64,000 bases of DNA from a virus (lineage: Duplodnaviria; Heunggongvirae; Uroviricota; Caudoviricetes): positions 30,216 through 94,215 of the IMG/VR virus record IMGVR_UViG_3300007072_000340. One strand, 5' to 3'. The notes below the pieces were generated by a model. The model did not search any database. It had not been told where the DNA came from and was given only the letters and a program-made list of their open reading frames with translations. Numbering within the stretch: position 1 is the first letter of the stretch; every line of letters begins with the position of its first letter. A program made the translations under genes and the position numbers. Positions 1 through 64,000 of this stretch are shown here, piece by piece.

Positions 1-480
1 GACCTCCTCGGGCCGCACGACCTGATCGTGGTGGCCGTCCGACAGATGCAAGACGCAGTGCTCGACAATCTGGGCCTTGCGGCGGTATTCCAGTTGCGAA
101 GGCAGCGCCGAAAACGGCTTGATCCGCTGCTCCATTTCCGCCACGACCGCCTTGAAGAGGCCCGCGATCTTGGCACTGGCCTTGACCTTCTGCCGCTCAC
201 GGTTCCGCTCATCCGTCAGGTGGATGACTTCGGCTTCCAGTTCCAGGATGCGCTTGTCCGTGGGGTCATAATCCAGGATGACCTTGTGCTGGCCGCCGGC
301 CCGCTTCGGCGCAGGCGGCTCGCCATTGGGCCACTGCACGTCTTTGTGGACCCGGCCGGTGGCAATGTCGGACACGGTGCTGCGACTGACCTTGAATCGT
401 TTGGCAATCGCCGGCTGCGTGGTGCCGTCCGCGATGGCTTGCTTGATCTTCGCGACTTTCTTCTTTGTCAACTTCTTCAT
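1..480 (-). CDS. HTH-domain protein (N-terminal part; gene runs off window start)
   Basis: ATG at 480-478 on minus strand; translation MKKLTKKKVAKIKQAIADGTTQPAIAKRFKVSRSTVSDIATGRV... has a resolvase/Hin-type HTH followed by a coiled-coil-like region; no stop before position 1. The + strand ORF 28..1776 is antisense noise. Confidence 0.5.
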   Translation of the reverse strand, partial: MKKLTKKKVAKIKQAIADGTTQPAIAKRFKVSRSTVSDIATGRVHKDVQWPNGEPPAPKRAGGQHKVILDYDPTDKRILELEAEVIHLTDERNRERQKVKASAKIAGLFKAVVAEMEQRIKPFSALPSQLEYRRKAQIVEHCVLHLSDGHHDQVVRPEEV

Positions 481-597
481 GGTCTCTCCGTGTCGCGCTG
501 GCCGGTGAATGATGCAAGAGGGGAGGGGTGGCGCTGCCCCGTCACCGCCCGGCTCAAGTGCTGTCGGTCACAGGAAGCAGAAAATGGGGCAACCGAT

Positions 598-1584
598 TTA
601 CGGCCGACGAGCGCGACCGAGGAGACTGTCCAGGCCGTCTTGCAGCGGATGGCGAGCGTACTTCTCCACCCAACGGATAACGCTCTCGAAGTCGAACGGC
701 GGCTTGGCAGCGGGACCGCCGAACTCCGGCTCGCCGCCCGTGGGCCGACCGTTCGGAGCGACGGCCGCGTCTTCCACGGAAATGGCGTCGATTTCCTTCA
801 TCGTCGGCATTTCGACGCTGGGGTCGATGGCCCACTCGATCTTGCTGGCCTTCGCCCATTCGTGGATGCGCCGCACGGGAACGATGAAATTGAAGCCTTG
901 GAGCTTCTTCACGCCCTGGGTGAGCATCCCGATGTAGACGCCATCCGCCTTGAGGAACATGCCGCCGCCGGACGAACCGGGGAAGGCCACGGCCGTCACC
1001 TGGTCGAAGACCTTGACGTTGGCACCCTTCATCGGCAATGTCCGACCGGTTTGGCTCAAGACGCCGGTGGTATAGCTGTTGGCCCCAAACTGACCGAGCA
1101 GGCTGCCGCAGTGGCTCAACTCGACGCCGATGGGCGGAACGTAGTGGGCATCCTGATGGAACTTGGCGCACACGCTCGACGGATACGCGCCTTTGCAGCG
1201 GACCATCAGCAGGGCCAGGTCTTCACCGTAGTCGGCGTCGCTGACCTTGATTACCCTGCAATCGTACTTGACCTCGCCCACCCGGCGGCCATTCTGTTGC
1301 CGCTCCTGGACGATTTCGGCGTCGCGGTACTCGACGAGTATCTTCACCGTCCCCGCAGGCGTGACGACCGTGCGCGTGGTGCGCAGGCCATCGACGACAT
1401 GAGCGGCCGTCCATACGAAGGTCACGGTGTCGTCGCCGATCTTCCGGGTGACGAGGGTGCCGGAGCCTTGGGCGTTGCCGGCCTTGATGGTGACGCTCAC
1501 CCGCTGCAAATCATCAGGGACGCTGGCCACCGCCGGGGCGACGGCCAGAGCAACCAGGGTCAGGACCAACAGCACGTACTTCAT
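598..1584 (-). CDS. Trypsin-like (S1 family) serine protease, secreted
   Basis: Signal peptide MKYVLLVLTLVALAVAPAVA at the internal ATG (1584); His motif TAAHVV, Asp DLALL, Ser motif GSSGGG in canonical order. Confidence 0.7.
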   Translation of the reverse strand: MKYVLLVLTLVALAVAPAVASVPDDLQRVSVTIKAGNAQGSGTLVTRKIGDDTVTFVWTAAHVVDGLRTTRTVVTPAGTVKILVEYRDAEIVQERQQNGRRVGEVKYDCRVIKVSDADYGEDLALLMVRCKGAYPSSVCAKFHQDAHYVPPIGVELSHCGSLLGQFGANSYTTGVLSQTGRTLPMKGANVKVFDQVTAVAFPGSSGGGMFLKADGVYIGMLTQGVKKLQGFNFIVPVRRIHEWAKASKIEWAIDPSVEMPTMKEIDAISVEDAAVAPNGRPTGGEPEFGGPAAKPPFDFESVIRWVEKYARHPLQDGLDSLLGRARRP

Positions 1585-1624
1585 CGTTGCAATCTCCAGA
1601 GGTTGAAAAGGTTTCGCGCACAGA

Positions 1625-1990
1625 TCAATGCCGGACTTGGGCGGATTCGCTTTCGCATTCGTCCTCGTCCCGATCGACCGATTCGTCCGGCCCATTGGCA
1701 ATCTCTACTTCCACTTGGCTCTCGTATTCAGGCTGCAACCGGTTCACGAGGGCCGTGGCGATCCTGTCACGAATAGCCTCGTCGTGCCCCCAACGCCGGA
1801 GGCGCGAATTCAGCCGCACTACGACCTCGCCTTCCACGGCCACGTCGTCCCCATCTGAGGCATGGGACTCCCATTCGCACGGCGAATGCGAGAAAAGCCG
1901 TTGCAGCACATCGAGGACGCTAGCCTCCGTTCCAGCGCGACCGTTGTACTTGCCTTTGGCGATGGTGATGTGGCAGCGAACATAGTTCAC
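1625..1990 (-). CDS. Small acidic hypothetical protein (GTG start overlapping helicase stop)
   Basis: GTGA start/stop overlap with upstream helicase; about 120 aa, acidic C-terminus (DESVDRDEDECESE). Rest of the 1625..2716 ORF lies inside the helicase and is not coding. Confidence 0.35.
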   Translation of the reverse strand: MNYVRCHITIAKGKYNGRAGTEASVLDVLQRLFSHSPCEWESHASDGDDVAVEGEVVVRLNSRLRRWGHDEAIRDRIATALVNRLQPEYESQVEVEIANGPDESVDRDEDECESESAQVRH

Positions 1991-4023
1991 GATGCGACCT
2001 CCTCCACCGACATCTCGCCCTCCTCGCCGGCATCCTTCCAATCGACGCCTTGGAGGATTTCGCCCATTGTCATTAGCTCCAGCTTTCGGTTGGCGCGAAT
2101 CACGTCCAACACACGGTCGTCGCTGGGCAGATGGATCAGGTCCACGATGGTACAGCCCAGGTTCTCGTCCATGCCTTTGCGGTGGATGCGATCCTCGCTC
2201 TGGACGCGGTACTCCGGCTTCCACGAATTGGACCAATAGACCGCCATGCGGGCCTCCACCAGCGTCAGGCTCATGCCGCCCGACTCCGGGTTGGCGACAA
2301 AGACGACCTTGCCGTGGTCTTCCAGGTTGCCCCAGTAGTCCAGCGGCTCTTCGCCGGTTACAGGGACGCCCTCCGGGCTGTCGCTCTTGGACGCGAGAAC
2401 CTGAAAGCTGCCCTGATCGCAGCGCACCACGTCCCACTTTTCCTTCAGACACAGCTTGACGATGCGATCCACGGAGCCGGTGAAGCCGGCGAAGACCACC
2501 AGCCGCCCGACTTCCTCGTTTTCGTCCAGCAACATCTTCAAGGCGGCGTCCTTCGGGCAGGGCACTTCCCGAGTGACGCGCACCATCCTGGGGACTTCCC
2601 GCTTGCCATTGCACAGCGGGCAGGGGACGGTCTGTTTGACGAGGCGGGCCAGCAGGTCCGGGTCCAGCATGTCGATGGCCTGATAGCGGGCCTCGGGAGC
2701 TTCCGGGTCCAACCACTGGGCAACGGTGCCGTCCGTGCAGTGCGTACAGGGCGTCATGCCGTCCTGAACTTCGCGGTATTGGAATCCGTCGCTCAGTTCC
2801 CGCAGCAACGTCATGCCGGTCACGGCGTTCGGGGCGGCACGGACGATGGATTCCGCCACGCGCAGGATGCTGGCCGTAGGCTTGCAGACGACCTTGCGGT
2901 ATCGTTTCTCGGGCAGGTGCAGGCAGTCCTTCTTGTGCTTGACGACCACCAGCCCCTTGAGCCGTTCGTAGAGGTAGGCGACCTCGTTCTTGCTGGCCTC
3001 AAACGGGTGGTAGTCTTCCGGGTCCGTCGCGCCGTCCAACTCGTGCGGCCCTTCCTCGAACGTGTCGCCGCACTTGGCGCACTTGCGTTCGTCGTCCTTC
3101 CAGCCGATGCGCTTCTTGAACTTGCCGGCATCGAATTGCTGCTCGACCATGAAGGCCAGCCGTTCCTCCATCGCCCGGCGGCTGCCCTCTTTCAGGAAGC
3201 CCGGCCAAGTGATCTCGCACTGACTCCACCAGTCGCACGGCGTCTTCGGCGACGGCGTGCCGGACATGAGGATCACGTAGCCGTCGTAGCCGTGTTTCTC
3301 GCGGATCAGGTCGGCGAGTTTCTGGCAGGCTTTCGAGCGTTGCGACGTGTCGTTCTTGCATCGGCTCGATTCGTCCGCCACGAAGAATCGCGGTGGCGGC
3401 TGGGTGCCGTCCCATTCATCCATCACCCGGACCAGCCCTTCGTAGGTGAAGAACTCGACCTGGATGCGATCGAAGGGAAAGCCCCAGAGCTTGAACTCGC
3501 GTTTGATGTTCGGGATGCTGGTCTTCGGTCCCGCCCACCACACCAGATCGACGCCCGACTTCTCAATCACCATCTGGGCGGCCAAGGTCTTGCCAACACC
3601 CATTTCCGCGCCGAATATCTGGTAGTGGTATGTCAGGCCGGTATCGGCCATGTCCGCTTGGTGCGGCATCAATGTCTGCGGTACGCCGCCGCGCATTAAC
3701 GGACGATACTCGTGCCGCACAACCGGCCGATCGAACCAGGCGTAAACGTCCTCGCCGCAGAGGTAGCCGATCTGGAACCGATTGCGATGGCAGTCGTCCA
3801 CCGACCAGACCATCTTCTTGGCGTACTCGCCCTCGTGGTCGTAGCCGTGGAAGTGTGCGCCGCGCATGGCCCGGACTTCCGCCGAAAGGCCGTAGCGGGT
3901 CTTCGTGCCCACCTTGCCGTCCCAGAAGTAGATGCGGCCGTCCTTCCGCTCCAACAGCACCGGCACGCGGATGCGCGTACCGCTGGAGGTGGTGGCTTCA
4001 ACCTTGACTGCCTCAACCGACAT
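1987..4023 (-). CDS. SNF2-family (SF2) helicase
   Basis: Walker A-like GAEMGVGKT, DEAH-like DESSRC, motif VI QSEDRIHRKG; C-terminal helicase domain; Zn-ribbon-like CxxC pairs in the insertion. Confidence 0.8.
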   Translation of the reverse strand: MSVEAVKVEATTSSGTRIRVPVLLERKDGRIYFWDGKVGTKTRYGLSAEVRAMRGAHFHGYDHEGEYAKKMVWSVDDCHRNRFQIGYLCGEDVYAWFDRPVVRHEYRPLMRGGVPQTLMPHQADMADTGLTYHYQIFGAEMGVGKTLAAQMVIEKSGVDLVWWAGPKTSIPNIKREFKLWGFPFDRIQVEFFTYEGLVRVMDEWDGTQPPPRFFVADESSRCKNDTSQRSKACQKLADLIREKHGYDGYVILMSGTPSPKTPCDWWSQCEITWPGFLKEGSRRAMEERLAFMVEQQFDAGKFKKRIGWKDDERKCAKCGDTFEEGPHELDGATDPEDYHPFEASKNEVAYLYERLKGLVVVKHKKDCLHLPEKRYRKVVCKPTASILRVAESIVRAAPNAVTGMTLLRELSDGFQYREVQDGMTPCTHCTDGTVAQWLDPEAPEARYQAIDMLDPDLLARLVKQTVPCPLCNGKREVPRMVRVTREVPCPKDAALKMLLDENEEVGRLVVFAGFTGSVDRIVKLCLKEKWDVVRCDQGSFQVLASKSDSPEGVPVTGEEPLDYWGNLEDHGKVVFVANPESGGMSLTLVEARMAVYWSNSWKPEYRVQSEDRIHRKGMDENLGCTIVDLIHLPSDDRVLDVIRANRKLELMTMGEILQGVDWKDAGEEGEMSVEEVAS

Positions 4024-5635
4024 TCAATCTCCCTCGTGCGATCTCGCAGTTGTGTTCGGTCAACTCGACACCAATGCAACGGCGGCCAAGGCGCTTGGCT
4101 GCCAGTAGCGTCGAACCGCTACCGGCAAAGGGATCGAGAATCACACCGCCATCCGGGGTCGAGAGCAGCGTCAGCAGGTACTCCATAAGAGCAACTGGTT
4201 TAACGCACGGATGCAGATTGCCTCGCCTTCCTCTTGCGCTTATCTGCGATAGCACTCGCAATACAGCACTGACGGCACCAAGGAGAGATGCAAGTTCGTC
4301 GCCTGTAGAAGTCCGCAATCGGTCGATGTTGTCCGCAACGTCGGCAGGGTTTAATCCAGCCGCCAGCAGCGTCTTGATAGCACCCAGAATGGATGCGCTT
4401 GTGTTCGAGGAAACTGAGAAGTTGCAGGTTCTCAATTCGGTTGTCAGTCTTGTCAAGGTTGACATGGTGAACGCAATGGCCGTCCGGGATTGGTCCGTAA
4501 TGCCGCTCCCAGACAACATCGTGTTCCATTCGGAGCCGCCCAGACGGTCCATGCCGATAGCGGATATAGCCCTTACGTGTCGGAGCGTATCGTCCATCTC
4601 TTGGCTTAGGTCCACGTCGTCCCATGTCACCACCTTGTCGCAACCTCTGTTTCGCTCTTTCGTGGTGGCCTTGGCCGTATAGAAAAACCGGCTCGCCCCG
4701 CCGGAGTCGCCGTAGGCCACCTGCGCATCGCCGGCCTTGCCCATGCCGCCGTGGTAGCCGTCGCCGGCCTTCGTTCGCACGACACCGGTGCCGCTCTTGA
4801 GCGTCCCGGTCTGAGCATCGAGAAGGCGGGCGGCCTCTTCATCCAGCAAGAGATTGGCCGGCCAGCGTCCTTTGGTGGACTCGATGAACTGGCTGCCCTT
4901 CTTCTCGGCCGATTGCTTGATCCGCTCGCCTTGCTTGCCGTGGAAGGTCGTGCCGTTGCGGTCGGCGTTGTACTTGTAGCCGGGGTTGTCGCCGATGCGG
5001 CAGGCGTCGATGTTCATCCCCGCCACGCCCCACGTCAGGGCATTGTGGGCGATGGTGCCATCCATCGGCTTCATCGCCAGGGTTATCGGTTCCCAGCAGG
5101 GTTTCAGGGCATTAGCCCAGCCCGTCCACTTGGCGGCCTCGGGGGTCGCCGGAGCGGTAATGGCGCACTCGGCTTCGGGGTTGTGCAGATCGCCGTAGAC
5201 CTCGTTCGTGCGGCCGTTGTCCGCCAGCGAGTAACCCGGCCGTCCGAGTTTCGTGCCGACGACTTCGCGCACCGCGCCCCTCGCTTTGTCGATCATCTTG
5301 CCGATGTCGGCCGCTTTAGGGAAACCTTGCCCGTAGAGCCACATGAGGCAGTCCCGAATCTCCCACCCGGCATCCTCGATGGCGCAGGCCAGCCGGTGAT
5401 AGGTTCGCGTGCCGCCAAAGGCCAGCATCAGCGCGCCAGGCTTACACACCCGACCGATGGCCCGCCAGAACTCGGGACCAGGAACCTCATGGTCCCAGTC
5501 CTTTTCCATGAATGAATACCCGTAGGGCGGGTCCGTCACCACGCAATCCACGCTGTTCTCCGGCAGCGTCGGCAGCACTTGCCGCAGATCGCCGCAGTAC
5601 AGAGTCAGCTTGTCTTGCTCGAAGCAGGGTTGCAT
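4013..5635 (-). CDS. DNA methyltransferase (beta-class N6-adenine/N4-cytosine, phage type), with a ~140-codon atypical insertion
   Basis: Motif IV DPPYGY near N-terminus, GASRFFYTAKATTKER block, C-terminal HPCVKP...VILDPFAGSGSTLLAA (motif I, FxGxG). Start taken at MQPCFEQDKL (ATG 5635). The reading frame passes through the HNH ORF region (4200-4643) in a different frame. Confidence 0.75.
   Translation of the reverse strand: MQPCFEQDKLTLYCGDLRQVLPTLPENSVDCVVTDPPYGYSFMEKDWDHEVPGPEFWRAIGRVCKPGALMLAFGGTRTYHRLACAIEDAGWEIRDCLMWLYGQGFPKAADIGKMIDKARGAVREVVGTKLGRPGYSLADNGRTNEVYGDLHNPEAECAITAPATPEAAKWTGWANALKPCWEPITLAMKPMDGTIAHNALTWGVAGMNIDACRIGDNPGYKYNADRNGTTFHGKQGERIKQSAEKKGSQFIESTKGRWPANLLLDEEAARLLDAQTGTLKSGTGVVRTKAGDGYHGGMGKAGDAQVAYGDSGGASRFFYTAKATTKERNRGCDKVVTWDDVDLSQEMDDTLRHVRAISAIGMDRLGGSEWNTMLSGSGITDQSRTAIAFTMSTLTRLTTELRTCNFSVSSNTSASILGAIKTLLAAGLNPADVADNIDRLRTSTGDELASLLGAVSAVLRVLSQISARGRRGNLHPCVKPVALMEYLLTLLSTPDGGVILDPFAGSGSTLLAAKRLGRRCIGVELTEHNCEIARGRLNVG
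4200..4643 (-). CDS. HNH endonuclease ORF embedded out-of-frame inside the methyltransferase gene
   Basis: Classic HNH core EHDVVWERHYGPIPDGHCVHHVNLDKTDNRIENLQLLSFLEHKRIH plus Cys-rich tail; frame offset -1 relative to the MTase; its TAA stop overlaps the V-K codons just before MTase HPCVKP. Confidence 0.6.
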   Translation of the reverse strand: MRQGGDMGRRGPKPRDGRYAPTRKGYIRYRHGPSGRLRMEHDVVWERHYGPIPDGHCVHHVNLDKTDNRIENLQLLSFLEHKRIHSGCYQDAAGGWIKPCRRCGQHRPIADFYRRRTCISPWCRQCCIASAIADKRKRKARQSASVR

Positions 5636-5709
5636 GGCAACGACGATTAGGATGAAAGACGCGCTGGTCGCTACAAGGGACAACGCAGGACGCCGGCAAA
5701 TCCCGAGTG

Positions 5710-6237
5710 CTACCGGCCCCTTTTGTCTTCCAGCAGCAGGTAGGTCTGGTCCGGGCTGCTGCGGGTCGTGCAATCCGGCCAGACATTCAGGCCGGCGGCC
5801 GTGAACAAGCCGTGCAGCTTGTTGAAGCAGTGGCGCACCGTAGTCGGCACGCCCTTGGCACAGCCGGAAAGGACGGCATCCCGCCATTGGGCAAGGGTGC
5901 CGGTGACGACTGCCGCCTGTACGCCCCGCACGATGGTTTCCACCGCTACAAACGGAAGGCCCGCGCAAAGCTGAAGTATGTCGAGCATGTCTCGCTCGTC
6001 GGCAGCGATAAACGCGCTGAACGAAACGTGCTGCAATAGGTGGGGTGACAGCCCCACCGGTGCCCGCACGTCCCGAAGTGCTGCCAAGCAGCTCAGGAAC
6101 CGCTCGGCGTCCGATAGCTCCCGCCGGCAGGCGTCCGTAGATGCAGCGGGCGAGCGGCCCAACACCTTATGGCTGAGGCCAATGAAGGTGCGGAAGTCGA
6201 TGGATGGAACCTGGATTAGGACTGCATCAGGCATCAT
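5710..6237 (-). CDS. Hypothetical protein
   Basis: 175-aa ORF directly upstream of the MTase on the same strand; no recognisable motifs. Confidence 0.4.
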   Translation of the reverse strand: MMPDAVLIQVPSIDFRTFIGLSHKVLGRSPAASTDACRRELSDAERFLSCLAALRDVRAPVGLSPHLLQHVSFSAFIAADERDMLDILQLCAGLPFVAVETIVRGVQAAVVTGTLAQWRDAVLSGCAKGVPTTVRHCFNKLHGLFTAAGLNVWPDCTTRSSPDQTYLLLEDKRGR

Positions 6238-6394
6238 GGTTTAGTGGACGCCGCTTGCTGGAATCCCATTCACTGACGATCCGGTAGAGGCCGTGGCACG
6301 CCCGGTCCAGGTTCCCGCGGTCCGGCCGCGGCCAAGCGAAAGAGAGCAAGAAGCCGAGGGCGGTCGCCGTCGCCACCCTCGGCCGAAGAGGGGA

Positions 6395-7132
6395 CTACCG
6401 GGCGCGGGCCGGCTTGCTGTCCTGGACCTTCTCGACGCCGTTGTCCTTGATCGTGAGGAACTTGGTGATTTCCCGCACGATTACCTCCTGCGGAGGCAGC
6501 TTCGTGAACGGCGCGGAGCACATCACCACGACCGGGACATGCCACGTCCCCTTGCGGTTCTCGGCCACCTTCGTCTTCAGCGTGACCGGGATCGGGCCGT
6601 GCGGCTTGAGATCGCCCACGTCGTTGCCGGCCGCCGCCTTGGCGTCGATGTCGGCCTGGGTGAGCGGCAGGAACGGAAAGATTTTCTTCGCCTCGATGCG
6701 GCTCGACTTGTTGCCGCAGAAGAACTCCAGGAAGCGGCCGGTCGAGCGCTCGTAGACGAGGAACGACGGGCCGTACTGGCAGTGGGAATCGGCCTCGGCG
6801 GACTTCGTGGCGATCCGGTTGAACTCCTCCGATTCCATATCGTAGGAAATCACCAGCGCCTCCATGTCGGTCATGTCGATGGCCTTCGGCCGGCGGGCCA
6901 GCGGGAGCAGGTCCACGGACGGCCCCAGGTCGATGATCTCTTCATCGGACTCCGGGATGCCGTAGTGGCCCGAGGGGATCAGGCCCTTCATGTTGGCCTT
7001 GCTCTTGGTGTACAGTTGCATCCGGCCGATGTAGTCGCCTCCCTTCGCCAGTTCGGCGAACTGGTCGTCGGTGCCGAGTTGGGTGCTGGGAAGCTGGCCG
7101 AGATTGACGGGGACCATTGCGGTGTTGGACAT
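6395..7132 (-). CDS. Hypothetical phage protein
   Basis: 245-aa ORF with ordinary amino-acid composition (MSNTAMVPVNLGQL...), unlike the overlapping GC-rich + strand ORF 6293..7363 (R/G/A-rich, judged noise); function not recognised. Confidence 0.55.
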   Translation of the reverse strand: MSNTAMVPVNLGQLPSTQLGTDDQFAELAKGGDYIGRMQLYTKSKANMKGLIPSGHYGIPESDEEIIDLGPSVDLLPLARRPKAIDMTDMEALVISYDMESEEFNRIATKSAEADSHCQYGPSFLVYERSTGRFLEFFCGNKSSRIEAKKIFPFLPLTQADIDAKAAAGNDVGDLKPHGPIPVTLKTKVAENRKGTWHVPVVVMCSAPFTKLPPQEVIVREITKFLTIKDNGVEKVQDSKPARAR

Positions 7133-7152
7133 GGTTGTGGTCTCTGTTGGGT

Positions 7153-8175
7153 TCAGGGTTCGGGACTCAAGAAGGTGGGCTGCTCGTCGTTGTCGTTCAG
7201 GTTCTCGTTGCTCGGCTCTTCGTCACATGGCTCTACCCTCCGCTTCAATTCCGCGCTGGTCCGCGCTAGGATTTTCTCTCGCTGTTCACGGATGCTCTCT
7301 TCGTCCAGGTGCAGTGCCCATTGCAGAGCCAAGTACCAGCCGTCCAGCGGCGTCTTGCACTGAGCGGTTGTCAGCGCCAAGCCGCCGAGGCGATGCTCGC
7401 GGTACTCAGCCAGCACGTCCTTCAACGGCCGCAAGTAGGGCACCGGCTCGAAGTCCCGGCAGAAGTCGTGCAGCTTCCCTTGTCGGGCGTCCTCCTGAAT
7501 CCGCCGCAGCAGTCGGGCCGCGATCGGCGCGAACTCTCTTGCCGGGGCTGTTTTCGCCAACGCCAGGAGTTGCGCCTGACGAACGTGCGGCAGCTTGGCG
7601 AGCACGTAGGCCGACCTCAGCGGTATCTCGCCCCGCTCCACCGCCTTCTGGATGTCCGCCCGCAGGCCGAGCAGATTGAGCTGCTGCCGTATCCATTCCG
7701 GGGCCTTGTGAGTCAGGTTGCTCACCTCCGCCAAGGTGGCATCTCTTCCCTCCCGGGCGGCCACGGCATCCATGATCCGCTGAATCTGCCGGGCGTACTC
7801 GATGACCGTCGTCTCGGGCCGCAGCGCGTTGGCCTGAATCTGAATCGCCAATACGTCTTCGTCCGTGAGGTTGTGCTTGACGACGCAGGGCAGCGCCGGC
7901 AACCGCAATTCCACCGCGGCCGTCCGCCGATAGAGGCCATCCACCACTTCGTAGTAGCCTGGCCGCCGCGGGGCCGGGCGCACGCAGATGGAATTGAGGA
8001 GGCCCTGATGGGCGATGGAATCCCGCAGTTCCAGGTACTCGACGGACTCGCGGTTCACGACTCGCAGGATCACCCACGGTTCGACGATCTTGGCCAGAGG
8101 AATCAGGCGGAACTCGTCGGTCGGTGGACGGGGCATCGTCGGTCCTACGCGGGCATCCGCGTCATTCGTAGACAC
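7153..8175 (-). CDS. ParB-like nuclease domain protein
   Basis: N-terminal ParB/Srx motifs: LIPLAKIVEPWVILRVVNRESVEYLELRDSIAHQGLLNSICVRP...YEVVDGLYRRTAAV; helical C-terminal DNA-binding region. Confidence 0.75.
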   Translation of the reverse strand: MSTNDADARVGPTMPRPPTDEFRLIPLAKIVEPWVILRVVNRESVEYLELRDSIAHQGLLNSICVRPAPRRPGYYEVVDGLYRRTAAVELRLPALPCVVKHNLTDEDVLAIQIQANALRPETTVIEYARQIQRIMDAVAAREGRDATLAEVSNLTHKAPEWIRQQLNLLGLRADIQKAVERGEIPLRSAYVLAKLPHVRQAQLLALAKTAPAREFAPIAARLLRRIQEDARQGKLHDFCRDFEPVPYLRPLKDVLAEYREHRLGGLALTTAQCKTPLDGWYLALQWALHLDEESIREQREKILARTSAELKRRVEPCDEEPSNENLNDNDEQPTFLSPEP

Positions 8176-8250
8176 CTATAAAAGACTGCCAAACCGGCCG
8201 TTTTTTCAGCAATTCCTGAAATTCGCGGGCATTTGGCAGTCTTTTATAGG
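8175..8250. promoter_or_regulatory. Divergent intergenic region with 19-bp inverted repeat (cctataaaagactgccaaa / tttggcagtcttttatagg) and conserved ~50-bp motif
   Basis: Arms at 8175-8193 and 8232-8250; the motif cctataaaagactgccaaaNcgccgttttttcag recurs at 48801-48850. Confidence 0.5.
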
Positions 8251-8324
8251 TATCTACCCAGACCAGTTTCGATGGTCTGCGCCCGGCGCGTTGACGCGCC
8301 CGACGAGAATCGCCCGACGCGGCC

Positions 8325-18800: not shown

Positions 18801-18901
18801 CGCCCCGGCACCCAATCCACCTCGATTATCAGAATCGACTCTAGGCCATGCCGTTGAGCCAACCTCGCCAAACCTTGAGGCGAAATGCTACGCATTGGCA
18901 T
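15890..18901 (-). CDS. Large tail protein (distal tail, host-specificity or hub candidate)
   Basis: 1003 aa; last large gene of the tail block, downstream of the fibre paralogues; G-rich loop regions typical of tail-tip proteins. Confidence 0.5.
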   Translation of the reverse strand: MPMRSISPQGLARLAQRHGLESILIIEVDWVPGRAPRSYADRDVDTIPGRIIEVGDLDNVIGVSQNNSSQSLDVTLDDTDGTIKAIFDGHDVHKRDARVYQWFEGLDLSDKFLLFAGKISSPVVWNERDRTVKFTVVSQLEDREIGFSAEEGQFPYLPADLVGKAWPMIFGTVQDCPALQINHAVTGTTLTGVGVIAGSDLYGRFPLYNTGSNEDAGIFASLCQISAQISTLWCAMACWEGVDDAKADDMLDQINQLEEQRGKIVAQAMARKLCAQWQRQKQLADANAKGLGPNPIKVLGGEDFPQDTPLVIDINGAWFWGHFHGQDFFVTRRYSEQLAQQAQDSYNQQTEECPYEDRGGSVIKYDYRQEVPCSCMWADFGTCECRHHGFIIQTGSGSADQKSADPILQQFWADAGATVRIHSGEPITYIVSITPGQVLAVKAYKQFTGERRLIAVPNNLYRVETKTYGSVTAVQIVFDKPLSTITDQGWSDDIYVTFQATAPTYGPNVVDILIHLITTYTDLGYDATSFNYVKEKLGRFPANFPILDRKNTLQVLQEIAYQARCALWISNGKFYIKYLPEEPAAADTITVSDMDADKGVEVALTPTEDLVTKMTVKWRVSWAPGPTDREKDKSEKTMILRHNVTRYGIQEEEYDWYIYNQPDTILKCATFWLIRKSHTWKRIKFQTFLPKLNLETFDCVNLNFAGGYVASAAVKALVEKANYNSADNTVDFECLVPVKAGTMSLYPFFWPANLEASATWPPSEDVLNNDCGGGGIGMGAAGTLPVGITEGIGSGGVVWVGGPNVVFRPQSDWGDRHPADTGYTAQTVINPAVYAELDASPKPRLNLRTYTVRPSDPPALMPLPGGISIDIARTKFVDSSGDNPQAHATLNTLLKGISENGELMLRDDALVASDAVPDGAPLNTLIYVTSDNYVALSSDAYVADDAHPMGAALRDALAIGESEYLCLQSDVWITGGDGEETSFDFRYDDETGVYGAGTAFLQD

Positions 18902-19598
18902 ACTCCCACGTCAGGCCGTGATGCGTCTTACGCCGACCACGTAGACACGCGACCACGTGCGCCGGTTGATGCCCTGCGGTTCTCACAGCGTTGATCGAGT
19001 CAAACTGATGAACGCACACACCAAACAAGTCAAATGCACGCACCGGTGTGAAGAGATGCCGCTTCTTGTCTCGCAGTCGCAGCTTTGTCGCCGCGCTGTG
19101 CTTTCGCCCTATTTGACTTTGGGACATTCTCTGGCGTGTTTCACTCGTGTGGCGGCTGCCACGCTTACCGGCACTGATCTTGGCGCGGATGTCTACGCTG
19201 ACCATCTTGCCTCTGTGAGCGGCACCGATCTTGCGTCGAGTCTCCTCGGCGACCACAAATCCTGACCGACCCTCGCCACCATCGGTAAGATTGCACAGCG
19301 GACCGCGCCGCAAGTCCCGCCGACCGATACAACGGATCAACTGCTTCTCAAACGCAAAAGCCTCTTCTTCCAATAGATGATCCATCACGATCTCAATCTC
19401 GGGCTGAACGCCAGCCACGAGCATCTTCCTCAACGTAGCATAGAAGAATCGGCAGCCACCGGACCGCGGCAAGGACTCCTGGCAGCGCGCCAAGTGAACA
19501 TAGGCTCGCTCGCCGCTGCCCTTGCCAACATAAAATGGAGGCCCATACTCGGGGTCTACGTCTGGTTTGTAGTAGGCGTAGATGTAGAAGTCACTCAC
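18888..19598 (-). CDS. GIY-YIG homing endonuclease with NUMOD3-like repeats
   Basis: FYIYAYYKPD...PFYVGKGSGERAYVH (GIY-YIG); C-terminal SEETRRKIGAAHRGK / SETRQRMSQSQIGRK repeats; inserted between two tail genes. Confidence 0.75.
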   Translation of the reverse strand: MSDFYIYAYYKPDVDPEYGPPFYVGKGSGERAYVHLARCQESLPRSGGCRFFYATLRKMLVAGVQPEIEIVMDHLLEEEAFAFEKQLIRCIGRRDLRRGPLCNLTDGGEGRSGFVVAEETRRKIGAAHRGKMVSVDIRAKISAGKRGSRHTSETRQRMSQSQIGRKHSAATKLRLRDKKRHLFTPVRAFDLFGVCVHQFDSINAVRTAGHQPAHVVACLRGRRKTHHGLTWEYANA

Positions 19599-19993
19599 TG
19601 CTCCACTCCCTCGAACTCGATTTCGACGACCTGCGACTCGCCGCGCGGGAGCGGTGCAATCGCCGGGGCCGCCCGGTCGGACGTGTCAAACTCGAACGGG
19701 TTGTTCACGAAGTTGCCGATCCAGACTCGCCCGTTGTGGTCGGTGACGCGAATCTTGGAGGCGAAGTAGGACCGGAAGAAGGCCCGGACTTCCAGGCCCT
19801 TATTGCGCGTGAGCTTGAAGGTCCACCTCAGCTTCCGCCTGGCGTTGCGGCGCTTGACGTAGGTGTAGCGCGTGCCGTCCATCGCCAGCTTCCGTGTCAC
19901 GGTGGCCAGCAGCCCCTCCTGGTCGCTGAACTGTGGGTTGGGGAGCAGCGAGGTGGTCTGGATCGCCGGGTGGGGTGCCTCAAACGTGAACAT
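19595..19993 (-). CDS. Hypothetical tail-associated protein
   Basis: Start taken at MFTFEAPHP; sits between tail genes. Confidence 0.4.
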   Translation of the reverse strand: MFTFEAPHPAIQTTSLLPNPQFSDQEGLLATVTRKLAMDGTRYTYVKRRNARRKLRWTFKLTRNKGLEVRAFFRSYFASKIRVTDHNGRVWIGNFVNNPFEFDTSDRAAPAIAPLPRGESQVVEIEFEGVEQ

Positions 19994-19995
19994 CG

Positions 19996-22452
19996 CTACG
20001 GCTCCCAGGTGGCGGGTTCGCACTCAAGCTCGAAGCTAATCGTGAAGCCGCTGCGGTCGTCCTGCACGGTGGGCTCGGCCGGGTTCATAATCACGCCCTT
20101 CCAGTAGAATCCCTCCCAATCCACGAACCCCACCTCCAGCCCGAGGTGGCCTTCCACGAAGTCCAGGTACGCCTGGACCTGCTTCCGGCTCAGGCCCTTG
20201 ATGGTGAGCACCTGGGTCTCGACCTTCGGCCAAATGGGATCGGCGAAGACGACCAGCGTGCCGCCCCGCGTCTCACGGCTGATGCGGTTGAATTGCAGCC
20301 GATCCTTGTTGCCGAACTCGGGGTTCCGCAGGTCCACGTGCTCGGTCGGGTGCGACACGGGGTAGACCAGCCGGCAATTGCCGATCCCTGATAAGGGCGT
20401 CGGGCAGGTCGCCGAGGGCGGGGTCGGCGCACCAGGAACGCCCTCCCCAACGAAGGGGTGGTACTGGTGCAGGACATCCGCCGAAACCAGCACGAACGCA
20501 ACGGCCTGCCCGAGGTTCAGCGAGTCGGATACCGCCAACGTGGCCCGGCTGATGACCACCGTGGCCGCATGGGCAAGCGCCAGGGTGCTGGAGACAACCT
20601 TGGAGGCGACGACCTCGGCCGCCTGCACAAGCGAAAGGCTGTCTGCCGCCTGCTGAGCGGTGCGGAAAAACGGCAACTGGGCTACGACGTTGCTGTCGGT
20701 CAGGCTCAGGACATCCGTCGCCTCGCAGGCGATGGCGTCCGCGTGAATCACGACGCCCAGCGCCCGATCCGACAGCGACAGCACGCTCCGCGCTCCATAG
20801 GGCGCGCCATGGACCACCGCCACGTCGGCCCGGTCCTGGAGGCCGACGTAGTATGGAACCAATTGGCCTGTGACGGGATCGAAGTTGTAGTGAAGCTCCT
20901 GGAGGGTGCCGCCCGCCGAGCCGATCTCCACCCCGGAACGGGCCTTGTCCGTCAGGTGCAGCGTATTTGCCGCCGAGACCTGCTTGACGAAGCCGACCGT
21001 GGCCCGGTGCGACAGGCCGATGAGATCGTCGTGGGCCGCCAGGCGGGTATTTGTGGCGTCCGCCGAGTGATTCAGCATCAGCGTGCTCGACGCGCGGCGG
21101 ATGTTGTCCACCAGCGCCTCGTGCGACAGGCTGAGGGTATCCACCACCAGCTTCGCCACGCTGGCGGTTGCCTGGTGCGTCAGCGACAGCGCGGCAACGG
21201 CGCTCCGCGACCGCACTGCCGATTTCACGGCCATGTGCGTCAATGCGAGCGTGTCTGCGCGCCGACGAGTGAAAACCCAGTTGGACTCGGCCTGATGGGT
21301 CAAGGCCAGGTCGTCGTGAGCCAGCCGGATAACCGACGCCTCCGCCACATCGGTCAAGGTCAAGGTGTGCGTACCGACCTTGCACAGGTCGCCGACTGCC
21401 GTTTGGCCCAGTGCCAAGGTATCTGCGGCGGGGCGCAGATAGTCCACCTTGACCGTCGCCTGCTCGACCAGGGCCAGCGTCTCCTGGGCGACGGGCCGGG
21501 CGTAGACCACCAGGACGCTCGCCTCGTGGATCGGCGTCAAGGTGTCGAAGCCGCGCCGCAGCAGGTCCACCTGCGCCAGATGCGTCAGCGACAGCGATTG
21601 CTGGACCGGCTTGATGTGCTCGGCCACCGCCTCGTCCACGACCTCCAGCACGTCGATGCTATGGACCCGTTTCGCATAGGCGACCGTGGCCTCTTCGGTG
21701 ACGCTCAGAGTATCTACGGCCAGCCGGTCGAACACGGTCACTTGAGACGCCTCGTGCGCCACATCCACCATATCCACGACGGGCTTGATTACGTCGCCGG
21801 TCGCCACGTGCGACAACGACAACGTAGTCACCACCGGCCGGATGCAATCTCCTCCGGCCTCGTCGCTCAGCACAAGCGACTGCTCCGCCGAGACCTGGTA
21901 GATTTTCCCGCCCGTGGCCTCGTCGCTCAGCGCCAGGGTATGCTCGGCGACGACCTCGCGGACCAGGTTGCGCTCGGCCAGGTGCGCAATCGCAAGGGTG
22001 CTCGTGCTGCCGACGTTGATTGCGACCTGGGCCGTGTCCGCACTGTGCGTCAAGGCCAAGGTGTGGGCCGCGCTCAGACTATAGACACCCTGCGGGTTGC
22101 CTAGGACTTCAACGACCTGATGCTGGACGCGGGCGCTGCCGCCCGCGGGCGCGTTGCCCGCAATCTCGACGAACTGCTGGATGACGTGCTTAGCGGTCGT
22201 CTTCTCCGCGAGAACGGCCACTGCCTGGCGGGTGACGCGCAACCCGGAGGGCGGCGGGTCGCCAAGCACGGCCACGCACTGGCGGGTGACTTGTGCGGGG
22301 CCGGCGGACGAAAGCACTTCCACGTACTGCCGGCTGACGCGCAACTTCGAGTCGCCCGATGCGAGCACCTCAACGTACTGCCGAGTGACCCGCGCTTTGC
22401 CGTCTCCGGTGCCCAGCACGTCGGCATACTGTCGTGTGACTCGCAGTGCCAT
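19996..22452 (-). CDS. Tail protein with N-terminal tandem RVTRQYVEVL repeats and internal L(S/T)LTH repeats
   Basis: About five N-terminal ~17-aa repeats (LRVTRQYADVLGTGDGKA, RVTRQYVEVLASGDSKL...) and about 20 degenerate ~13-aa repeats; C-terminal ~150 aa globular domain. Confidence 0.6.
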   Translation of the reverse strand: MALRVTRQYADVLGTGDGKARVTRQYVEVLASGDSKLRVSRQYVEVLSSAGPAQVTRQCVAVLGDPPPSGLRVTRQAVAVLAEKTTAKHVIQQFVEIAGNAPAGGSARVQHQVVEVLGNPQGVYSLSAAHTLALTHSADTAQVAINVGSTSTLAIAHLAERNLVREVVAEHTLALSDEATGGKIYQVSAEQSLVLSDEAGGDCIRPVVTTLSLSHVATGDVIKPVVDMVDVAHEASQVTVFDRLAVDTLSVTEEATVAYAKRVHSIDVLEVVDEAVAEHIKPVQQSLSLTHLAQVDLLRRGFDTLTPIHEASVLVVYARPVAQETLALVEQATVKVDYLRPAADTLALGQTAVGDLCKVGTHTLTLTDVAEASVIRLAHDDLALTHQAESNWVFTRRRADTLALTHMAVKSAVRSRSAVAALSLTHQATASVAKLVVDTLSLSHEALVDNIRRASSTLMLNHSADATNTRLAAHDDLIGLSHRATVGFVKQVSAANTLHLTDKARSGVEIGSAGGTLQELHYNFDPVTGQLVPYYVGLQDRADVAVVHGAPYGARSVLSLSDRALGVVIHADAIACEATDVLSLTDSNVVAQLPFFRTAQQAADSLSLVQAAEVVASKVVSSTLALAHAATVVISRATLAVSDSLNLGQAVAFVLVSADVLHQYHPFVGEGVPGAPTPPSATCPTPLSGIGNCRLVYPVSHPTEHVDLRNPEFGNKDRLQFNRISRETRGGTLVVFADPIWPKVETQVLTIKGLSRKQVQAYLDFVEGHLGLEVGFVDWEGFYWKGVIMNPAEPTVQDDRSGFTISFELECEPATWEP

Positions 22453-22453
22453 G

Positions 22454-23509
22454 CTAGCCCACCTTTATGCCGAACTGAGTCGCATCGAAGGCACCGGGCG
22501 TCCAATCGGCCCCCTCCGTGTCGCTCTCCATGACGCGCACGTGGGTCTCGTAGCTGGTGCCGGCAACGTCCCTTGCAGACCCCTCCGAGACTGAGGTTCC
22601 CTCTGCGCGCTGGAGCAGCGTGAAGTTGTTGGCGTCCGTTTCCCGGCAATCGGCGCACAACCCCACCCCCTTCAAGGCCGTGAAGCCAGCGCTGCTGACA
22701 TCGCCGTACTCGAACTGGTCCAGATGGCCGCTGGTGCTCGACTCCACGTAATCGGTGTCGTCGTTGCACGGATTCTCGTCGAGCATCGCGCAATGGTCCG
22801 TGCCGGACTGCGGCGTCCAGTCTTGCTTTCCCGCGACATCCGACGCCGGGCGGCACGTCACCACCTTCACGACCCCGAGGAAGTCGTTGCACTTCGATCC
22901 CGTGGCGTCGCAGACGTAGAAGTCGTCAACATACAGCGTGAAGCCGTTGGTCTGTTCGAGTCTCACCTTGTCGTGGTAGCCGTGCGTCAGATAGCCTGAC
23001 TTCGTGTCAATGCCGGAGAGGCTCAGTTTGGTCGTCCCATTGACCCGCACCTCAACCGTGCCGGCTGTGTCGTGGCAGTAGACCTTAGCCTCAACATAGG
23101 TCCAGCAGCCCCGGCGCAGGTTGGAACCGCTCGTGCAACCCAGAAGCACATCGGTTCCTTCGTTCCGCCAGACCTCGATCTCCCCGGACCAGCCGTTGTA
23201 CCACAGATAGATGCCGAGGGCCGAACCGTCGCGCAGGCCGATAATGTAGCCGTTGTAGCCCGTGTCACTGAGGCAAATGCCCAAGCCGACGATCAACGTC
23301 GGGTCCGTGGTCAAGGCCGGTGTTTCCACGTAATAGGCTGTTGCAAGGCTCCGTCCATTACCAGGGATGCGGGGGTCCCGAACGTAGAGGCTTGAACTGC
23401 CAGTGGCATACTTCCGGCCGACGATCCCAGCCGGCTGGGCGGATGACCCTACCGTGGTGCCGTAACTGTCGAAGCCGTCAATCCACAGAAGAGCCATACC
23501 TACCTCCAC
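22454..23509 (-). CDS. Jelly-roll (ConA/LamG-like) tail fibre / receptor-binding candidate, paralogue 5
   Basis: MALLWIDGFDSYGTT... N-terminus and WTPGAFDATQFGIKVG C-terminus shared with paralogues; variable middle. Confidence 0.5.
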   Translation of the reverse strand: MEVGMALLWIDGFDSYGTTVGSSAQPAGIVGRKYATGSSSLYVRDPRIPGNGRSLATAYYVETPALTTDPTLIVGLGICLSDTGYNGYIIGLRDGSALGIYLWYNGWSGEIEVWRNEGTDVLLGCTSGSNLRRGCWTYVEAKVYCHDTAGTVEVRVNGTTKLSLSGIDTKSGYLTHGYHDKVRLEQTNGFTLYVDDFYVCDATGSKCNDFLGVVKVVTCRPASDVAGKQDWTPQSGTDHCAMLDENPCNDDTDYVESSTSGHLDQFEYGDVSSAGFTALKGVGLCADCRETDANNFTLLQRAEGTSVSEGSARDVAGTSYETHVRVMESDTEGADWTPGAFDATQFGIKVG

Positions 23510-24564
23510 TACGCCAACTTCACGCCAAACTGGGTCGAGTCCAGATTGGATTTTGTCCAGCCTGCGCCTTCGGGATCGGCTGCCATCAGACGCACGAGCG
23601 TCCGAAACCCCGTGCCCCCGATCTCGCGGGCCTCACCGTCCGATTGGGTCGTCAGCTTCGCCGGCATCTTGATGCTGAAGGGCTGGGCGTCCGTTTCAGC
23701 GCATTCCGTGCAAATGTTGAGGCCGCGGATTGTGCCAATATCGGCAGGTGAGTCTGCGTACTCGAAAAGGTCGGTGTTCCCGGACGCGCCCGTCTCGATA
23801 TAGTCCGTGTTGTCGTTGGCCGGGTTTTCGTCCACCATCGCGTAATGATCGCCGCCAGATTGCGGTGTCCAGTCCTTCGCGCCGGCCACATCGGCGCTGG
23901 GCCGCAGTGCCACCACCTTGACTGGACCAAGAAAATCGTTGGCTGAACCGCCGGTCCCGTCGCATACGTAGAAGTCGTCGTAAAGCGGGCCGTAGTTTGG
24001 CCCAAGACTGGCCATTCCCGCCCGGTCGTAGTACGCCAGCGTGTCGCGCTTCGTGTCCACATTGGTAAGGCTTAGCTTCGTCTTTCCGTTGACCCGGACT
24101 TCAACCGCCCCTGCTGCATCGTGGCAGTAGACCTTCAGTTCGACGTAGTTCCAACGGTGATTGGCAATCCGTGCCCCCGACGTTGTGCCAAGCAGCACCG
24201 CTGTCCCGCCGTCACGGTACACCGATAGTTCGCCTGTCCGCGCCGTAAGGTAAAGGTAAATGCCTCGGGTCGCGCCGTTATAGAGGCCCATCAGGGTAGC
24301 CGATACTCCCGTGGCAATGTCGCCGTTGTACTGCCGGTAGGCAAAGCCGACGATCAATGTCGGGTCGGTGGTCAACGACGGGGTGATGAACGTTCCCGTG
24401 TAGGAGCCTTGAAGCGAGAAGCCGTTGTTTGGAATGCGGGGCGTATCACTGCGGAATGGGTCGTAACACGGCATGTACCGCCGCTCCATGCACCGCGACG
24501 GTGAATGGAGCGAACCGGCAACGCTGCCGTAGTTGTCGAAGCCATCAAACCAGAGCAGAGCCAT
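23509..24564 (-). CDS. Jelly-roll tail fibre / RBP candidate, paralogue 4
   Basis: MALLWFDGFDNYGSV...WTKSNLDSTQFGVKLA. Confidence 0.5.
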   Translation of the reverse strand: MALLWFDGFDNYGSVAGSLHSPSRCMERRYMPCYDPFRSDTPRIPNNGFSLQGSYTGTFITPSLTTDPTLIVGFAYRQYNGDIATGVSATLMGLYNGATRGIYLYLTARTGELSVYRDGGTAVLLGTTSGARIANHRWNYVELKVYCHDAAGAVEVRVNGKTKLSLTNVDTKRDTLAYYDRAGMASLGPNYGPLYDDFYVCDGTGGSANDFLGPVKVVALRPSADVAGAKDWTPQSGGDHYAMVDENPANDNTDYIETGASGNTDLFEYADSPADIGTIRGLNICTECAETDAQPFSIKMPAKLTTQSDGEAREIGGTGFRTLVRLMAADPEGAGWTKSNLDSTQFGVKLA

Positions 24565-24573
24565 AGCCCACCT

Positions 24574-25605
24574 CTAGCCTACCTTCACGCCGAACTGGTA
24601 CGAGTTGAGGGCCGCCGCAGTCCAGGCGTCGGAGCCGCCGGGCTGCGCCTCCATGATTCGCACGACCTCGCTGTAATCGACGCCGACCGTCTGGGCTGAA
24701 TCCTCCGATTCGTAGCCGCCGCCGGACTTCGCCAACGTCTTCAAGTCGGAACACTGTGCATCCGTTGCACGGGCCAGCGTGACCACTTGAACGGCATGGA
24801 TGGTGTCGCCGATGTCCGTTGCGTCCGTGTAGTGCCACAACTCCTTCCGGTCAGCCACAGCGCTCTCCACGTAGTCGCTGTCGTCGTTGGCGAGCGGGAA
24901 GTCATCGACATACGTGTGGTGCTCCCCGCCACCGCTGGCATCCCAGTGGGCCGCGTCTCCTGCCGCATTCGGCGTGATCGTGGTAATCTTCACCGGGCCT
25001 AGGAAATCGTTGTTTCGGGACCCGGTGGAGTCACACACATAGAAGTTGTCGATCGTGGAGCCGCGAGTGAAGTACAGGGTGTTGTGGTAATTGATCGACG
25101 CATCCGCCTGGGTGTCGCCGGTGAACGTGTAGATGGTTCTGCCGCCGTAGCGAACCTCGATCGTCCCGGCCGTGTCGTCACAGTACACCTTCAGTTCGAT
25201 CCAATGCCAGCGATTGATCTGAAAGGCGTTTCCCGTGCTCGTCGTGCCAAGGAGTGTCCCACCGCGGTACACACGTAACTCGCGGGTCGAACCTGATACG
25301 TAATACTCCAGGCTGACGCCGACCGTGTTGTCGGAGCACATGCGGACCAGCCAGTTGGTGGAAGCGCTGTTGGGCCTGAACGCGAAGCCGACGATCAACG
25401 TGCGGTCGGTCGTCAACGGGGGCGTCCCACAGAAGTTGTAAGTGGCGTACATATTGACGGCGCTGCCGCCACACTGGCCAGCCGCCCAAGGGTAGCTGTT
25501 GTTAACAACGTCAGCGCCGGTCCAGTCGTACCGCCGCGCCACGTAGGCGTTCAAGTAGCCGGACGATCCGCCTCCCTCAAAGCCGTCCATCCAGAGAAGC
25601 GCCAT
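24574..25605 (-). CDS. Jelly-roll tail fibre / RBP candidate, paralogue 3
   Basis: MALLWMDGFEGGGSS...WTAAALNSYQFGVKVG. Confidence 0.5.
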   Translation of the reverse strand: MALLWMDGFEGGGSSGYLNAYVARRYDWTGADVVNNSYPWAAGQCGGSAVNMYATYNFCGTPPLTTDRTLIVGFAFRPNSASTNWLVRMCSDNTVGVSLEYYVSGSTRELRVYRGGTLLGTTSTGNAFQINRWHWIELKVYCDDTAGTIEVRYGGRTIYTFTGDTQADASINYHNTLYFTRGSTIDNFYVCDSTGSRNNDFLGPVKITTITPNAAGDAAHWDASGGGEHHTYVDDFPLANDDSDYVESAVADRKELWHYTDATDIGDTIHAVQVVTLARATDAQCSDLKTLAKSGGGYESEDSAQTVGVDYSEVVRIMEAQPGGSDAWTAAALNSYQFGVKVG

Positions 25606-25616
25606 GCTGCACCCCG

Positions 25617-26648
25617 TTAGCCCAAAAGCACGCCGAATTGAGCCAAACCGATGTTGTCCAGCGTCCAGGCGTTGTTGCTCGGGTCTTTCTCCATGACGCG
25701 GGTCTTCGTCAGAAAGCCGTCATTGTCCACCGCCACCGCGCTGCCGTCGCTTTGGACCCCGGACAGCTTGCACGGCTGAAGCAGGTTAAACGTGGTCGCC
25801 TGCGTCCGCCGCGTTTCCGAGTTGATTTGGACGCCGATCACGTCGTTCTCCATAGCCGTGGCCGGAATGTCCTCGTAGGCATACAGGTCCAGGTTCCCGG
25901 AACCGGCTGTAGCGACGTAGGTGCCGTTGTCGTCCATGACTGGCTCTTCGACGCAATCCCAATTGTTGCCCGCCGAGGGTGTCCACTGCGCCGCATCGCC
26001 GGCCCCGTTCGGGAAGATCGTGACAACGTGCTTGACGCCGAGAAAGGTGTTCGCCGGCGCGCTGCCGCTGCCGTCCAGGCAGTAGAGATCGTCGAACGTC
26101 GGGTTCTCGCCCCACACGTCCTGGATGCGGAACGTCGTGTGATAGTTGTTCGAGCCCGCCTTCGTGTTCACGCTGGTGGCGCTCAGCACGTTGACGGTAT
26201 CGACACGGACCTCGTAGCTGCCCGTGGTGGCGTTGCACACCACCTTGAATTCGACGTAGTACCAAGTGTTCGTCTGAAGACCGAGGCCCGTTGTAACGCC
26301 GAGTTGCGTGTCCGCCCGGTAGACCGCGAGGTTCCCGCCCGAAACCCACCGCAGGTTCACGCCTCGCGTGGCCCCGTCGTAGAACGTCAGAAACTCGTGG
26401 TTCAGGCCGTTCAGCGTCTTGTACGCCAGTCCAACAAATAGCGTGGCATTGGTCGTCAGATCAGGCGCTTTGAACGCACAGGTGTCCAGGACAAACTTGA
26501 GGGCATAGCCTGCCCATCGGCCCGTCACCACCTGAAAGCCATTCTCGGACACAACCGTGTATTTACGCCCGTAGACGCCGCTCGGCGACGGCGCGCTGCC
26601 GACCGTCGTACCGAATCCCTCGAAGCCTTCGATCCAGAGCAATGCCAT
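25617..26648 (-). CDS. Jelly-roll tail fibre / RBP candidate, paralogue 2
   Basis: MALLWIEGFEGFGTT...WTLDNIGLAQFGVLLG. Confidence 0.5.
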   Translation of the reverse strand: MALLWIEGFEGFGTTVGSAPSPSGVYGRKYTVVSENGFQVVTGRWAGYALKFVLDTCAFKAPDLTTNATLFVGLAYKTLNGLNHEFLTFYDGATRGVNLRWVSGGNLAVYRADTQLGVTTGLGLQTNTWYYVEFKVVCNATTGSYEVRVDTVNVLSATSVNTKAGSNNYHTTFRIQDVWGENPTFDDLYCLDGSGSAPANTFLGVKHVVTIFPNGAGDAAQWTPSAGNNWDCVEEPVMDDNGTYVATAGSGNLDLYAYEDIPATAMENDVIGVQINSETRRTQATTFNLLQPCKLSGVQSDGSAVAVDNDGFLTKTRVMEKDPSNNAWTLDNIGLAQFGVLLG

Positions 26649-26659
26649 GTTTCACCTCG

Positions 26660-27697
26660 CTACGCCAGTTTGACGCCGAACTGGGCCGCGTTCAGTTCGT
26701 CCAGCGTCCAGGGACTCCCCGTGTCGGGATTCGTTTCAAGGAGCCGGGTGATGTACCGGCCGGTGTTGGTTGACGTGACGAGCGTGGCGATTCCGTCGTT
26801 CTGCGTGGCGGACTTGACGGGCTGCTTGACGTTCCACGGTACGCCATCCACCGTCGAAAGCACCTGGGTGTTGACCTGCACCCCCACAATCCCGCCCGTC
26901 AGGTCGGGGACGCTCTCGTAGTTGTACAGGTCCGCGTTGTCGGTCACGTCCGTGGAGACATAATCGCTGCTGCTCGGCGGGACCTCATCGACGCAGGCGT
27001 AGTTGCTACCGGCCGAAGGGGTCCACTGGGTCAAGTCCCCGGCTGCATTCGGCTTGATGGCGACTACTTGCTTGCGGCCAATGAAATCGTTGTTCGCCGC
27101 ACCCGTGCCATCGAGAATGTAGAGATCGTCGAACCGCAGCACGCAGGATGAATTGATGCCGCGAAACTGAACCTTGCAGTGGTAATCATCGCTTCCACCC
27201 TTGGTGTTGATGCCGGTGAGGTTCAGCTTCTCTTGCTCATTGACGCGAATCGTCACGGTGCCGTTTGTATTGTGGCAGTAGACCTTCAGCTCGATATGAC
27301 ACCAGACGCCGGCCTGAATGTTGGCCCCGGAAGTCGTGCCCAGGAGATTCCCTTCGCCCCGGTAAACGCTGATTTCCCCCGTGGACCGGAGACAAAAGTG
27401 TATGGACCTGGTGGTGCGGTCCCAGAGGGCAACATTTGACAGGTAGTAGACGGCATCTGCCAACTGTGCCGTCTTGAAATTGAATCCGACGATCAACGTC
27501 GGGTCAGTGGTCAGGACGCCGGGCGTGGTGAAGTAGATGTCACTGTCGTACAACTCCACGGCGAGCCCGCTCCAGCGGCCTGCGCGCAGCAAGTAATAGC
27601 TTGACCAACTGGACATGCCGTACTTGCCCGTCATGGGCGTGTAAGCGGAAGCGTTAAGCGTGTTGTACGCCTCGAAGCCGTCGATCCAGAGCAACAT
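26660..27697 (-). CDS. Jelly-roll tail fibre / RBP candidate, paralogue 1
   Basis: MLLWIDGFEAYNTL...WTLDELNAAQFGVKLA. Confidence 0.5.
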   Translation of the reverse strand: MLLWIDGFEAYNTLNASAYTPMTGKYGMSSWSSYYLLRAGRWSGLAVELYDSDIYFTTPGVLTTDPTLIVGFNFKTAQLADAVYYLSNVALWDRTTRSIHFCLRSTGEISVYRGEGNLLGTTSGANIQAGVWCHIELKVYCHNTNGTVTIRVNEQEKLNLTGINTKGGSDDYHCKVQFRGINSSCVLRFDDLYILDGTGAANNDFIGRKQVVAIKPNAAGDLTQWTPSAGSNYACVDEVPPSSSDYVSTDVTDNADLYNYESVPDLTGGIVGVQVNTQVLSTVDGVPWNVKQPVKSATQNDGIATLVTSTNTGRYITRLLETNPDTGSPWTLDELNAAQFGVKLA

Positions 27698-27773
27698 GGC
27701 GCGCCCCCAAGGAAGAGATGGCCGGGCCGGGAAAGCGCCTCCCGGCCCGGCCGCGGCGAGGGAGTACGGTGGG

Positions 27774-28355
27774 TTAGGCGTTGACGGTGTAGGTCACCTT
27801 CAACTGGTCGCCGTTGAGCACCGAGACGGTGCCGCTGGAGAACTGGGCAGCCGCCCAGAGGGTGCCGCCGCCGGCCGCGTCGTTTTTCGTCGAGGGGGCC
27901 GAGCCGCCACCGACCACGCCCAAGCCGTAGACGCTCCCCGAACCGTTGATGTTGAAGACCACGGGGCTGGAGTTGGTGATCGACTGGTTGGCCGCCGCGC
28001 CCTCGGTCCACTCCTGACGGGTGGCCTCGCTGTAGGCGGTGAACTCGTCCCAGCCGTTGGTCCCATTGATCTGGGCGTAGGTGTCGCCGGCCGCCAGCGT
28101 GGGAGAACCGGCCCCGTCCACCAACAGGATGTACCACGTCCCGATGGCCGTCACGCCGTGGAACATCACGTCCAAGAGCTTGTTCTTACCCTCGTTCGTG
28201 ATGGCGTTGCGGATGTCGTACTTGCCGATCAACTGGCCGCCGCGCCAGTGCTCCACCTGGAAGCGGCCACGGGCGTGAATTTGATCGGAAACCTTGGCGG
28301 TGGGGCGAACCAACTGGCAAGCCGCCTCTTGCTGGACATGGATGGTGTCGTTCAT
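27774..28355 (-). CDS. Tail protein (hypothetical)
   Basis: Start at MNDTIHVQQ; sits between tape measure and fibre paralogues. Confidence 0.45.
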   Translation of the reverse strand: MNDTIHVQQEAACQLVRPTAKVSDQIHARGRFQVEHWRGGQLIGKYDIRNAITNEGKNKLLDVMFHGVTAIGTWYILLVDGAGSPTLAAGDTYAQINGTNGWDEFTAYSEATRQEWTEGAAANQSITNSSPVVFNINGSGSVYGLGVVGGGSAPSTKNDAAGGGTLWAAAQFSSGTVSVLNGDQLKVTYTVNA

Positions 28356-28380
28356 GGATGTTCCTCGATGAAAAAAGGGG

Positions 28381-31300
28381 TTACAGGGTTGACGTGCCAC
28401 GCCGCAGTTCCCTTCGCAACTCGGCGGCGATGGACCTTGCCGTCTGGCGGCTTGATCCGCCGCCGTTCACAGTCACGTTGATGTCGCCGATGTTGGTGAT
28501 GCTGCCTCCTTCGCTCCGGTAAGCCGGCCGCACACCGGCGTTGATGGCGGTCAGTTCCGAGGCGAAGCGCCGCGCTGAGGCGGCGTTGATGACCACTTCC
28601 CCAGGCGAGAGCATCGCCGGAATCACGTCCGTGCCCTGGGGAGGCCCGCCGAAGGCCAGAAAACTCCAGACCTTCCTCCCCTGCGCCGCCGTCACCGCGG
28701 GCGGCGGCTCGACCGCCCAGGAGGCCGCCGCCAGGTCCCACATCGCGGAGGCCGCCGCTTGAATCTCGCCGGCCAGGCCCGCCATGCTCGGGATCGCGCT
28801 CAGCGCCGCCTGGGCCTGCTGCGCGCCCTCGCCCATCTCGGTCGCCGCCTGGGGATTCAGTTGGTCGATGATCCCCTTCAGCCGGTCGGCCTCCTGCCGC
28901 GCCTTCTCCAATTCAGCTCGGATGTCTCGGCGCTGACCCTCGGGCGTCCGCTGGATCGTCTTCATCCGCTCCGCCTCATCCGCCAGGGACTTCGCCCAGC
29001 CCAGTTGGCTGGTGATGAAATCCTTGTCGAACTGGGTCAGGGTCGGACTCTTGAGCAGTTCCGTGGCCTTCTTCTGTAGGTCCAGGAACTGGTCCATCCC
29101 GAATCCCTTGGGAGCCTGGGACAGCTTTTTGAACTGGTCGAACAGCTCGCCCAGGGCCTTCGCGTCCTTCTGGATGTCCCCGCCGCCGAAGATCGTGCTG
29201 ATGCCTTTCTTCGTGGCCTGGGCGAGGAACGTCCGCCAGTCTTCCATCGCGGCCCTGTAGACCTCCAGATTGGCCCCCAAGGCACCTTGAGCCGCCCTTT
29301 GGGCAATGGTGGACTGCGAGATCGCGTCCTGCTCGCGCTGCAACCGGGCTGCCAGATCGACCTGCTTCTGGTACTCCCTGGTGACGATCTCCGTCTGCTC
29401 GGCGGGGGTCTTGCCGGCGAGCATTTCCGGCGTGATAGTCCCGCCCGGCTTGACGAAGGGCTTCAGGGCGACCGAGACGGCGCCCAAGCCGTTTTCGATC
29501 TGGCTTCGCAGGGCATCAATCGTCTGGGGGGCGGCAAAGAGCTTCTGGACTTCCAGGTCCGAGATGCCGCCCTCCAGGGCCGCATTCACGCGCCGCCTGA
29601 GCGTGTCAAACTTGAGCATCTCGCCCAAGTCGATCTGGGTGGTGCCCGCCGTCCAGAGGCGCTGGAACTCGTCCATCTTCCTCTTCAAGTCTTCCGACTT
29701 GGCGGCCGACTTGAGCGGGTCGATGGGGCCTTTCTTGTCGAAGAGGTCAAGGTCTTCGAGGATGCCCTTCATCAAGACCTTCATGCGGTCCACGCGGACC
29801 TGCTCCTGGGCCGCCGCCTGGGCCGCCCGTGCGGCGCGGTTCTCGCTGTTCGTCTGGAATTGCCTTTCCGCGTCGATCTGTTGTCGAATGATCGACAGCG
29901 ACACCCGCTGGGCGTCGTCCAGAAGCCACTCGTTCTTCGTCGAGGAGGCAATCGACTCGGCCTCCTGGGCGTGGGCCATCGCCCGCTGGAAGATGGCCTG
30001 CGCCGCCTGCTGTTGGTCCGGGGTCTCGGCCCTGGCCAGTTGCGCGGCCGCCTCCCGCGCCAGGGAGAGGGCGTGCCGGCTATACTGCTCCTCCAGGTAG
30101 TAGGCGTTCTTGTACCCCAGCAACCGATTCTTCAATAGCAGGTCGTCATAGCGGCCTTGCAGGTCCGCCTGGCGCTTCATGGAATCGACGGCCGCCTGGT
30201 TGGCGGCGTTGGCGGCCGAACGGAACTGCTGGACGATCTTCTCGCGGGTCGAGATCATCTGCTGCATTGTGGTTCGCGACGAGGTGATTAGCTCTTCGTT
30301 GCTCTTCCGCGCTAGATCGACCTGCGCGTTGTACGCCTGCCGCACCACGGCCATGTACTGCTCCAGACGGCGGCTGGCCTCTTCATAGACCTTCTTGTTG
30401 GCGGCGATCCGCTCCTCGCTCGCCTTCTCTTCCGCCGCCAGCCGCTCTTGGACGGACTTGCGGAAGTTCTCGTTGGCGTTGGTGAGCACCGAGGCCAACC
30501 GTTGGTCCAGGAAGTCGGCACCCCAGACGACCATCGCAATCGGGGCCAGCACGTTGTTGAAAGCGTTGCCCAGCAGGCCGGCGTTGGCAGCCGCCAGCTT
30601 GGCGCGGAGCGAGAAGGCCATTAGCGCGCCGCCGGCAACGGCCAGCGGTTCGGCCAGCGTCGTCAAGGCGGTGGCGATGCCCTTCAAGCTGGCGACCAGC
30701 CCATCCGCCCCGCCCACCGCCTTGAGCAAGCCGCTGAGGAACTTGACCAGTTCCGGGCCGACCTCCGTGGCCAAGGCGACCTTGATCCTGTTCAGTTCTT
30801 TCGTGTACTGCTCGGCGTCGCTGGAGGTGAACGTCTTGAACGCCTCGTTCAAGGTGTCCCGCGAAGTCTTGCCCATCACGGCCAGGGCTTGCTCAGCCTG
30901 CTGGGCACCGGAGCCAGTCAAGCGGAGTTCCGCGTTCAAGGCGCGGATGTTACGGAACAAAGTGGCCGTCCCTGCCACATCTTCATTCTGGCTGTGGCGC
31001 AGCTTCTCAAAGGCCCCCTGGAGGCCCTCTGCACGAATGAGCTGCTGACCCGTCTCGTAGCCCAAGGCTCGCAACTCTTCCCGCATGTCCGTGGAGGGCT
31101 TGATGAGCGCAGCCAAGGCAGCCCGGAAGCCCGTGGCGGCCTCCGGGACGCGCTGCGAGCCGATCGTCAGGGCGATGATCGACGAGTTGACCTCATCCAG
31201 GCTGACCCCCAACTCGCTGGCGATTGGGACGATGCGGCCAATCACCGGCGTCAGGTCGGCACCGCGGGTGCGGCCCAACTCAATCGTCTTGAAGAACTTG

Positions 31301-32145
31301 GCCGCCACGTCTTCGGCCTGGCTGGACGACATGCCGTAGCCGTTGAGCGTGCCGGTCAGAAGCAGCACGGCCTCGTTCAACTCCATCACGCCGACCTTCG
31401 CCAGCTTGGCGGAGGCCGTCATAATGTCCGAACGCTGCTTGACCGTGGTGAACTGGTTGGACAGCGTTTGGTAAATCGCCTCCGCCACGTCCGGCAGAGG
31501 GAAATTGAACGCCCGCGAGAAGTCGGCGACCTCCTTGCTCAACCCCTGGAAGTTCTTGTCGATCTTCGGGGCGATGGTCTGGATTTCCGAAATGCTCTTG
31601 GAGAACTTGAGGGCTTCGTCCACGGACTCCCGGAGCAGGTCACGAAGCTGGCTCAAGGCGCGGACGATGAACTGGGTCATCACGACCCGCGCGAGCGTTT
31701 CCCAGGTCACGGTGAGCCGCGCGGTATGCGTGGCCGCGGCCTGTGCGCCGCTGGCCGCCTGCTGCCCGGCCAGAGCCGCCTGCTGGCCGGTGGTCTGGGC
31801 GGCCTGGCCGGCACGCCCGATGGCACCGGTAAACTGCTGGGCCGAGGTGGTTGCCTGGGAGTAATCGGGCGGCAGCCAGAGCTTCGAGGCGGGCGCAGTC
31901 TGCGCGGCGGGCATTGCCGGCCCTGTGCCCATCTTCGACATCGACGAGGCGAGCCGCGAGGCGGCCGAGGCCATCTGGCGCATCGTGGCCAGGGCACTGG
32001 CCGCCTGGCTGTTCCAGGCGTCTATGACCGCGCCCAGCGCCTGGAACGCCGCGCCGGAGGCTTGCAGCGCAGAGTCCAACCGCTGCAAAGCGCTTAAGGC
32101 GCTTTCCACGTCGAAGCCGAGTTTATTGATGATCTCGTCAGCCAT
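28381..32145 (-). CDS. Tail tape measure protein
   Basis: 1254 aa, A/Q/L-rich predicted coiled coil throughout; position after the tail chaperone-like genes. Confidence 0.8.
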   Translation of the reverse strand: MADEIINKLGFDVESALSALQRLDSALQASGAAFQALGAVIDAWNSQAASALATMRQMASAASRLASSMSKMGTGPAMPAAQTAPASKLWLPPDYSQATTSAQQFTGAIGRAGQAAQTTGQQAALAGQQAASGAQAAATHTARLTVTWETLARVVMTQFIVRALSQLRDLLRESVDEALKFSKSISEIQTIAPKIDKNFQGLSKEVADFSRAFNFPLPDVAEAIYQTLSNQFTTVKQRSDIMTASAKLAKVGVMELNEAVLLLTGTLNGYGMSSSQAEDVAAKFFKTIELGRTRGADLTPVIGRIVPIASELGVSLDEVNSSIIALTIGSQRVPEAATGFRAALAALIKPSTDMREELRALGYETGQQLIRAEGLQGAFEKLRHSQNEDVAGTATLFRNIRALNAELRLTGSGAQQAEQALAVMGKTSRDTLNEAFKTFTSSDAEQYTKELNRIKVALATEVGPELVKFLSGLLKAVGGADGLVASLKGIATALTTLAEPLAVAGGALMAFSLRAKLAAANAGLLGNAFNNVLAPIAMVVWGADFLDQRLASVLTNANENFRKSVQERLAAEEKASEERIAANKKVYEEASRRLEQYMAVVRQAYNAQVDLARKSNEELITSSRTTMQQMISTREKIVQQFRSAANAANQAAVDSMKRQADLQGRYDDLLLKNRLLGYKNAYYLEEQYSRHALSLAREAAAQLARAETPDQQQAAQAIFQRAMAHAQEAESIASSTKNEWLLDDAQRVSLSIIRQQIDAERQFQTNSENRAARAAQAAAQEQVRVDRMKVLMKGILEDLDLFDKKGPIDPLKSAAKSEDLKRKMDEFQRLWTAGTTQIDLGEMLKFDTLRRRVNAALEGGISDLEVQKLFAAPQTIDALRSQIENGLGAVSVALKPFVKPGGTITPEMLAGKTPAEQTEIVTREYQKQVDLAARLQREQDAISQSTIAQRAAQGALGANLEVYRAAMEDWRTFLAQATKKGISTIFGGGDIQKDAKALGELFDQFKKLSQAPKGFGMDQFLDLQKKATELLKSPTLTQFDKDFITSQLGWAKSLADEAERMKTIQRTPEGQRRDIRAELEKARQEADRLKGIIDQLNPQAATEMGEGAQQAQAALSAIPSMAGLAGEIQAAASAMWDLAAASWAVEPPPAVTAAQGRKVWSFLAFGGPPQGTDVIPAMLSPGEVVINAASARRFASELTAINAGVRPAYRSEGGSITNIGDINVTVNGGGSSRQTARSIAAELRRELRRGTSTL

Positions 32146-32157
32146 GAGATACGCTTG

Positions 32158-32691
32158 CTACGTGCTAGCGCGCACCGCGCGCACATGGGGCTTGACCGGC
32201 GGAAGGTCCACGGTGTCTGCAAATCGGAGGAAGGCCCTGGCGCCTACGGCCTGGAAGTTGTAGGGGCCTTCCTTAATCACGCGATAGAAGAGGGTCGGGT
32301 CGGGATCGACGTTGGCGTTGTGGTACTCGTTCCAGATCAGCCACGGCAGCGTCGTGCTGTAGCTGAAGGTGTACTCGCCGGTCTCCTTATCCGCCGTCAG
32401 TTTGCCGTCGCTTTCCGCCATCCCCATCCCCGTGCGGTCGATCCGGCTGCTAAACAGCCCGTGTGCTGCCTGAACGGCCGCCGGTGCGACAGGCAGACCG
32501 TACCCGATCTGTTGGGCCAGCTTCACGAACGTGGCCCGCGATGCCCCGCTCCACACCGGAATCTCCGCCAGGACCGCCTCCAGCCAGGCCATGAGCCCCT
32601 GGGCGATTCCCTGGGTCATGTGCTTGTCCAGGGCGTTGCGGTAGGCCGACACGTCGATGCGCGGTGCGGAGAACTGGGCGGTGAACTTCAT
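32158..32691 (-). CDS. Hypothetical (tail assembly chaperone region)
   Basis: 177-aa ORF immediately upstream of the tape measure. Confidence 0.4.
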   Translation of the reverse strand: MKFTAQFSAPRIDVSAYRNALDKHMTQGIAQGLMAWLEAVLAEIPVWSGASRATFVKLAQQIGYGLPVAPAAVQAAHGLFSSRIDRTGMGMAESDGKLTADKETGEYTFSYSTTLPWLIWNEYHNANVDPDPTLFYRVIKEGPYNFQAVGARAFLRFADTVDLPPVKPHVRAVRAST

Positions 32692-32869
32692 GGTCAGGAA
32701 CCTTGCTCCGGCCGATGCCGGGACGCCGCAAGGGGCATCCGTGCCCCGGCCAGTTGAGCCTCCCGCTCCGCTTCGTCGTAACTCCGCAGTTGGTCGAAGG
32801 CGACGATCAAAGCCTGGGTCTCAACGCCGCACTCGTCCCACGACGGCTTGACGCCCGGCGGCCGGATGC

Positions 32870-33397
32870 CTAGCCGCTGGCAGGCCCGCCAGATGGCGAA
32901 CTCTCCCGTTCGGTGAGGGGGCCAGAGAATTGATCGGGCATCGGTTCCTGACCAGCAAGAAAAACCTCGCGGGCCTTTTGCAGCTTGGCCTCGTCCAGGG
33001 CGTTCGCCTCAAGCACCAGGGCCAGGACGCGATTGGCCTCCACTTGGGTCAGGCCGCCGTTCTTCAGGTCGTCCTCCCAATTCGGCCAGGTCCGCGGGTC
33101 GTTCTCCTTCACGCTGTCCCATTCGATCTCGGACGGGGCCAGGGACTTGACGACCATGTAGCCGAGGCGCTTCTTGGCCCAGATGCCCAGGACTTGCTGG
33201 TAGGTGGGATCGTTGAGGTTGGGCACCCAGCCCTCTTTGGTGTACTTGCCCGGCGGCTTCGGCGTCGGGCAAAGGGCGTTGAATTCGTCCATGTCGGGCA
33301 GCCCCCTGGCACGGAACACGAGGTTCTCGTCGCCGCGAGGCAGGACGAGGACGACTTCGTTGGAGAGCCCTTTCGGGTCGATACCGGCAATCTTCAT
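32870..33397 (-). CDS. Hypothetical (tail assembly chaperone candidate)
   Basis: 175-aa ORF between tube candidate and tape measure. Confidence 0.4.
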   Translation of the reverse strand: MKIAGIDPKGLSNEVVLVLPRGDENLVFRARGLPDMDEFNALCPTPKPPGKYTKEGWVPNLNDPTYQQVLGIWAKKRLGYMVVKSLAPSEIEWDSVKENDPRTWPNWEDDLKNGGLTQVEANRVLALVLEANALDEAKLQKAREVFLAGQEPMPDQFSGPLTERESSPSGGPASG

Positions 33398-33532
33398 GTT
33401 GTTCCCTCACGGAGAAAGGGGAAGAAGGCGGTGCCGGCACCGGTGCCGGCACCGCGGGACTGGTCTGTTGACAAAGAGGCCAGTCGAACCGGCTCGCAAG
33501 CCGGGGAGTCGTTCAGAATCGACGCTGGCCGT

Positions 33533-34303
33533 TTATTGCACGTCCGGCCACGGGTCGGCGGAGCCCACCCGATCCACTTGCGGCTCGGTGCGCTTGCACT
33601 TGCCGCTGACCGAGATCGACGCCTCCTTGTAGTTCACCTCCCGACTCTCGGAACGAAAGTCAGGGAAGGCGACTTGCTCCCTCTGGGCCGTTCCGCAGGG
33701 CGGGGTGTGGCGGACAATCATGTGGACGCAGTACGGCTCGCACAGGTCGTCGGACGCACTGACCCACTCGGCTGCGCCGCCAATGCCCTTGAGGGCATCC
33801 ACCGGGCTCACCGGCTCGCTCGTGCCCTGGGTGATGTGCTCGAAGACGGCCTCCAGCTTCACGTCCATCGGCACCTGGTTGCCTTCCCGCACGGTGTCCA
33901 GGTCGCCCCGGTCCAACTCATACTTGTACTCGTTGTGTTCGGTGTACGTGACGTTGCCGTCGCCGATCTTGATTTCCAACTCCTGCGGATAGAACGTCAC
34001 CAGGCCGCCGTCCGTGTACGTGCCGGCCCCAAGCGCGGGGCTGAAGGTAATCTGGGTCGTGGGGCTGCTCCCGCTTGGGGTCCGCGCCGTGACGGTGTGG
34101 TACACCGGGGTCGTCTCGCCTGCGATCTTGAAGCGAGCGCCCAGCGGCACCAGATCACTGTCTTTGGTGTTCAACACGATGGTGTCGATGGTCAGTTGCG
34201 TGTCGTTCTCGGCCGGAGGGGTGACGGGCTGGTTGACGGCCGCCGCCCCGTTCAGACCGTCCTGGAGAATGACATCGCAGTCTCTCAACTCGATGCGTGC
34301 CAT
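33533..34303 (-). CDS. Major tail (tube) protein candidate
   Basis: 256 aa; position upstream of the chaperones and tape measure. Confidence 0.4.
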   Translation of the reverse strand: MARIELRDCDVILQDGLNGAAAVNQPVTPPAENDTQLTIDTIVLNTKDSDLVPLGARFKIAGETTPVYHTVTARTPSGSSPTTQITFSPALGAGTYTDGGLVTFYPQELEIKIGDGNVTYTEHNEYKYELDRGDLDTVREGNQVPMDVKLEAVFEHITQGTSEPVSPVDALKGIGGAAEWVSASDDLCEPYCVHMIVRHTPPCGTAQREQVAFPDFRSESREVNYKEASISVSGKCKRTEPQVDRVGSADPWPDVQ

Positions 34304-34324
34304 GTGTGGTATCTCCTCGTTTAC

Positions 34325-34822
34325 TTACTTGGTGGTAATCTCCATCCGGTAGCGAGCGTCTACCATTGACTGCTTCAACCGGTCGGTCGGATTGATCTGG
34401 CCGAAGTGCATGACCCGGATGGCCTCGTGTCGGCCTTGGACCGGCGAGAGGCAGCCGACTAGGGCGTGCTCGTCGTCCTCCGGCCCGGTGCCGTACTTGT
34501 AGACGGCGATGCTGGCATCCATTGCCTCCTGGAATACGCCGGTCTTCTGGATGATGGCGTACTGATTCTTCTGCTCTTCGTAGCGGCTGAGGAGCAGCAC
34601 GTTCACCACGACTTCGATCTGGAAGTAGTTGTGGCTGAGTTCCTTCGTGAACGGTCCCGTGATGCGGACCTCGCACCGATCCGTGGCGCTCATAAACTCC
34701 GTGGTCCGCTCGTCCAAGCCTTCGATCAGGACGGGAAGCTGCTGGCCTTCGGCCACTTGCTTCAAGTAAGTGGCGACGGACGCGAACACCCAGCGTGCCC
34801 AGTTGGGATTGGCGGGCATGGC
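34325..34822 (-). CDS. Head-tail joining / tail completion candidate
   Basis: Start at MPANPNWARW (ATG overlapping previous stop); the N-terminal extension in the ORF track is GC-rich noise. Confidence 0.4.
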   Translation of the reverse strand, partial: AMPANPNWARWVFASVATYLKQVAEGQQLPVLIEGLDERTTEFMSATDRCEVRITGPFTKELSHNYFQIEVVVNVLLLSRYEEQKNQYAIIQKTGVFQEAMDASIAVYKYGTGPEDDEHALVGCLSPVQGRHEAIRVMHFGQINPTDRLKQSMVDARYRMEITTK

Positions 34823-35334
34823 TACACCCCTCTTTGGGCCTGGGTGCTGAGAGTCAGGGCGTCCATGGCCGAGCCTTCGAGGATCGACCCCGCCACGCCG
34901 ACCGCCTCGCCCACCAGTTCTTTGCCGTGGATGATGTAGGCCGCATCGAACTCGTACTCCTCGAAGTTCTCGATGGCGTACTTGCGGCCGTGGTAGACGA
35001 GCCAATCGCTCTGCTTCAAGACCAGGTTCGGGCAGTCGCGGCGCTCGATGATGAACAGACGCTTGCCCGCCTCGTAGCCGCCGCCCGTGACCATCTGCTT
35101 ATTGGCAGAGATCAGCGAGATCGACTGCTTCACCTCGCGGCTAACGGTCTCGGGCAGAACAATGGCCCGCTGAATCCGGGTCGCCGTCTTCGTCCGTGTC
35201 ACTTCGCCGGTCTTCGTGTCCGTAGTCACCGCCCCGTTCTGATAGACGGTGATCGTGCCGCCGTACTGCCGCTTCAGCGCATAGAGCACCTGGCGAATCC
35301 GCTGGTTCAAGCTGTAATTCGCAGGGTACGTCAT
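34822..35334 (-). CDS. Head completion / neck protein candidate
   Basis: 170-aa ORF in neck position. Confidence 0.4.
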   Translation of the reverse strand: MTYPANYSLNQRIRQVLYALKRQYGGTITVYQNGAVTTDTKTGEVTRTKTATRIQRAIVLPETVSREVKQSISLISANKQMVTGGGYEAGKRLFIIERRDCPNLVLKQSDWLVYHGRKYAIENFEEYEFDAAYIIHGKELVGEAVGVAGSILEGSAMDALTLSTQAQRGV

Positions 35335-35338
35335 GGCC

Positions 35339-35644
35339 TCAGTCTCGCTTCCGTTGATCGCACGTCGGTCGCCACGGGCAGTCGAACCGCTCGTCCAGGG
35401 CCTTCTCCAATCGCTCCATCATCAAGGTGTTTTGAGCAATCACGTCCGCACACCTCTCCACCAGCGGCATCAACACATGCCGCTGTTCGTCTTCCAGTTT
35501 CGAGATGCGTTTGCTCATGCGGCCTTCCCGGACCCAGCCTTGCCACAGCAAGAAGACGACGACCAGCACCAGCGGGCCGTACTGCTTCAACAGCGCGACG
35601 GCATCGGCAAACGTGTCCGCCTGCGCCAAGAGTAGGAAGTCCAT
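35339..35644 (-). CDS. Small hypothetical protein
   Basis: Start at MDFLLLAQ; hydrophobic N-terminus. Confidence 0.35.
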   Translation of the reverse strand: MDFLLLAQADTFADAVALLKQYGPLVLVVVFLLWQGWVREGRMSKRISKLEDEQRHVLMPLVERCADVIAQNTLMMERLEKALDERFDCPWRPTCDQRKRD

Positions 35645-35747
35645 GAGGCAACCCCGTCCGCCCAAGGGCGCAGTTGAGGGTAAACAGTGGCCGCCCGTCC
35701 GGGTCTGGCCCGGACGGGCGACCGCAACTCGCTCGGGACAGACAGGA

Positions 35748-37145
35748 TTAGCCGAGCACGGGGACGCAGAGGGCGCTTTCCAGCACGGCCACGCCAGCCA
35801 GGATGTCGCAGTTCACGACGGTCCCGCCCGCGTTGATGTCGTACTGCATCAGGACGCGCATCCCGATCCCGTTGTGCGGGACCACGGCGGCCATGACGCC
35901 CATGCGGGTGTCCGGCAGGGCCAGCGGCCGGGTGACCAGCGCCAGCGCGTCCCGGTGGAACGCCAGGTTCATCGAGCCGTAGGGGCCGGGGTAGGCCGCC
36001 GCATCGGCGTTCACGCCCGCTTCCAGCGGCCGATCCAGGTACACCGTGCAGGTCGCGCCGGCGTCTTCCGACTCGATCACCGTGTAGGTCTTGCGGCCCG
36101 AACCGGTGCCGAAGGCGAGCAACTGGCCGACCTGCGGAGCCTTGCCGGCGGTGTAGCTCTTCAGGACGACGCCCTTGCTGTACCCGGCGGCGTAGCTCGC
36201 GTTGGCCGCGCACGCCTTGTAGCGCGTGACCACGGCGTTGTCCAGCGTGGCGTACTTGTTCGCTTCGTTCAGGGTGAACGAAACGCCCGCGTCCACGGCC
36301 GTCACGTAGGTCGGCTGGTCGTTGCCGGCCACGACCGCGAACTCGCCCACCGCGATGTCGGCGATGGCCGACTCCTGGATGCCCGTGTAGCCGGCGGGTT
36401 TCGGTTCCGTGACCGTGCCCTCGGCGGTGTCGGCACCGGTCAGAACGCAGTTGACGTTCTGGCACATGAACGTGTCGAAGCCGAGGATGCGGCCCAGGGT
36501 GGCGTTCTCCAGCGCCGAGCCGCCGTCGCCGCGCTCGTTGGCCTTCAAGAAGATGTCGGTCTTGAGCATGGCCGTCTCCGCCGTGGGAGCCATGACCAGC
36601 CGGCGGCCGTCCATCGGGGCCTTGTTGACGTTCAATCGCTCGCGGGCCTCTAGCACCCAGTCCTTGGCGTTCGAGGCGCTGAGGGCACCGAGCCGACCGA
36701 TGCGGCTCGCCGGGGTGCCGAAGTAGGAGTGAACCCGGCCGAGCAAGGCGCGATCAACGCCGCGGGCGATGGTGAGCATCGCAGGCCGGAGGTAGATGTC
36801 GGTCAACTCCTGGAAGGACTTGCTGCCTTCCCCGTCCCGGATCACGAACGACGAGTAGAACCACTGGTCCAGGGCGACCGGCACGTTGGTGGCGATGGCG
36901 TCCTGCTGGGTGAGCGTGGTCCCGTCCGTCTTCCGGCGAATCCTGAACTCGCCGGGCTTCCGGGTGTTCACCACGTCGCCGAACTTGGCGATCTCGTTCT
37001 CGAAGTCGCGGTGGACGAGGTTCGCCATGACCATGTTCTCTTCGAGGATGGCCAGGCCCTCTTGTGCCCACAACTCCGGGATGTAGGCGTCCAGGTTGTT
37101 TTCGTAACAAGCCACGAACGGCTGGCTGAGGTAGAGACGATTCAT
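35748..37145 (-). CDS. Major capsid protein
   Basis: Start at MNRLYLSQPF; about 465 aa immediately downstream of the scaffold-like gene. Confidence 0.6.
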   Translation of the reverse strand: MNRLYLSQPFVACYENNLDAYIPELWAQEGLAILEENMVMANLVHRDFENEIAKFGDVVNTRKPGEFRIRRKTDGTTLTQQDAIATNVPVALDQWFYSSFVIRDGEGSKSFQELTDIYLRPAMLTIARGVDRALLGRVHSYFGTPASRIGRLGALSASNAKDWVLEARERLNVNKAPMDGRRLVMAPTAETAMLKTDIFLKANERGDGGSALENATLGRILGFDTFMCQNVNCVLTGADTAEGTVTEPKPAGYTGIQESAIADIAVGEFAVVAGNDQPTYVTAVDAGVSFTLNEANKYATLDNAVVTRYKACAANASYAAGYSKGVVLKSYTAGKAPQVGQLLAFGTGSGRKTYTVIESEDAGATCTVYLDRPLEAGVNADAAAYPGPYGSMNLAFHRDALALVTRPLALPDTRMGVMAAVVPHNGIGMRVLMQYDINAGGTVVNCDILAGVAVLESALCVPVLG

Positions 37146-37242
37146 TGTTGTTCTCCAAGGCTGGGTTCTCCGCTCGGCGCTGCAAGTCACCGCGACTCGT
37201 TCAGCCGCCGGAGCGACCTTTCACCGAACCCCTGAGAGGTTT

Positions 37243-38133
37243 CTAGCGGCGCTTGGGAGCGAGACCGAGCAATTCAGGGTTCTTGGCTCGAATCTCTCGA
37301 TACTGCTGCGGAGTCAGCTTCCGCACGTCGATCTTGCCGCCTTGACCCGGCATGAGGCCGCCGGTGGCCGAACTCGAACCGATGCCCGACACCACGCCCG
37401 ACTTGAACAAGTTGCCGTACTGGTCGGGCAGTTCCTTCATCCGCGCCACCGCCTCTTCGGGGGTGCGGATCATCTCCTCCTGCTGACCGGTCTTGGGATT
37501 CACGTCGAGCATCACGACTTTGACTTCGTACTGGCCGTTGGGCCGATTCGTGACCGGATCGACGCCTTCCACCAGTTTCGTCATGGGCTTCAGGAGCGTG
37601 ACGATCTGGCTCGGGCTGAAGGCGTCATTCTTGACCGCGGCGTCCTGCAACGCCCGCTGGACGGTGGACTCGCGGTACAGACCCTCCCAAACCTGGATCT
37701 TCTTCTCGCTCTCCACGAGTTTCGCCTGGTACTGCTGTTCCAGCGCCTGCTTCTCCTTGGCCGCAGCCGCTTCGGCCGACCGCAACTGGCCCTGGACCGC
37801 CGCCAGGTTCTCCTGCAACACCCTGCGGTCCTGCTCAGTCAGTTGGCTGCTCTTCAGCACGCTTTCCAGCTTCTCGGCTTGCTCCTTGAGCTGGGCCTGG
37901 TACTTCCGGCGGTCTTCGGCGAGAAAGCGGTTCACGTCTTCCTGAGTGAACGTCTTCTGCTGGCCGCCGCCGGTGCCGGCACCTGCGCCAGCGCCCGCGC
38001 CGCCATCACTGGCACCTGCATCGGCACCCGCGCCGGCACCTGCGCCACCATCACCCGCCGCTCCATCACCCTCGAAACAAGCACACCACGGACGAGACAG
38101 ATACAGAGAACGGAACATGCAGACATTCCTCAA
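37243..38133 (-). CDS. Scaffolding protein
   Basis: G/A-rich N-terminus followed by long coiled coil (QAQLKEQAEKLESVLKSSQLTEQDRRVLQENLAAVQGQLRSAEAAAAKEKQALEQQYQAKLVESEKK). Confidence 0.6.
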   Translation of the reverse strand: MRNVCMFRSLYLSRPWCACFEGDGAAGDGGAGAGAGADAGASDGGAGAGAGAGTGGGQQKTFTQEDVNRFLAEDRRKYQAQLKEQAEKLESVLKSSQLTEQDRRVLQENLAAVQGQLRSAEAAAAKEKQALEQQYQAKLVESEKKIQVWEGLYRESTVQRALQDAAVKNDAFSPSQIVTLLKPMTKLVEGVDPVTNRPNGQYEVKVVMLDVNPKTGQQEEMIRTPEEAVARMKELPDQYGNLFKSGVVSGIGSSSATGGLMPGQGGKIDVRKLTPQQYREIRAKNPELLGLAPKRR

Positions 38134-38229
38134 CCCGAATGGAACTGATACCAGACTGTCCGCCTATTCGGTTTCGGCGGGGTCCGACCCGGCACAATCG
38201 CCGGTAGGAAAGGGAGCCAGGTCAAATGC

Positions 38230-39507
38230 CTAGCTCAAGCGTGACAACTTCAAGGCGTCCGAGTCGCGCAAGAAAGGCTTGAGCAAGCGCCACGCGACAG
38301 AACTCGGCACCATATTGACGATGTGTTCGATGGGCAGTTGCGACCGCTCGTAGCTCGTCTTCACCGCCCCGTAGCCCATTGCGCTGACGGCCAGGTTCTC
38401 CAACTCCAGTTCGGGGTCTTTGCCGTCCAGCAGAGCGTGGGCGATCTCGTACTCGGCGATGCGGATGGCCTCGGGAACCTCCATGTCGGTCCCGCGCGGG
38501 AACTCAAGCGGCTGGCTGGCCTCGGCAGCTCTGATCTGCTCTTGGGTGGCGGATGGGTTCACCTGCAAGAGCGTATGAACGCTGTGCTTGTAGCCCTTGT
38601 AACTCAAGGCGTCGATGATCTGCGTGGCTGCCCAAAGGGCCTTCGGCCGATCGGCCGGATCGGCGTTAGACCAAGCGCTCTCATGGAGGCGTGAGGCGAA
38701 ATAAGAGTCAGCTTGGACCAGCGTGCCGTAGTAGATCATGCCCAGCCCGTAGTAAGGTGCGTCCGCCAGGAGTTCGAGAAGCAGTGTCGTGACTCGAAGC
38801 GCTGGAGGACCGAACTCTCCCAGTACCTCGCCCTGAATCTGCGTGCTTTGGACGCGGTTGGTGTTGCCTCGGCCCAATACCTCCGCGCCCAGGGCCGTAA
38901 CATGGAGCGTAGGGACGAACCGCTCGCCCAGAATCTCGCACTGGACCTGAGTCGCTCGAACGGCAGCAGTCTCAGTGGGACCCAGTATCTCGGCAGCAAC
39001 CGCCGTGACCCGAATCCCTGGAACGCTTTCTTCGCCAAGGACTTCGCACTGGACTTGGGTAACCCGGACACTAGGGGCCTCGGCGGACCCCAACACCTCC
39101 GAGCCTAGCGCGGTGATCCGAAGCGAGGGGACAGTCGGCTCACCGAGGATTTCACACTGGACTTGGGTTGTGCGAAGGCCGTCGTTGTCTCCGTTGCCCA
39201 CCACCTCCGAATCGAGCCGGGTGACCCGAATCGTTGGAACGACCTGTTCGCCGAGGATTTCGCACTGAACCTGGGTCGTCTGGACGCCATCGGTAGTGCC
39301 ATGCCCCAACATTTCGGCACGAAACGTCGTGACTACGCCCGCCGAAAGGACGTACTCACCAAGTACCTCGCATTGGACCCGCGTTACGTGAGTACGATTG
39401 GTTGAACCACGCCCCAACACCTCGGCGGCTACGCGAGTGGCATTCAGCCGGGTCGTAGCGCCACAGCCGAGGACTTCCAGCGCGGCACGAGTGGCGCGAA
39501 GGCTCAT
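38230..39507 (-). CDS. Repeat protein: ~10 tandem VRVTQVQCEVLGE-type repeats fused to a gp6/DnaT_2-like head-tail connector domain
   Basis: N-terminal ~18-aa periodic repeats; C-terminal YYGTLVQADSYFASRLHESAWSNADPADRPKALWAATQIIDALSYKGYK...EFPRG recalled as the gp6-like head-tail adaptor family. Confidence 0.55.
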   Translation of the reverse strand: MSLRATRAALEVLGCGATTRLNATRVAAEVLGRGSTNRTHVTRVQCEVLGEYVLSAGVVTTFRAEMLGHGTTDGVQTTQVQCEILGEQVVPTIRVTRLDSEVVGNGDNDGLRTTQVQCEILGEPTVPSLRITALGSEVLGSAEAPSVRVTQVQCEVLGEESVPGIRVTAVAAEILGPTETAAVRATQVQCEILGERFVPTLHVTALGAEVLGRGNTNRVQSTQIQGEVLGEFGPPALRVTTLLLELLADAPYYGLGMIYYGTLVQADSYFASRLHESAWSNADPADRPKALWAATQIIDALSYKGYKHSVHTLLQVNPSATQEQIRAAEASQPLEFPRGTDMEVPEAIRIAEYEIAHALLDGKDPELELENLAVSAMGYGAVKTSYERSQLPIEHIVNMVPSSVAWRLLKPFLRDSDALKLSRLS

Positions 39508-40556
39508 ACATGCTCAATGCCTATCTGCATGGCCGCAACCTCAGCGGGCGTCCACAGCGCGCCGGTCGCCGGATTGTATTGGGCCACGACCGGGAAGACC
39601 TTGTATCCCGTACTGGTCACCGTATGGCTGCCGCCGGGCGTTTCAAAATCACCTGACTTGGCGAGCGGACGTAGACCCTGCGGCGTCGTGTCGGTCACCC
39701 GGGCATCCGCATTGAGTTGCACGCCCTTGATATTGGCGTTGATGCGCGTGCAACCGGTCACCCCGTACAGGTCCTTGTTTCCCACGGTCGTCGAGTACAC
39801 GTAGTCCGTGTCGTCGTTCGACGGATTCTCGTCCACGCACGCGGCATTGTTGGTTCCGGTGCTCGGCGACCAGTTGCTCTGCGCGTTGGAATTGGGGAAC
39901 ACGGCTTCGACGATCTGGCTGCCGAGGAACGTGTTGTTGTCGGTTCCCGTCGTGTCCAGCACATACACGTCGTCGAAGGTGACGTAGATCGAGGCGGTGC
40001 TGCCGTACCAACCCCGGAACTGCACGCGATCAATCAACCCGCTCCCGCTGTTGCGTGTGTCAATCCCCGACGCCGAGGCGACTGTCGTGCCGTTGACGCG
40101 GACTTCGTAGGCACCGTCCGAGTCGCCGATCGTCACCTTGACCTCGACATAGTACCACTGGCCGGCGGCTATCGTGTTCGGCAGGCTCTCGCCAGGCAGC
40201 GTCGTACCGGCGCGATTCAACCGGATGATCCCCGAACCGACGATCTGGAGTCCGACGTGATACACCGACTCGCCGTCGTAGAACCGCAGGATGTCATACG
40301 GATAGGTGATGTTGTCAACCTTTAGCGCGAAACCCACGATGACCGTTGCGGTCGGCGTGAAGGCCGGAGTCGAGAAGCACAGCACAGGCGATGTCACGCG
40401 AAGGGAACCGGCAGCGCCGAAGAAACGCCCGGCAGCCAGGACGGCACTGCCGGCAGAAAGGTCCAGCGGGGATGCGTACTTCCTCACCAACAGCGCGGTG
40501 ATGTTGGCCCCGACACTGCCCAGCGTTTCAAAACCTTCGATCCAACGTAAAGCCAT
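39504..40556 (-). CDS. Jelly-roll protein, sixth paralogue of the tail fibre family, located in the head module
   Basis: MALRWIEGFETLGSV...WTPAEVAAMQIGIEHV; same N- and C-terminal signatures as the five tail paralogues. Confidence 0.5.
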   Translation of the reverse strand: MALRWIEGFETLGSVGANITALLVRKYASPLDLSAGSAVLAAGRFFGAAGSLRVTSPVLCFSTPAFTPTATVIVGFALKVDNITYPYDILRFYDGESVYHVGLQIVGSGIIRLNRAGTTLPGESLPNTIAAGQWYYVEVKVTIGDSDGAYEVRVNGTTVASASGIDTRNSGSGLIDRVQFRGWYGSTASIYVTFDDVYVLDTTGTDNNTFLGSQIVEAVFPNSNAQSNWSPSTGTNNAACVDENPSNDDTDYVYSTTVGNKDLYGVTGCTRINANIKGVQLNADARVTDTTPQGLRPLAKSGDFETPGGSHTVTSTGYKVFPVVAQYNPATGALWTPAEVAAMQIGIEHV

Positions 40557-40568
40557 AGCTACCGTCCG

Positions 40569-42380
40569 TCAGGTCTGGTTCCCTTTGATTTTGGTGCCCC
40601 GGCCGCGCACGCGCGGGGCCGTCGTGGGCTGCAAGTCCGTATTGCGGCTCACCGCCTTCTCCTCCTCGCCCGCGTTCGGATTCGCCGACAAGTCGGCTAC
40701 ACCGCGAGCCGAAGGGTCGCTCCCGCCTTTGTTTCCGCGCGCCACGCCCTGGGCCTCGGCAATGCGTTTCACACGCTCCAGATGGTCGGCGCGGGCTTGC
40801 AGGTACTCGTCCTCATCGAAGCCCAAGGCCATCGAACCCGTCTTTTCGCCGACCAGTCCGGCTTGCACGGCCTGAATGACCGTCTGCGGGTCGCTGTTGG
40901 TGTAGTGGGCGCTGTCGATCTCCTGGTTGATCGCCTCCAGATCGTCCACGCTGACCTTGCCGCCCAGGAGGGCCTGGACGATCCCCTTCGACAACTCCCG
41001 CTTCACCTTGCGGCCCGGAACGGCTGACATCAGCTTGTTCAAGTCCTGTGCCTCCTTGATCCGGTCGGCGTCGGTCTTGAGCGAGTACCGATCCGGGTAC
41101 TTGATCGTTGCGATCTCGCGCTTGGCCGGCGTCCGCTCTTCGTAGGCGGCCCAGTGCTCGCAAAGCTGCCGCTCAGCGCTTTCCAGCAGAAGGCCGATGT
41201 AGCTCAGGCCCGCTTCGAGGCCCTGGTTGTCCATCGCCTTCGATTCGGCCGAGGCGCGAACGGCCAGACTCGACACGGCAAGATTGACCAGCTCGCGGAT
41301 GTCCCTCTTCAACCGGTCTTGTAGCTCCAAACTCGCCCGCAGCGGCTCGGCCGAGGGATTGATGAAGCCGGGGGGATTCATCCCTTTGTCGTAGGCCCGG
41401 CCGTGGGTCGCGCCGACCTTGATGTCGGTCTCAGCGGCACCTTGGCCGCCCGTGGTCGCCGTACCGTCCGCCGTGGCGGCGTGCTTCAAGTGGGCACCGA
41501 CCGCCCGCAAGTCCTTCTGCTCGATGTAGAAGGGGAAGTTGCTGCGCAGCGCGTAGCTCACGTCGCTTGAGCCGAGGTTCAGCAGTGCGATCTGGTGCTG
41601 GCACACGTCCTTAATCAGGCTGCTGCCGATGTCCAGCATCACGAACGGGATGCGGGTCAGTTCCAACGCGACGGCACCGGCGGGTCCGCCGAACTGATCG
41701 ACCGGCTCGCCCTTCAGGCTGTAGAATTGCAGATTGACTTTGCCCGTCGCCGGGTCGATCCAAAGGTAACGATACCGCTGCACCTCGATGGTCGGCAGGA
41801 AACTGCCCTGGTCGAACTGCATCACCGTGTCCCGCAGCAGAATCGCCTGGAACTCGGACGGGGCTTCCGGCTTCGAGCAGGTCCACGAAAGGATGTCTTC
41901 GATGTCGTACTTGTAGAGGTACGGGGCCACGCCGCCCACGTCCGCCAAGGTCACGCCCGCCGGCACCGGCGGGGCATCCACGAAGATGCCGACCCGGCCC
42001 ATGACCAACAGCTCGGTCAAGACCTTCACGCCGATGAATGCGTTCATGGTCGAGCCGCGCCGATCCACGCCCAGGTTTAGGCCATTGACCGCGTATTGGT
42101 AGGCTTTGCTTCCTCCCTTGCGCGTGATGTCCCGCATCCTTTGATAGATCGCGTTGCGGATGTCGTTGACGGCCGCACCTGCAAACTTCGGGATCGGCGT
42201 CATGGCCTTGCGGGCGTTGAACTCCGTCTGGTCTTCCCGTGCGGAGAACTTCTCCAGGTAGACCTCCCGGAACTCGTCGCCGCCGCCATAGGTCAAACGC
42301 CACTTGCGCCAATCGGTCATCCCACTGAGATAGCCAGGATGGCGGCTGTCAACCAAGCTGATCGTCTGACTCTCAGGCAT
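40569..42380 (-). CDS. Portal protein
   Basis: 603 aa directly downstream of TerL. Confidence 0.65.
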   Translation of the reverse strand: MPESQTISLVDSRHPGYLSGMTDWRKWRLTYGGGDEFREVYLEKFSAREDQTEFNARKAMTPIPKFAGAAVNDIRNAIYQRMRDITRKGGSKAYQYAVNGLNLGVDRRGSTMNAFIGVKVLTELLVMGRVGIFVDAPPVPAGVTLADVGGVAPYLYKYDIEDILSWTCSKPEAPSEFQAILLRDTVMQFDQGSFLPTIEVQRYRYLWIDPATGKVNLQFYSLKGEPVDQFGGPAGAVALELTRIPFVMLDIGSSLIKDVCQHQIALLNLGSSDVSYALRSNFPFYIEQKDLRAVGAHLKHAATADGTATTGGQGAAETDIKVGATHGRAYDKGMNPPGFINPSAEPLRASLELQDRLKRDIRELVNLAVSSLAVRASAESKAMDNQGLEAGLSYIGLLLESAERQLCEHWAAYEERTPAKREIATIKYPDRYSLKTDADRIKEAQDLNKLMSAVPGRKVKRELSKGIVQALLGGKVSVDDLEAINQEIDSAHYTNSDPQTVIQAVQAGLVGEKTGSMALGFDEDEYLQARADHLERVKRIAEAQGVARGNKGGSDPSARGVADLSANPNAGEEEKAVSRNTDLQPTTAPRVRGRGTKIKGNQT

Positions 42381-42389
42381 GGCCTAACC

Positions 42390-44063
42390 TCACGTCACTT
42401 TCCCGATGTCTTCCCCGCCCGTCGTAATTGGAGCCAGCGTCAGGCCGATGTCTGCGTAGCACAATGAATGCGCGTAATGATCGGGACCTGTATTGACGAA
42501 ACATGCCACCATGTTGCCGGTGTCGTCCTTCACGTAGGTCCGCACCAGGTTCTTGACGTGCTCGCGGTACTCCAGGCTGATGTCGCGCGGCAGCAGGATG
42601 CGGGGCGGATTCGTCTTGAAGCGGCCAAGCGTGCAACTCAACCAGCTTGTGCGGTCCACCGTGGCGAATGGCGCGCCCGTCTCTTCCTCGCTGATCGAAA
42701 CCTCTTTCGCCGTCTGCCCGCGCCGGTAACGGGTCAGCCAGACGTAGCCGTGGAACTTCTTGGCAAACCGCCGGGCGTCGTTGACGTTCGGGTCGGCGTC
42801 CACGACGCACGCCAACACCTGCCACTCCCGCATTAGCTCGCCCAGGTAGTTCCAATCGTCCTCCGCGAACTTGCCGAACCAGAGCAGCTTGCCGATCGCC
42901 GCCGCGCTCACGTCGCTGCCGGGGTGCCGGTCAAACAGCCAATCGACGACCGAGATGTAACCTGTCTTCCCCTGATCCACGCCCATCGTTATCAGACGGT
43001 CGCCGCCGATCTGCGGCCGGGCGTCGTTGATCGTGTGCCCCTTCAGGCACGCCTCGATCATCTCGTCCGTCACCTGGGCACCCACACCGATGAACGGCAC
43101 GCCCAGCTTGCTGCAATGAAACTCCGTCGCCGCCGCTTCGTCACCCAGGCCGCGGTGGTAGGCGATCACCAATTCGCCCGGCGTCACCGTGGAGGAGTAC
43201 AGTTGGTTGATGTAAAAGCCCCGCGACTCCTCCGCCGCGACGTTCGTTTCCGTCGCCTTCCATTGCCCGCCGGCCAGGAAGAGCGGCTTGTCCGCGTGTT
43301 CCAGCTTGTGCTTGCACTCCTTACACTTCAGGAACGATTCCTTGCAGCGCGGGTCGTTGACCGATTCGCCAATGATCTCCGCGCAATCCGGCCAGAGCAA
43401 TTCCGTCCATCGGCCGCAGTGGGGGCATTGGAAGTGAAAATGCTCTTGCGTGCTGGTCAGGTACAGCTTGTGGATGCCGTACTTGGGCACGGTTGGCGTG
43501 GAGACCGCCAGGATGTGCTTCTCCACCTGGCCCGACAGCCGCTCCAGCGCGAGCCACACCGCATGGGTGTCCATCTCATCCAGCTCGTCCAAGACCAACT
43601 CGGACACCGGGATGGACTTCAAGTTGCTGTCGCCACGGCTCCCACGAATGTACAGGACGTTCGTGCCGGTCGATTTCAGCCCCACGGTGTTCGTATCGAC
43701 GAACAGGTCCTTGAGGTACGGGCTGAGCTTCAGGGCGGTCGCAAACCGGGCCTTGGAAAAGTCGCTCGCGTTCAGCGTGGTCGGCAGGACATACAGCACG
43801 TCCCGCTTCAACTGATCGAGCGTGTAGAAGGCCCGATTGATTCCCGTCTCCGTTACGCCCAACTGGGCGGCCTTCATCGCAATCGTCCAGGCCGCCTTGC
43901 TGTCGTGTATCTCACGGCACCACGGGTGACGCCGGAAACCATAAGCTCCGTTGAAGGGTGCTCCCATGACCCGACGATTCTCGGCCCATCGGCTGCAAGA
44001 CGTGAGGGTCTTGCTTTTCAATCCCTCCGTAATGGTCTGCTTCAGAACGTCTACAAGACTCAT
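42390..44063 (-). CDS. Terminase large subunit (GpA-like)
   Basis: Walker A-like AMKAAQLGVTETG, Walker B VLDELDEMD, C-terminal nuclease region GVDQGKTGYISVVDW; Zn-binding CPHCGRW. Confidence 0.8.
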   Translation of the reverse strand: MSLVDVLKQTITEGLKSKTLTSCSRWAENRRVMGAPFNGAYGFRRHPWCREIHDSKAAWTIAMKAAQLGVTETGINRAFYTLDQLKRDVLYVLPTTLNASDFSKARFATALKLSPYLKDLFVDTNTVGLKSTGTNVLYIRGSRGDSNLKSIPVSELVLDELDEMDTHAVWLALERLSGQVEKHILAVSTPTVPKYGIHKLYLTSTQEHFHFQCPHCGRWTELLWPDCAEIIGESVNDPRCKESFLKCKECKHKLEHADKPLFLAGGQWKATETNVAAEESRGFYINQLYSSTVTPGELVIAYHRGLGDEAAATEFHCSKLGVPFIGVGAQVTDEMIEACLKGHTINDARPQIGGDRLITMGVDQGKTGYISVVDWLFDRHPGSDVSAAAIGKLLWFGKFAEDDWNYLGELMREWQVLACVVDADPNVNDARRFAKKFHGYVWLTRYRRGQTAKEVSISEEETGAPFATVDRTSWLSCTLGRFKTNPPRILLPRDISLEYREHVKNLVRTYVKDDTGNMVACFVNTGPDHYAHSLCYADIGLTLAPITTGGEDIGKVT

Positions 44064-44164
44064 GGAAAGGCGTCATGTGATTCAATGAGGTTGCAGGTCG
44101 GGTTCGCGTGGGTCAGCGGCAAGTGCGGCGCGCTGGTTGCTTCGGCGTTCGGCCCGGCGCAACC

Positions 44165-44470
44165 TCATGGTTCGCTTGCGGCCTCGGCGACGGTCTCAGC
44201 CGGCTTGACAGCCGGTTCGGGTTCTGGTGCCGGAGCAGTACGCTCGACGGCCGCCTTGATTAGCACGGGACCGGAGCCGCCCAACGGCTGGCCGTCACGC
44301 CCCAAGCCGAGCCCGACGATTTCGACCTCATCCTCGCTCACGCTGGGCGGGATCGGGATGTCCACCTCGCGATGCGTGTCGTCGATCGTCAGCGTGCGCC
44401 CGCAAGCCGGTGTGCGGACAATGACTTGAAACTGCGAAAAGGCGTCATTCCACGGAATCAGCAGCCGCAT
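44165..44470 (-). CDS. Small hypothetical protein (TerS position)
   Basis: Start at MRLLIPWND; P/A/E-rich acidic tail. Confidence 0.35.
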   Translation of the reverse strand: MRLLIPWNDAFSQFQVIVRTPACGRTLTIDDTHREVDIPIPPSVSEDEVEIVGLGLGRDGQPLGGSGPVLIKAAVERTAPAPEPEPAVKPAETVAEAASEP

Positions 44471-44673
44471 GTCGGTTCTCACACGTGTGGATGATCTCGT
44501 CCAGTCGCGCCGCCAGCTTCCGCATCTGAGGCAACGGATTGCCGGGCACGCCAGTCGCCGCACAGCGGGCCATCGCCTCCAACGCATCGCTGCATCGTAT
44601 CAGCGTCTTCTGCCACAGCGTCTCGGCTTCAGTCGGCTTGTCGGGGCAGTTGCGGCAGCGGCGACGCGCCATA

Positions 44674-45042
44674 TTAGTGTCCGAAGTGTGTCAACGAAAC
44701 GACTACGAACACGTCGTCAGTCCGCACAGGCTTCTTGCCGCAGACATAGACGATGAAAGTCGGCACGCTGGTGACGTTGTACTGCCGAGCCAGGTCCGGC
44801 CGCTCGTCGATGTCGATGATCTGCACGTCCACCCCTCGGGTCTGGACTTGGACCAGCACCGGTTTGGCTTGCAGGCACGGGCCGCACCACGAGGCGGTGA
44901 ACGCCAGCACCTTGGGGCGCTCGCAAGGGCCGTTGGGCAAGCCCGGTTGGTCCGGCATGTCGCAACCAGCCAGCAGCACCAGCAGTCCAATCAAGACGGA
45001 CAGCGGCAGCAAAACGCACGGCACGAAGGTCTTGACTTTCAT
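44674..45042 (-). CDS. Thioredoxin-like lipoprotein
   Basis: Lipoprotein signal MKVKTFVPCVLLPLSVLIGLLVLLAGC; WCGPC active site (LAFTASWCGPCLQAKPVL). Confidence 0.75.
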   Translation of the reverse strand: MKVKTFVPCVLLPLSVLIGLLVLLAGCDMPDQPGLPNGPCERPKVLAFTASWCGPCLQAKPVLVQVQTRGVDVQIIDIDERPDLARQYNVTSVPTFIVYVCGKKPVRTDDVFVVVSLTHFGH

Positions 45043-45211
45043 CGCGGGTCTCCGGTTTTCGGGTGGCTCGCGGAGGGTCCGGGAGCCATCGGAGAACCGG
45101 CCCGGTCGCGTATGACCGCAACCGGGCGCGGAAGTCAGGTCTGCCTGCCCTTGATGCACGTCACCCGAAGGGAGCGGTGCGGCAGGTGTGTTTCGAGGCG
45201 TTGGCCGATGC

Positions 45212-45619
45212 CTACACCTTGGCCGAGGCCGGTTGCTCGGCCGCAGCCGGCGGGGCTTCGAGCGCGGCGATCTTCGCCTTGATAAAGGCCAGACCCTCGG
45301 GGGTCGCCAGTTTCGCGTTCAGCACGTTCTCGTAGGTGGCCTCCAGTTCCTTCTTGATGGCATCACTGCCGGACTCGACCAGCTTGGCGACATCGTGAAT
45401 CTTCTCCACCATGTCCTGGATGTCGCCCACGGCGAAGTCTTCGAGCAGGGCCGGAAGCAGCTTCAGGCCGGCGGCCCGCAGTTCGCCCGCGAGCACCTGG
45501 GCGGCCCGCTTCTTCTGCATCAGCTTGGCGTTCTTGCCGAAGAGCCACTTGCCGACTTCACGGCCCACGAGGATGGCGCACGCGACGGCGAGAATCCAGA
45601 TCACGACGATGGGGTTCAT
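45212..45619 (-). CDS. Membrane-anchored hypothetical protein
   Basis: N-terminal TM helix MNPIVVIWILAVACAILVG; helical C-terminus. Confidence 0.5.
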   Translation of the reverse strand: MNPIVVIWILAVACAILVGREVGKWLFGKNAKLMQKKRAAQVLAGELRAAGLKLLPALLEDFAVGDIQDMVEKIHDVAKLVESGSDAIKKELEATYENVLNAKLATPEGLAFIKAKIAALEAPPAAAEQPASAKV

Positions 45620-45701
45620 GTTCTTCTCCGTTGTTTCGAGGATGGCTGTCTTTCAGCCGAAAGGTCAAAGACGCAGGACACACGCACGCAAACGAGACGA
45701 C

Positions 45702-46400
45702 TTACTTCACCGGCGGATGCAGCTTGTCGTAAAGCTGCCGGCCGTAGGCCCCCGCAAGGCCGCCGACAAAACCCAGCACGCATAGCACCGGGAGCCAGAC
45801 CCACTGCACCGCACTTTCCACCGCCGGCTCGTCAACATTAGGCGCACCGCCGTCATCAATCGGCTGTGGTTCGGGATCGGGCTGCGGCTGCGGTTGCGGG
45901 TTCGGCTGCGGGCTCGGACAGGGACCGGGGCACCGGCGCTCCATTTCCCGCCGCCACGGCAGAACAGGGCGAAGTCCCGAGGCCGTGTTCACTGCACCGG
46001 CCAGGGCACCATTCAGTCCGCCCGCCGTCAACGGAATGTTCTTCCCGGCAGCCTCGTAGATCACGGTGCCGTCCGGCTTCTGCATCCGCACGGTCGGCAG
46101 GGCCTTCACGTTACCGGCATAGCGGGCTTTGTAGATCGCCGTGTCGTTTGTGACGGGGCAGAAATGGACCTGGTTCTTAAGCTTCCTCAGACTGGCGTAG
46201 GTGTCGAACCAACCGACAATCTTGCGGTAGCGAGCGTCCGTCGCGTTGCCGACCACGCTGACGTACCACTTGCCCTGGTCTTGCGGAAGGTTGACGATCC
46301 GCTCTTCGGCCAGGACACCGTTGACGGTATCCGCCACGCACGGCACGACCGCCGCAAATACTGCGAGCAAGCACAGCACACACAGCAGCAGCTTGTTCAT
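45702..46400 (-). CDS. Secreted protein with C-terminal TM helix (unimolecular spanin candidate)
   Basis: Signal peptide MNKLLLCVLCLLAVFAAVVPC, proline-rich linker PQPNPQPQPQPDPEPQP, C-terminal TM VQWVWLPVLCVLGFVGGLAGAY. Confidence 0.45.
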   Translation of the reverse strand: MNKLLLCVLCLLAVFAAVVPCVADTVNGVLAEERIVNLPQDQGKWYVSVVGNATDARYRKIVGWFDTYASLRKLKNQVHFCPVTNDTAIYKARYAGNVKALPTVRMQKPDGTVIYEAAGKNIPLTAGGLNGALAGAVNTASGLRPVLPWRREMERRCPGPCPSPQPNPQPQPQPDPEPQPIDDGGAPNVDEPAVESAVQWVWLPVLCVLGFVGGLAGAYGRQLYDKLHPPVK

Positions 46401-46432
46401 GGTTTCCTCTCTTGTTGGAACGTGTTTCGGGA

Positions 46433-47005
46433 CTATAGTGGAAGCGGAGCCGCCGGAGTGTATAGCGGCGTCACCGCCCATCCGTAGCTCGCCTTCCACT
46501 CAGCGATCAGCGTCTCTCGCGGGACCCAGATAAACTTCTCGACGTTGTTGTTGTCGAGGAGGGCAGCCCACCTGTCGTCGAGATGCACAAGTGCGACCAT
46601 GTGCGCCCCACCCATGACCGTGATACCGCAGCCGCGCCGCGTGCGACAACTCCACTCAAGGAAGCGAACGTCCCCGTTGGTCACGTAGGCGTAACGGATG
46701 CCCTCTTTGTCGAACTTCGCGGCCAAGTCGTCCGGCCACTCTCCATTGGCGTACCTCCAACGCCAGTAGTTGGCTGTCGCCAGGCGGCCTTGCCAGCGGA
46801 GCAGGCTAATCATCGTGGCGTGGACGCACGACCCCTCACGGCGGTTGCCTAGCCAGTTGCTCTGCCGCAACGCCAGCGGGATATTGACCACCGGACGCTC
46901 CTTCTTGACCACGCGGCTTCTGGTGTTCTCGGTGGCTTCGCAGCCCACGACCACGACCAGCAAGACCAGCGCAAAGAAGACTCGTGTCAGACGGGGTTGA
47001 GACAT
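46433..47005 (-). CDS. Lipoprotein, possible C39-like papain-fold peptidase
   Basis: Lipobox LLVVVVGC; Cys...His arrangement GSCVHATMISLL...GGAHMVALVHL. Confidence 0.4.
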   Translation of the reverse strand: MSQPRLTRVFFALVLLVVVVGCEATENTRSRVVKKERPVVNIPLALRQSNWLGNRREGSCVHATMISLLRWQGRLATANYWRWRYANGEWPDDLAAKFDKEGIRYAYVTNGDVRFLEWSCRTRRGCGITVMGGAHMVALVHLDDRWAALLDNNNVEKFIWVPRETLIAEWKASYGWAVTPLYTPAAPLPL

Positions 47006-47475
47006 GCGAACTCTCCGAAGTGTTTGAGCACGGCCTCGTTATAGGCCCGTGCGGCATCCCGCGGATCATCGAAAGTGCCGAGATATACACGGCGGCCGTC
47101 CACACCGATTTGGGCGACTGGCTTTCCGTCCCAGGATCGCGGGTAAACGCCTTTGAAGCCGGAGGTATTGTTCTTCGGACGCTTCGAGTTCACGTTATTC
47201 TGGGACCGCGATGCTATCCGCAGATTGCCACGCTGATTGTTCAAGCCGTTGCCGTCAACGTGGTCAACATCGCCCGCTTCGATGTCCAATCCGCATCTGT
47301 CCGCGATAAGGCGGTGCATGAAGACGTATTGGCGGCCGTTCTCGGTGTAGTTGATGCGTTTCGCATAACCCGTTTGGCCGCGACGGTGAAACTGCCACTT
47401 CCACCGCATCAGGTCCTCGTAATCGCAATCGTCTACCAACACCTCCTTGCCCCCAGCCAACGGAATCGTCCTCAC
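46987..47475 (-). CDS. HNH homing endonuclease with AP2 DNA-binding domain
   Basis: HNH_3 core MHRLIADRCGLDIEAGDVDHVDGNGLNNQRGNLRIASRSQN; AP2 domain SGFKGVYPRSWDGKPVAQIGVDGRRVYLGTFDDPRDAARAYNEAVLKHFGEFA. Confidence 0.75.
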   Translation of the reverse strand: MRTIPLAGGKEVLVDDCDYEDLMRWKWQFHRRGQTGYAKRINYTENGRQYVFMHRLIADRCGLDIEAGDVDHVDGNGLNNQRGNLRIASRSQNNVNSKRPKNNTSGFKGVYPRSWDGKPVAQIGVDGRRVYLGTFDDPRDAARAYNEAVLKHFGEFACLNPV

Positions 47476-48086
47476 TACTTCAGTCTCCGAGGTTTCAGCA
47501 GAATCTCAGCCCGACGAAGACGACGTACAAGCATATTGGGCGACCAGCGACTCACGTTATCCGTCGCAAGCAATCCCACCGTCGCATACGCGGCTGCCAC
47601 CATTTCCGAGCAGAAGATCGAGGTTAGGTCCTGCTCACGAAACAGGGATTCGACCCACGACAGCCCCACGCCGGCCGACCGGAACGCCCCCATTGCGTCG
47701 TAGGGCGTCCCAATGGTTTCCATCAGAAACTCGGTCAACCGCTCGTCCTCCTGTGGATACAGCGGCCGATATAGTGGGTAGTGGTACGCCTTGCCCGAAT
47801 AGTGTCGCAGGATGAAGTCGAGTCCGTGGGCCTGCGTGCCGCAGATCGCCTTGCCCGTGATTTCGCACGGGATGTCGCCGTCCAGGGACGTGCTCTCGAA
47901 GATCAGCAGGCGGCCGTCCGGGGCGTTCCCCATGATCCCCACATGACTGATTCCCCATAGCGGAATCCCGTAGGTGGCGATGTTGACGGCCGCGCTGATC
48001 CAACTCCGCCCGCTGAAGCCGATGATGTCACCGGGCTTGATTCCGGCCTCGCCGGGCAGTACGAGTCTCCGCGTGAATGGGAACAT
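47475..48086 (-). CDS. Permuted papain-fold (YiiX/NlpC-P60-like) cysteine peptidase; endolysin candidate
   Basis: GIKPGDIIGFSGRSWISAAVNIATYG...SHVGIM (His) precedes FCSEMVAAAYA (Cys): permuted order. Confidence 0.45.
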   Translation of the reverse strand: MFPFTRRLVLPGEAGIKPGDIIGFSGRSWISAAVNIATYGIPLWGISHVGIMGNAPDGRLLIFESTSLDGDIPCEITGKAICGTQAHGLDFILRHYSGKAYHYPLYRPLYPQEDERLTEFLMETIGTPYDAMGAFRSAGVGLSWVESLFREQDLTSIFCSEMVAAAYATVGLLATDNVSRWSPNMLVRRLRRAEILLKPRRLK

Positions 48087-48233
48087 CGCAACCCTCCCGG
48101 CTCGACTGCGCCATTGTGTTGATGTTGCCGACCTTCCGCCGGTGATAGCGGGCCTGATCGTCGGCCCAGCAGTCTTCGCAGCGGAACTCGCCGGGATAGG
48201 TCACGAGTCTGCCGCAAGCACACCAGACGAGGT

Positions 48234-48782
48234 TCATTCAGCGGATTCGTCTTCGGAATTGTCAGCCTTGGAGATCGTCGCCACGATGTCGGCGATGATC
48301 GCATCGACGGTCTGCTCGTAGTTCGGGATGCCTTCCAACCGATCCACGATGACCTGACAGATTTGCTGGCCGACCCGAAGCACGGCGTTCCGCGCAAGCA
48401 ACGTGCCCAGACTCTTTTCGATGGCGTGTGCTGATTTCACCAGACGCTCAACGGTCAACAAGAGCGTGTTGAGCGGAGCGCAGGCTTGCATGAGATCGGC
48501 GTCGTTCTGGATCAAGTTGAAACGCCGCTCGATCAGCATACGAGCCAGCGCTATCTCGTCCCGGAGCGACTTGACTTCCTCGTGTTCGGCAAGGTCGGCC
48601 AGCCGAACCCGATCCTGAGCCTTCGCTAGAAGGTACTGCCGCAACCGCCGGGCGGGCGCTCGATTCACCCCGCCGCAGGCCAGGCAGTAGTCCGAGCCGT
48701 CTTCCGCACGATTCCGGCATTGCCCGTCAGGCTGGGCACCCTTACAGCGGAGCGGATCGGCCAGGTCGGTGACACGTTGCAT
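48234..48782 (-). CDS. Zn-ribbon hypothetical protein
   Basis: Start at MQRVTDLADPL (ATG 48782) so the conserved intergenic motif stays non-coding; CKGAQPDGQCRNRAEDGSDYCLACGG. Confidence 0.45.
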   Translation of the reverse strand: MQRVTDLADPLRCKGAQPDGQCRNRAEDGSDYCLACGGVNRAPARRLRQYLLAKAQDRVRLADLAEHEEVKSLRDEIALARMLIERRFNLIQNDADLMQACAPLNTLLLTVERLVKSAHAIEKSLGTLLARNAVLRVGQQICQVIVDRLEGIPNYEQTVDAIIADIVATISKADNSEDESAE

Positions 48783-48800
48783 TGCGCACCATCTCCTCAC

Positions 48801-48850
48801 CCTATAAAAGACTGCCAAAACGCCGTTTTTTTCAGAGATTCTGGAAGTTT
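48801..48850. promoter_or_regulatory. Second copy of the conserved ~50-bp intergenic motif
   Basis: cctataaaagactgccaaaacgccgtttttttcagagattctggaagttt, near-identical to 8175-8223; sits between divergent genes. Confidence 0.5.
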
Positions 48851-48906
48851 CAACGCCGCCGCCACTCGGGATGCGCCCTTCTTCGGCGTTGTCCAGATAG
48901 AGGATC

Positions 48907-49134
48907 ATGCGGCGATTCATCGTCTACTACCGACACGGCCGAAACCGCTGGCGACAGTTGCAGCCCGGCGTCCACGATGATCTCTGCGCCCGCCCCGAGG
49001 TGCAGCAGGCAATCCGCTACCTGCGGGGCAACCCCTCCACCGAGGGGATCGCCGTGCGGCTGGGCGACGACCTGTTCAACCTGATGGCCGCCGTCCCAGC
49101 CGACTGCTACGAATTCACCTTCCCCGAGGGCTAA
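48907..49134 (+). CDS. Small hypothetical protein
   Basis: 75-aa ORF about 60 bp downstream of the conserved motif, plus strand. Confidence 0.35.
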   Translation: MRRFIVYYRHGRNRWRQLQPGVHDDLCARPEVQQAIRYLRGNPSTEGIAVRLGDDLFNLMAAVPADCYEFTFPEG

Positions 49135-49135
49135 G

Positions 49136-49501
49136 ATGCAGCGCCACTTCCACCGCAACCGGCCACCCGCCGAGCCCCCGGCCGCCGGCTCCAAGCCGAG
49201 ACTAGAAATGGTGCGGCTTCCGATCTTCCGGGTCCACTACCGCCGGCTGGAAGAGTATCTCGCGGCGGTTTACCGGATGGAGGGCTTCGACTTCCTGCTG
49301 GCCTCTGGGGCGGTCCCTGGGCTGGTGCCGGAGTACGCCGTCAGCCCGACCCTACCGCTTTCCGAAGACGCCCGGCGGCGGGCCGACGCCATCCGCGCGG
49401 GCCGGCGCACCCGCGACGTGGCCCTGATCCTCAACGTGCTTTGCCTTGACGGCTACATCCCGGCCGGCAAGTACATCATCGACACCCGGCCCGAGCCGTG
49501 A
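49136..49501 (+). CDS. Small hypothetical protein
   Basis: Tightly coupled to the previous ORF; start possibly internal at MVRLPIFRV. Confidence 0.3.
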   Translation: MQRHFHRNRPPAEPPAAGSKPRLEMVRLPIFRVHYRRLEEYLAAVYRMEGFDFLLASGAVPGLVPEYAVSPTLPLSEDARRRADAIRAGRRTRDVALILNVLCLDGYIPAGKYIIDTRPEP

Positions 49502-49609
49502 AATCACGAAATGAGCGCGGCATGGCTTTCTGAACCAAGCTCTGTGCGTCTAACCAAAAAGGAAGGCCCGAAGGCCAAGATGATACCCGGCCTTCGGGCC
49601 TCAGTTTCG

Positions 49610-50722
49610 TCAGAGCAGGTTCACGACCCGCTCGGCCAGGCCCTTTTCGCCCAGCACGACGTTCAGCTTGCCGCTGGTGGCCACCTTCTCCAGGACTTCC
49701 AGTTCCCGGAGCCGCATGAGCGTCGGGTTGCCTTCCAGCACCTTGGCGGTGTTGGCCTGGCTGCGCATGGCCGCCGTCTCCTCACGGCGGACGATCAGGT
49801 TGGCCTCGGCCGCCTTCTTGGCCTCCGTGACCTTGTTCATCAGGTCCTTCATGTCACCCGGCAGGATCACGTCCCGGATTCCCACCGAGATCACCTCCAG
49901 ACCCAGCGCAGCCACCCGCTGCCGAACGATGGCCTCCAACTCCTTGGCCACGGCATCCTTGTCGGCGAGGAACTGGTCGAGTTCGCGAGCGCCAACCACG
50001 GCCCGCAGCGCCAACTGCGCCTCGCGGTAGAGCGCCTGACGGGCGTCGTCGGCCGCGCTCAGGGCCTTGTGGGCGTCGGCCACGCGGTAGGCGGCCACCG
50101 CGTTAAGCCGCAGCGTCACCTTGTCGGCGGTCATAATCTCCTGGCCGCCGATGTCCAGCATGGTCTCGCGCAGGTCCACCGGCACGAGCATGACCTTGGC
50201 CATGTTCTTCCAGAAGGCGTACTTGCCCGGCGGCAGGGTCTCGACGTAGCGGCCGTCCTCGAACAGCACGCCCACGTGGCCCTGCTCCACGGCAAAGGCG
50301 TCCAGGAGCCGGTCGGCCAACGCCGAGCGGACAATCACCTGAAGGTCCTTGTGCTCGAAGCGGACCTTGCGGGCGTCGATCACTTCCGTGGTGACCTCCC
50401 GGAAGGTGGTCCAGTAGGCGTACAGGCCCGGCGGCAGGATGTGGCTGAAACGGCCATCCACCCACACCAGCGCCCGCTCGTAGTCCTTCAGGTCCAGCAC
50501 GACTGCGCGGTCCTTCAGCGCACCCGACTTGACGATCACGTCGAGATTCTCGTGGGCGAGCCACGGCGCGCGCTGCGAGACGACCTCCACCTTGACCTTG
50601 CCCAGCGGGTCGAAGAACCAGTGGCGACCAGCGCCGAGCAAGCCCTTGAACTCGCCGTCGTGGAAGTACAGACCCATTTCGTAGCTGCGAATCCTGATGA
50701 TCTTCAGCGCAAGCACAGTCAT
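49610..50722 (-). CDS. SPFH/Band-7 domain protein
   Basis: Stomatin-like core plus C-terminal ELEVLEKVATSGKLNVVLG typical of band-7 proteins. Confidence 0.6.
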   Translation of the reverse strand: MTVLALKIIRIRSYEMGLYFHDGEFKGLLGAGRHWFFDPLGKVKVEVVSQRAPWLAHENLDVIVKSGALKDRAVVLDLKDYERALVWVDGRFSHILPPGLYAYWTTFREVTTEVIDARKVRFEHKDLQVIVRSALADRLLDAFAVEQGHVGVLFEDGRYVETLPPGKYAFWKNMAKVMLVPVDLRETMLDIGGQEIMTADKVTLRLNAVAAYRVADAHKALSAADDARQALYREAQLALRAVVGARELDQFLADKDAVAKELEAIVRQRVAALGLEVISVGIRDVILPGDMKDLMNKVTEAKKAAEANLIVRREETAAMRSQANTAKVLEGNPTLMRLRELEVLEKVATSGKLNVVLGEKGLAERVVNLL

Positions 50723-51157
50723 CCTTCACCTTCCTTCCTACCGCTTGTTGCGGCAGTCTCCGTCTCATTTCCGGTCATGTCAGGCAAAGCCGTTGGGCGG
50801 CGGAACCAGTGGCGATCACACGGAGGAATGCGGAATGTCGCTTGAGCATCGACGTAGCCTTGGGCGGCACGGCAGCTTCCATCGGGCTAGTCGTCGCCGG
50901 GGGCAAGCCCCGGCGGAAGTCACCCGACATCCGCTGCCACTTGCCGAAGGTCCGACGAAGCGGTATCCACGCACTGCATGGCACTCGGCCGTGCTGCCAC
51001 CCGCGATGGCGTGCCGAGCTTGCGCCGATTCCTCCGGGAGTCGCCCGATGGGCGGACTGCCCGGATTCCTCAACGCCGCCGGTCGTTCATTCGCCGGTGG
51101 CCGATCACACATTGGCCCGCCTCCCTCGGGCCGCTTGGAGCAGGGTTTCAGCCTGCG

Positions 51158-51230
51158 GTCTTGGTACGGGAGTCGAACCCGCGACAGCCAGATTCACGGT
51201 CTGGTGCTCTATCCGCTGAGCTAACCTGGT
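51158..51230 (-). tRNA. tRNA-like (anticodon GUG, His-like), probable pseudogene
   Basis: T-arm GCGGG/TTCGACT/CCCGT and D-arm present, anticodon loop CCGTGAA (C33); acceptor stem pairs poorly. Confidence 0.3.
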
Positions 51231-51339
51231 TGACACGACCTTCGGTCAGAACCCATTGACGGAACAAACGCCGCCAACCGCCTCATGTGAGGACGGGGCA
51301 ACGTGCGCCGTTGGCCTGGCCGTATCATTGCTTATGAAG

Positions 51340-51410
51340 AGACGCCGGTGGGAATCGAACCCACTTGAACCGGGTTGCGGCCGGTCGCCTTGCCATCTGG
51401 CTCCAGCGTC
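51340..51410 (-). tRNA. tRNA-Cys(GCA)
   Basis: Acceptor GACGCUG/CGGCGUC, T-loop TTCGATT, anticodon loop CCGCAAC (C33). Confidence 0.65.
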
Positions 51411-51413
51411 AAG

Positions 51414-51486
51414 CGTCCTCGCCAGGAGTCGAGCCTGGTCTTCGACCTTCGCAAGGTCGCGTGCGAATCCCCCACACTCCGAGGAC
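51414..51486 (-). tRNA. tRNA-Arg(GCG)
   Basis: Perfect 7-bp acceptor GTCCTCG/CGAGGAC; anticodon loop TTGCGAA; T-loop CTCGACT (C54). Confidence 0.55.
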
Positions 51487-51499
51487 CTTCGTTACTCAG

Positions 51500-51571
51500 C
51501 GCCCCGCCGAGGAATTGAACCCCGTCTTGCAGTTCCGAAGACTGCCGTGCTGTCCGGCACACTCGCAGGGC
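51500..51571 (-). tRNA. tRNA-Arg(UCG)
   Basis: Anticodon arm ACTGC/TTCGGAA/GCAGT... read as codon CGA on + strand; T-loop TTCAATT; acceptor with one G-U. Confidence 0.55.
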
Positions 51572-51583
51572 TTTTGCGTCGAG

Positions 51584-51676
51584 TATCCCGACCAGGAATC
51601 GAACCCGGGCACCGCCGCGCAGCGGTGGTCGCTGGAGCTTCGGAGGCTCCGATGCGATCCGCTACACCATCGGGAC
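51584..51676 (-). tRNA. tRNA-Arg(CCG)-like with 18-nt palindromic hairpin (caccgc cgcgca gcggtg) in the variable region
   Basis: T-arm CCGGG/TTCGATT/CCTGG, anticodon arm GGAGC-TTCGGAG-GCTCC on + strand (codon CGG); 93 nt total. Confidence 0.4.
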
Positions 51677-51762
51677 ATGAACCAAGGAGCCGACGACTGG
51701 ACTTGCACCAGCATCAAGCGGTTTACAGGACCGCTGCCTTTCTGTTCGGCCATGTCGGCAAG

Positions 51763-51832
51763 CACGAGCGCGAGGAGTCGAACCCCGTGCGGCAGGGTTG
51801 GAGTCTGCCTGCTCTCCCAAGAGCACGCTCGT
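51763..51832 (-). tRNA. tRNA-Trp(CCA)
   Basis: + strand anticodon loop gttggag (codon TGG, U33); acceptor ACGAGCG/CGCTCGT; T-arm CGGGG/TTCGACT/CCTCG. Confidence 0.5.
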
Positions 51833-51876
51833 GTATTGCCCCCGGCCACGAGGACCGGGGGCTTCTGGCGTAACGA

Positions 51877-52473
51877 CTACTTCTGCAACTCCACGTTCCA
51901 GTAGGCTTCGCTGATGAACTTGGACCAGCTTGCGATCCGCATGGTGTGGTCCGCGTACAGCGGCTTCCACGTGGGCCGGACGGGCTGCTTGCGCACGCGC
52001 ATCCGGGCCTGCTCCGGCGTCCGGTCAGCCTTCCGCTTGTTGCAGGCCATGCAAGCCAGCACGCAGTTTTCCCAACACGACACGCCACCTTGTGACCGCG
52101 GCAGCACGTGGTCGATCGTCAACTCCTCACTGCCCGGCTGCGCGCCGCAGTATTGGCAGGTGTAATGGTCCCGCTTGAACACGTTGCGACGGCTGAAGGT
52201 CACCGCGCCCAGCGGAAGCCGATCGTAGCCGGTCAATGCCACGACCTCCGGCACCCGCAGCCGGAACCGAACTGCCTGGACGAACGCCTCGCCATCCTTC
52301 GGCTTCAGCTTCGACCAGTCCGCCCAGGTGTAAAGCTGGAAGTCTTCGGGGTCCACCACGCGGGCCGACTCGTTCCAGAGCAGCACCAACGCACGCTCCA
52401 CGGTCGCTACGTGGACCGGCTGCCAGTTGCGGTTCAGGACCAGCGTCGGTTGCTCAAGGACCTTGGTGACCAT
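51877..52473 (-). CDS. HNH endonuclease embedded in the tRNA array
   Basis: HNH core CQYCGAQPGSEELTIDHVLPRSQGGVSCWENCVLACMACNKRKADR; flanked by tRNA-Trp (downstream) and tRNA-His (upstream). Confidence 0.8.
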   Translation of the reverse strand: MVTKVLEQPTLVLNRNWQPVHVATVERALVLLWNESARVVDPEDFQLYTWADWSKLKPKDGEAFVQAVRFRLRVPEVVALTGYDRLPLGAVTFSRRNVFKRDHYTCQYCGAQPGSEELTIDHVLPRSQGGVSCWENCVLACMACNKRKADRTPEQARMRVRKQPVRPTWKPLYADHTMRIASWSKFISEAYWNVELQK

Positions 52474-52492
52474 TGTGATCTCCGTCAGTAAG

Positions 52493-52567
52493 GGTGTCCG
52501 GGGAGAGTCGAACTCCCACCCTCTGGTTCACAGCCAGCCGTGCAGTGACCGCTACACCACGGACACC
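52493..52567 (-). tRNA. tRNA-His(GUG)
   Basis: Anticodon loop CTGTGAA, extra 5' G(-1) opposite C73 (His hallmark), acceptor GTGTCCG/CGGACAC. Confidence 0.7.
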
Positions 52568-52585
52568 ATGCGATTGTTGTCAGCA

Positions 52586-52655
52586 CCCCGACCGGGACTC
52601 GAAGTGCGGAACACCTCGGTAGAAACGAGGCATGATGTCCATTTCACCATCGGGG
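52586..52655 (-). tRNA. tRNA-Arg(UCU)-like, irregular T-arm
   Basis: Clean anticodon arm cctcg-gtagaaa-cgagg (codon AGA) and acceptor ccccgac/atcgggg, but T-stem does not pair. Confidence 0.35.
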
Positions 52656-52659
52656 CAAG

Positions 52660-52749
52660 CGGAAGGCATGGGATTTGAACCCACATGACACCTTTCGGCG
52701 TCGCACGGTTTAGCAAACCGGCCCGGCCAACCGTATCCGGCTACCTTCC
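52660..52749 (-). tRNA. tRNA-Ser(GCU)
   Basis: Type II, 90 nt; anticodon loop ttagcaa on + strand (codon AGC); long variable hairpin gacacc-tttc-ggcgtc; G73. Confidence 0.65.
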
Positions 52750-52764
52750 GTAATCACGCATCAG

Positions 52765-52835
52765 TGGACCGACCGGGAATTGAACCCGGATCTCCAGAAT
52801 GCCGTTCTGGTGTCTTCCCCTTGGACCATGAGCCC
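52765..52835 (-). tRNA. tRNA-Ala(GGC)
   Basis: G3:U70 pair present, A73; anticodon loop ACGGCAT (C33); T-arm CCGGG/TTCAATT/CCCGG. Confidence 0.7.
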
Positions 52836-52864
52836 GTTGTCGTTGTAGTGGACCCGACCACCGC

Positions 52865-52940
52865 TTCGCGGCGGTGCCCGGAGTCGAACCCATCGCACCG
52901 ATCTTGCACCCGATCAGTCGCCTCCACGGAACATGCCAGC
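52865..52940 (-). tRNA. tRNA-like element, unresolved (degenerate T-arm)
   Basis: gagtcgaaccc T-loop signature at 52882 but no consistent cloverleaf found by hand. Confidence 0.2.
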
Positions 52941-52951
52941 CCACGAATCGA

Positions 52952-53042
52952 AAGGTCTGTCCGGGAATTGAACCGGGCACCATGCGCAGCATGGTCCTTC
53001 CGCCTTACCGAGGAGGTGTGCTACCGAAACACCTACAGACCC
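52952..53042 (-). tRNA. tRNA-like element with palindromic insertion accatgc-gca-gcatggt, unresolved identity
   Basis: aattgaa T-loop signature, D-arm gtg-tgctaccgaaa-cac, acceptor aggtctg/cagaccc; anticodon not assignable. Confidence 0.25.
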
Positions 53043-53047
53043 TCAAG

Positions 53048-53120
53048 TGATCCCCGCTGGCATCGAACCAGCACTTTCCTGGTTGTCACCCAGGCGTCTT
53101 TGCCATTGGACCAGGGGATC
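53048..53120 (-). tRNA. tRNA-Val(GAC)
   Basis: Acceptor GATCCCC/GGGGATC perfect; anticodon loop ttgtcac on + strand (codon GTC); A73. Confidence 0.7.
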
Positions 53121-53127
53121 ATTCCAG

Positions 53128-53201
53128 TGACCGGAGTGGGAGTCGAACCCACAGGCACGAGGCTCTCGACCTCGCCGCTATGCCAGTTTGCGTACCCGGT
53201 C
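53128..53201 (-). tRNA. tRNA with Leu anticodon GAG but short (5-nt) variable loop
   Basis: Anticodon arm cgagg-ctctcga-cctcg (codon CTC, C33), D-arm cgc-tatgccagttt-gcg, A73; 74 nt. Confidence 0.5.
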
Positions 53202-53285
53202 GTGGCGGGTCCGGGGGTCGCACCCGGCGTTCCCGGCTTATGAGGCCGGGCTGAGCACTGGCCCACCCGCAGCATGTTTCCGAGT

Positions 53286-53372
53286 TGCAGGCCCCGGTAT
53301 CGAACCGGGCGCACCGGCCCGACCAACCTTCGGTCGGTGCCCGGAGCCAGTTGGGCACCTGCCGCGCCTGCA
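53286..53372 (-). tRNA. tRNA-like element, unresolved (about 85 nt)
   Basis: Perfect T-arm cccgg-tatcgaa-ccggg and acceptor tgcaggc/gcctgca; internal arms not resolved. Confidence 0.25.
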
Positions 53373-53408
53373 ATTCCTCAATGACCACCCGCGCCTGCAA
53401 TTCCTCAA

Positions 53409-53492
53409 TGACCACGGGGAGAGTCGAACTCCCAATGCCGCAAGGGCACGACGTTCTGACCGTCGCGTGTCTGCCAATTCCACCACATGGTC
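53409..53492 (-). tRNA. tRNA-Leu(CAG)
   Basis: Type II with 15-nt variable arm; anticodon loop ttctgac on + strand (codon CTG); D-arm gtg-tctgccaattc-cac; A73. Confidence 0.7.
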
Positions 53493-53501
53493 ATGCTGCC
53501 T

Positions 53502-53594
53502 GAGTGGCCCGTGCGGGAGTTGAACCCGCCTTTCCGGCTGACCATGCTGCGCATGGTGCCCGGGCCGGCGTCCTGTACCGATAGACGAACGAGC
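53502..53594 (-). tRNA. tRNA-like paralogue of tRNA-Glu(55603) carrying an 18-nt palindromic insertion in the anticodon loop
   Basis: Shares acceptor, T-arm, D-arm (gtc-ctgtaccgata-gac ga acgagcc) with 55603..55675; anticodon stem ccggc/gccgg encloses 25 nt including ccatgc-tgc-gcatgg. Confidence 0.35.
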
Positions 53595-53602
53595 CAGTTG
53601 AG

Positions 53603-53686
53603 TGCGCCGGGCAGGAGTTGAACCTGCATAGCCTTTCGGGCTGGCTGCTTTACAGGCAGTTGGGCACGCCGATGCCCAGCCGACGC
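53603..53686 (-). tRNA. tRNA-Tyr(GUA)
   Basis: Type II; variable hairpin agcc-tttcg-ggct; anticodon loop tttacag (codon TAC); A73. Confidence 0.7.
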
Positions 53687-53700
53687 ATGTTGTTCGTGAG

Positions 53701-53774
53701 TGGCGCAGGTGGGACTCGAACCCGCAATCACCAAGGTTTGAGCTTGGCCGCTTTGCCGATTTGCGTACCGCGCC
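53701..53774 (-). tRNA. tRNA with Leu anticodon CAA but short variable loop
   Basis: Anticodon arm ccaag-gtttgag-cttgg (codon TTG, U33); D-arm cgc-tttgccgattt-gcg; A73; 74 nt. Confidence 0.5.
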
Positions 53775-53788
53775 GCCACTGGTCGAAA

Positions 53789-53864
53789 GCGCCCTCGACG
53801 GGATTTGAACCCGCGATCTCCTGCGTGACAGGCAGGCGAGCACTCCAGGCTGCTCCACGAGGAC
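53789..53864 (-). tRNA. tRNA-Asp(GUC)
   Basis: Anticodon arm cctgc-gtgacag-gcagg (codon GAC); T-loop TTCAAAT; G73. Confidence 0.7.
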
Positions 53865-53876
53865 AAACATTTCCAG

Positions 53877-53951
53877 TGGCCCAGGCGGGACTCGAACCCA
53901 CAGCATCCCTGGTTCTAAGCCAAGGTGGTCTGCCAGATTGCCTACGGGGCC
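53877..53951 (-). tRNA. tRNA with Leu anticodon UAG but short variable loop
   Basis: Anticodon arm cctgg-ttctaag-ccaag (codon CTA); D-loop tctgccagatt like 53128 and 53701; A73. Confidence 0.45.
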
Positions 53952-53952
53952 G

Positions 53953-54046
53953 TGCCCAGGGCCGGAGTCGAACCCGAAACCGCCTGCCACCACCGCTACG
54001 CGGCGGTGCCCGAGCCAAGCCGCTCTGCCAATTGGCGTACCTGGGC
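53953..54046 (-). tRNA. tRNA-like element with hairpin caccgc-tacgcg-gcggtg, unresolved
   Basis: D-arm cgc-tctgccaattg-gcg and acceptor gcccagg/cctgggc match the 53128/53701/53877 family; T-stem and anticodon arm irregular. Confidence 0.25.
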
Positions 54047-54053
54047 GATCAAG

Positions 54054-54125
54054 TAGCCCCGGATGGAGTCGAACCATCGTTTCCTGGGTGTGGACCAAGC
54101 GTCGTTGCCGTTGGACCACGGGGCT
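54054..54125 (-). tRNA. tRNA-Val(CAC)
   Basis: Anticodon arm cctgg-gtgtgga-ccaag (codon GTG, C33); D-arm gtc-gttgccgttg-gac as in Val(GAC); A73. Confidence 0.65.
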
Positions 54126-54137
54126 GAGTCGCCAAAG

Positions 54138-54208
54138 TGGAGTCACCGAGAGTCGCACTCGGATTTCCATCTTGCGGAGGTGGCGTCGTCCTGTTGGACC
54201 ATGACCCC
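54138..54208 (-). tRNA. tRNA-Ala(CGC)
   Basis: G3:U70, A73; anticodon loop ttgcgga (codon GCG, C33); T-loop TGCGACT non-canonical. Confidence 0.55.
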
Positions 54209-54214
54209 AAAAGG

Positions 54215-54300
54215 CGGAAGCCGTGGGACTCGAACCCACAAGCGGCTGCTGGCCGCCACCTGTTTTCAAGACAGGCCCCTCATCCGGCCGGATGACTTCC
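54215..54300 (-). tRNA. tRNA-Ser(UGA)
   Basis: Type II; variable hairpin gcggc-tgctg-gccgc; anticodon arm cctgt-tttcaag-acagg (codon TCA); G73. Confidence 0.7.
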
Positions 54301-54309
54301 GTATTGAAG

Positions 54310-54380
54310 CTGCGGAGGCTGGAATCGAACCAACATGAAGACGTTCAGAGCGTCTCATCCTACCGTTAGATGACTCCGCA
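54310..54380 (-). tRNA. tRNA-Gln(CUG)
   Basis: Anticodon arm agacg-ttcagag-cgtct (codon CAG); perfect acceptor tgcggag/ctccgca; G73. Confidence 0.7.
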
Positions 54381-54418
54381 TTGCGTTGCTCATCGAGACA
54401 CCGCCATGTCGTCGCAAG

Positions 54419-54489
54419 TTCGGGGAGGAGGGGTCAAACCTCCGTCTCCTGGTTCAAAGCCAGACGGCCTACCACTAGCCGATCCCCGA
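54419..54489 (-). tRNA. tRNA-Gln(UUG)
   Basis: Anticodon arm cctgg-ttcaaag-ccaga (codon CAA); T-loop TTTGACC atypical. Confidence 0.55.
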
Positions 54490-54490
54490 G

Positions 54491-54562
54491 AGTGCCCTGC
54501 GGGAATCGAACCCGCCTAGCCAGCTTGGAAGGCTGGAGCCTTTGCCGATCGGCCAAGGGCAC
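54491..54562 (-). tRNA. tRNA-Gly(UCC)
   Basis: Fully canonical cloverleaf checked base by base; anticodon loop CTTCCAA; U73. Confidence 0.8.
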
Positions 54563-54567
54563 GAAGG

Positions 54568-54651
54568 CGGAAGGTGAGGGAGTCGAACCCCCAAGGCTCG
54601 TCGCTCGGCCGCTTTCGGGGTGGCTGCCATCGCCAGTTGGCTTGACCTTCC
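54568..54651 (-). tRNA. tRNA-Ser(CGA)
   Basis: Type II; anticodon arm gccgc-tttcggg-gtggc (codon TCG, C33); G73; perfect acceptor ggaaggt/accttcc. Confidence 0.55.
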
Positions 54652-54666
54652 GTTCTCTCCAAAAGG

Positions 54667-54754
54667 CTCCGGCGGCTGGACTCGAACCAGCGGTGGGGCA
54701 AACGCCACGTCGCCTTAACAGGCCGATCCCTGCTACCAACTCGGGTACACCGGA
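54667..54754 (-). tRNA. tRNA with Asn anticodon GUU carrying a 16-nt hairpin in the variable region
   Basis: Anticodon arm tcgcc-ttaacag-gccga (codon AAC); D-arm ccc-tgctaccaactc-ggg; 88 nt. Confidence 0.4.
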
Positions 54755-54762
54755 TCACAAAG

Positions 54763-54836
54763 TCAGGACGGCGGGATTTGAACCCGCGCTCTCGTGCTCC
54801 CGAAGCACGCGGAATACCGGGCTTTCCTACGTCCTG
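54763..54836 (-). tRNA. tRNA-Pro(CGG)
   Basis: Anticodon arm cgtgc-tcccgaa-gcacg (codon CCG); D-arm ggaa-taccgggct-ttcc; A73. Confidence 0.7.
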
Positions 54837-54846
54837 TTAATCAAGA

Positions 54847-54916
54847 GCGCCCAGCGGGAGTTGAACCCGCGCTTCCGCCTCGGCAAGGCGGCAGGCTGCC
54901 GCTACATCATGGGCGC
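54847..54916 (-). tRNA. tRNA-Gly(GCC)
   Basis: Anticodon arm ccgcc-tcggcaa-ggcgg (codon GGC); perfect acceptor; U73. Confidence 0.7.
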
Positions 54917-54949
54917 GATCTCATGTGGGCCGGATTGTCAAAGATCAAG

Positions 54950-55021
54950 AGCACCGGGCGGGACTCGAACCCGCGTCGCCGCATTACGGGTGCGGTGTCC
55001 TTGCCGCTGGACGACCAGTGC
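54950..55021 (-). tRNA. tRNA-Thr(CGU)
   Basis: Anticodon arm ccgca-ttacggg-tgcgg (codon ACG, C33). Confidence 0.6.
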
Positions 55022-55032
55022 GTTTCTCGCAG

Positions 55033-55105
55033 TGGGACCAGAGGAACTTGAACCCTCACCTGGCGGATTAAGAGTCCGCTGTGCTGCCGCTAGCACCTTG
55101 ATCCC
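55033..55105 (-). tRNA. tRNA-Lys(CUU)
   Basis: Anticodon arm gcgga-ttaagag-tccgc (codon AAG); T-loop TTCAAGT; A73. Confidence 0.7.
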
Positions 55106-55121
55106 GTCTTTTGTCCACCAG

Positions 55122-55194
55122 TCGGCGCGGAGGGAGTCGAACCCTCGACCTGACCCTTATAAGAGGTCTGCTCTCACCGCTGAGCTACACGCCA
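55122..55194 (-). tRNA. tRNA-Ile(UAU)
   Basis: Anticodon loop CTTATAA (codon ATA on + strand); D-arm gctc-tcaccgct-gagc; A73. Confidence 0.6.
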
Positions 55195-55199
55195 GCGAG

Positions 55200-55271
55200 T
55201 AGGGCCGGAGGGGATCGAACCCACATCTGCCGGATTAAAAGTCCGGTGTGCTGCCATTACACCACGACCCT
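55200..55271 (-). tRNA. tRNA-Lys(UUU)
   Basis: Anticodon arm ccgga-ttaaaag-tccgg (codon AAA); A73. Confidence 0.7.
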
Positions 55272-55341
55272 GTACTTGGTCGGGCGTATGCGTTTCAACC
55301 GGGTCAACATCGTTTCACTCCTCGTGTTTGTTCGCGCCAAG

Positions 55342-55413
55342 TGGTAGTCCTGAGAATCGAACTCAGCGCCGCGCGGTTATCAGCCGCGTTCGGGCAACCA
55401 GCCCTCGACTACC
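55342..55413 (-). tRNA. tRNA-Ile(GAU)
   Basis: Anticodon arm cgcgg-ttatcag-ccgcg (codon ATC); perfect T-arm ctgag-aatcgaa-ctcag; A73. Confidence 0.65.
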
Positions 55414-55439
55414 TCGTGCCAACGTCGTTGTCGATCCAG

Positions 55440-55512
55440 TCGGGATGGCAGGACTCGAACCTGCGTCTCCGTGCTCCCAAAGCACGTGGGCTCGCCGCTA
55501 CCCTACATCCCG
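55440..55512 (-). tRNA. tRNA-Pro(UGG)
   Basis: Anticodon arm cgtgc-tcccaaa-gcacg (codon CCA); same anticodon stem as Pro(CGG); A73. Confidence 0.7.
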
Positions 55513-55520
55513 CACCTCAG

Positions 55521-55595
55521 TCAGAACGGCCGGATTTGAACCGGCGATCTCCTGCACCCCGAGCAGGCGCGATACCCAGGCTTCGCTACGTTCTG
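55521..55595 (-). tRNA. tRNA-Pro(GGG)
   Basis: Anticodon arm cctgc-accccga-gcagg (codon CCC, C33); perfect acceptor cagaacg/cgttctg; A73. Confidence 0.6.
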
Positions 55596-55602
55596 ATCGC
55601 AG

Positions 55603-55675
55603 TAGCCCGTGCGGGAGTCGAACCCGCCTTTTCGGCTTGAAGGGCCGATGTCCTCAACCGATAGACGAACGAGCC
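55603..55675 (-). tRNA. tRNA-Glu(UUC)
   Basis: Anticodon arm tcggc-ttgaagg-gccga (codon GAA, C33); D-arm gtc-ctcaaccgata-gac. Confidence 0.6.
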
Positions 55676-55734
55676 GCGTCGGCGCGCACCTTCCACGCAG
55701 CCGGAACCCAGGTTGGCGCGCACGCTCAGCGTAG

Positions 55735-55806
55735 TGGGCCGGGAGGTGCTCGAACCCTCGTCTGCTGCTTTTCAGGCCGCCGCTACACCATCTCAGCTAC
55801 CAGCCC
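55735..55806 (-). tRNA. tRNA-Phe(GAA)
   Basis: Anticodon arm gctgc-ttttcag-gccgc (codon TTC); D-arm gct-acaccatctc-agc; first tRNA of the array in transcription order. Confidence 0.55.
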
Positions 55807-55810
55807 AACG

Positions 55811-55852
55811 AAAAAACCCGGTGTCACTTCCACTTGTGACACCGGGTTTCTT
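55811..55852 (-). terminator. Rho-independent terminator (strong on minus strand, bidirectional-like)
   Basis: 11-bp perfect stem cccggtgtcac/gtgacaccggg, loop ttccactt, A-run one side and T-run the other; sits upstream of the tRNA array, downstream of the 56.2-57.5 kb genes. Confidence 0.7.
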
Positions 55853-56242
55853 GAAACCCATCGTGACGTAAGGTCAAGCGTCACAAGCGCAAAGGATGCA
55901 CGGGCAGGGTATTCGCCGGTTGACCGGCGTAACGCCCTGTGCATCGTGGTTCGCTTGCTATACTTGACCTAAACGAAGTCATCGCCCTTCTCGCAAGTTC
56001 TGGTGCTCCTGGAAACCGGCCGACTGCATCCGTCGGCCCTTATACGTATAGACGCCGCAGGGGCCAAGAAGGTTCATCGGATTTTTCGTCGTCGTCGCCC
56101 CAGTAATAGTATAGATACTCTTCGAGGGCGGCTTATTCCCTCGAAAATGCCGAAAAGCCGCTACCAGCCTGCCGCTTGGCCCTGTTGCCTGCCGGCTCGC
56201 GCCGGCCGGTGGAGGACTCTCCGCGCGGGGACGCGACCGCGG

Positions 56243-56533
56243 CTATGGCCGTTGTTTCTTCTTGCCGGCGGTCTCGGCCGCCGTCCGCATCTCTGTTTGC
56301 ACAGCTCGCGTGTCGGCGATGATCGCCGACAGGGCCTCGCAGAAAGTCTGCGCATCCAGCAATCGCAAGGGGTTCTGCATCGACGCAGCCGGAAAGGTGA
56401 CAATAATCTCAGAGCCACGACCGGCCCTGTAGTTCCTGATCTCGGAACGAATCACCATCGCGCTGCTTGCGGTCCCCTGGAAAGGTTGCGCCGTCAATCG
56501 AACGCCCCAGTCAAAGTCCTCACGCTCGATCAA
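56243..56533 (-). CDS. Hypothetical protein
   Basis: 96-aa ORF MIEREDFDWGVRLTAQ... Confidence 0.4.
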   Translation of the reverse strand: MIEREDFDWGVRLTAQPFQGTASSAMVIRSEIRNYRAGRGSEIIVTFPAASMQNPLRLLDAQTFCEALSAIIADTRAVQTEMRTAAETAGKKKQRP

Positions 56534-56553
56534 CTTCCGCTCCTCCGTGACGG

Positions 56554-56910
56554 CTACGGCCTTCGTTTTTCCTTTTCCTGTCGGACTCTTTCGTTTTGTA
56601 GTCGTAGTTCTGTCTCCAAGTCAGCGAGGTACTGCCGCTGGGCGCGATATAACGGATCGACGCGCTGATACGCCACTCCATACACGACCACGGCTACGAA
56701 GACACCAAAGGCCGGATGGCCATGCCAAACGCAAAGCAGCCCGGCAGCCACGGCCGCCAGGATACTCCACGCAACACCTCTATAGTAACCCGCGCGTTCG
56801 CGGGAAGTCATTTGCTCCCGGAGGCACTGCTTCAACTCCGACTTGCTCTCGACGCTGCCGACGCCTCGATAGTAGGCGATCGTCCGCCAGCTTCGATGGG
56901 ACAGTCTCAT
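56554..56910 (-). CDS. Hypothetical membrane protein
   Basis: Two predicted TM helices (WSILAAVAAGLLCVW; FGVFVAVVVYGVAY). Confidence 0.4.
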   Translation of the reverse strand: MRLSHRSWRTIAYYRGVGSVESKSELKQCLREQMTSRERAGYYRGVAWSILAAVAAGLLCVWHGHPAFGVFVAVVVYGVAYQRVDPLYRAQRQYLADLETELRLQNERVRQEKEKRRP

Positions 56911-57251
56911 ACGGCCTCCAACATCGGGTCCAACCGGACGCGAGAGCCATCCTTGAGCCGCACGAAGTTGTACACCTTTGGCAGATAGTGGCCGCTTGCC
57001 AACCGCTCGCCGGTGTACGGGGCCGGTCCCCCGCGCAGGACTGCCCTCCGAGCCTCAGCCGCCTGCTTTGGCGTCAGCAAGGCCGGATCAAATCCCCAGC
57101 GATCCACCGCATCCGCGGCGATCCCCTGGGCCTGCACGGCAGCCCACAAGTCGAGTTGCCGCAGCAGCCAGTCCCGTTCGGCTTGCTTCGCACGGATGTC
57201 GGCGAGTAGCCTCTGAGCGGGAGACATGGCCAATTCTACCTCAGTATTCAT
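56907..57251 (-). CDS. Hypothetical protein
   Basis: 114-aa ORF, stop/start overlap with neighbour. Confidence 0.4.
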   Translation of the reverse strand: MNTEVELAMSPAQRLLADIRAKQAERDWLLRQLDLWAAVQAQGIAADAVDRWGFDPALLTPKQAAEARRAVLRGGPAPYTGERLASGHYLPKVYNFVRLKDGSRVRLDPMLEAV

Positions 57252-57528
57252 CGGGCAGCAAGATGCAGGTCGAAGATCGGTCAGCCTCGGTAATCACCCA
57301 GACTTTCACTCCTTTAGAGGTACGGTATACGCTAAATATGCGGGCACCATCCTTGAGCGCCTGCTCGTTCGCCCCTTCGTCGTCAGGGTGAATGTCTCCC
57401 CACTCGCCGCGGACATGGCGGTTAAGGAAATCGGCCGGCGATTGACCAGCCTCTTCCAGGGCCGCCAGGGCTCCGGGGGTGGCCACGCACTGGCCGAGCG
57501 AAAACAACGGTCGCACAGAATCTACCAT
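57241..57528 (-). CDS. Hypothetical protein
   Basis: Start at MVDSVRPLFS. Confidence 0.35.
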   Translation of the reverse strand: MVDSVRPLFSLGQCVATPGALAALEEAGQSPADFLNRHVRGEWGDIHPDDEGANEQALKDGARIFSVYRTSKGVKVWVITEADRSSTCILLPDEY

Positions 57529-57624
57529 CGTGACACCCCATCTACACAGCGTCAAGCGAGGCTTGCGCCCGCAGGTCACCTCCCATGTGAGGCCGTCTCT
57601 GCGGTCGGACTGCCGCCACCGTAT

Positions 57625-59055
57625 TCAAGCAACGATCTCTACGATGCACTGAATCAAGAAGTTCTGAAAATCCCGGCTCATGTCCGTCGCCCCGGTGACG
57701 TAGTGGGCGACCTCCTCGAAAGCCGTTTGCAGCAGATACTTGTTGACGGCCGTGGCAATATCCTCCTTGAAGCAGACCACGCCTTCGCGGCAGTAGCCCA
57801 TTACTTCGGAGCCAGCCTGCATGATGTCCCGGAAGCAAGCCACAGTCGGCTTCTTCTTGCCTTGCGTCATGTTGATCTGCTGCAACCACGACCAGACAGT
57901 ATCAACCGCCTTGATGGCGGCATCCGTCGCCGGCACAATCTGCTTCCCGTTGCTCTCGTGGCCGTCCAGGACCGAGGCGGCCGTCTTGACGCCACAGCGG
58001 GCGGCAGCCGTAATCCAGGACGCGGCCTTCGTCGGCTTCGGCCGAAAGCCCTTCTTCTCGACGAACTCGGACGTATGGCCCAGGCTGGCGTCACACAGGA
58101 CCGCGTTCGGGCCGGCCGCCAACTCCCACGCTTGCTGCCACGCTTCTTTCTGGGCCGGCTCGGGGTCTGAGTAGGACGCGGCCATGTAGTAGGAGTCAAA
58201 GGTCGCCTCATAGGTCTGCTCCTGGGCGACAAGGCTCTTGAACACTGGGACAAGCTGTTGGGCCGTGGCCTTGCGGAACAGCCGGGCCGCAGCCCCCTTG
58301 ATGTCGTACTCACTCGAATTGCGCGATTCGTCGAGCCGCAATTCGCCGTCGTGGAAGTTGTAGTCGTAGACCGACGCCTCTTCGTCTTCTGCGATCTCGC
58401 GGATCAACACGCCCTCCTTGTAGACCATCGCCGTCCGCTTGCCGCTCAGGTTCCGGTCGGCCTTCGGCAGGAGCGACTCCTTCACCAGCGACGGGTTGCC
58501 GGAGAAATGCAGGAACCGCCGGGGCAGTTCGCCGTAGAACCGCTGGACATCAGGGTTCACCTCGACGAACACGCGCGTGTAGCCGTCCCGCGCCCGCACC
58601 GCCCCGTCCTCGACGATGGCGACACGCAGGTCTTCGCTCCGCAGCGCCGGCAGGAAGTCGCCGTTCTCACGCACCGTCCGGTCGATGGCATTGGCAACGA
58701 ACTCCCGTAGGGCCATTGACAGGTCGGTCCAGTCGATCGCCCCGAAGTCCAGGCACCAACCCATGTCGAGCGTCTTGCTGCTGGTCCCGCCCAGTTTGCA
58801 GACCACGCGCTTGATGCTCTGCGTCACCAGACCGTCGCGGATCGTTTCCTCGCGCGTGGCAAATTCCAGACGGGTCTTGCCGCAGTAGATCAGCAGTTTC
58901 AGTCCCGCGCGGAGCAAGGTGTTGATGGCGTGCTTCGCCCCGCTGCCGAACTGGCCGATGGTGCCGGCCACGCCACAGTCGCGGGTGGTCGAGACGCCGA
59001 GTAGAGTAAAGCCCTCCACGGGGGCGACACCAGGGTTCTGGATGCACAGGAACAT
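57625..59055 (-). CDS. GHKL (Bergerat-fold) ATPase-like protein; candidate type IIB topoisomerase B subunit
   Basis: N-box-like REFVANAIDRTV (ExxxNxxD), weak G1-like AIVEDGAVRARDG; adjacent to a Spo11/TopVI-A-like gene. Confidence 0.35.
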   Translation of the reverse strand: MFLCIQNPGVAPVEGFTLLGVSTTRDCGVAGTIGQFGSGAKHAINTLLRAGLKLLIYCGKTRLEFATREETIRDGLVTQSIKRVVCKLGGTSSKTLDMGWCLDFGAIDWTDLSMALREFVANAIDRTVRENGDFLPALRSEDLRVAIVEDGAVRARDGYTRVFVEVNPDVQRFYGELPRRFLHFSGNPSLVKESLLPKADRNLSGKRTAMVYKEGVLIREIAEDEEASVYDYNFHDGELRLDESRNSSEYDIKGAAARLFRKATAQQLVPVFKSLVAQEQTYEATFDSYYMAASYSDPEPAQKEAWQQAWELAAGPNAVLCDASLGHTSEFVEKKGFRPKPTKAASWITAAARCGVKTAASVLDGHESNGKQIVPATDAAIKAVDTVWSWLQQINMTQGKKKPTVACFRDIMQAGSEVMGYCREGVVCFKEDIATAVNKYLLQTAFEEVAHYVTGATDMSRDFQNFLIQCIVEIVA

Positions 59056-59314
59056 GGCTTGTGTCTCAGGGCTGAAGATCAGTGCTGTCGTTCAACTCTA
59101 TTCAAGCATATCATAGAAGATACGCAAGTCAAGCCGCGGTCATAGATTTTCTTCAGAAGACGTGAAACTACGGCGAGACCGAGGGAGACCACTTGGATTG
59201 TGAGGATTATGACGACGAAGGCGATGGCCTTCTGGCGGAGGGCAAATCCGGCGCGCCTTCCGCGGACAACCAGGGCCGATCGAACGGCGGATGCCCCACG
59301 CACGCCAGGCGAAA

Positions 59315-60187
59315 TCACTCTTGCTCGCCATCGCCGCTCCCATTGCTGCCCAAGAACTCCACGACTGTCTGCCACCGGCGGCTGACGGCGCTCAACTGAT
59401 CGCGGCCGGTCTGCTGACGTTCTAGCGCTTCATGCCAATGGTCCTGGTCGATCCGCGCCTGAACCGCATCGCGGATCAGGTCCGCCATGACTTGCGGCTC
59501 TAAGGCGTCCAACTCCCACGAGTCGTCGCCGAACTGCTCCCGGTATTTCTCGTAGCGCGCATCCGTGGTCTTGGCGGGATTTGGCGGCGGCCCATACTCT
59601 TCAATCTGTTCCCACGTCAAAGCAATCCGGTCGATATTGGCTGTGGAGCCAAACAACTCCAACCGCTCTTGGATGTCGCGGGTCATGTCTAGGCCGGACG
59701 GATCATGGTCGCCCAGGTGAATCACCACCGTGTCCCGCCCCGCTTTCTCGTACCGTTTGAGGCGTTGGGCGGCTTCCCACATCTCCGACTGCGACGTGTA
59801 ACCCTTGCAGGCGCAGTAGGGCACCCGCAACTCGGTGCAGATGCCCTCGATCACGCCTATCAATGCCTCTTTCTCGATCCACACTTCGACGTGGTGGGAC
59901 TGCCCGGCCCATAGGTCCACGGTGTACTGGTCGGCGCACGCGCGGATGATCGAGTGCGGGCTGGCCCACGAGGCGTGCATCTGCAAGTTGCGGGTGCGAT
60001 CCTCAATCGCCAGCCAGTCGATCAAGCCGGCCAGGCGACCGTCGTTGATGATGTCGCCCAGGTGCTTGTAGTTCTTCATCGTGTTCTTCGTGTCCGCCGG
60101 CAGCCCGTGCTTGAGGTTGTAGTCCCGGTCGATCCACAACTCGGGGAGCAAGTCTTTGGCGATGAACTGATAGTACAACTGCCGCAA
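59315..60187 (-). CDS. Topoisomerase VI subunit A / Spo11-like (5Y-CAP catalytic Tyr region + Toprim), N-terminally disrupted
   Basis: LRQLYYQF (cf. Spo11 RDIYY catalytic Tyr), Toprim acidic motifs VEVWIEKEAL and VVIHLGDHDPSGLDM (cf. TDADPHG). ORF begins at TTG immediately after an in-frame TAA; upstream same-frame segment MPCIAYVTKNFRQDTLAIIAKANAVIAEYQR (60298-60206) and a -1 frame segment MADPAKDLL... from 60450. Confidence 0.5.
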   Translation of the reverse strand: MRQLYYQFIAKDLLPELWIDRDYNLKHGLPADTKNTMKNYKHLGDIINDGRLAGLIDWLAIEDRTRNLQMHASWASPHSIIRACADQYTVDLWAGQSHHVEVWIEKEALIGVIEGICTELRVPYCACKGYTSQSEMWEAAQRLKRYEKAGRDTVVIHLGDHDPSGLDMTRDIQERLELFGSTANIDRIALTWEQIEEYGPPPNPAKTTDARYEKYREQFGDDSWELDALEPQVMADLIRDAVQARIDQDHWHEALERQQTGRDQLSAVSRRWQTVVEFLGSNGSGDGEQE

Positions 60188-60202
60188 GGTCAGCTTGAAC
60201 CC

Positions 60203-60450
60203 TTATCGCTGGTACTCGGCAATGACGGCGTTGGCCTTGGCGATGATCGCCAGGGTGTCCTGGCGAAAGTTCTTCGTCACGTAAGCAATGCAGGGCATTG
60301 TCTTGCTGCTCTTACCCAGCAGCATCGAATGTTGCGGTACTCGTCGTGAAGTTCCTTCGCCAAGGGGTCATTCATTTTGCCCCGCAACATTCCATGCAAC
60401 TGCTCCTCCGTGACTCCAGCATCGAGAAGGTCTTTCGCCGGGTCCGCCAT
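60203..60450 (-). pseudogene. N-terminal fragments of the Topo VI-A-like gene, separated by a frameshift and an in-frame TAA
   Basis: ATG 60450 opens MADPAKDLLDAGVTEEQLHGMLRGKMNDPLAKELHDEYRNIRCCW...; a -1 shift gives MPCIAYV...AEYQR; TAA at 60205-60203 lies 6 codons before LRQLYYQ. Confidence 0.4.
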
Positions 60451-60470
60451 CGGTTCACAGATGCGTCTCC

Positions 60471-61271
60471 CTAGCTGCAAGCGGCACAAGCCGGCTGTCG
60501 TTTCGTCACGTTGCCCAGGTACTCCCTGCCGAGATAGCGGTCGATTAGCCGCCAGACCATCATGTGCGTGAACACGCCCCCTTCGGGCCGGCGCTTCGTC
60601 GGCCGTGTCTTGAAACCCTGTTCGTTGAGCCAGGTCACGATCTTGTCGAGCGTCTGGCCTTCTTCTCGCCGGCGCTTGATCTCGGGCACGAGAACCTGCT
60701 GATACCGCTCCCTTGCCTTCTGGGCATTGGCGGCCGAACCCAGCGGTTGCGCCTTCCTGACGCCTCGCAGGTGCTCGCGTCCGTCCCAATGACCGGGCCG
60801 CGCCGAACCGAGCAGCTTGCCCCTGGCCTTCGTTGCCGCCAAGGCCGCCTTCGTGCGGGCCGCGATCTGGCGGGCCTCGTGTTCCGCTACGGCCGCGAGG
60901 ACTTGAATGTTGAACCGGTCGGCATACGGGTTGTCGCAGCACACGAAGTCCAATTCCGCGTGCAGCAGGCAATTCAGGAAGTAGCAGTTGCGGGCTAGCC
61001 GGTCCAACTTGGCGACCACCAACGTCGAATTGGTCAGCCGGGCATGGTGAATCGCCTCTTGCAGCTTCGGCCGCGCCGATTTCTTGCCGGTTTCGATCTC
61101 GATGTACTCAGCAATCACGGTCGCGCCGTGGGCGAGCACCAGTTGGCGGACCATTTCCTTCTGGGCTTCCAGGCCCAGGCCGCTCTTGCCTTGCTTCTTC
61201 GTGCTCACGCGGTAGTAGGCGACGATCTTGATGATCTTCTCGATGCTGATGCTCACGGTGGCTGTCTCCAA
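60471..61271 (-). CDS. Small serine recombinase (resolvase/invertase family)
   Basis: Catalytic region VAYYRVSTKKQGKSGLGLEAQ, LVVAKLDRLARN, C-terminal HTH-like region. Confidence 0.75.
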   Translation of the reverse strand: METATVSISIEKIIKIVAYYRVSTKKQGKSGLGLEAQKEMVRQLVLAHGATVIAEYIEIETGKKSARPKLQEAIHHARLTNSTLVVAKLDRLARNCYFLNCLLHAELDFVCCDNPYADRFNIQVLAAVAEHEARQIAARTKAALAATKARGKLLGSARPGHWDGREHLRGVRKAQPLGSAANAQKARERYQQVLVPEIKRRREEGQTLDKIVTWLNEQGFKTRPTKRRPEGGVFTHMMVWRLIDRYLGREYLGNVTKRQPACAACS

Positions 61272-61625
61272 GTCGTCGATTCGCGGCTGTCTAACTTAAG
61301 CATAGTCCAGAAGATGCGAAAGTCCAATCCCAAAACACAAGAATTGGGCCAGTTTGCCCGAGAACCGGCCGCTACGGGCCGTACTCCCAGCCTTCTTAGG
61401 CGTCCGCGGCCCTCGAACTCCCCCAGGACCAGGCCGGCGTCTTTGTCCACTTCGCCCACCTGCTCGATGCCCTTAGAATCAGCCGTGGCTGGCAAAACTC
61501 GCTGGCAGGTGCCGGTGATGACCAGGCGTGAAGATGTTGCTTTGGAGCTGATGTCCTCGCGCACTTTCACTGTCCTGTACCCACAGATGGGACGGCGCGA
61601 AGACACTGCTGCTACCCGACCGCGC

Positions 61626-61922
61626 TCACCAGTTGTTCGGGTTCAAGACCGCATACGCCGCCGTCTTTTCGGCCGGAGTCCTGTAAATCGCCGGATACAT
61701 CTTGTCGAACTTGCGGCGGCGTATCTCCTCTCGGGCGGCCTCGGCCGCAAGCCGGTCCAATTCGATCTCTACGCTGCGCGGAAGCTGCGTGTGGCTGCCG
61801 AGTCCGCGCACCGCGTGCTTCACCCTCATCCGGTACTGCTCGTCGAACCTCGCCCGTCGAGCCAGTTCCTCACGAACGATGTCGTCGTCCATATCGTTTG
61901 TCATTGTCGCGTGGCCGATCAC
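61626..61922 (-). CDS. Hypothetical protein
   Basis: 98-aa ORF between the two recombinase genes. Confidence 0.35.
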   Translation of the reverse strand: MIGHATMTNDMDDDIVREELARRARFDEQYRMRVKHAVRGLGSHTQLPRSVEIELDRLAAEAAREEIRRRKFDKMYPAIYRTPAEKTAAYAVLNPNNW

Positions 61923-62267
61923 TGTGTTCTGGTCGCGTTTATCGAGGACAACCCTTGAACCACCTCAACAAAAAGAGGAGCGGCAAACCGTGCTGCTCCT
62001 CCGGCCCCCGCCAAGGGGCTTCACAGAACAGCGCCGGCCGCCGCTCCCTTTCGGGAGCGAGGCACAAGCGCTGCTTCTGTGAATCAAGAGCCGAAGCTCA
62101 GGTGGCGGTTTCGGAGGAAGCAGTGACTCGACACACTCGCGTCAGTTCAGGCTGTCAACTCATCTTATGTCATGTGGTCGGTGGTCCTGGGGTGCGTGTT
62201 GATGACAATTCACGACTGGCACAGCAACGCCGGCCGAGGGACTTGCAGGTCCATTCGTCGGCGTGCA

Positions 62268-62711
62268 TCACTTGTAACCAAACTTCTTCCGAAACTCGGG
62301 ATTGGCCCGTTTGAGGGCCAGGCCAGAGAACACGCTATCGGAGTCCTTAGCCCCGGAGATCGCCCGCTTCCACTGCTCGACCATGTACCGGGTCACGCCC
62401 CAGTAGTGGGCGACGGTCAACTCGTCTTCCTCGCACACGGCCCGCACCAGGTCGCCGCAGAGGATCGGCAGCAGCGGGGCCTCGCTCCGGCCTTTCTGGT
62501 ACTCAGCCCCCGGCCAAGCGATTGGAGCATCGGTGAAGCCCTGCACCTTGATGTCGCCCCGATACTCGTCATGGAGCACGGCACCAACGCTCACGGCCGG
62601 GGCACGATATGGTCCGGCACGCCAATGGAACTCACCCGGCGGCGGAAACTTCGCCGCCATCGTTGCCCGCGTCTCGCCTTTCCGCTTTGGTTTCTTGGCC
62701 ATTGTAGTCAT
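62268..62711 (-). CDS. Hypothetical protein
   Basis: Start at MTTMAKKPKRKGE (ATG 62711); 147 aa. Confidence 0.4.
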   Translation of the reverse strand: MTTMAKKPKRKGETRATMAAKFPPPGEFHWRAGPYRAPAVSVGAVLHDEYRGDIKVQGFTDAPIAWPGAEYQKGRSEAPLLPILCGDLVRAVCEEDELTVAHYWGVTRYMVEQWKRAISGAKDSDSVFSGLALKRANPEFRKKFGYK

Positions 62712-62737
62712 ACGTGTCCTTGAATCGAGAAGGTCCT

Positions 62738-63481
62738 TCACGACGGCACCGCCACCTTGCTGCCCTGGGTCCGCTTCCTGATGTTGCCGAGCCATTCCTT
62801 TCCCAGGTAGCGGCCGATCAGCCGCCACACGGCCGTCTGGGTGAAGGGCTTGCCGGCCGTCGTAACCTTGCCTTGCTGGTTCAGCCACTCGACGATCTCC
62901 GGCAGGGTGTCGCCCCGTTCCCGCCGGGCCTTGATCTCCGGCATCAAGTAGGCATAGGTGTTTTTCGTCCGCTCCTTCTTCTTTCGGGCCGCTGCGGCAA
63001 TCGCCAGCTTCGTCCCCCGCAGGTGCTCCCGGCCCTTCCAGTGATTCGGGTTCGCCGATGCGAGTTTCACGCCCCGCGCCTTCGCCGCGGCCAACGCGGT
63101 CTTGGCCCGGTCACTGACTTTGCGGGTTTCTTCCTCAGCCACGTTCGCAATGATATGGATGGTCGTCCGATTGATGTCGTGGTTGTCCAGGCACACGAAG
63201 TCCACCTGGCTCTCCAACAGCAGCCGAGTTGCCGGGACGTTTCGAGCCAGCCGGCCCAGGTGGCAAACGACTAACGTAGCCTCAGACCGGAGCGCATGTT
63301 CGACGGCCTTGGGGAACTCCGTTCGCCGGTTGTGCTTTCCCTCCTTCTCCGTGTACGTGGCGATGATCCGTCCGTTGTTGTAGCTGACGAACCGCTCGGC
63401 TTCTTCTCGCTGCGCCGCAAGGTCAACGTGCAAACGGCTTTTCTTCGGCCAGGACCGGTAGTAGACGATGTAGCGTTTCAT
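62738..63481 (-). CDS. Small serine recombinase, paralogue of 60471..61271
   Basis: IVYYRSWPKKS...LVVCHLGRLARN...FVCLDNHD...NHWKGREHLRG parallels the first recombinase. Confidence 0.65.
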   Translation of the reverse strand: MKRYIVYYRSWPKKSRLHVDLAAQREEAERFVSYNNGRIIATYTEKEGKHNRRTEFPKAVEHALRSEATLVVCHLGRLARNVPATRLLLESQVDFVCLDNHDINRTTIHIIANVAEEETRKVSDRAKTALAAAKARGVKLASANPNHWKGREHLRGTKLAIAAAARKKKERTKNTYAYLMPEIKARRERGDTLPEIVEWLNQQGKVTTAGKPFTQTAVWRLIGRYLGKEWLGNIRKRTQGSKVAVPS

Positions 63482-63601
63482 GGGTTTCTCATGCTTTCCT
63501 TAAATCCGGTGGCGATCCAACCCCAGTGAACCTTACACTACAATCGGGCGGAATTCAAGCCGTGGCCTTGTGTTTCTGCAAGGGTAATCTATGATTGGGG
63601 C

Positions 63602-64000
63602 ATGAATACGATGGTCAGTCCGATGTTGCGGCTTTTTCGGGATGGCGTCCAGGACTACCAACCGGAAGCTCAGGAACTTGCCCGTGAAACCGGCGACCCG
63701 CAGGTTTCCTACGAGAACCTGGAACGCATCCTCGCCACCGGGCTGATGATCCGGGACATCCTGGTCCGCCCGACCGGCACGCTCTTTCTGTTCTCGACCG
63801 GTGAGCAGTATTACGCGCCCGGCTTCCGGCTCGGTACGGACGGTCCGGCGACCGAGGGCCTGGCCCGGATCGCCGCCAAGGCCCGATTCGGCAGCTTCGA
63901 GCGGCTGCTGCGGCATCTCCGTGCCATCGAGCCGGACTACTGCGGCCCGGTCTATCCGCTGGCCCCGGACGGGGCGACGGTCGGCGGCGACCCCCGCTGA
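63602..64000 (+). CDS. Hypothetical protein (probable flanking host gene)
   Basis: 132-aa ORF on the opposite strand after the last recombinase; stop at window end; very high GC. Confidence 0.35.
   Translation: MNTMVSPMLRLFRDGVQDYQPEAQELARETGDPQVSYENLERILATGLMIRDILVRPTGTLFLFSTGEQYYAPGFRLGTDGPATEGLARIAAKARFGSFERLLRHLRAIEPDYCGPVYPLAPDGATVGGDPR

Follow-up and report, generated by a model that had tools for sequence, protein, structure and literature searches.

On the minus strand of the 64,000-nucleotide viral sequence analysed here (the window) lies a DNA methyltransferase gene that overlaps a downstream helicase gene and contains, out of frame, a second ORF (Table 1). The methylase ORF matched PF01555 (N6_N4_Mtase), the match being split into two stretches (97.4 bits; cutoff 26.7), and phrog_67 DNA methyltransferase (E = 2e-61), and Foldseek gave structural matches to CcrM (6PBD), M.BceJIV and M1.HpyAVI, and also to RsrI and PvuII. 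Its motifs run in the order IV (DPPY), target-recognition region, X and I (FxGxG), which places it in the beta class; motif IV, the FFY/KER block, HPxVKP and motif I were all present, as originally predicted. The helicase ATG overlaps the methylase stop by 11 nt, making translational coupling of the two genes possible.

Table 1 Features of the methylase locus, with positions in the window
Feature	Position	Strand	Basis or remark
Beta-class N6/N4 DNA methyltransferase ORF, 540 aa, open through the insert	4013..5635	-	ATG 5635, stop 4013
Motif IV, DPPY, catalytic, residues 35-38	5522..5533	-	Nearly invariant in homologue alignments
SRFFY block, final conserved block ahead of the insert	4679..4693	-	S315, R316 and F317 invariant in homologue alignment
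TKER	4652..4663	-	Methylase sequence
Insertion element, 423 nt (141 codons), between FFY..KER block and motif X	4231..4653	-	Gap against insert-free relatives; boundaries +/- ~3 nt
Shine-Dalgarno-like AAGGTGG, 4 nt 5' of the HNH ATG, within methylase codons	4630..4636	-	Sequence reading
Predicted HNH_3 endonuclease ORF, 141 aa, -1 (+2) frame relative to methylase	4200..4625	-	PF13392; phrog_99 HNH endonuclease
HNH stop TAA, from host codons Val478 (GTT) and Lys479 (AAA) of motif X	4200..4202	-	Sequence
Motif X, HPCVKP, residues 475-480, directly after the insert	4196..4213	-	H475, K479 and P480 invariant
Motif I, DPFAGSGST, SAM binding, residues 501-509, in frame, 3' of the insert	4109..4135	-	Methylase sequence
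SNF2-type DNA helicase gene, downstream	1987..4023	-	phrog_62 DNA helicase, E = 4e-55

The boundaries of the insert were defined by DNA alignment with insert-free relatives (L007, L008, L013 and L017), which placed between KER and G-x-G-N a gap whose length, exactly 423 nt, is divisible by three. About 140 extra codons had been predicted ahead of HPxVKP, in agreement with the 141 found. That motif had been expected to follow FFY within about 10 residues; in insert-free homologues HPTVKP does lie close behind FFY, at a distance of 14 residues. The host-frame junctions read KER–NRGC...ARGRR–GN, and GC content is 0.548 within the insert versus 0.633 in the remainder of the gene. As predicted, the methylase frame meets no stop across the insert, so that the host gene is a single continuous ORF and is not divided in two.

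The ORF 4200-4643 in the -1 frame matched PF13392 (HNH_3) at 59.4 bits (cutoff 24.8; E = 2.6e-16) together with 13 PHROG HNH families, and the Pfam matches of both ORFs were significant. The columns of H35, H53, H54, N62, N66, H75, C94, C97, C117 and C120, which cover the catalytic His and Asn positions and the zinc-binding Cys pairs of the family, were invariant across 35 HNH homologues, and by these matches the nested ORF is a predicted HNH_3/His-Me finger endonuclease. Homologous methylases with a similar in-frame segment have it only because the same HNH gene is carried there, and the -1 frame does match HNH families; neither result goes against the original prediction. The HNH ORF covers 399 of the 423 nt (~94%), nearly filling the extra codons as had been proposed, with its ATG 28 nt inside the 5' junction and its TAA ~28 nt beyond the 3' junction; across it there are seven stops in the third same-strand frame.

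Both ends of this ORF required revision. Its frame and HNH identity stood, but the start is probably ATG 4625 rather than TTG 4643, and the stop, thought to lie just before HPCVKP, falls inside the motif, being made of the last base of Val478 and two bases of Lys479. ATG 4625 is preceded by AAGGTGGTGAC, and the anti-SD duplex energy of the Shine-Dalgarno (SD)-like site is -7.6 kcal/mol. Type A copies L001-L003 share the G-rich motif (A/C)AGGTGGTGAC, of which L139 has the weaker form AAGTTGGTGAC; an SD-like motif and ATG occur in all type A copies, L139 having the weaker AAGTTGG. Across the nested set, ~19 of 32 copies have an SD-like site ahead of the ATG, as does the window. The spacing between SD and ATG is short (4 nt), and an obvious SD is missing in ~40% of nested copies.

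Synonymous shuffling within the window HNH left the host frame open 59–100% of the time; the single locus is therefore not significant alone, and the case for stop avoidance rests on comparison across the family. We compared 33 unique nested copies (GC 0.35–0.63, from many phyla) with 39 non-nested homologues of the window HNH. The host frame was stop-free in 32 of the 33 nested copies and in none of the 39 others (Fisher p = 1e-19, for sets that are phylogenetically non-independent, many of the non-nested members coming from one Planctomycetota/Acidobacteriota prophage clade). Every non-nested homologue had 2–13 stops in the equivalent frame, and the third frame of nested copies had 4–25. The open frame of nested copies results from context-specific codon choice in the HNH: NTR codons preceded an A-starting codon in only 1 of 237 cases in nested copies, compared with 102 of 313 before C or T in the same copies and 134 of 318 before A in non-nested ones, while Met followed by an A-starting codon was found in 0 of 67 nested versus 43 of 128 non-nested cases. 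These comparisons indicate that the HNH sequence is selected to avoid host-frame stops, so that the methylase stays readable. Substitutions within the insert, counted at HNH-frame codon positions 1/2/3, were 181/129/295, the pattern of a frame under purifying selection, and by this measure the constraint within the insert lies on the HNH frame. One copy (L138) has a host-frame stop, and in another (L049, a syntenic contig) a pair of compensating frameshifts disrupts the methylase, which points either to decay of some copies or to errors in these assemblies.

Carriage of the insert was patchy. Insert-free methylases of ~398–400 aa are 86–92% identical to the window methylase, and those carrying inserts are polyphyletic, each as near or nearer to an insert-free methylase than to another carrier; P0026, for example, has 0.94 identity to the insert-free P0087 and 0.67 to its nearest carrier. 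Between the window and L003, the HNH is 77% identical and the N-terminal part of the methylase 67%. Nested HNH genes occur in Planctomycetaceae-like phages and in Firmicutes, Proteobacteria, Actinomycetota and other hosts. The disjunct carriage on the methylase tree implies mobility of the element. Other sites in the same methylase family also host nuclease ORFs, with the host frame open in all those examined: an HNH_3 ORF in L046, a weakly supported HNH-like ORF in L006, in-frame LAGLIDADG sequences in L002 and L043, a homologue of the ShiLan domain (discussed below) in P0008, from protein-level alignment only, and an HNH-like ORF in coliphage BUCT618, assigned by motifs only.

Together, the boundaries, the Pfam matches and the family contrast in open frames bear out the original prediction that a methylase loop houses an HNH gene of the homing type in another frame. 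Our preferred reading, to which we give a probability of about three in four from sequence comparison, is an HNH_3 homing endonuclease element that has neither intron nor intein and is read through by its host methylase. On this reading, a compact HNH_3 gene would have settled in a phage methylase gene, in the linker that joins the target-recognition region to motif X. Ribosomes translating the methylase would go straight through the insert to give an enzyme of ~60 kDa, the extra 141-residue segment, predicted to be all-helical, being tolerated at a naturally variable linker. The HNH would be a separate product, for which ribosomes initiate internally at the SD-like site and ATG of the nested gene. 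During mixed infection it could cut or nick insert-free alleles near the sequence coding for KER-GPGNDHPTVKP, and recombinational repair would then copy the element into them.

The two products might instead be bound by more than tolerance, in genuine dual coding or partnership, which we regard as unlikely. In one version, the host-frame peptide folds into a helical module that is itself under selection; this is suggested by AlphaFold pLDDT values of 68–94 for the inserted segment when an alignment was supplied (42 from the single sequence) and by a lower share of Arg and Trp in the host-frame peptides when copies are nested than in the corresponding frame of non-nested homologues, Pro being depleted in the all-copy comparison only. 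In the other version, the methylase guards phage DNA from the nested HNH, as suggested by the position of most examined members of the window HNH clade inside or immediately after a PF01555 methylase gene; if so, the locus would be a minimal self-contained restriction-modification or addiction module.

Genomic adjacency could also reflect a functional pair, whether in restriction-modification or addiction or with the HNH acting in DNA packaging, for which nesting would simply ensure co-inheritance. Among the non-nested homologues, 33 of 39 sit 40–120 nt 3' of the C-terminus of a PF01555 methylase on the same strand, the HNH gene of L051 is in addition just 5' of terminase genes, and in mycobacteriophages HNH genes lie directly 5' of the homologous methylase gene. 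However, methylases up to 92% identical to that of the window had no HNH within 4 kb, carriage is polyphyletic and the GC content of the insert is foreign, and a homing enzyme targeting the methylase gene would produce the same adjacency; we therefore consider such a pairing quite improbable.

We would give similarly little credence to an enzymatically dead methylase whose frame is kept open only against polarity and for coupling to the helicase. The overlap of helicase start and methylase stop fits such a role, and the methylase is dispensable in some related mycobacteriophages (PMC11855218), but host-frame substitutions 3' of the insert in invaded alleles, the part that includes the SAM-binding motif, numbered 121/68/284 at positions 1/2/3. 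This third-position dominance indicates that the methylase C-terminus past the insert is under purifying selection. Host ORFs across nested copies are mostly 500–930 aa, and motifs IV and I persist in most of the 33, whose genomic contexts are unrelated.

Conventional homing arrangements were rejected. An intein would require a Hint domain and the junction residues C/S/T...(H)N followed by C/S/T, neither of which was found: the host-frame insert peptide had no Pfam or Hint match, is predicted to form six helices rather than a beta-rich Hint fold and is most variable at the second codon position. Against a group I or group II intron, an Rfam search of the insert at E <= 1 gave no intron and only a chance HLE match, the RNA folded no better than shuffled sequence (MFE z = -0.59), and the HNH occupies ~94% of the insert. 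The original prediction had likewise held that the insert is neither an intein nor a group I intron. Gene splitting of the mobE type does not fit a continuous methylase ORF.

Removal of the insert by an unrecognised ribozyme or by protein splicing is very unlikely. An open host frame would be required for protein splicing as well, a Cys stands among the first insert residues (NRGC) and unorthodox phage introns are known (PMC11855218), but there would be no reason to avoid stops in an RNA that is spliced, the HNH ORF leaves little of the 423 nt free, and the Rfam, folding and peptide results above speak against either form of removal. That programmed -1 frameshifting, rather than internal initiation, yields the HNH joined to the N-terminal part of the methylase is scarcely credible: the HNH lies in the -1 frame here and in other published or observed cases, and in the window that frame runs without a stop over the 71 codons ahead of the ATG, but close relatives L001, L003 and L139 have a stop four codons upstream of it, no X_XXY_YYZ slippery site was seen by eye at the junction, and the type A copies share the SD-like motif and ATG.

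Homing genes are usually thought to persist in essential or useful genes only through a self-splicing intron, an intein or gene splitting. The window element, as a read-through homing gene, would represent a third and barely documented route, in which the host ribosome passes through the parasite in a frame other than that of the nuclease, and the codons of the parasite are tuned so that the host frame meets no stop. Gene callers give the long methylase or the HNH, never both, and nested nucleases are therefore systematically missed; the effect on annotation is spurious ‘domains’ in methylase families. The system is small enough for direct work on read-through tolerance, internal initiation and homing.

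Several known systems resemble this one. The mobE gene of Aeromonas phage Aeh1, reportedly described by Gibb and Edgell in 2007 (a work cited in bioRxiv 10.1101/2025.01.02.630785) as a free-standing homing endonuclease gene in nrdA, is likewise an HNH homing gene in a conserved host gene, with its own translation signals and neither intron nor intein, but nrdA in Aeh1 is split into two ORFs and the two products come together again, whereas the window host ORF is continuous. I-HmuI, a group I intron-encoded HNH endonuclease, belongs to the same HNH family, and homing into conserved coding sequence is presumed; the window insert lacks a ribozyme core, and a spliced intron has no need of a stop-free host frame. 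Inteins are also inserted in frame at conserved sites of phage genes and may have their nuclease in another frame, as in actinophage inteins with the endonuclease out of frame or antisense (bioRxiv 10.1101/2025.01.02.630785), but they have the Hint domain and splice junctions that the window insert lacks. Pacc40 gp60 (PMC11855218), an open helicase-methylase fusion gene, contains a +2-frame nuclease-like ORF of 159 aa; this, however, is in the helicase part (residues ~255–413) and of another HNH type (DRIDNDGNYEPGNCRW), with no similarity detected to the window HNH.

The closest parallel is the ShiLan domain, a hidden HNH in mycobacteriophage methylases (ShiLan gp65 and Starcevich gp66; Gosselin et al. 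2023, PMC9957025; Arsenault, Gosselin and Gogarten, Genes 2025, PMC11855218), so that the arrangement, unrecognised in the original prediction, had already been described. Its host gene is a homologous PF01555 methylase (45–50% identity to that of the window), its insert lacks host-frame stops and any intron or intein signature, and its HNH ORF, likewise in the third (+2) frame relative to the host, takes up almost the whole insert and has its stop at the 3' edge; its distribution is also disjunct, and the two HNHs are homologous in their cores (39% identity over 100 aa, E = 8e-11). The two differ in site, that of ShiLan following ALKP(S/A) and that of the window lying after KER, ~150 codons downstream. 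The ShiLan insert is 202 aa, with an HNH of 195 aa flanked by zinc ribbons, whereas in the window insert and HNH are each 141 aa, with only C-terminal CxxC pairs. For ShiLan, a GTG start with no detectable RBS led to a proposal of leaderless initiation, in contrast to the ATG and SD-like site here, and hosts of the window type are Planctomycetaceae-like and from many other phyla, not Mycobacterium. Both prior accounts consulted are computational and concern mycobacteriophage methylases, and codon-level evidence for a selected stop-free frame was not found in either; new here are that evidence, the insertion site and the wide host range. On sequence grounds, the window element is thus of the same kind as the ShiLan domain but, differing in site and HNH identity, is not the same element.

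We found that the methylase gene of the window holds an endonuclease gene out of frame within it, and that this arrangement is real and selected. The methylase ORF matched PF01555 (N6_N4_Mtase) in two separate stretches (97.4 bits, cutoff 26.7) and also matched phrog_67 DNA methyltransferase; its longest listed form begins further upstream, at TTG 5968. The second ORF is read one frame behind the methylase (the host frame), so that HNH codon position 2 is host codon position 1, and its HNH_3 match in this −1 frame confirms the nested nuclease of the original prediction. Its start is likely ATG 4625, with GACAAGGTGGTGAC ahead of it. The TAA stop (4200–4202) joins the final T of the Val478 codon (GTT) to an AA from that of Lys479 (AAA); it thus falls within HPCVKP and not, as had been proposed, in the codons just before it.

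Methylase and HNH features in the window
Feature	Residues	Position	Strand	Details
Methylase ORF		ATG 5635 to stop 4013	minus	540 aa
Motif IV, DPPY	35–38	5522–5533	minus	
SRFFY	315–319	4679–4693	minus	
TKER	325–328	4652–4663	minus	
Motif X, HPCVKP	475–480	4196–4213	minus	
Motif I, DPFAGSGST	501–509	4109–4135	minus	
Second ORF, HNH		4200–4643	minus	PF13392 HNH_3, E = 2.6e-16; 13 PHROG HNH families

No other strong copy of this HNH family was found within the 64-kb window; on the minus strand at 46990–47505, a profile built from our alignment of HNH homologues (A4) matched weakly (E = 0.005), which may indicate another, distantly related HNH-like ORF. An SNF2-type helicase gene follows downstream; its ATG and the methylase stop share 11 nt (4013–4023), with GGGAGA upstream, and translation of the two genes is probably coupled. 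Between 51157 and 55806 (minus strand) lie 36 tRNA genes in an array, which together serve almost every amino acid. Several are of odd length, such as tRNA-Arg(ccg), tRNA-Thr(ggt) and tRNA-Asn (94, 91 and 90 nt). The array suggests that the window is a piece of a large phage genome.

Megablast of window 3500–6500 against cultured phages gave no match; protein-level searches were needed. A protein search returned many methylases of ~398–400 aa, 86–92% identical to that of the window and reading ...FFYxGKATxKERGPGNDHPTVKP, and a minority of 525–560 aa with an extra segment. DNA alignment of insert-bearing copies (the window and viral contigs L001–L003) with insert-free ones (L007, L008, L013 and L017) revealed a single gap of exactly 423 nt (141 codons) at window 4231–4653, ± about 3 nt, flanked by GAGC(G) of K-E-R and by G-x-G-N; the insert-free allele type (contig L008 or protein P0005) contains AAGGAGCGGGGACCGGGCAACGACCATCCCACCGTTAAGCC. 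The alignment bears out the proposed coincidence of ~140 extra codons with the HNH ORF, whose ATG is 28 nt inside the 5′ junction and whose last ~28 nt are host sequence past the 3′ junction. Apart from the nuclease gene, the insert contains next to nothing. Its GC content is 0.548, compared with 0.633 for the remainder of the methylase gene and 0.628 for the window.

The original prediction also held that the host frame stays open across the insert. For the window alone this was not significant: when HNH synonymous codons were shuffled the frame was still open in 59–100% of trials, and we dropped this within-gene null (P(open) 0.59–1.0) as uninformative, because the codon usage of the HNH gene already avoids dangerous codons. 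It was replaced by a comparison of HNH homologues lying inside methylase genes (nested) with those lying outside (non-nested), together with codon-context counts. Homologues were gathered from viral contigs, from a set with a single genome for each species and from encoding contigs; near-full-length copies were kept, and stops were counted in both other same-strand frames. Each copy was also checked for a methylase C-terminal block (GNxHPTxKP...DPFxGSG) that starts, in the +1 frame, where the HNH ORF stops.

Stops and codon contexts in the deduplicated HNH homologues
Measure	Nested (n = 33)	Non-nested (n = 39)
Host-frame stops per copy	0 in 32 copies, 1 in one	2–13 in each
Third-frame stops per copy	4–25	1–22
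GC range	0.35–0.63	0.33–0.66
NTR codon ahead of A-starting codon	1/237	134/318
NTR codon ahead of C- or T-starting codon	102/313	150/424
NTA codon ahead of G-starting codon	0	23
Met then A-starting codon	0/67	43/128

The absence of host-frame stops from nearly all nested copies, and their presence in every non-nested one, upheld the open frame (Fisher p = 1e-19); the two samples are not phylogenetically independent, but the effect is qualitative, all versus none. Nested-copy contigs were assigned to Planctomycetaceae, Actinomycetota, Oceanobacillus sojae, Rhodobacteraceae, Cloacimonadota, Deltaproteobacteria, Propionivibrio, Rhodoferax and Clostridia. For a stop to arise in the host frame, the HNH gene needs a codon whose second base is T and whose third is A or G, and the next codon must begin with A (or with G after NTA). 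Nested copies avoid NTR before A relative to before C or T (p = 1e-27) and relative to non-nested copies (p = 6e-38), and the Met context differs likewise (p = 8e-10). The open host frame is thus kept through both the synonymous choice and the amino-acid sequence of the HNH. Host-frame peptides of nested copies were also poorer in Arg (0.043 versus 0.109) and Trp (0.016 versus 0.031) than the same frame of non-nested copies, including at GC ≥ 0.5; this is suggestive only, as kinship within the non-nested set confounds it, and may reflect either selection on the read-through peptide or the kinship of the samples.

Substitution patterns differ sharply on either side of the HNH stop. Among five copies with an insert at the window's site (type A: the window, L001, L002, L003 and L139), those within the insert fell 181/129/295 on HNH positions 1/2/3, which has the signature expected of purifying selection on the HNH protein. 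Such constraint makes host position 2 the most variable, so there appears to be no amino-acid-level constraint on the host-frame peptide beyond the absence of stops. Over the 58 methylase codons after the HNH stop the pattern switches at once, to 121/68/284 at host positions 1/2/3, indicating that invaded methylases are still selected as proteins there; this would make sense only with translation running through the insert. Host ORFs across nested copies are mostly 500–930 aa, and most hold motifs IV and I.

Other routes through the insert were considered. A programmed-frameshift fusion of the two frames is unlikely, since relatives have a stop four codons ahead of the HNH ATG. An apparent natural fusion of HNH and methylase C terminus (protein P0121, locus L049) proved on inspection to be this gene again, altered by two compensating frameshifts; the contig name suggests a long-read assembly and L049 was left out as evidence. 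The methylase is broken in two syntenic or near-identical copies, L049:1990-3612 (ERZ25039495 contig_12673) and L138 (Planctomycetaceae MAG CAWBLA010000006), the latter with one stop and a frame change; these are either decaying copies or assembly errors. A sigma-70 promoter scan detected no internal promoter, and a terminator-like hairpin at 4688–4704 was at chance level and simply encodes GGASRFFY. Removal of the insert as an intron was rejected: Rfam at a permissive E ≤ 1 gave a single chance match and no ribozyme signal, the 491-nt RNA folded no better than shuffles (z = −0.59), and stop avoidance would be pointless in a spliced intron. An intein was dismissed too, the host-frame peptide having no Pfam match, no intein junction residues and six predicted helices with no Hint fold; both rejections agree with the original prediction.

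With translation through the insert, the methylase would be a protein of ~60 kDa, and the HNH would most simply be made by internal initiation at its own ATG. The SD-like site before this ATG (anti-SD duplex −7.6 kcal/mol) is kept in L001–L003, is weaker in L139, and has a comparable counterpart in ~19 of 32 nested homologues. The linker that joins the target-recognition region to motif X, where the extra segment falls, is naturally variable across the family (47 residues in locus L020). AlphaFold with a 58-sequence alignment predicted a helical bundle at residues ~330–470 (pLDDT 68–94) and modelled the target-recognition region (130–315) poorly, while a single-sequence run on the insert peptide gave the same helices at pLDDT 42; from these models it is plausible that the peptide folds. 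The model core matches the beta-class methylases CcrM 6PBD, M.BceJIV, M1.HpyAVI, RsrI and PvuII.

The reading of the HNH as a homing endonuclease is consistent with its patchy carriage. For every type A carrier, an insert-free methylase is as near as, or nearer than, another carrier (identities to insert-free and carrier, respectively: P0026, 0.94 versus 0.67; P0003, 0.84 versus 0.75; window, 0.92 to both). HNH divergence does not parallel host divergence: the window and L003 are 77% identical in the HNH and 67% in the methylase N-terminal part, and the window and L001 are 80% identical in the HNH and 93% in the methylase. Judged from sequence, this is the pattern expected from homing, or from repeated precise loss, and the foreign GC content of the insert agrees with it.

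Among non-nested homologues (L051–L054, L143–L188), 33 of 39 follow a same-strand PF01555 gene at a distance of 40–120 nt, which would tie the HNH clade to methylase genes in both lifestyles. Such adjacency is compatible with a clade of nucleases whose targets are methylase genes; it may also reflect a functional partnership of nuclease and methylase. The upstream methylase is often ParB-fused, and in L051 the HNH gene is also just upstream of terminase genes. As mechanism we infer read-through tolerance, internal initiation and homing; no experiment on it was found in the literature searched.

Similar elements have been described. A family of mycobacteriophage methylases carries three insertions according to Gosselin et al. 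2023 (PMC9957025): one is an intein, another a lone LAGLIDADG in frame, and the third, 202 aa long and left unexplained, is the 'ShiLan domain'. Arsenault, Gosselin and Gogarten 2025 (PMC11855218) then found a 195-aa HNH hidden in the third frame of the ShiLan domain, with a GTG start 18 nt into the insert and a TAA end in its last 4 nt. That insert has no host-frame stops and is disjunctly distributed, and the authors found neither an intron nor an intein signature; no RBS was found and leaderless initiation was proposed. The paper, which reports no experiments, gives Pacc40 gp60 as a second case, but there the hidden ORF is unrelated and is located within the helicase portion of its host protein, and we rejected it as a same-site precedent. 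Beyond these two, our literature search turned up no paper that describes such an arrangement, nor any that cites the 2025 title.

Other inserts occur in the methylase family, and the host frame was open across the insert in every case examined. A second, unrelated insert follows ASRFF, ~10 codons upstream of the window's site, in L006:2713-3198 (IMGVR_UViG_3300031862_000121), P0010, P0098 and P0101; in L006 its 161-aa ORF (+2 frame) has HNH-like motifs (CxxC...HHHDY...CxxCH) with only weak, sub-cutoff Pfam matches, and the insert ends with a duplicated RFKYxxKATKKERG. A third, of ~230 codons, follows GRWPANVLLDE in L046:460-1062 (IMGVR_UViG_3300041955_000302) and holds an HNH_3 + NUMOD3 ORF in the +1 frame. 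In L002:255-788 and L043:3000-3521, an in-frame LAGLIDADG_1 of ~175 aa (E = 2.6e-7), unaccompanied by a Hint domain, is inserted close to motif IV, after DWDKA, resembling the 'lone LAGLIDADG' of mycobacteriophage methylases (PMC9957025); L002 bears both this domain and the type A HNH. P0008 (589 aa), a relative of the window methylase, has a ~190-aa insert after ALKPA, at the upstream site of ShiLan, whose host-frame peptide aligns at the protein level with the Starcevich ShiLan domain, including its duplicated (V/Y)EPVxVAxKP start; ShiLan-type elements therefore occur outside actinophages as well. In Escherichia phage BUCT618 (OM735461; L057:589-2451), a 620-aa protein annotated as 'site-specific DNA-methyltransferase' has an insert where its mycobacteriophage homologues bear their large one, probably the intein; the insert contains a 202-aa ORF in the +2 frame, unannotated in the record and HNH-like by eye-judged motifs only (AHHVKP...CHQCH). 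In L048:3404-4837 (IMGVR_UViG_3300022663_000098) the target-recognition segment GRWPAN...GGASRFF occurs twice in tandem; the copies represent distinct sequence variants, suggesting that alleles recombined within the gene.

The original prediction treated the arrangement as unfamiliar; it was already published for a homologous gene family (PMC11855218), and we therefore place the window element among the kind first described in 2025. At 45–50% identity, the methylase of the window is homologous to the ShiLan-bearing family, which includes Starcevich gp66 and StAnnes gp70; the ShiLan insert follows ALKP(S/A), ~150 codons upstream of the window's site in window numbering. The window HNH and the hidden HNH of Starcevich have a common HNH_3 core (39% identity over 100 aa, E = 8e-11) but are unlike in size and zinc-ribbon architecture. 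Compared with the known elements, that of the window adds a third site, a smaller HNH, an SD-led start and a much broader host range.

Follow-up and report, generated by a model that had tools for sequence, protein, structure and literature searches.

What does a tailed phage do with five tandem paralogues of a protein of about 345 residues in its tail module, plus a sixth copy among its head genes? We addressed this question in a window of 64,000 nucleotides (positions 30,216 to 94,215 of IMG/VR record IMGVR_UViG_3300007072_000340), using open reading frames, profile searches, structure prediction, and comparison with related loci.

Six paralogues with a concanavalin A-like predicted fold

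The ORFs of paralogues A to E lie back to back on the minus strand with 9–11 nt between neighbours, and paralogue F is encoded separately (Table 1). All six are 30–50% identical to one another over their full lengths (pairwise BLASTP, E 1e-40 to 1e-117), and an HMM scan found exactly these six family copies in the window. They match PHROG 2448 at profile positions ~2–333 of 335 (E 4.7e-33 to 5.7e-44). This phage protein family is very large, with about 25,600 cluster representatives (50% identity clusters), but is unnamed and annotated as "unknown function". It lacks a Pfam or NCBIfam model as well as a solved homologue, and no proteomic or structural report placing a member in a virion was found in the literature. 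The D type is the commonest in metagenomes (83 of the 120 best matches). Gene callers also give 347 aa for paralogue A on an identical contig.

The first-pass annotation had described the five tandem paralogues, the sixth copy and their shared termini, and all of these were borne out by the ORFs, the BLASTP identities and the PHROG 2448 matches. The N-terminal motif is M(A)LLW(I/F/M)(D/E)GF(D/E) and the C-terminal motif W-T-x7-QFG(V/I)K(V/L)(G/A), with small departures in E (start MLLW), D (end QFGVLLG), and F (MALRW...QIGIEHV).

The predicted structure of paralogue B contains a two-sheet jelly roll of ~180–200 residues that superposes on known concanavalin A-like members. By prediction, each paralogue has two beta-rich parts: a concanavalin A-like jelly roll with variable loops (~residues 15–205), and a conserved module composed of an N-terminal strand (MALLWIDGFE), a C-terminal beta domain, and a C-terminal strand (QFGVKxG). 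The earlier impression of a concanavalin/LamG-like protein therefore stands for the concanavalin A-like fold of the B model but not for the LamG family, as no Laminin_G Pfam model matched any of the six at E up to 1. Likeness to LamG-type domains, e.g., collagen IX NC4 (2uur), is one of generic fold only.

Conservation peaks at residues 1–10, 141–160, 201–220, and 341–350, and variability at loops 31–40, 51–60, 81–90, 101–110, and 181–195. The divergent middles pointed out previously are thus a matter of jelly-roll loops between two conserved termini. The exposed residues with the highest conservation are W138, E142, K144, D196, D197, and Y199, which could form a catalytic site instead of a docking site.

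Table 1. Features of the paralogue arrays and their neighbours in the 64,000-nt window.
Feature	Coordinates	Strand	Description
Paralogue A, slot 5	22454..23497	-	347 aa from conserved ATG; ORF extendable to GTG at 23509
Paralogue B, slot 4	23509..24564	-	351 aa; copy whose structure was modelled
Paralogue C, slot 3	24574..25605	-	343 aa; ORF and PHROG 2448
Paralogue D, slot 2	25617..26648	-	343 aa; ORF and PHROG 2448
Paralogue E, slot 1	26660..27697	-	345 aa; PHROG 2448 match E 7.9e-41
Paralogue F, neck-associated	39504..40556	-	350 aa; PHROG 2448
818-aa tail-tip fibre	19996..22452	-	N-terminal tag region, long DTLSLTH-type repeat shaft, C-terminal anchor domain
Proposed docking tag for A–E	22081..22443	-	seven 17–18-aa repeats R-V-T-R-Q-x-x-E-V-L-G, residues 4–124 of 818-aa protein
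C-terminal anchor domain of 818-aa protein	19999..20385	-	~residues 690–818
132-aa distal tail protein, lambda gpM/Dit type	19595..19993	-	gpM/Dit tube fold
1003-aa probable tail hub / central tip protein	15890..18901	-	downstream of gpM-like gene; assigned by synteny
208-aa protein, PHROG 8123 (unknown function)	27774..28400	-	E 5e-15; between tape measure gene and array
Tape measure protein, 1254 aa	28381..32145	-	PF10145 E 4.8e-23 and several tape-measure PHROGs; start of tail-tip module
Ad1 head-to-tail adaptor, 425 aa	38230..39507	-	~240-residue N-terminal repeat extension
Proposed docking tag for F	38797..39498	-	~12–13 repeats of 17–18 aa, Ad1 residues 4–237

Coupling of the arrays to repeat-bearing genes

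PHROG 2448 arrays are genetically coupled to repeat-bearing genes, which is a new finding. In 28 non-redundant arrays (the window and loci L005–L032), a gene encoding a protein with 1–13 RVTRQxxEVLG repeats at its start comes 0–20 nt after the last family gene. Conversely, among 1,736 ORFs scanned, all 17 with at least two strict repeat matches adjoin a family gene on its downstream side (hypergeometric p 4e-32).

In the window, the stop codon of A lies 1 nt ahead of the start of the 818-aa fibre gene, in whose product repeat-HMM matches begin at residues 4, 21, 38, 54, 72, 89, and 108. Equivalents of this protein follow the array in L005, L006, L007, L009, L011–L013, L016–L018, L020, L027, and L031. 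Its C-terminal domain is probably a second gpM/Dit-like tube-fold domain: an HMM of the 132-aa gpM-like protein matches the corresponding domains in L007 (E 3e-6) and L013 (E 6e-4), and within the window the match is marginal (BLASTP, E 0.056). The 132-aa protein itself has the tail-tube-like beta sandwich plus helix of the gpM/Dit type and is encoded downstream of the tape measure gene. In L009 and L013 the gpM-like protein is itself repeat-tagged and has its own paralogue gene upstream. Two further neighbours are less well defined. The 1003-aa protein is the probable tail hub or central tip protein, with equivalents of 944–1043 aa at the same position in relatives and a weak match to PHROG 2048 'tail protein' (E 3e-4). 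A protein of 183–221 aa occupies the place of the 208-aa gene in all related tail loci; the 208-aa protein weakly matches PDB 26la_U 'Structural protein' (E 1.4e-3) and, as a constant neighbour of the array, is a candidate only for a part of the module. The pairing of the arrays with a downstream RVTRQxxEVLG-repeat protein had been missed in the first-pass annotation.

The sixth copy shows the same coupling at another place. Its stop codon overlaps the Ad1 start codon by 4 nt, and the gene order is portal (40569–42380), F, repeat-bearing Ad1, scaffold. F had been placed between portal and scaffold genes; the portal gene does adjoin it, but the Ad1 gene intervenes before the scaffold. Ad1 belongs to the adaptor family of SPP1 gp15 and HK97 gp6, as its residues 259–417 match PHROG 477 'head-tail adaptor Ad1' (E 1.3e-12); Pfam DnaT_2 scored 26.7 bits, just under its cut-off of 27. 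The Ad1 repeats have the form R-(A/V)-T-(R/Q)-(V/L/A)-x-x-E-(V/I)-L-G and were parsed by eye, with 12 repeat-HMM matches. They are undetectable as DNA tandem repeats and are therefore old, protein-level repeats. Every orthologue of F at 72–97% identity has a repeat-tagged Ad1 next to it downstream, and those at 59–62% (L009, L013) lie in the tail-tip module ahead of the tagged gpM-like protein. From this gene context, F would be a component of the neck, not of the capsid.

Across loci the tag is constant and the anchor is swapped. The anchor can be a gpM-like domain of the 818 type, the gpM-like protein in its own right (L009, L013), Ad1 (the window, L019, L024, L026, L038–L046), or, in L022, L023, L025, and L030, a fibre-tip domain in place of a recognisable virion anchor, so that in general either end of the tagged proteins may be the proximal one. 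A multi-copy array can also precede Ad1 (L019, four copies).

Paralogue and repeat types vary together. F-type paralogues, with the C-terminus Q-A/I-G-I-E, always occur with Q-less repeats (R-A-T-R-L/V) on an Ad1 or gpM-like anchor, and QFGxK-type paralogues go with RVTRQ repeats whatever the anchor. Two repeat types alternate in some distant loci that have two paralogues (L050, L052, L053), and downstream of more distant members at ≤31% identity (L048, L055) the encoded protein has another kind of N-terminus. In a natural fusion (P0349, 820 aa), found on six contigs with identical synteny, a paralogue, one repeat, a fibre, and an 818-type anchor form a single chain. The same pairing is seen in two distant cultured phages, in Chi, where gp32–35 precede gp36 with its six N-terminal VGEAL-type repeats, and in Brevundimonas phage Delta, where gp31–32 precede gp33 with repeats at its C-terminus. 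The fusion, the covariation, and the pairing in Chi and Delta together support physical docking of paralogue on repeat.

Comparison with related phages, which had been suggested as a check, showed that copy number varies from 1 to 5 per array. The five slots are shared by position across several phages: orthologues of E (slot 1) are 49–58% identical in L005, L006, L011, L012, and L017, and slot identities are 56–67% for D, 50–61% for C, and 58–62% for A. The slots therefore seem non-redundant, and the idea of a recent, local tandem diversification was dropped. A simple model of one head per repeat fails, since repeat and paralogue numbers are unequal (5 paralogues with 7 repeats, 1 with 12, 3 with 2, 4 with 8). 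The two numbers correlate with rho 0.70, without correction for phylogeny.

Proposed arrangement and competing explanations

With modest confidence, we favour a model in which the paralogues are interchangeable glycan-binding, possibly glycan-cleaving, heads docked on the repeat tags of tail-tip and neck fibres. The data show paralogy, family membership, a predicted fold, gene coupling, a natural fusion, covariation of paralogue and repeat types, and the folds of the anchors; docking as such, incorporation into the virion, the glycan ligand, and the stoichiometry are inferred. The paralogues would dock non-covalently on strings of 17–18-residue beta-strand repeats, which would be the free ends of virion proteins anchored at their opposite ends. 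The window phage would have two such tagged proteins, the 818-aa tail-tip fibre with its gpM/Dit-like C-terminus and the Ad1 adaptor. Its virion would then carry five different lectin-like heads (A–E) on tail-tip fibres and a sixth (F) on neck fibres, and the heads may bind, or possibly cleave, host surface polysaccharide at first contact. A multivalent host-range apparatus had already been suggested, and multivalent host recognition is the best reading because the genes are true paralogues, their variation is focused on loops, and their copy number ranges from 1 to 5.

Attachment to the fibre could be the same if the paralogues were virion-borne depolymerases, jelly-roll lyases of PL14, PL20, or PL36 type that each act on a different host glycan, and not simple binders. 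We consider this somewhat unlikely. Polar residues on core strands (E142, K144, Y199, R28, Y30, R43) are near-invariant family-wide, and 'polysaccharide lyase' is the annotation given to a Pseudanabaena phage Pam4 homologue, but such public annotations are automated. The Pfam matches are below gathering scores: Polysacc_lyase_14 (PF21294) for F only (20.1 vs 27 bits, E 5.7e-4) and Polysacc_lyase (PF14099) for B only (12.1 vs 29.9 bits, E 0.17), with no match to either for A, C, D, and E. The known lyases PL20 (2zzj), PL14 (5gmt; Chlorella virus vAL-1, 3a0n), and PL36 (6kcv) share 10–14% sequence identity with the paralogues and lack their extra C-terminal beta domain and conserved termini. The paralogues might instead be integral, BppU-like baseplate or neck adaptors, a proximal socket for the repeat ends of fibres and not a distal head. 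In TP901-1 the BppU gene precedes the BppL gene, an adaptor-before-fibre order resembling that seen here, and the tagged fibres of L022, L023, L025, and L030, with a fibre-tip-like C-terminus and no ring anchor, suggest that the repeat end is the attached one. This arrangement is unlikely, in our view: the C-terminal domains of Ad1, gpM-like, and 818-type proteins are ring-forming virion components, which leaves the repeat end free, the fusion places the paralogue at the far N-terminal end with the anchor at the C-terminus, and variable loops on a lectin fold better suit exposed ligand binding.

Gene-order coupling may also reflect a role in assembly instead of a lasting complex. Fibre chaperones are typically coupled to fibre genes, as with T4 gp57A/gp38 and the lambda and Mu Tfa proteins, and the tight coupling here, together with the lack of proteomic reports in the literature, would fit chaperones or folding templates missing from the finished virion. 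We consider this quite improbable. Five non-redundant 345-aa chaperones at conserved positions would be excessive for one fibre, hypervariable loops on a lectin fold of two domains are unlike chaperones, and the permanent fusion on six contigs implies that the domain stays on the product. Decoration of head and tail, as proposed in the first-pass annotation, with F on the capsid and the five tail copies on the tube or tail, is hardly credible. F does lie inside the head-gene block, and lectin-like and Ig-like decorations occur on other phages. Yet F overlaps the start of the tagged neck adaptor gene, its L009 and L013 orthologues sit in the tail-tip module, an array of several copies also precedes Ad1 in L019, and no link to capsid or tube protein genes was seen, nor anything, genetic or structural, that ties F to the major capsid protein.

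Relation to known receptor-recognition systems

The arrangement of docked heads that we favour has partial counterparts. The small adhesin gp38 of T2/T6/S16-type phages is encoded next to the fibre gene, binds the free end of the fibre non-covalently, and carries receptor specificity. Its likeness to the paralogues is one of proposed mode of action only, with hypervariable loops on a conserved frame in both. No gp38 fibre-tip adhesin family in Pfam, PHROG, or NCBIfam matched the paralogues, which have no sequence relationship to gp38 and a different fold (concanavalin A-like jelly roll plus beta domain). Moreover, the paralogue gene lies upstream of the fibre gene, the N-terminal end of the fibre is used, docking would be via a tag of repeated strands, as many as five non-redundant paralogues would serve one fibre, and the neck is used as well.

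In lactococcal and Lactobacillus siphophages (Tuc2009 BppA, the 'evolved' Dit CBMs of phage J-1, PDB 5ly8, and neck passage structures), CBMs are mostly carried in cis in Dit, Tal, and neck proteins, whereas the paralogue module is encoded as a polypeptide of its own, with no more than the repeat tag on the ring protein. No sequence similarity between these accessory CBMs and the PHROG 2448 family was detectable. The CBA120 TSP1–4, G7C gp63.1/gp66, and Klebsiella phiK64-1 depolymerases are beta-helix tailspikes that dock on one another via N-terminal adaptor domains. On our model, such branched systems share with the paralogues tandem receptor-recognition genes, conserved terminal docking parts, divergent functional parts, and a wider glycan range, but the paralogues are small jelly-roll proteins, proposed to dock on a short array of repeats borne by a fibre or adaptor. 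With the mycobacteriophage Douge gp23 'baseplate upper protein' (8zdo) and the TM4 gp23 RBD (9n6a), the fold alone is common; gene context and attachment mode differ.

Chi (Casjensviridae) provides true homologues, full-length in gp32–34 and in the C-terminal half of gp35 (HMM E 1e-7 to 1e-31). They are ~26% identical to the window proteins and are encoded after a J-like tail protein, not the tape measure gene. The C-terminal part of gp36 is also different. Chi gp32–gp36 are all annotated as hypothetical, and no reported function was found for them in the literature. The best lead to the mechanism is the pairing of array and repeat protein, which is conserved across this very large, unnamed family of phage proteins, a family also present in the model phage Chi.

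Genes of the array and their surroundings

The first-pass annotation had described five tandem paralogous genes in the tail module and a sixth copy elsewhere, and this was borne out by the ORF listing, a MAFFT alignment, pairwise BLASTP, and a family HMM that found exactly six copies in the window. The five array genes lie back-to-back, with gaps of 9-11 nt between neighbors. Identity to paralogue A is 37-51% in the alignment, where 35 columns are invariant, including those of an N-terminal M-x-L-x-W-x-x-G-F and a C-terminal W-T...Q-x-G, and BLASTP among the six gives 30-50% identity (E 1e-40 to 1e-117). Judged from these sequence comparisons, the similarity is homology, with chance excluded. 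The sixth copy, paralogue F, had been placed between the portal and scaffold genes. The portal side of that placement stands, with 12 nt between the portal gene and F; the scaffold gene is not adjacent, because the stop of F overlaps by 4 nt the start of a 425-aa gene whose product carries, in residues 259-417, the head-to-tail adaptor Ad1 (PHROG 477, E 1.3e-12).

Positions of the features discussed, in nucleotides of the window
Feature	Position	Strand	Remark
Tape measure gene	28381-32145	minus	first of tail-tip block
208-aa protein	27774-28400	minus	between tape measure and paralogue E
Paralogue E	26660-27697	minus	ORF listing
Paralogue D	25617-26648	minus	ORF listing
Paralogue C	24574-25605	minus	ORF listing
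Paralogue B	23509-24564	minus	ORF listing
Paralogue A	22454-23497	minus	ORF listing; from conserved ATG
818-aa repeat protein	19996-22452	minus	after paralogue A
Second repeat class of 818-aa protein	20386-22080	minus	residues ~125-690
132-aa protein	19595-19993	minus	after 818-aa protein
236-aa ORF	18888-19598	minus	GIY-YIG-like N-terminus
1003-aa protein	15890-18901	minus	last of tail-tip block
Paralogue F	39504-40556	minus	ORF listing
MazZ-like gene	11170-11601	plus	PF18909, E 1e-19
Serine recombinase gene	60471-61271	minus	near window end
Serine recombinase gene	62738-63481	minus	near window end

The whole window is phage-like, with genes for terminase, portal, scaffold, capsid, and tape measure (PF10145) as well as for a DUF5906 primase, an exonuclease, ParB, a methylase, and HNH endonucleases. 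Its capsid protein is at most 34% identical to those of cultured phages, to which the phage has only a distant relationship. On the minus strand, the tail-tip block runs from the tape measure through the 208-aa protein, E-D-C-B-A, the 818-aa and 132-aa proteins, and a GIY-YIG-like ORF to the 1003-aa protein. The 208-aa protein (PHROG 8123) sits where Dit is normally encoded and is constant between tape measure and array in relatives (183-221 aa there); its one weak PDB match is an unnamed 'Structural protein' (26la_U, E 1.4e-3). The 236-aa ORF between the gpM-like (132-aa) gene and that of the probable hub (1003-aa) protein (N-terminus FYIYAYY...YVGKGSGERAYVH, with faint NUMOD3 matches from the gene caller) is absent at that position in the related loci L005 and L006 and probably represents a homing endonuclease gene inserted into the tail module.

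Elsewhere in the window, a gene for a MazZ-like dATP/dGTP diphosphohydrolase adjoins those for an RNase_T exonuclease and the DUF5906 primase, a trio also present in relatives that may point to modification of the DNA or manipulation of the nucleotide pool; among the window ORFs scanned, no PurZ was seen to accompany this lead toward a Z-genome. Two serine recombinase genes, with Resolvase and Recombinase domains, suggest that the phage is temperate or integrated; the contig from which the window comes measures 174 kb. An identical tail module is carried by a second contig (L002 1-5555; ENA contig NODE_1268, 57.7 kb), where a shorter tape measure (1177 aa) abuts pyruvate:ferredoxin oxidoreductase and ferredoxin genes, a junction that is either prophage/host or a chimeric assembly.

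Slot-by-slot comparison with three related loci (L005, L006, and L011) gave 49-67% identity for the same window slot vs. 29-48% for other slots. These same-slot best matches indicate that the five-gene array is old, ordered, and non-redundant, and a recent tandem duplication was rejected since the slots are positionally orthologous. Synonymous sites are saturated, the orthologous proteins being only about 50-67% identical.

Fold and conservation of the PHROG 2448 family

Over their whole length, all six paralogues match PHROG 2448 ('unknown function'), which, as far as sequence goes, is their only membership. No Pfam family scored above threshold for any of them, NCBIfam holds no model for the family, and PDB sequence searches with profiles A1 and A2 and with the 818-aa, 132-aa, and hub proteins returned nothing meaningful, including no solved family homologue. 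Searching 1.84 billion cluster representatives with a profile gave 25,653 family members with E ≤ 1e-3, or about 25,600 representatives clustered at 50% identity; 9,516 had E ≤ 1e-30. Cultured carriers include Chi-like Casjensviridae, phages of Proteus, Providencia, Brevundimonas, Sphingomonas, Mesorhizobium, and Pseudanabaena, and several jumbo phages, and almost all of their homologues are annotated 'hypothetical protein'.

Paralogue B was modeled with AlphaFold2 from an alignment of 65 sequences; the confident model (pLDDT 92.5, pTM 0.91) is all-beta and in two parts. Its fold-level matches include carbohydrate-binding modules (CBMs) of sialidase and arabinanase, botulinum toxin Hc-N, the J-1 Dit CBM2, Douge gp23, and TM4 gp23. 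The concanavalin/LamG-like character that the first-pass annotation had sensed was thus right as to fold, and none of the six proteins has a LamG match. By itself, the predicted fold does not tell sugar binding from sugar cutting.

Column entropy placed the most conserved residues at 1-10, 141-160, 201-220, 251-260, and 341-350 and the most variable segments, mostly in the N domain, at 31-40, 51-60, 81-90, 101-110, 181-195, and 271-280. In gp35 of the cultured phage Chi, the N-terminal strand (MPVVWHCGF) and C-terminal domain are kept and the middle is different. This composition suggests that N-strand and C-domain form a constant module and that the jelly roll is exchangeable cargo. At HMM positions ~142 and ~317, orthologues of slots 3 and 5 in L006 (8613-9998 and 11063-12376; 461 and 437 aa) carry insertions of ~100 residues, which shows that these proteins tolerate extra domains; the metagenomic proteins P0041, P0052, and P0098 are similarly enlarged. 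Two others, P0344 (999 aa) and P0365 (991 aa), hold five tandem ConA-like N domains in one chain and lack the C-terminal domain, a cis version of the five-gene array.

A repeat tag downstream of the family genes

The 818-aa protein starts with seven 17-18-residue repeats (RVTRQYVEVLG-x6), followed by ~25 'DTLSLTHxA' repeats and a C-terminal domain of ~120 residues. Units of the second class are ~18-22 aa long, center on D-T-L-S/A-L-T/S-H/D-x-A, and form the fibre shaft, which is kept in relatives at variable length (proteins of 390-835 aa). Ad1 starts with 12-13 repeats resembling those of the 818-aa protein. In the DNA sequence itself, Tandem Repeats Finder detected none of these protein repeats.

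Related loci were gathered by exact-protein look-ups and two viral-contig scans and were scanned with the family HMM and a repeat HMM; a scan of genome contigs with a single protein gave only two loci, both distant. In 28 non-redundant arrays (the window and L005-L032), a gene with 1-13 N-terminal repeats, whose product typically starts M-A-L-R-V-T/S-R-Q-x-x-E-V/A-L, comes 0-20 nt after the last family gene. At least two strict repeat matches occurred in 17 of 1,736 non-family ORFs, and all 17 lie directly downstream of a family gene (hypergeometric p 4e-32, uncorrected for kinship of the loci). The tag is constant and the rest of the protein varies among four types: the 818-type C-terminal domain; the 132-aa-type protein itself (220 aa in L009, 276 aa in L013); Ad1 (the window, L019 after four copies, L024, L026, and L038-L046); and a fibre ending '...TLDIEIELPILL' (L022, L023, L025, and L030). 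Behind that last fibre in L022 (13312-20052), L023 (12793-16491), and L025 (13250-17704), several genes start M-x-x-R-K-P-L-V-I-x-x-G-Q, the short ones (~160 aa) also sharing a similar C-terminal motif; the series, with members of up to 2246 aa, resembles successive segments of a fibre or a set of alternative fibres. Among cultured phages, Chi has four family members (gp32-gp35) followed by gp36, which begins with six 'x-x-V-G-E-A-L' repeats, and Brevundimonas phage Delta has gp31 and gp32 followed by gp33 ('minor tail protein'), whose repeats (FTHAALEVLRS, RVSTLSVEVLRT) are C-terminal.

The 132-aa protein is highly conserved (the best 120 of 385 homologues share 69-95% identity) and has an AlphaFold model with a tail-tube/Dit fold (pLDDT 80) that matches the Dits of Douge, 80alpha, and p2 and several baseplate tube initiators. 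Its HMM also matches 818-type C-terminal domains in L007 (E 3e-6) and L013 (E 6e-4), from which we infer that the 818-aa protein is a fibre whose anchor is a second domain of gpM/Dit type; within the window this similarity is marginal. Adaptors of the Ad1 type (SPP1 gp15, HK97 gp6) make up the ring below the portal. In both the 818-aa protein and Ad1, the repeat-bearing N-terminus would point away from the particle. Two Ad1 genes, one plain (170-179 aa) and one tagged (188-265 aa), flank the paralogue gene or genes in L019 (3504-9024), L024 (9478-11820), and L026 (9470-11613), two versions that would have to share one dodecameric ring; the window has the tagged Ad1 only.

The metagenomic protein P0349 (820 aa) is a single chain in which a short linker connects a complete family domain to one repeat (ARVTQMLIEAYT), after which come fibre repeats and a C-terminal domain of the 818 type. 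This fusion is present on six contigs from several samples in the usual synteny (tape measure, 185-aa protein, fusion, 128-aa protein, 1043-aa protein). Family type and repeat type also covary. F-type paralogues (C-terminus Q-A/I-G-I-E) always precede R-A-T-R-L/V-x-x-E-V-L-G repeats, in which a hydrophobic residue replaces the tail-type Q, both with an Ad1 anchor (the window, L038-L046) and with a gpM-like anchor (L009, L013), and QFGxK-type paralogues pair with RVTRQ repeats even on an Ad1 anchor (L019, L024, L026). Three distant loci with two paralogues each (L050, L052, L053) have a tag of two alternating repeat types. Together with positional orthology, fusion and covariation point to a physical association of paralogues and tag. 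In fibre-type arrays, repeat number correlates with paralogue number (Spearman rho 0.70); the counts are unequal (5 paralogues with 7 repeats, 4 with 8, 3 with 2, 1 with 12), so a model of one head per repeat was rejected. The repeats may form an oligomeric beta stalk with limited docking sites.

A docking model, its alternatives, and its implications

We lean, with modest confidence, toward a model in which the paralogues would be modular heads that dock through the conserved N-strand/C-domain module onto repeat tags, A-E on the tag of the tail-tip fibre and F on that of the neck adaptor. The virion would then carry rosettes of lectin-like or lyase-like domains at tail tip and neck, which would recognize host surface polysaccharide reversibly or degrade it locally. 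The analysis establishes homology, a predicted fold, the coupling of the genes, the fusion, the covariation, and the folds of the anchors; docking and its stoichiometry, presence in the virion, and a glycan ligand are presumptive elements of this model. The observation made in the first-pass annotation is confirmed, and its interpretation of the array as a multivalent host-range apparatus or as decoration of head and tail is supported in part.

The same architecture with catalytic lyases as heads we consider improbable; the six proteins did not reach Pfam thresholds for the PL14 and PL20 lyase families. Somewhat less probable still is that the paralogues are proximal sockets and not distal heads, a reading favored by the tagged fibre without a ring anchor in four loci. 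That they act as transient assembly chaperones we regard as quite unlikely, and a role as capsid or tube decoration as scarcely credible. A broader version of the docking model, which we put forward tentatively as a possibility, is that tags and PHROG 2448 constitute a portable tag-and-socket system: whichever virion protein forms a ring, be it neck adaptor, gpM/Dit, or fibre, might be given a short beta-strand repeat strip that would recruit a defined set of interchangeable lectin/lyase heads, single paralogues reading single repeat variants.

The proposed mode of working resembles that of separately encoded fibre adhesins (gp38 of T2/T6/S16-type phages), of accessory carbohydrate-binding modules in the baseplates and neck passage structures of lactococcal and Lactobacillus phages, and of branched multi-tailspike systems; the six proteins have no match to gp38. 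They resemble modular receptor-binding attachments, with a specific, testable assembly rule. In a non-exhaustive search of the published literature, including that on Chi, YSD1, PIN1/2, and Chi-like phages, no function or virion position was found for any family member, Chi gp32-36 included, and an earlier description is possible. New here are a huge unnamed family, the repeat tag and its shared use by ring proteins of both neck and tail, and the ordered five-slot array.

The family is among the larger phage protein families without a name, and it reaches from jumbo phages to the long-studied flagellotropic phage Chi, where gp32-36 stay hypothetical. The pairing with a repeat tag is a testable assembly rule that accounts for the same protein type in head-gene and tail-gene blocks, and host-recognition modules of metagenomic phages can be annotated by a simple genomic signature, a family gene with, directly behind it, a gene whose product starts MALRVTRQ... 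If true, the tag-and-socket system might be reprogrammable for phage engineering, where the tag could hang chosen binding modules on particles if docking holds, and it would be a general, so far undescribed assembly route for multivalent host-recognition organelles in tens of thousands of phages, Chi included.

Follow-up and report, generated by a model that had tools for sequence, protein, structure and literature searches.

The L-arrays are cryptic sets of tRNA genes that are spread by horizontal gene transfer and linked to HNH genes, and the L-array of Anabaena is induced by translational stress (PMC8421152). In phages, tRNA arrays are documented in genomes of 72 kb and more, and tRNA sets that match the codon usage of the phage are a documented theme (PMC6409571). 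The stretch of viral DNA analysed here, 64,000 nt in full and referred to below as the window, carries a tRNA array within an inserted module of about 6.7 kb, which shares with the L-arrays (PMC8421152) both the horizontal spread and the link to an HNH gene. The initial annotation had noticed a very large array in the genome of a tailed phage, and we found 38 apparently intact tRNA genes in 4.65 kb. The contig measures 88,884 nt, so that the genome size of ~60 kb given earlier has to be replaced by ~89 kb. The carrier was identified as a phage by its TerL, portal, tape measure and P22-type coat proteins; it is siphovirus-like and probably temperate. The module runs from a promoter-like block and a leader with a short upstream reading frame (uORF) and terminator, through about 35 tRNA units, the HNH gene, six tRNAs, a tRNA-like unit and an SPFH gene, to a second terminator:

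49498..56254, minus strand: whole inserted module, delimited by synteny breaks against relatives and by homology to MAG arrays (56154-49566)
51877..52473, minus strand: HNH endonuclease gene, 198 aa (matches to Pfam HNH and HNH_5 with E of about 2e-13)
49610..50722, minus strand: SPFH/Band-7 protein gene, 370 aa, placed last among the module genes (Pfam Band_7, E = 3e-34)
49563..49602, minus strand: closing intrinsic terminator, 17-pair stem with T-rich tail; MAG homology stops at 49566

For comparison we used 12 related phage loci, defined as those encoding the neighbouring 476-aa protein at 58-93% amino acid identity. Synteny with these loci is lost near 56254 and near 49498, and only 190-1000 bp lie between the two break points in the relatives; none of the 12 has a tRNA within 10 kb downstream of the gene for the 476-aa protein. 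In the closest phage relative (L026) the same site is occupied by a cassette of an SNF2 helicase and a PLD nuclease. The array module is cargo in a variable hot spot for accessory genes, with the early region on one side and the packaging genes on the other. An assembly chimera was considered and rejected, as the junctions are identical in the ENA, JGI and Logan assemblies, and in a diverged second phage fragment (L240) the leader adjoins the same phage genes. The module of L240 stands at the same site, with flanking genes about 24% diverged, and the phage with the array was seen in several samples.

The same block was found in at least 120 metagenome contigs and, with at least five tRNAs in identical gene order, in 26 genome loci, nearly all of them in Planctomycetota MAGs and some on contigs of 0.5-4 Mb. 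The closest MAG copy, L110, shares 81-87% nucleotide identity with the window across 56154-51338. The HNH and SPFH genes keep their positions in the chromosomal copies (72-95% and 74-91% amino acid identity, respectively), and the flanks of these copies are unrelated to one another. On these sequence comparisons, the array represents a single full copy of a Planctomycetota tRNA operon that moves horizontally and belongs to the known class of the 'L-array' or 'tRNA array unit'. Since the 12 relatives lack tRNAs here and the module is shared ready-made with Planctomycetota chromosomes, the array would not have been built by the phage for codon independence. It is from the similarity of this mobile module itself that Planctomycetota are taken as the probable hosts of the phage.

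With ARAGORN, Rfam and orthology with related arrays combined, we recognized 43 tRNA-type units between 51157 and 55806, all on the minus strand and thus, as proposed earlier, co-oriented with the structural genes. Of these, 38 are tRNAs that look intact, each with a different anticodon and together serving all 20 amino acids; four units are disrupted and one is tRNA-like. Orthology provided the names where ARAGORN or Rfam fell short:

52492..55806, minus strand: tRNA block 1, about 35 units (ARAGORN, Rfam), in the order of L110, L164, L177 and L169: Phe, Glu-UUC, Pro-GGG, Pro-UGG, Ile-GAU, Lys-UUU, Ile-UAU, Lys-CUU, Thr-CGU, Gly-GCC, Pro-CGG, Asn, Ser-CGA, Gly-UCC, Gln-UUG, Gln-CUG, Ser-UGA, Ala-CGC, Val-CAC, Leu-UAA (disrupted), Leu-UAG, Asp, Leu-CAA, Tyr, Glu-CUC (disrupted), Leu-CAG, CAU-type (disrupted), Met-CAU, Leu-GAG, Val-GAC, Thr-GGU, Ala-UGC (disrupted), Ala-GGC, Ser-GCU, Arg-UCU, His
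51339..51832, minus strand: tRNA block 2, six genes (ARAGORN, Rfam): Trp, Thr-UGU, Arg-CCG, Arg-UCG, Arg-GCG, Cys
53202-53271, minus strand: Met(CAU) tRNA gene (ARAGORN)
53952-54046, minus strand: disrupted Leu-UAA unit (orthology)
53504-53595, minus strand: disrupted Glu-CUC unit (orthology)
53284-53363, minus strand: disrupted second CAU-type unit (orthology)
within 52836-52951, minus strand: disrupted Ala-UGC unit (orthology)
51157..51230, minus strand: tRNA-like unit (Rfam, 46 bits) with three acceptor mismatches

ARAGORN at default settings gave 36 tRNA genes in the window, on the minus strand only and all within 51157-55806, and 41 at a 90% threshold, well above the ~25 that the initial annotation had set as a floor for its array. 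A Met(CAU) gene, reported there as missing, is among them. The Rfam scan of the whole window returned 26 RF00005 matches above gathering, or 28 of at least 29 bits with laxer filters. Four units (three Ser and Trp) scored best on the related tRNA-Sec model (32-46 bits), bringing the clan total to 32 matches of about 29-32 bits or more, and no other RNA family in the scan claimed the region. Across the 64 kb we counted 31 copies of the T-loop motif GGTTCRANYC, 30 of these in the array on the minus strand vs. 2.9 expected.

Judged from their sequences, the 38 tRNAs look intact, with bacterial identity elements present. Both Ala genes have G3:U70, a bacterial identity element, His has G-1 opposite C73, Leu A73, Cys and Gly U73, Pro C1:G72 with A73, and Asp, Trp and Asn G73; long variable arms were seen in Ser, Tyr and Leu-CAG. 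None of the array genes encodes CCA, so that 3′ processing and the CCA-adding enzyme of the host would be needed. Of the five Leu genes, four do not have the long variable arm that a bacterial tRNA-Leu should possess. Several ARAGORN genes (Tyr, Arg-GCG, Met-CAU, Ile-GAU, Leu-GAG, Arg-UCG) received low scores or none from Infernal, and for this reason some of these tRNAs may be non-functional. Together, the array tRNAs read 97.5% of codons in 30 phage genes, so they could, as the initial annotation suggested, free the phage from the host tRNA pool, but this does not account for the origin of the array.

The leader was compared in an alignment of 14 arrays (A1) and in one of the leaders of 20 genome loci (A2). 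Its elements are as follows:

56108..56140, minus strand: promoter-like block GGGAATAA ... TATCTATACT at the 5′ end of the module, conserved in A1
55881..55982, minus strand: leader uORF, 33 codons plus TGA, encoding MTSFRSSIASEPRCTGRYAGQPANTLPVHPLRL (ORF conservation in aligned leaders)
55872..55886, minus strand: 5′ strand of the antiterminator (region 2), including the uORF stop codon and able to pair with the terminator 5′ arm and loop
55811..55852, minus strand: intrinsic terminator hairpin, 17-nt arms and T-run (inverted repeat I7), ending 5 nt before tRNA-Phe

A promoter role of the first block is putative; a scan with the sigma-70 consensus did not flag it and identified no promoter for the array. 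Conservation of the leader extends over 20 genome loci and at least 120 metagenome contigs. The uORF, 31-33 codons long, is kept in 18/20 genome-locus leaders and 97/116 metagenome leaders and encodes 88 distinct peptides. All its indels are multiples of three, and its C-terminus, PLRL followed by the stop, is conserved, its Pro being encoded by any of the four synonyms. In 95 of 106 leaders frame 0 is open, compared with 57 and 21 leaders for the two other frames, and synonymous changes make up a share of 0.41 vs. 0.25-0.27 in shifted frames. These reading-frame and synonymous-change tests support translation of the uORF; its Shine-Dalgarno signals are weak. GC3 in the uORF is 0.52 vs. 0.83 in phage genes, and codons that are rare in the GC-rich background (ATA, TTA, AGA, AGG, AGT, TCA) are enriched. 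Per 1000 codons, the uORFs and the phage genes have, respectively, 16 vs. 1.4 ATA, 10 vs. 0.7 TTA, 10 vs. 1.1 AGA and 28 vs. 4.0 AGT, a bias that constraint from RNA structure on the uORF nucleotides could inflate.

The leader terminator was found in 24 array loci, with compensatory changes (RNAalifold). The initial annotation had placed a strong terminator at the boundary of the array; the hairpin with its T-run is real, but it stands 5′ of the first tRNA and not at the 3′ end. The antiterminator strand pairs with the terminator 5′ arm and loop in 84.9% of alignment cells vs. 25-43% with a slid partner. Covariation in the antiterminator is modest (three double-change pairs; the observed measures were attained in 15-138 of 500 shuffles), and the case for this element is made mainly by conserved complementarity. 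We folded nascent transcripts with a modelled ribosome footprint. With the ribosome at codon 4, 9 or 13, 11-17 antiterminator pairs formed in 19/19 testable leaders, and with the ribosome at the stop codon none formed in any of the 19. In equilibrium folds of the window the very stable terminator always wins, and therefore the switch would have to be kinetic. A leader ORF whose stop codon lies inside an antiterminator strand, upstream of a terminator, is the layout of trp-type attenuators, and the array leader is predicted to be such a ribosome-sensing device. No description of an attenuator ahead of a tRNA array was found in the literature searched.

We consider it likely that the phage carries a captured mobile Planctomycetota tRNA operon as cargo, gated by attenuation in the leader. 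The array would be transcribed as one precursor, with its synthesis under ribosome-mediated control. A ribosome that reaches the uORF stop codon would mask the antiterminator strand, so that the terminator hairpin folds and the array remains silent. One stalled early in the uORF, through starvation, a shortage or cleavage of tRNAs, or inhibitors of the ribosome, would leave the strand free, the antiterminator would form and a back-up set of tRNAs would be made. As the array supplies tRNAs for the rare codons of the uORF, the loop would be self-regulating. The leader and terminator thus probably switch the tRNA genes on when translation falters.

A more specific use is counter-defence, in which the module would replace host tRNAs that are depleted or cleaved by anticodon nucleases and the attenuator would sense the loss. 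For T5-like phages, tRNAs that evade anticodon nucleases have been described, and a complete, inducible tRNA set with a stalling sensor would suit such a role; moreover, the hot spot holds a defence-like cassette in a relative and AbiEi and nuclease genes adjoin some chromosomal copies. Since none of the flanks yielded a tRNA-targeting nuclease, we regard this use as tentative, and it is a special case of the captured operon rather than a true alternative to it.

It is unlikely that the leader is instead a micro-protein gene or small RNA that the hairpin ends, with the array served by its own promoter or by constitutive read-through. Conservation of the peptide at the amino acid level, which a uORF with a purely regulatory role does not strictly need, fits such a unit, as do the 24 metagenome matches to the leader pattern without a tRNA within 400 nt, some of which will be due to chance. 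The gap between terminator and tRNA-Phe, 5-50 nt across loci, leaves no space for a promoter, so that transcription of the array must cross the terminator; this excludes a promoter there, yet does not prove regulation. Against a mere transcript end stand the uORF stop codon lying within the strand complementary to the terminator 5′ arm in all leaders, its fixed distance of 31-37 nt to the terminator, and the switching of the footprint model in every testable leader. The conserved C-terminal motif also argues for the attenuator, such motifs being typical of leader peptides that pause ribosomes, like TnaC.

Turning from the leader to the fate of the captured operon, we observed a 22-nt palindromic element in variable and anticodon loops of the array tRNAs:

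53989..54011, minus strand: hairpin element (GGGCACC-stem-loop-stem-GGT), replacing the Leu-UAA anticodon loop
53540..53563, minus strand: hairpin element, replacing the Glu-CUC anticodon loop (inverted repeat I3)
53321..53344, minus strand: hairpin element in the second CAU-type unit (inverted repeat I5)
52857..52879, minus strand: hairpin element in the degenerate Ala-UGC unit (inverted repeat I1)
52973..52996, plus strand: hairpin element in inverse orientation, long variable arm of Thr-GGU (inverted repeat I3), 100% complementary to 53540-53563
51607..51629, plus strand: hairpin element in inverse orientation, long variable arm of Arg-CCG

The 94-nt Arg-CCG gene, with the hairpin in its variable loop, matches L110 at 71/73 positions apart from a 21-nt insertion. 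Four units were destroyed by such insertions, and the tRNA-like unit combines D, anticodon and T arms of canonical form with an acceptor stem that pairs badly, its 'anticodon' varying among orthologues (GTG, GTT, AAG, ATC, AGT, CAG). With 4-5 units clearly inactivated, the module may be decaying in the phage copy. This damage, the lack of the module in most relatives and the unrelated cargo in the hot spot of others would suit a passive passenger, acquired by illegitimate recombination and of no function to the phage. However, disrupted units are found in chromosomal copies too (for example, Thr-CGU in L110), and the uORF, antiterminator and terminator are all intact. The HNH gene, 95% identical in amino acids to the L110 copy at the same position, differs from it by 30 synonymous and 10 nonsynonymous codon changes, indicative of purifying selection. 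It was said to interrupt the array, and it does lie within it; yet the same place between tRNA-His and tRNA-Trp is taken in eight genome and nine metagenome loci (72-95% amino acid identity), which makes it a fixed part of the module. The enzyme would probably aid persistence or spread of the module by cutting array-less alleles, as likened to T4 SegB, an analogy only. The SPFH gene follows the array at 74-97% amino acid identity in L149, L137, L119, L191, L224 and L228, and the phage copy is intact and up to 97% identical to the others. Considering also the module at the same site in the diverged L240 and the recurrence of the phage in several samples, we find a mere passenger improbable.

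That the phage put the array together itself and maintains it to match its own codons, independently of the host tRNA pool, is very doubtful: the codon coverage by the 38 anticodons, the shared orientation with the late genes and the precedent of codon-matched phage sets (PMC6409571) are met by a set that is complete rather than tuned and serves barely used codons (ATA and AGA, 1.4 and 1.1 per 1000), has the order and content of chromosomal arrays of many Planctomycetota with an anticodon set largely no more different from these than they are from each other, brings its own leader and terminators, and is dispensable to 12 close relatives with similar genes.

If the captured, attenuator-gated operon is the correct reading, the module would provide the phage with a near-complete tRNA pool, reading 97.5% of its codons, when host translation drops during infection.

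ARAGORN at default settings, run over the 64 kb, returned 36 tRNA genes, all on the minus strand at 51157-55806, with no tRNA genes elsewhere in the window; at the 90% threshold the number rose to 41. Rfam searches of the whole window gave 26 RF00005 matches above the gathering threshold. With laxer filters over 50800-56300, 28 RF00005 matches reached at least 29 bits, and four more units (three Ser and Trp) scored best, at 32-46 bits, on the tRNA-Sec model of the same clan, CL00001, which makes 32 clan matches. Of 31 matches to the T-loop motif GGTTCRANYC in the window, 30 are on the minus strand of the array, against 2.9 expected from shuffles. These results bear out the array of about 40 members proposed in the initial annotation: the default ARAGORN count lies above the figure of about 25 set there as the minimum, and no RNA family other than tRNA claimed any part of the region in the Infernal/Rfam searches.

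Combining ARAGORN structures, Rfam scores and orthology with related arrays, we arrived at a total of 43 units. Thirty-eight look intact, carry 38 different anticodons and cover all 20 amino acids; together with five degenerate units, and with a 0.6 kb HNH gene included, they amount to about nine genes per kb. The spacers between units measure 0-69 nt, the exceptions being the HNH gene and one degenerate unit, and the array is non-periodic. It forms part of a ~6.7-kb insert, here called the module, whose elements are as follows.

55881-55982, minus strand, small leader ORF (uORF), reading MTSFRSSIASEPRCTGRYAGQPANTLPVHPLRL up to its stop codon
55872-55886, minus strand, 5' strand of the proposed antiterminator (region 2), containing the uORF stop codon
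55811-55852, minus strand, terminator hairpin and T-run of the leader
51157-55806, minus strand, tRNA units, in two blocks around the HNH gene, the last unit being tRNA-like
51877-52473, minus strand, HNH gene
49610-50722, minus strand, SPFH protein gene
49563-49602, minus strand, 3' terminator

One intact gene each is present for Phe-GAA, Glu-UUC, Asn-GUU, Asp-GUC, Tyr-GUA, Met-CAU, His-GUG, Trp-CCA and Cys-GCA. The other intact genes are Pro-GGG, Pro-UGG and Pro-CGG; Thr-CGU, Thr-GGU and Thr-UGU; Ser-CGA, Ser-UGA and Ser-GCU; Ile-GAU and Ile-UAU; Lys-UUU and Lys-CUU; Gly-GCC and Gly-UCC; Gln-UUG and Gln-CUG; Ala-CGC and Ala-GGC; Val-CAC and Val-GAC; Leu-UAG, Leu-CAA, Leu-CAG and Leu-GAG; and Arg-UCU, Arg-CCG, Arg-UCG and Arg-GCG. 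The Met(CAU) gene, which the initial annotation had reported missing, lies at 53202-53271; its 1:72 pair is mismatched and its D arm is unusual, and other arrays keep it too. The disrupted units are these.

53952-54046, minus strand, Leu-UAA
53504-53595, minus strand, Glu-CUC
53284-53363, minus strand, second CAU-type unit
within 52836-52951, minus strand, Ala-UGC

As read from the sequence, the identity elements match bacterial rules for the anticodons. Both Ala genes have G3:U70, and the His gene encodes a G-1 that faces C73. Position 73 is A in Leu, Phe, Lys, Ile, Val and Pro (in Pro together with C1:G72), U in Cys and Gly, and G in Asp, Trp and Asn, and long variable arms are present in Ser, Tyr and Leu-CAG. 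About six ARAGORN calls (Tyr, Arg-GCG, Met-CAU, Ile-GAU, Leu-GAG and Arg-UCG) score poorly with Infernal, below 25 bits or not at all. None of the units encodes CCA and nearly all end in N73-C-T; maturation therefore depends on the host for 3' processing and for adding CCA. The C-T trailer after the discriminator base is conserved in nearly every unit of 51339-55806 and may serve as a guide for RNase Z-type processing.

Several members depart from the usual forms. Leu-UAG, Leu-CAA and Leu-GAG (53876-53951, 53700-53774 and 53127-53201) are short, with lengths of 75-76 nt in the window and 74-79 nt across the arrays, as is the UAA gene in other arrays; they combine a Leu-like long D loop and A73 with the lack of a long variable arm, which leaves Leu-CAG as the sole gene of the usual long-arm type. 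The same short Leu genes are conserved in the arrays of four loci (L110, L164, L177 and L169). tRNA-Asn(GUU) at 54665-54754 (and at L110:1639-1728) is 90 nt long, with a variable-region insertion of about 14 nt, GTGGCG..CCCCAC, that differs from the hairpin element described below; in most other arrays the Asn gene measures 73-77 nt. Ile-UAU (55121-55194) reads AUA without lysidine. Arg-GCG (51413-51486) stands in place of the usual bacterial Arg-ACG, which occupies that position in L149 and L161. A 27-nt tandem duplication (two copies of GTGGTCATTGAGGAATTGCAGGCGCGG) at about 53364-53417 takes in the 3' end of the Leu-CAG acceptor stem.

The tRNA-like last unit (51157-51230) follows tRNA-Cys after a conserved spacer (51231-51338) and has canonical D, anticodon and T arms with three mismatches in the acceptor stem. 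In the copies of nine other loci (L119, L137, L149, L177, L191, L204, L212, L224 and L229) the D arm, anticodon stem and T arm are near-invariant, the acceptor is poorly paired, and the 'anticodon' varies in almost every copy (GTG, GTT, AAG, ATC, AGT, CAG). The unit may act as processing punctuation ahead of the SPFH mRNA. Its interpretation as the relic of an att site was dropped, given that chromosomal arrays keep it at the same place.

The sequence that carries the array is that of a tailed phage of 88,884 nt. Proteins encoded in the window include the large terminase, portal, P22-type coat, tape measure, a helicase, a methyltransferase and two serine recombinases of the resolvase/invertase type; the genes of the latter lie upstream of the module (60471-61271 and 62738-63481) and suggest a temperate or invertible-segment lifestyle. 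The arrangement is no chimera of assembly, since assemblies from ENA, JGI and Logan all show identical phage-array junctions. Relatives in IMG/VR have large terminases 60-94% identical to that of the window phage and a 476-aa protein, encoded directly upstream of the array, with 58-93% identity. In none of 12 relative loci was a tRNA found within 10 kb downstream of the 476-aa gene; one has a tmRNA. Synteny with the relatives ends at about 56254 and 49498, and the gap between these points measures 190-1000 bp in the relatives vs. 6.75 kb in the window. The closest relative, L026, has at this site a different insert of 7.5 kb (L026:12290-19869) with SNF2 helicase and PLD nuclease genes, which identifies the site as a hot spot for accessory genes. 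The L026 insert also codes for a 502-aa protein on the opposite strand and resembles a defence cassette, and in another relative, L023, a tmRNA gene (L023:12661-13113) occupies the same hot spot. The module leader also adjoins the same two small phage genes in L240, a metagenome fragment of 1.1 kb; since those genes share only 76% nucleotide identity with the window's, the module must be present at this site in two or more diverged phages. NCBIfam and Pfam had no match for the small ORFs surrounding the insertion, and scans of IMG/VR with the SPFH protein, the hairpin pattern and two leader patterns revealed no other array-bearing viral contigs. Megablast of the array region against 50,697 GenBank phage records gave matches of only 45 nt, in tRNA.

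We then looked at cellular genomes. For this, an exact 25-nt hairpin pattern was scanned against one genome per species. The pattern was found in 71 genome stretches, nearly all from metagenome-assembled genomes (MAGs) of Planctomycetota (Pirellulales, Thermoguttaceae, Planctomycetia and Gemmataceae) with some from Gemmatimonadota, and at up to seven loci per MAG. At 26 of the 71 loci there are five or more tRNAs in the same order as in the window, some of them on contigs of 0.5-4 Mb; the largest arrays hold 39 (L177), 37 (L164) and 35 (L110) tRNAs. Nucleotide homology to the MAG copies spans 56154 to 49566, a stretch coinciding with the phage-specific insertion, and the chromosomal counterpart of the array is 81-87% identical. 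The flanks of the chromosomal copies are mutually unrelated, consisting of ordinary cellular genes or of defence and mobile-element genes, and none of the window phage genes was found beside them. The L110 array is interrupted by a DUF5677 gene and a DDE transposase gene (L110:1810-2625 and L110:3972-5402), both absent from the window copy.

The module is thus patchy in its distribution: one phage lineage carries it, 12 relatives are without it, and it stands in different contexts in different MAGs. Patchy occurrence and unrelated flanks are the marks of horizontal spread that characterize the long tRNA arrays known as L-arrays. The array forms a transferable operon that brings along a leader and a 3' terminator of its own. 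The phage has captured a copy of this mobile array, whose kind is known, and did not build it as a codon-usage device, which changes how the codon-usage independence suggested in the initial annotation is to be understood: its 38 anticodons do read 97.5% of the phage codons, but the phage did not assemble the set.

The ORF between tRNA-His and tRNA-Trp encodes a real HNH domain (residues 106-159; Pfam HNH and HNH_5, E about 2e-13, and also HNH_4), and the protein is similar to PDB entry 4h9d and to HNH domains from IscB and Cas9. It had been described as interrupting the array. Instead, it is a constituent of the module, present in the His-Trp gap in 17 loci, and in genome arrays its protein is 72-95% identical to that of the window. 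Compared with the L110 copy there are 30 synonymous and 10 nonsynonymous codon differences, indicative of purifying selection. All arrays that span the His-Trp interval hold the gene or a frameshifted copy; as no empty allele was seen among them, classical homing of the HNH gene alone is not supported, and homing of the whole module by the enzyme is possible. In IMG/VR, the homologues found with the HNH peptides were all distant, with identities no higher than 47%. Two, in the unrelated contigs L001 (L001:1330-18920, 47%) and L013 (L013:6385-11183, 30%), adjoin tRNA clusters of 10 and 17 genes, and L001 also has a tmRNA gene; the HNH family recurs alongside viral tRNA clusters. A GC-rich hairpin without a T-run (51836-51862, GCCCCCGG..CCGGGGGC) sits between the HNH stop codon and tRNA-Trp and could be a processing or stabilising element. 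The SPFH protein gene lies downstream of the MAG arrays as well, at 74-91% protein identity. PADLOC gave only generic HNH-domain matches for the HNH protein and none for SPFH or the neighbouring proteins.

A hairpin element of about 22 nt, GGGCACC-stem-loop-stem-GGT, has six copies in the window, all of them inside the array.

51607-51629, hairpin element
52857-52879, hairpin element
52973-52996, hairpin element
53321-53344, hairpin element
53540-53563, hairpin element
53989-54011, hairpin element

In the window and the 71 genome loci we counted 123 copies, of which 80 (65%) lie within arrays, 48 of those in tRNAs called by ARAGORN. On the tRNA sense strand, the ACC...GGTGCCC orientation always occupies positions 45-53, from the variable loop into the 5' strand of the T stem (34 cases, at least 17 tRNA species), and GGGCACC...GGT is found at positions 28-36, in the anticodon loop (13 cases, the anticodon being destroyed in each). 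For Arg-CCG, the window and L110 genes are identical at 71 of 73 positions, with a 21-nt insertion and two T-stem changes; in Thr-CGU of L110, the anticodon CGTA has been replaced by 24 nt. Pairwise comparison showed that loop nucleotides are replaced, as opposed to a clean insertion with duplication. There are three sequence variants of the stem, with pairing kept in all. The element accounts for the long Arg and Thr genes, of 90-95 nt, and for the four disrupted units of the window; across all loci, tRNAs with a copy in the variable loop measure 90-96 nt. It is also found away from tRNAs, e.g. in a viral contig (L108:634-658).

The 18-nt 'intron' proposed by ARAGORN in intron mode is this element, and the plus-strand tRNAs with introns of 437-2708 nt from the same mode are spurious. 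Introns of bacterial or archaeal type were rejected, as the element occurs in both orientations and outside tRNAs, and as the viral relatives L001 and L023 encode tmRNA; the tmRNA genes of these contigs also indicate bacterial hosts. We regard the element as a short palindromic repeat with a preference for invading the tRNAs of arrays. Among small palindromic dispersed repeats are REP elements and Rickettsia palindromic elements, and the near-identical dispersed copies found here are REP/MITE-like. Like those elements, this one is a GC-rich hairpin of about 22 nt that occurs scattered through genomes of a single lineage (Planctomycetota, plus some Gemmatimonadota) and can occupy genes; unlike them, it has about 65% of its copies in tRNA arrays and an orientation strictly tied to the position in the tRNA.

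About 300 nt ahead of tRNA-Phe are conserved in all arrays examined (an alignment of 14 arrays and a leader alignment of 20 genome loci). This stretch includes the hairpin and T-run that the initial annotation had taken for a strong terminator bounding the array. The hairpin, present in 24 genome loci, stops 5 nt short of tRNA-Phe and hence lies upstream of the array, as part of a regulatory leader. There is no room for a promoter between it and the tRNAs, so transcription must pass the leader terminator. A scan with the sigma-70 consensus found no promoter of the module.

An ATG-initiated uORF of 31-33 codons is present in 18 of the 20 aligned leaders. All five indels are multiples of three, and the stop is the same TGA throughout, 31-37 nt ahead of the terminator stem. 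A scan of metagenomes with the leader pattern gave at least 120 contigs. Among the matches listed, the uORF was found in 97 of 116 leaders with enough upstream sequence, as 88 distinct peptides with the consensus M.S[LFI][RW]SS....E.[RK][CG].G.[FY]A[GD]QPANTLP.HPLRL, followed by the stop; a tRNA lies within 400 nt after 87 leaders, Phe in 70 of these, and up to 43 tRNAs follow. Also among the matches listed, 24 metagenome loci (L204, L222, L279 and 21 others) show the leader pattern with no tRNA within 400 nt, and a few of them precede an SPFH gene, or only tRNA-Cys and SPFH. Such loci may be reduced modules, with the leader controlling SPFH alone, and some may be chance pattern matches.

The uORF bears signs of coding. 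Of the 106 distinct leaders listed, 95 have no stop in the uORF frame across 32 codons, compared with 57 and 21 for the other frames, and third codon positions vary most. Synonymous changes make up 41% of the single-nucleotide codon differences in the uORF frame vs. 25-27% in shifted frames; Pro30, for example, is encoded by CCT, CCG or CCC, and Arg5 by AGG or CGG. The leader therefore appears to contain a short translated ORF 5' of an intrinsic terminator, as trp-type attenuators do. GC3 is 0.58 in the uORFs, 0.83 in phage genes and 0.90 in HNH plus SPFH, and codons that are rare in the phage genes are frequent in the uORFs.

Rare codons per 1000 in uORFs and in phage genes
ATA: 16 in uORFs, 1.4 in phage genes
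TTA: 10 in uORFs, 0.7 in phage genes
AGA: 10 in uORFs, 1.1 in phage genes
AGT: 28 in uORFs, 4.0 in phage genes

The enrichment is 6-14 fold, without a run of any single codon, and is a signal confounded by constraints of RNA structure. Thirteen of the 20 genome-locus leaders have ATA or TTA as their fourth codon. Neither the leader nor the hairpin element matched an Rfam family at E up to 10, and no T-box match was obtained.

RNAalifold analysis of the leaders gave three helices, each with some compensatory changes: the terminator, a hairpin within the uORF and a long-range helix in which codons 5-6 pair with the bases directly after the stop codon. In addition we propose an antiterminator, formed by region 2 with the 5' arm and loop of the terminator; its positions are paired in 84.9% of alignment cells, vs. 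25-43% with a slid partner, and its covariation is modest. In equilibrium folding of the full leader the terminator always wins, and for this reason we modelled nascent transcripts carrying ribosome footprints. For 19 testable leaders, transcripts stopping short of the terminator's 3' arm were folded under the constraint of a 29-nt ribosome footprint. With the A site at codon 4, 9 or 13, 11-17 antiterminator pairs were formed in 19 of 19 leaders; with the A site at the stop codon, none was formed in any of the 19. With no ribosome, eight of the 19 leaders formed the 1:2 helix and no antiterminator. In these models, then, the antiterminator is predicted to depend on the position of the ribosome and to exclude the terminator, as it does in trp-type attenuators. 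We infer that the leader has the anatomy of a ribosome-mediated attenuator of the trp type, placed before a tRNA operon; no description of such control of a tRNA operon was found in the literature searched.

Known attenuators of this kind, the trp, his and phe leaders, control amino-acid operons (PMC1183508, PMC3082878). The predicted features of the module leader follow theirs: a short ORF with regulatory codons, 1:2 pairing, a 2:3 antiterminator, a 3:4 terminator and a stop codon that masks region 2. Unlike them, it would regulate tRNAs and not biosynthetic enzymes, it has mixed rare codons with no run for a single amino acid, and its peptide is longer, with a conserved C-terminus, (H/Y)PLRL.

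As for the array itself, L-arrays are long tRNA arrays of up to 43 genes, known from seven phyla including Planctomycetes and spread by horizontal transfer (Santamaria-Gomez et al. 2021, PMC8421152); the HNH gene is linked to and co-regulated with the array, and some members are pseudogenes (PMC8421152). The L-array of Anabaena sp. PCC 7120, the trn operon, is cryptic and induced by translational stress, its HNH gene lies upstream of the array, and 9-nt repeats overlapping the promoter control it (PMC8421152). By organisation the module is similar, being a long, non-periodic, same-strand array, putatively supernumerary, with a linked HNH gene and horizontal spread. It differs in its leader peptide, antiterminator and terminator, in the HNH gene inside the array, in the SPFH gene that ends the operon and in its phage carrier. 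The predicted attenuator would yield silence and stress induction like those of Anabaena, as the architecture of the leader suggests. The definition of a tRNA array unit, a minimum of 20 tRNA genes with a density of 2 per kb or higher, with Planctomycetes among the listed phyla (Tran et al. 2016, PMC4758250), applies to the 38-43 genes in 4.65 kb described here, the copies of which are syntenic with unrelated flanks; for the Planctomycetes units, that survey gives no leaders, embedded genes or phage carriage (PMC4758250).

In phages, tRNA clusters of 15-37 genes have been recorded in genomes of 72-617 kb, all 20 isotypes being present in 8 of 228 (Morgado & Vicente, PMC5966550, PMC6409571), and the 2019 survey found no clear case of exchange of arrays between phage and host outside Mycobacterium (PMC6409571). 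Like the clusters of mycobacteriophages, which have an HNH gene within or beside them, the window array is large, is carried by a tailed phage, is linked to an HNH gene and is related to arrays of host chromosomes, the phage being the proposed vector. What sets it apart from the phage clusters surveyed are its 38 intact genes, its 20 isotypes, the probable Planctomycetota host and a chromosomal counterpart with 81-87% nucleotide identity. It is a clear case of one module common to phage and host chromosomes, in a phylum other than that of Mycobacterium. An endonuclease gene among phage tRNA genes is also known from T4, segB (Brok-Volchanskaya et al. 2008, cited in PMC8421152). SegB is alike in being encoded among tRNAs and in being a plausible cause of preferential inheritance of the tRNA region; it is a GIY-YIG enzyme and not an HNH one, and here neither a presence/absence polymorphism of HNH within arrays nor a target site was seen. 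By analogy, the HNH enzyme may aid inheritance of the module. The array kind and its HNH association are therefore already known, and this copy is at the upper end of gene number and isotype-complete. It departs from the known kind by the modelled leader-peptide attenuator, by the palindrome that invades tRNA loops and by its Leu tRNAs with short arms.

We propose the following working of the module. During normal translation the ribosome would reach the stop after PLRL and cover region 2, the terminator would form and the array would stay silent. Slow decoding of the early rare codons would instead allow the antiterminator to form and the whole precursor to be transcribed, which would then be trimmed by host RNase P and 3' nucleases and completed by the CCA-adding enzyme. 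The array would supply the tRNAs for rare codons (Ile-UAU, Ser-GCU, Ser-UGA and Arg-UCU, with Leu-UAA in intact copies); because it holds tRNAs for the rare codons of the uORF, the loop would limit itself. The phage would benefit in that the module buffers late-gene translation against tRNA depletion of any cause. In full, the reading is that of a mobile tRNA operon of Planctomycetota, borne here by a phage, with a leader-peptide attenuator that gauges rare-codon decoding, so that tRNA shortage leads to an early pause in the uORF, to the antiterminator and to about 38 back-up tRNAs that ease the stall, and with arrays remodelled by a 22-nt palindrome into forms with long variable arms or lost anticodons. 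We consider this reading about equally likely to be right or wrong.

This locus bears on why the large tRNA arrays of phages and mobile elements exist and how they are controlled. It offers a direct case in which a phage carries, as one cassette, the array of its probable hosts' chromosomes, in a second phylum. The unusual array tRNAs (short-arm Leu, Ile-UAU and the palindrome-derived long variable arms) are natural experiments on tRNA identity and structure. The leader, with more than 100 environmental copies, provides a concrete and testable mechanism for the cryptic, stress-inducible behaviour reported for the Anabaena L-array, and we propose, in effect, that the translation of rare codons acts as the sensor of tRNA supply in a feedback loop. 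If true, this would be the first tRNA operon under ribosome-mediated attenuation, and it would give a mechanistic reason for the silence of L-arrays until translational stress.
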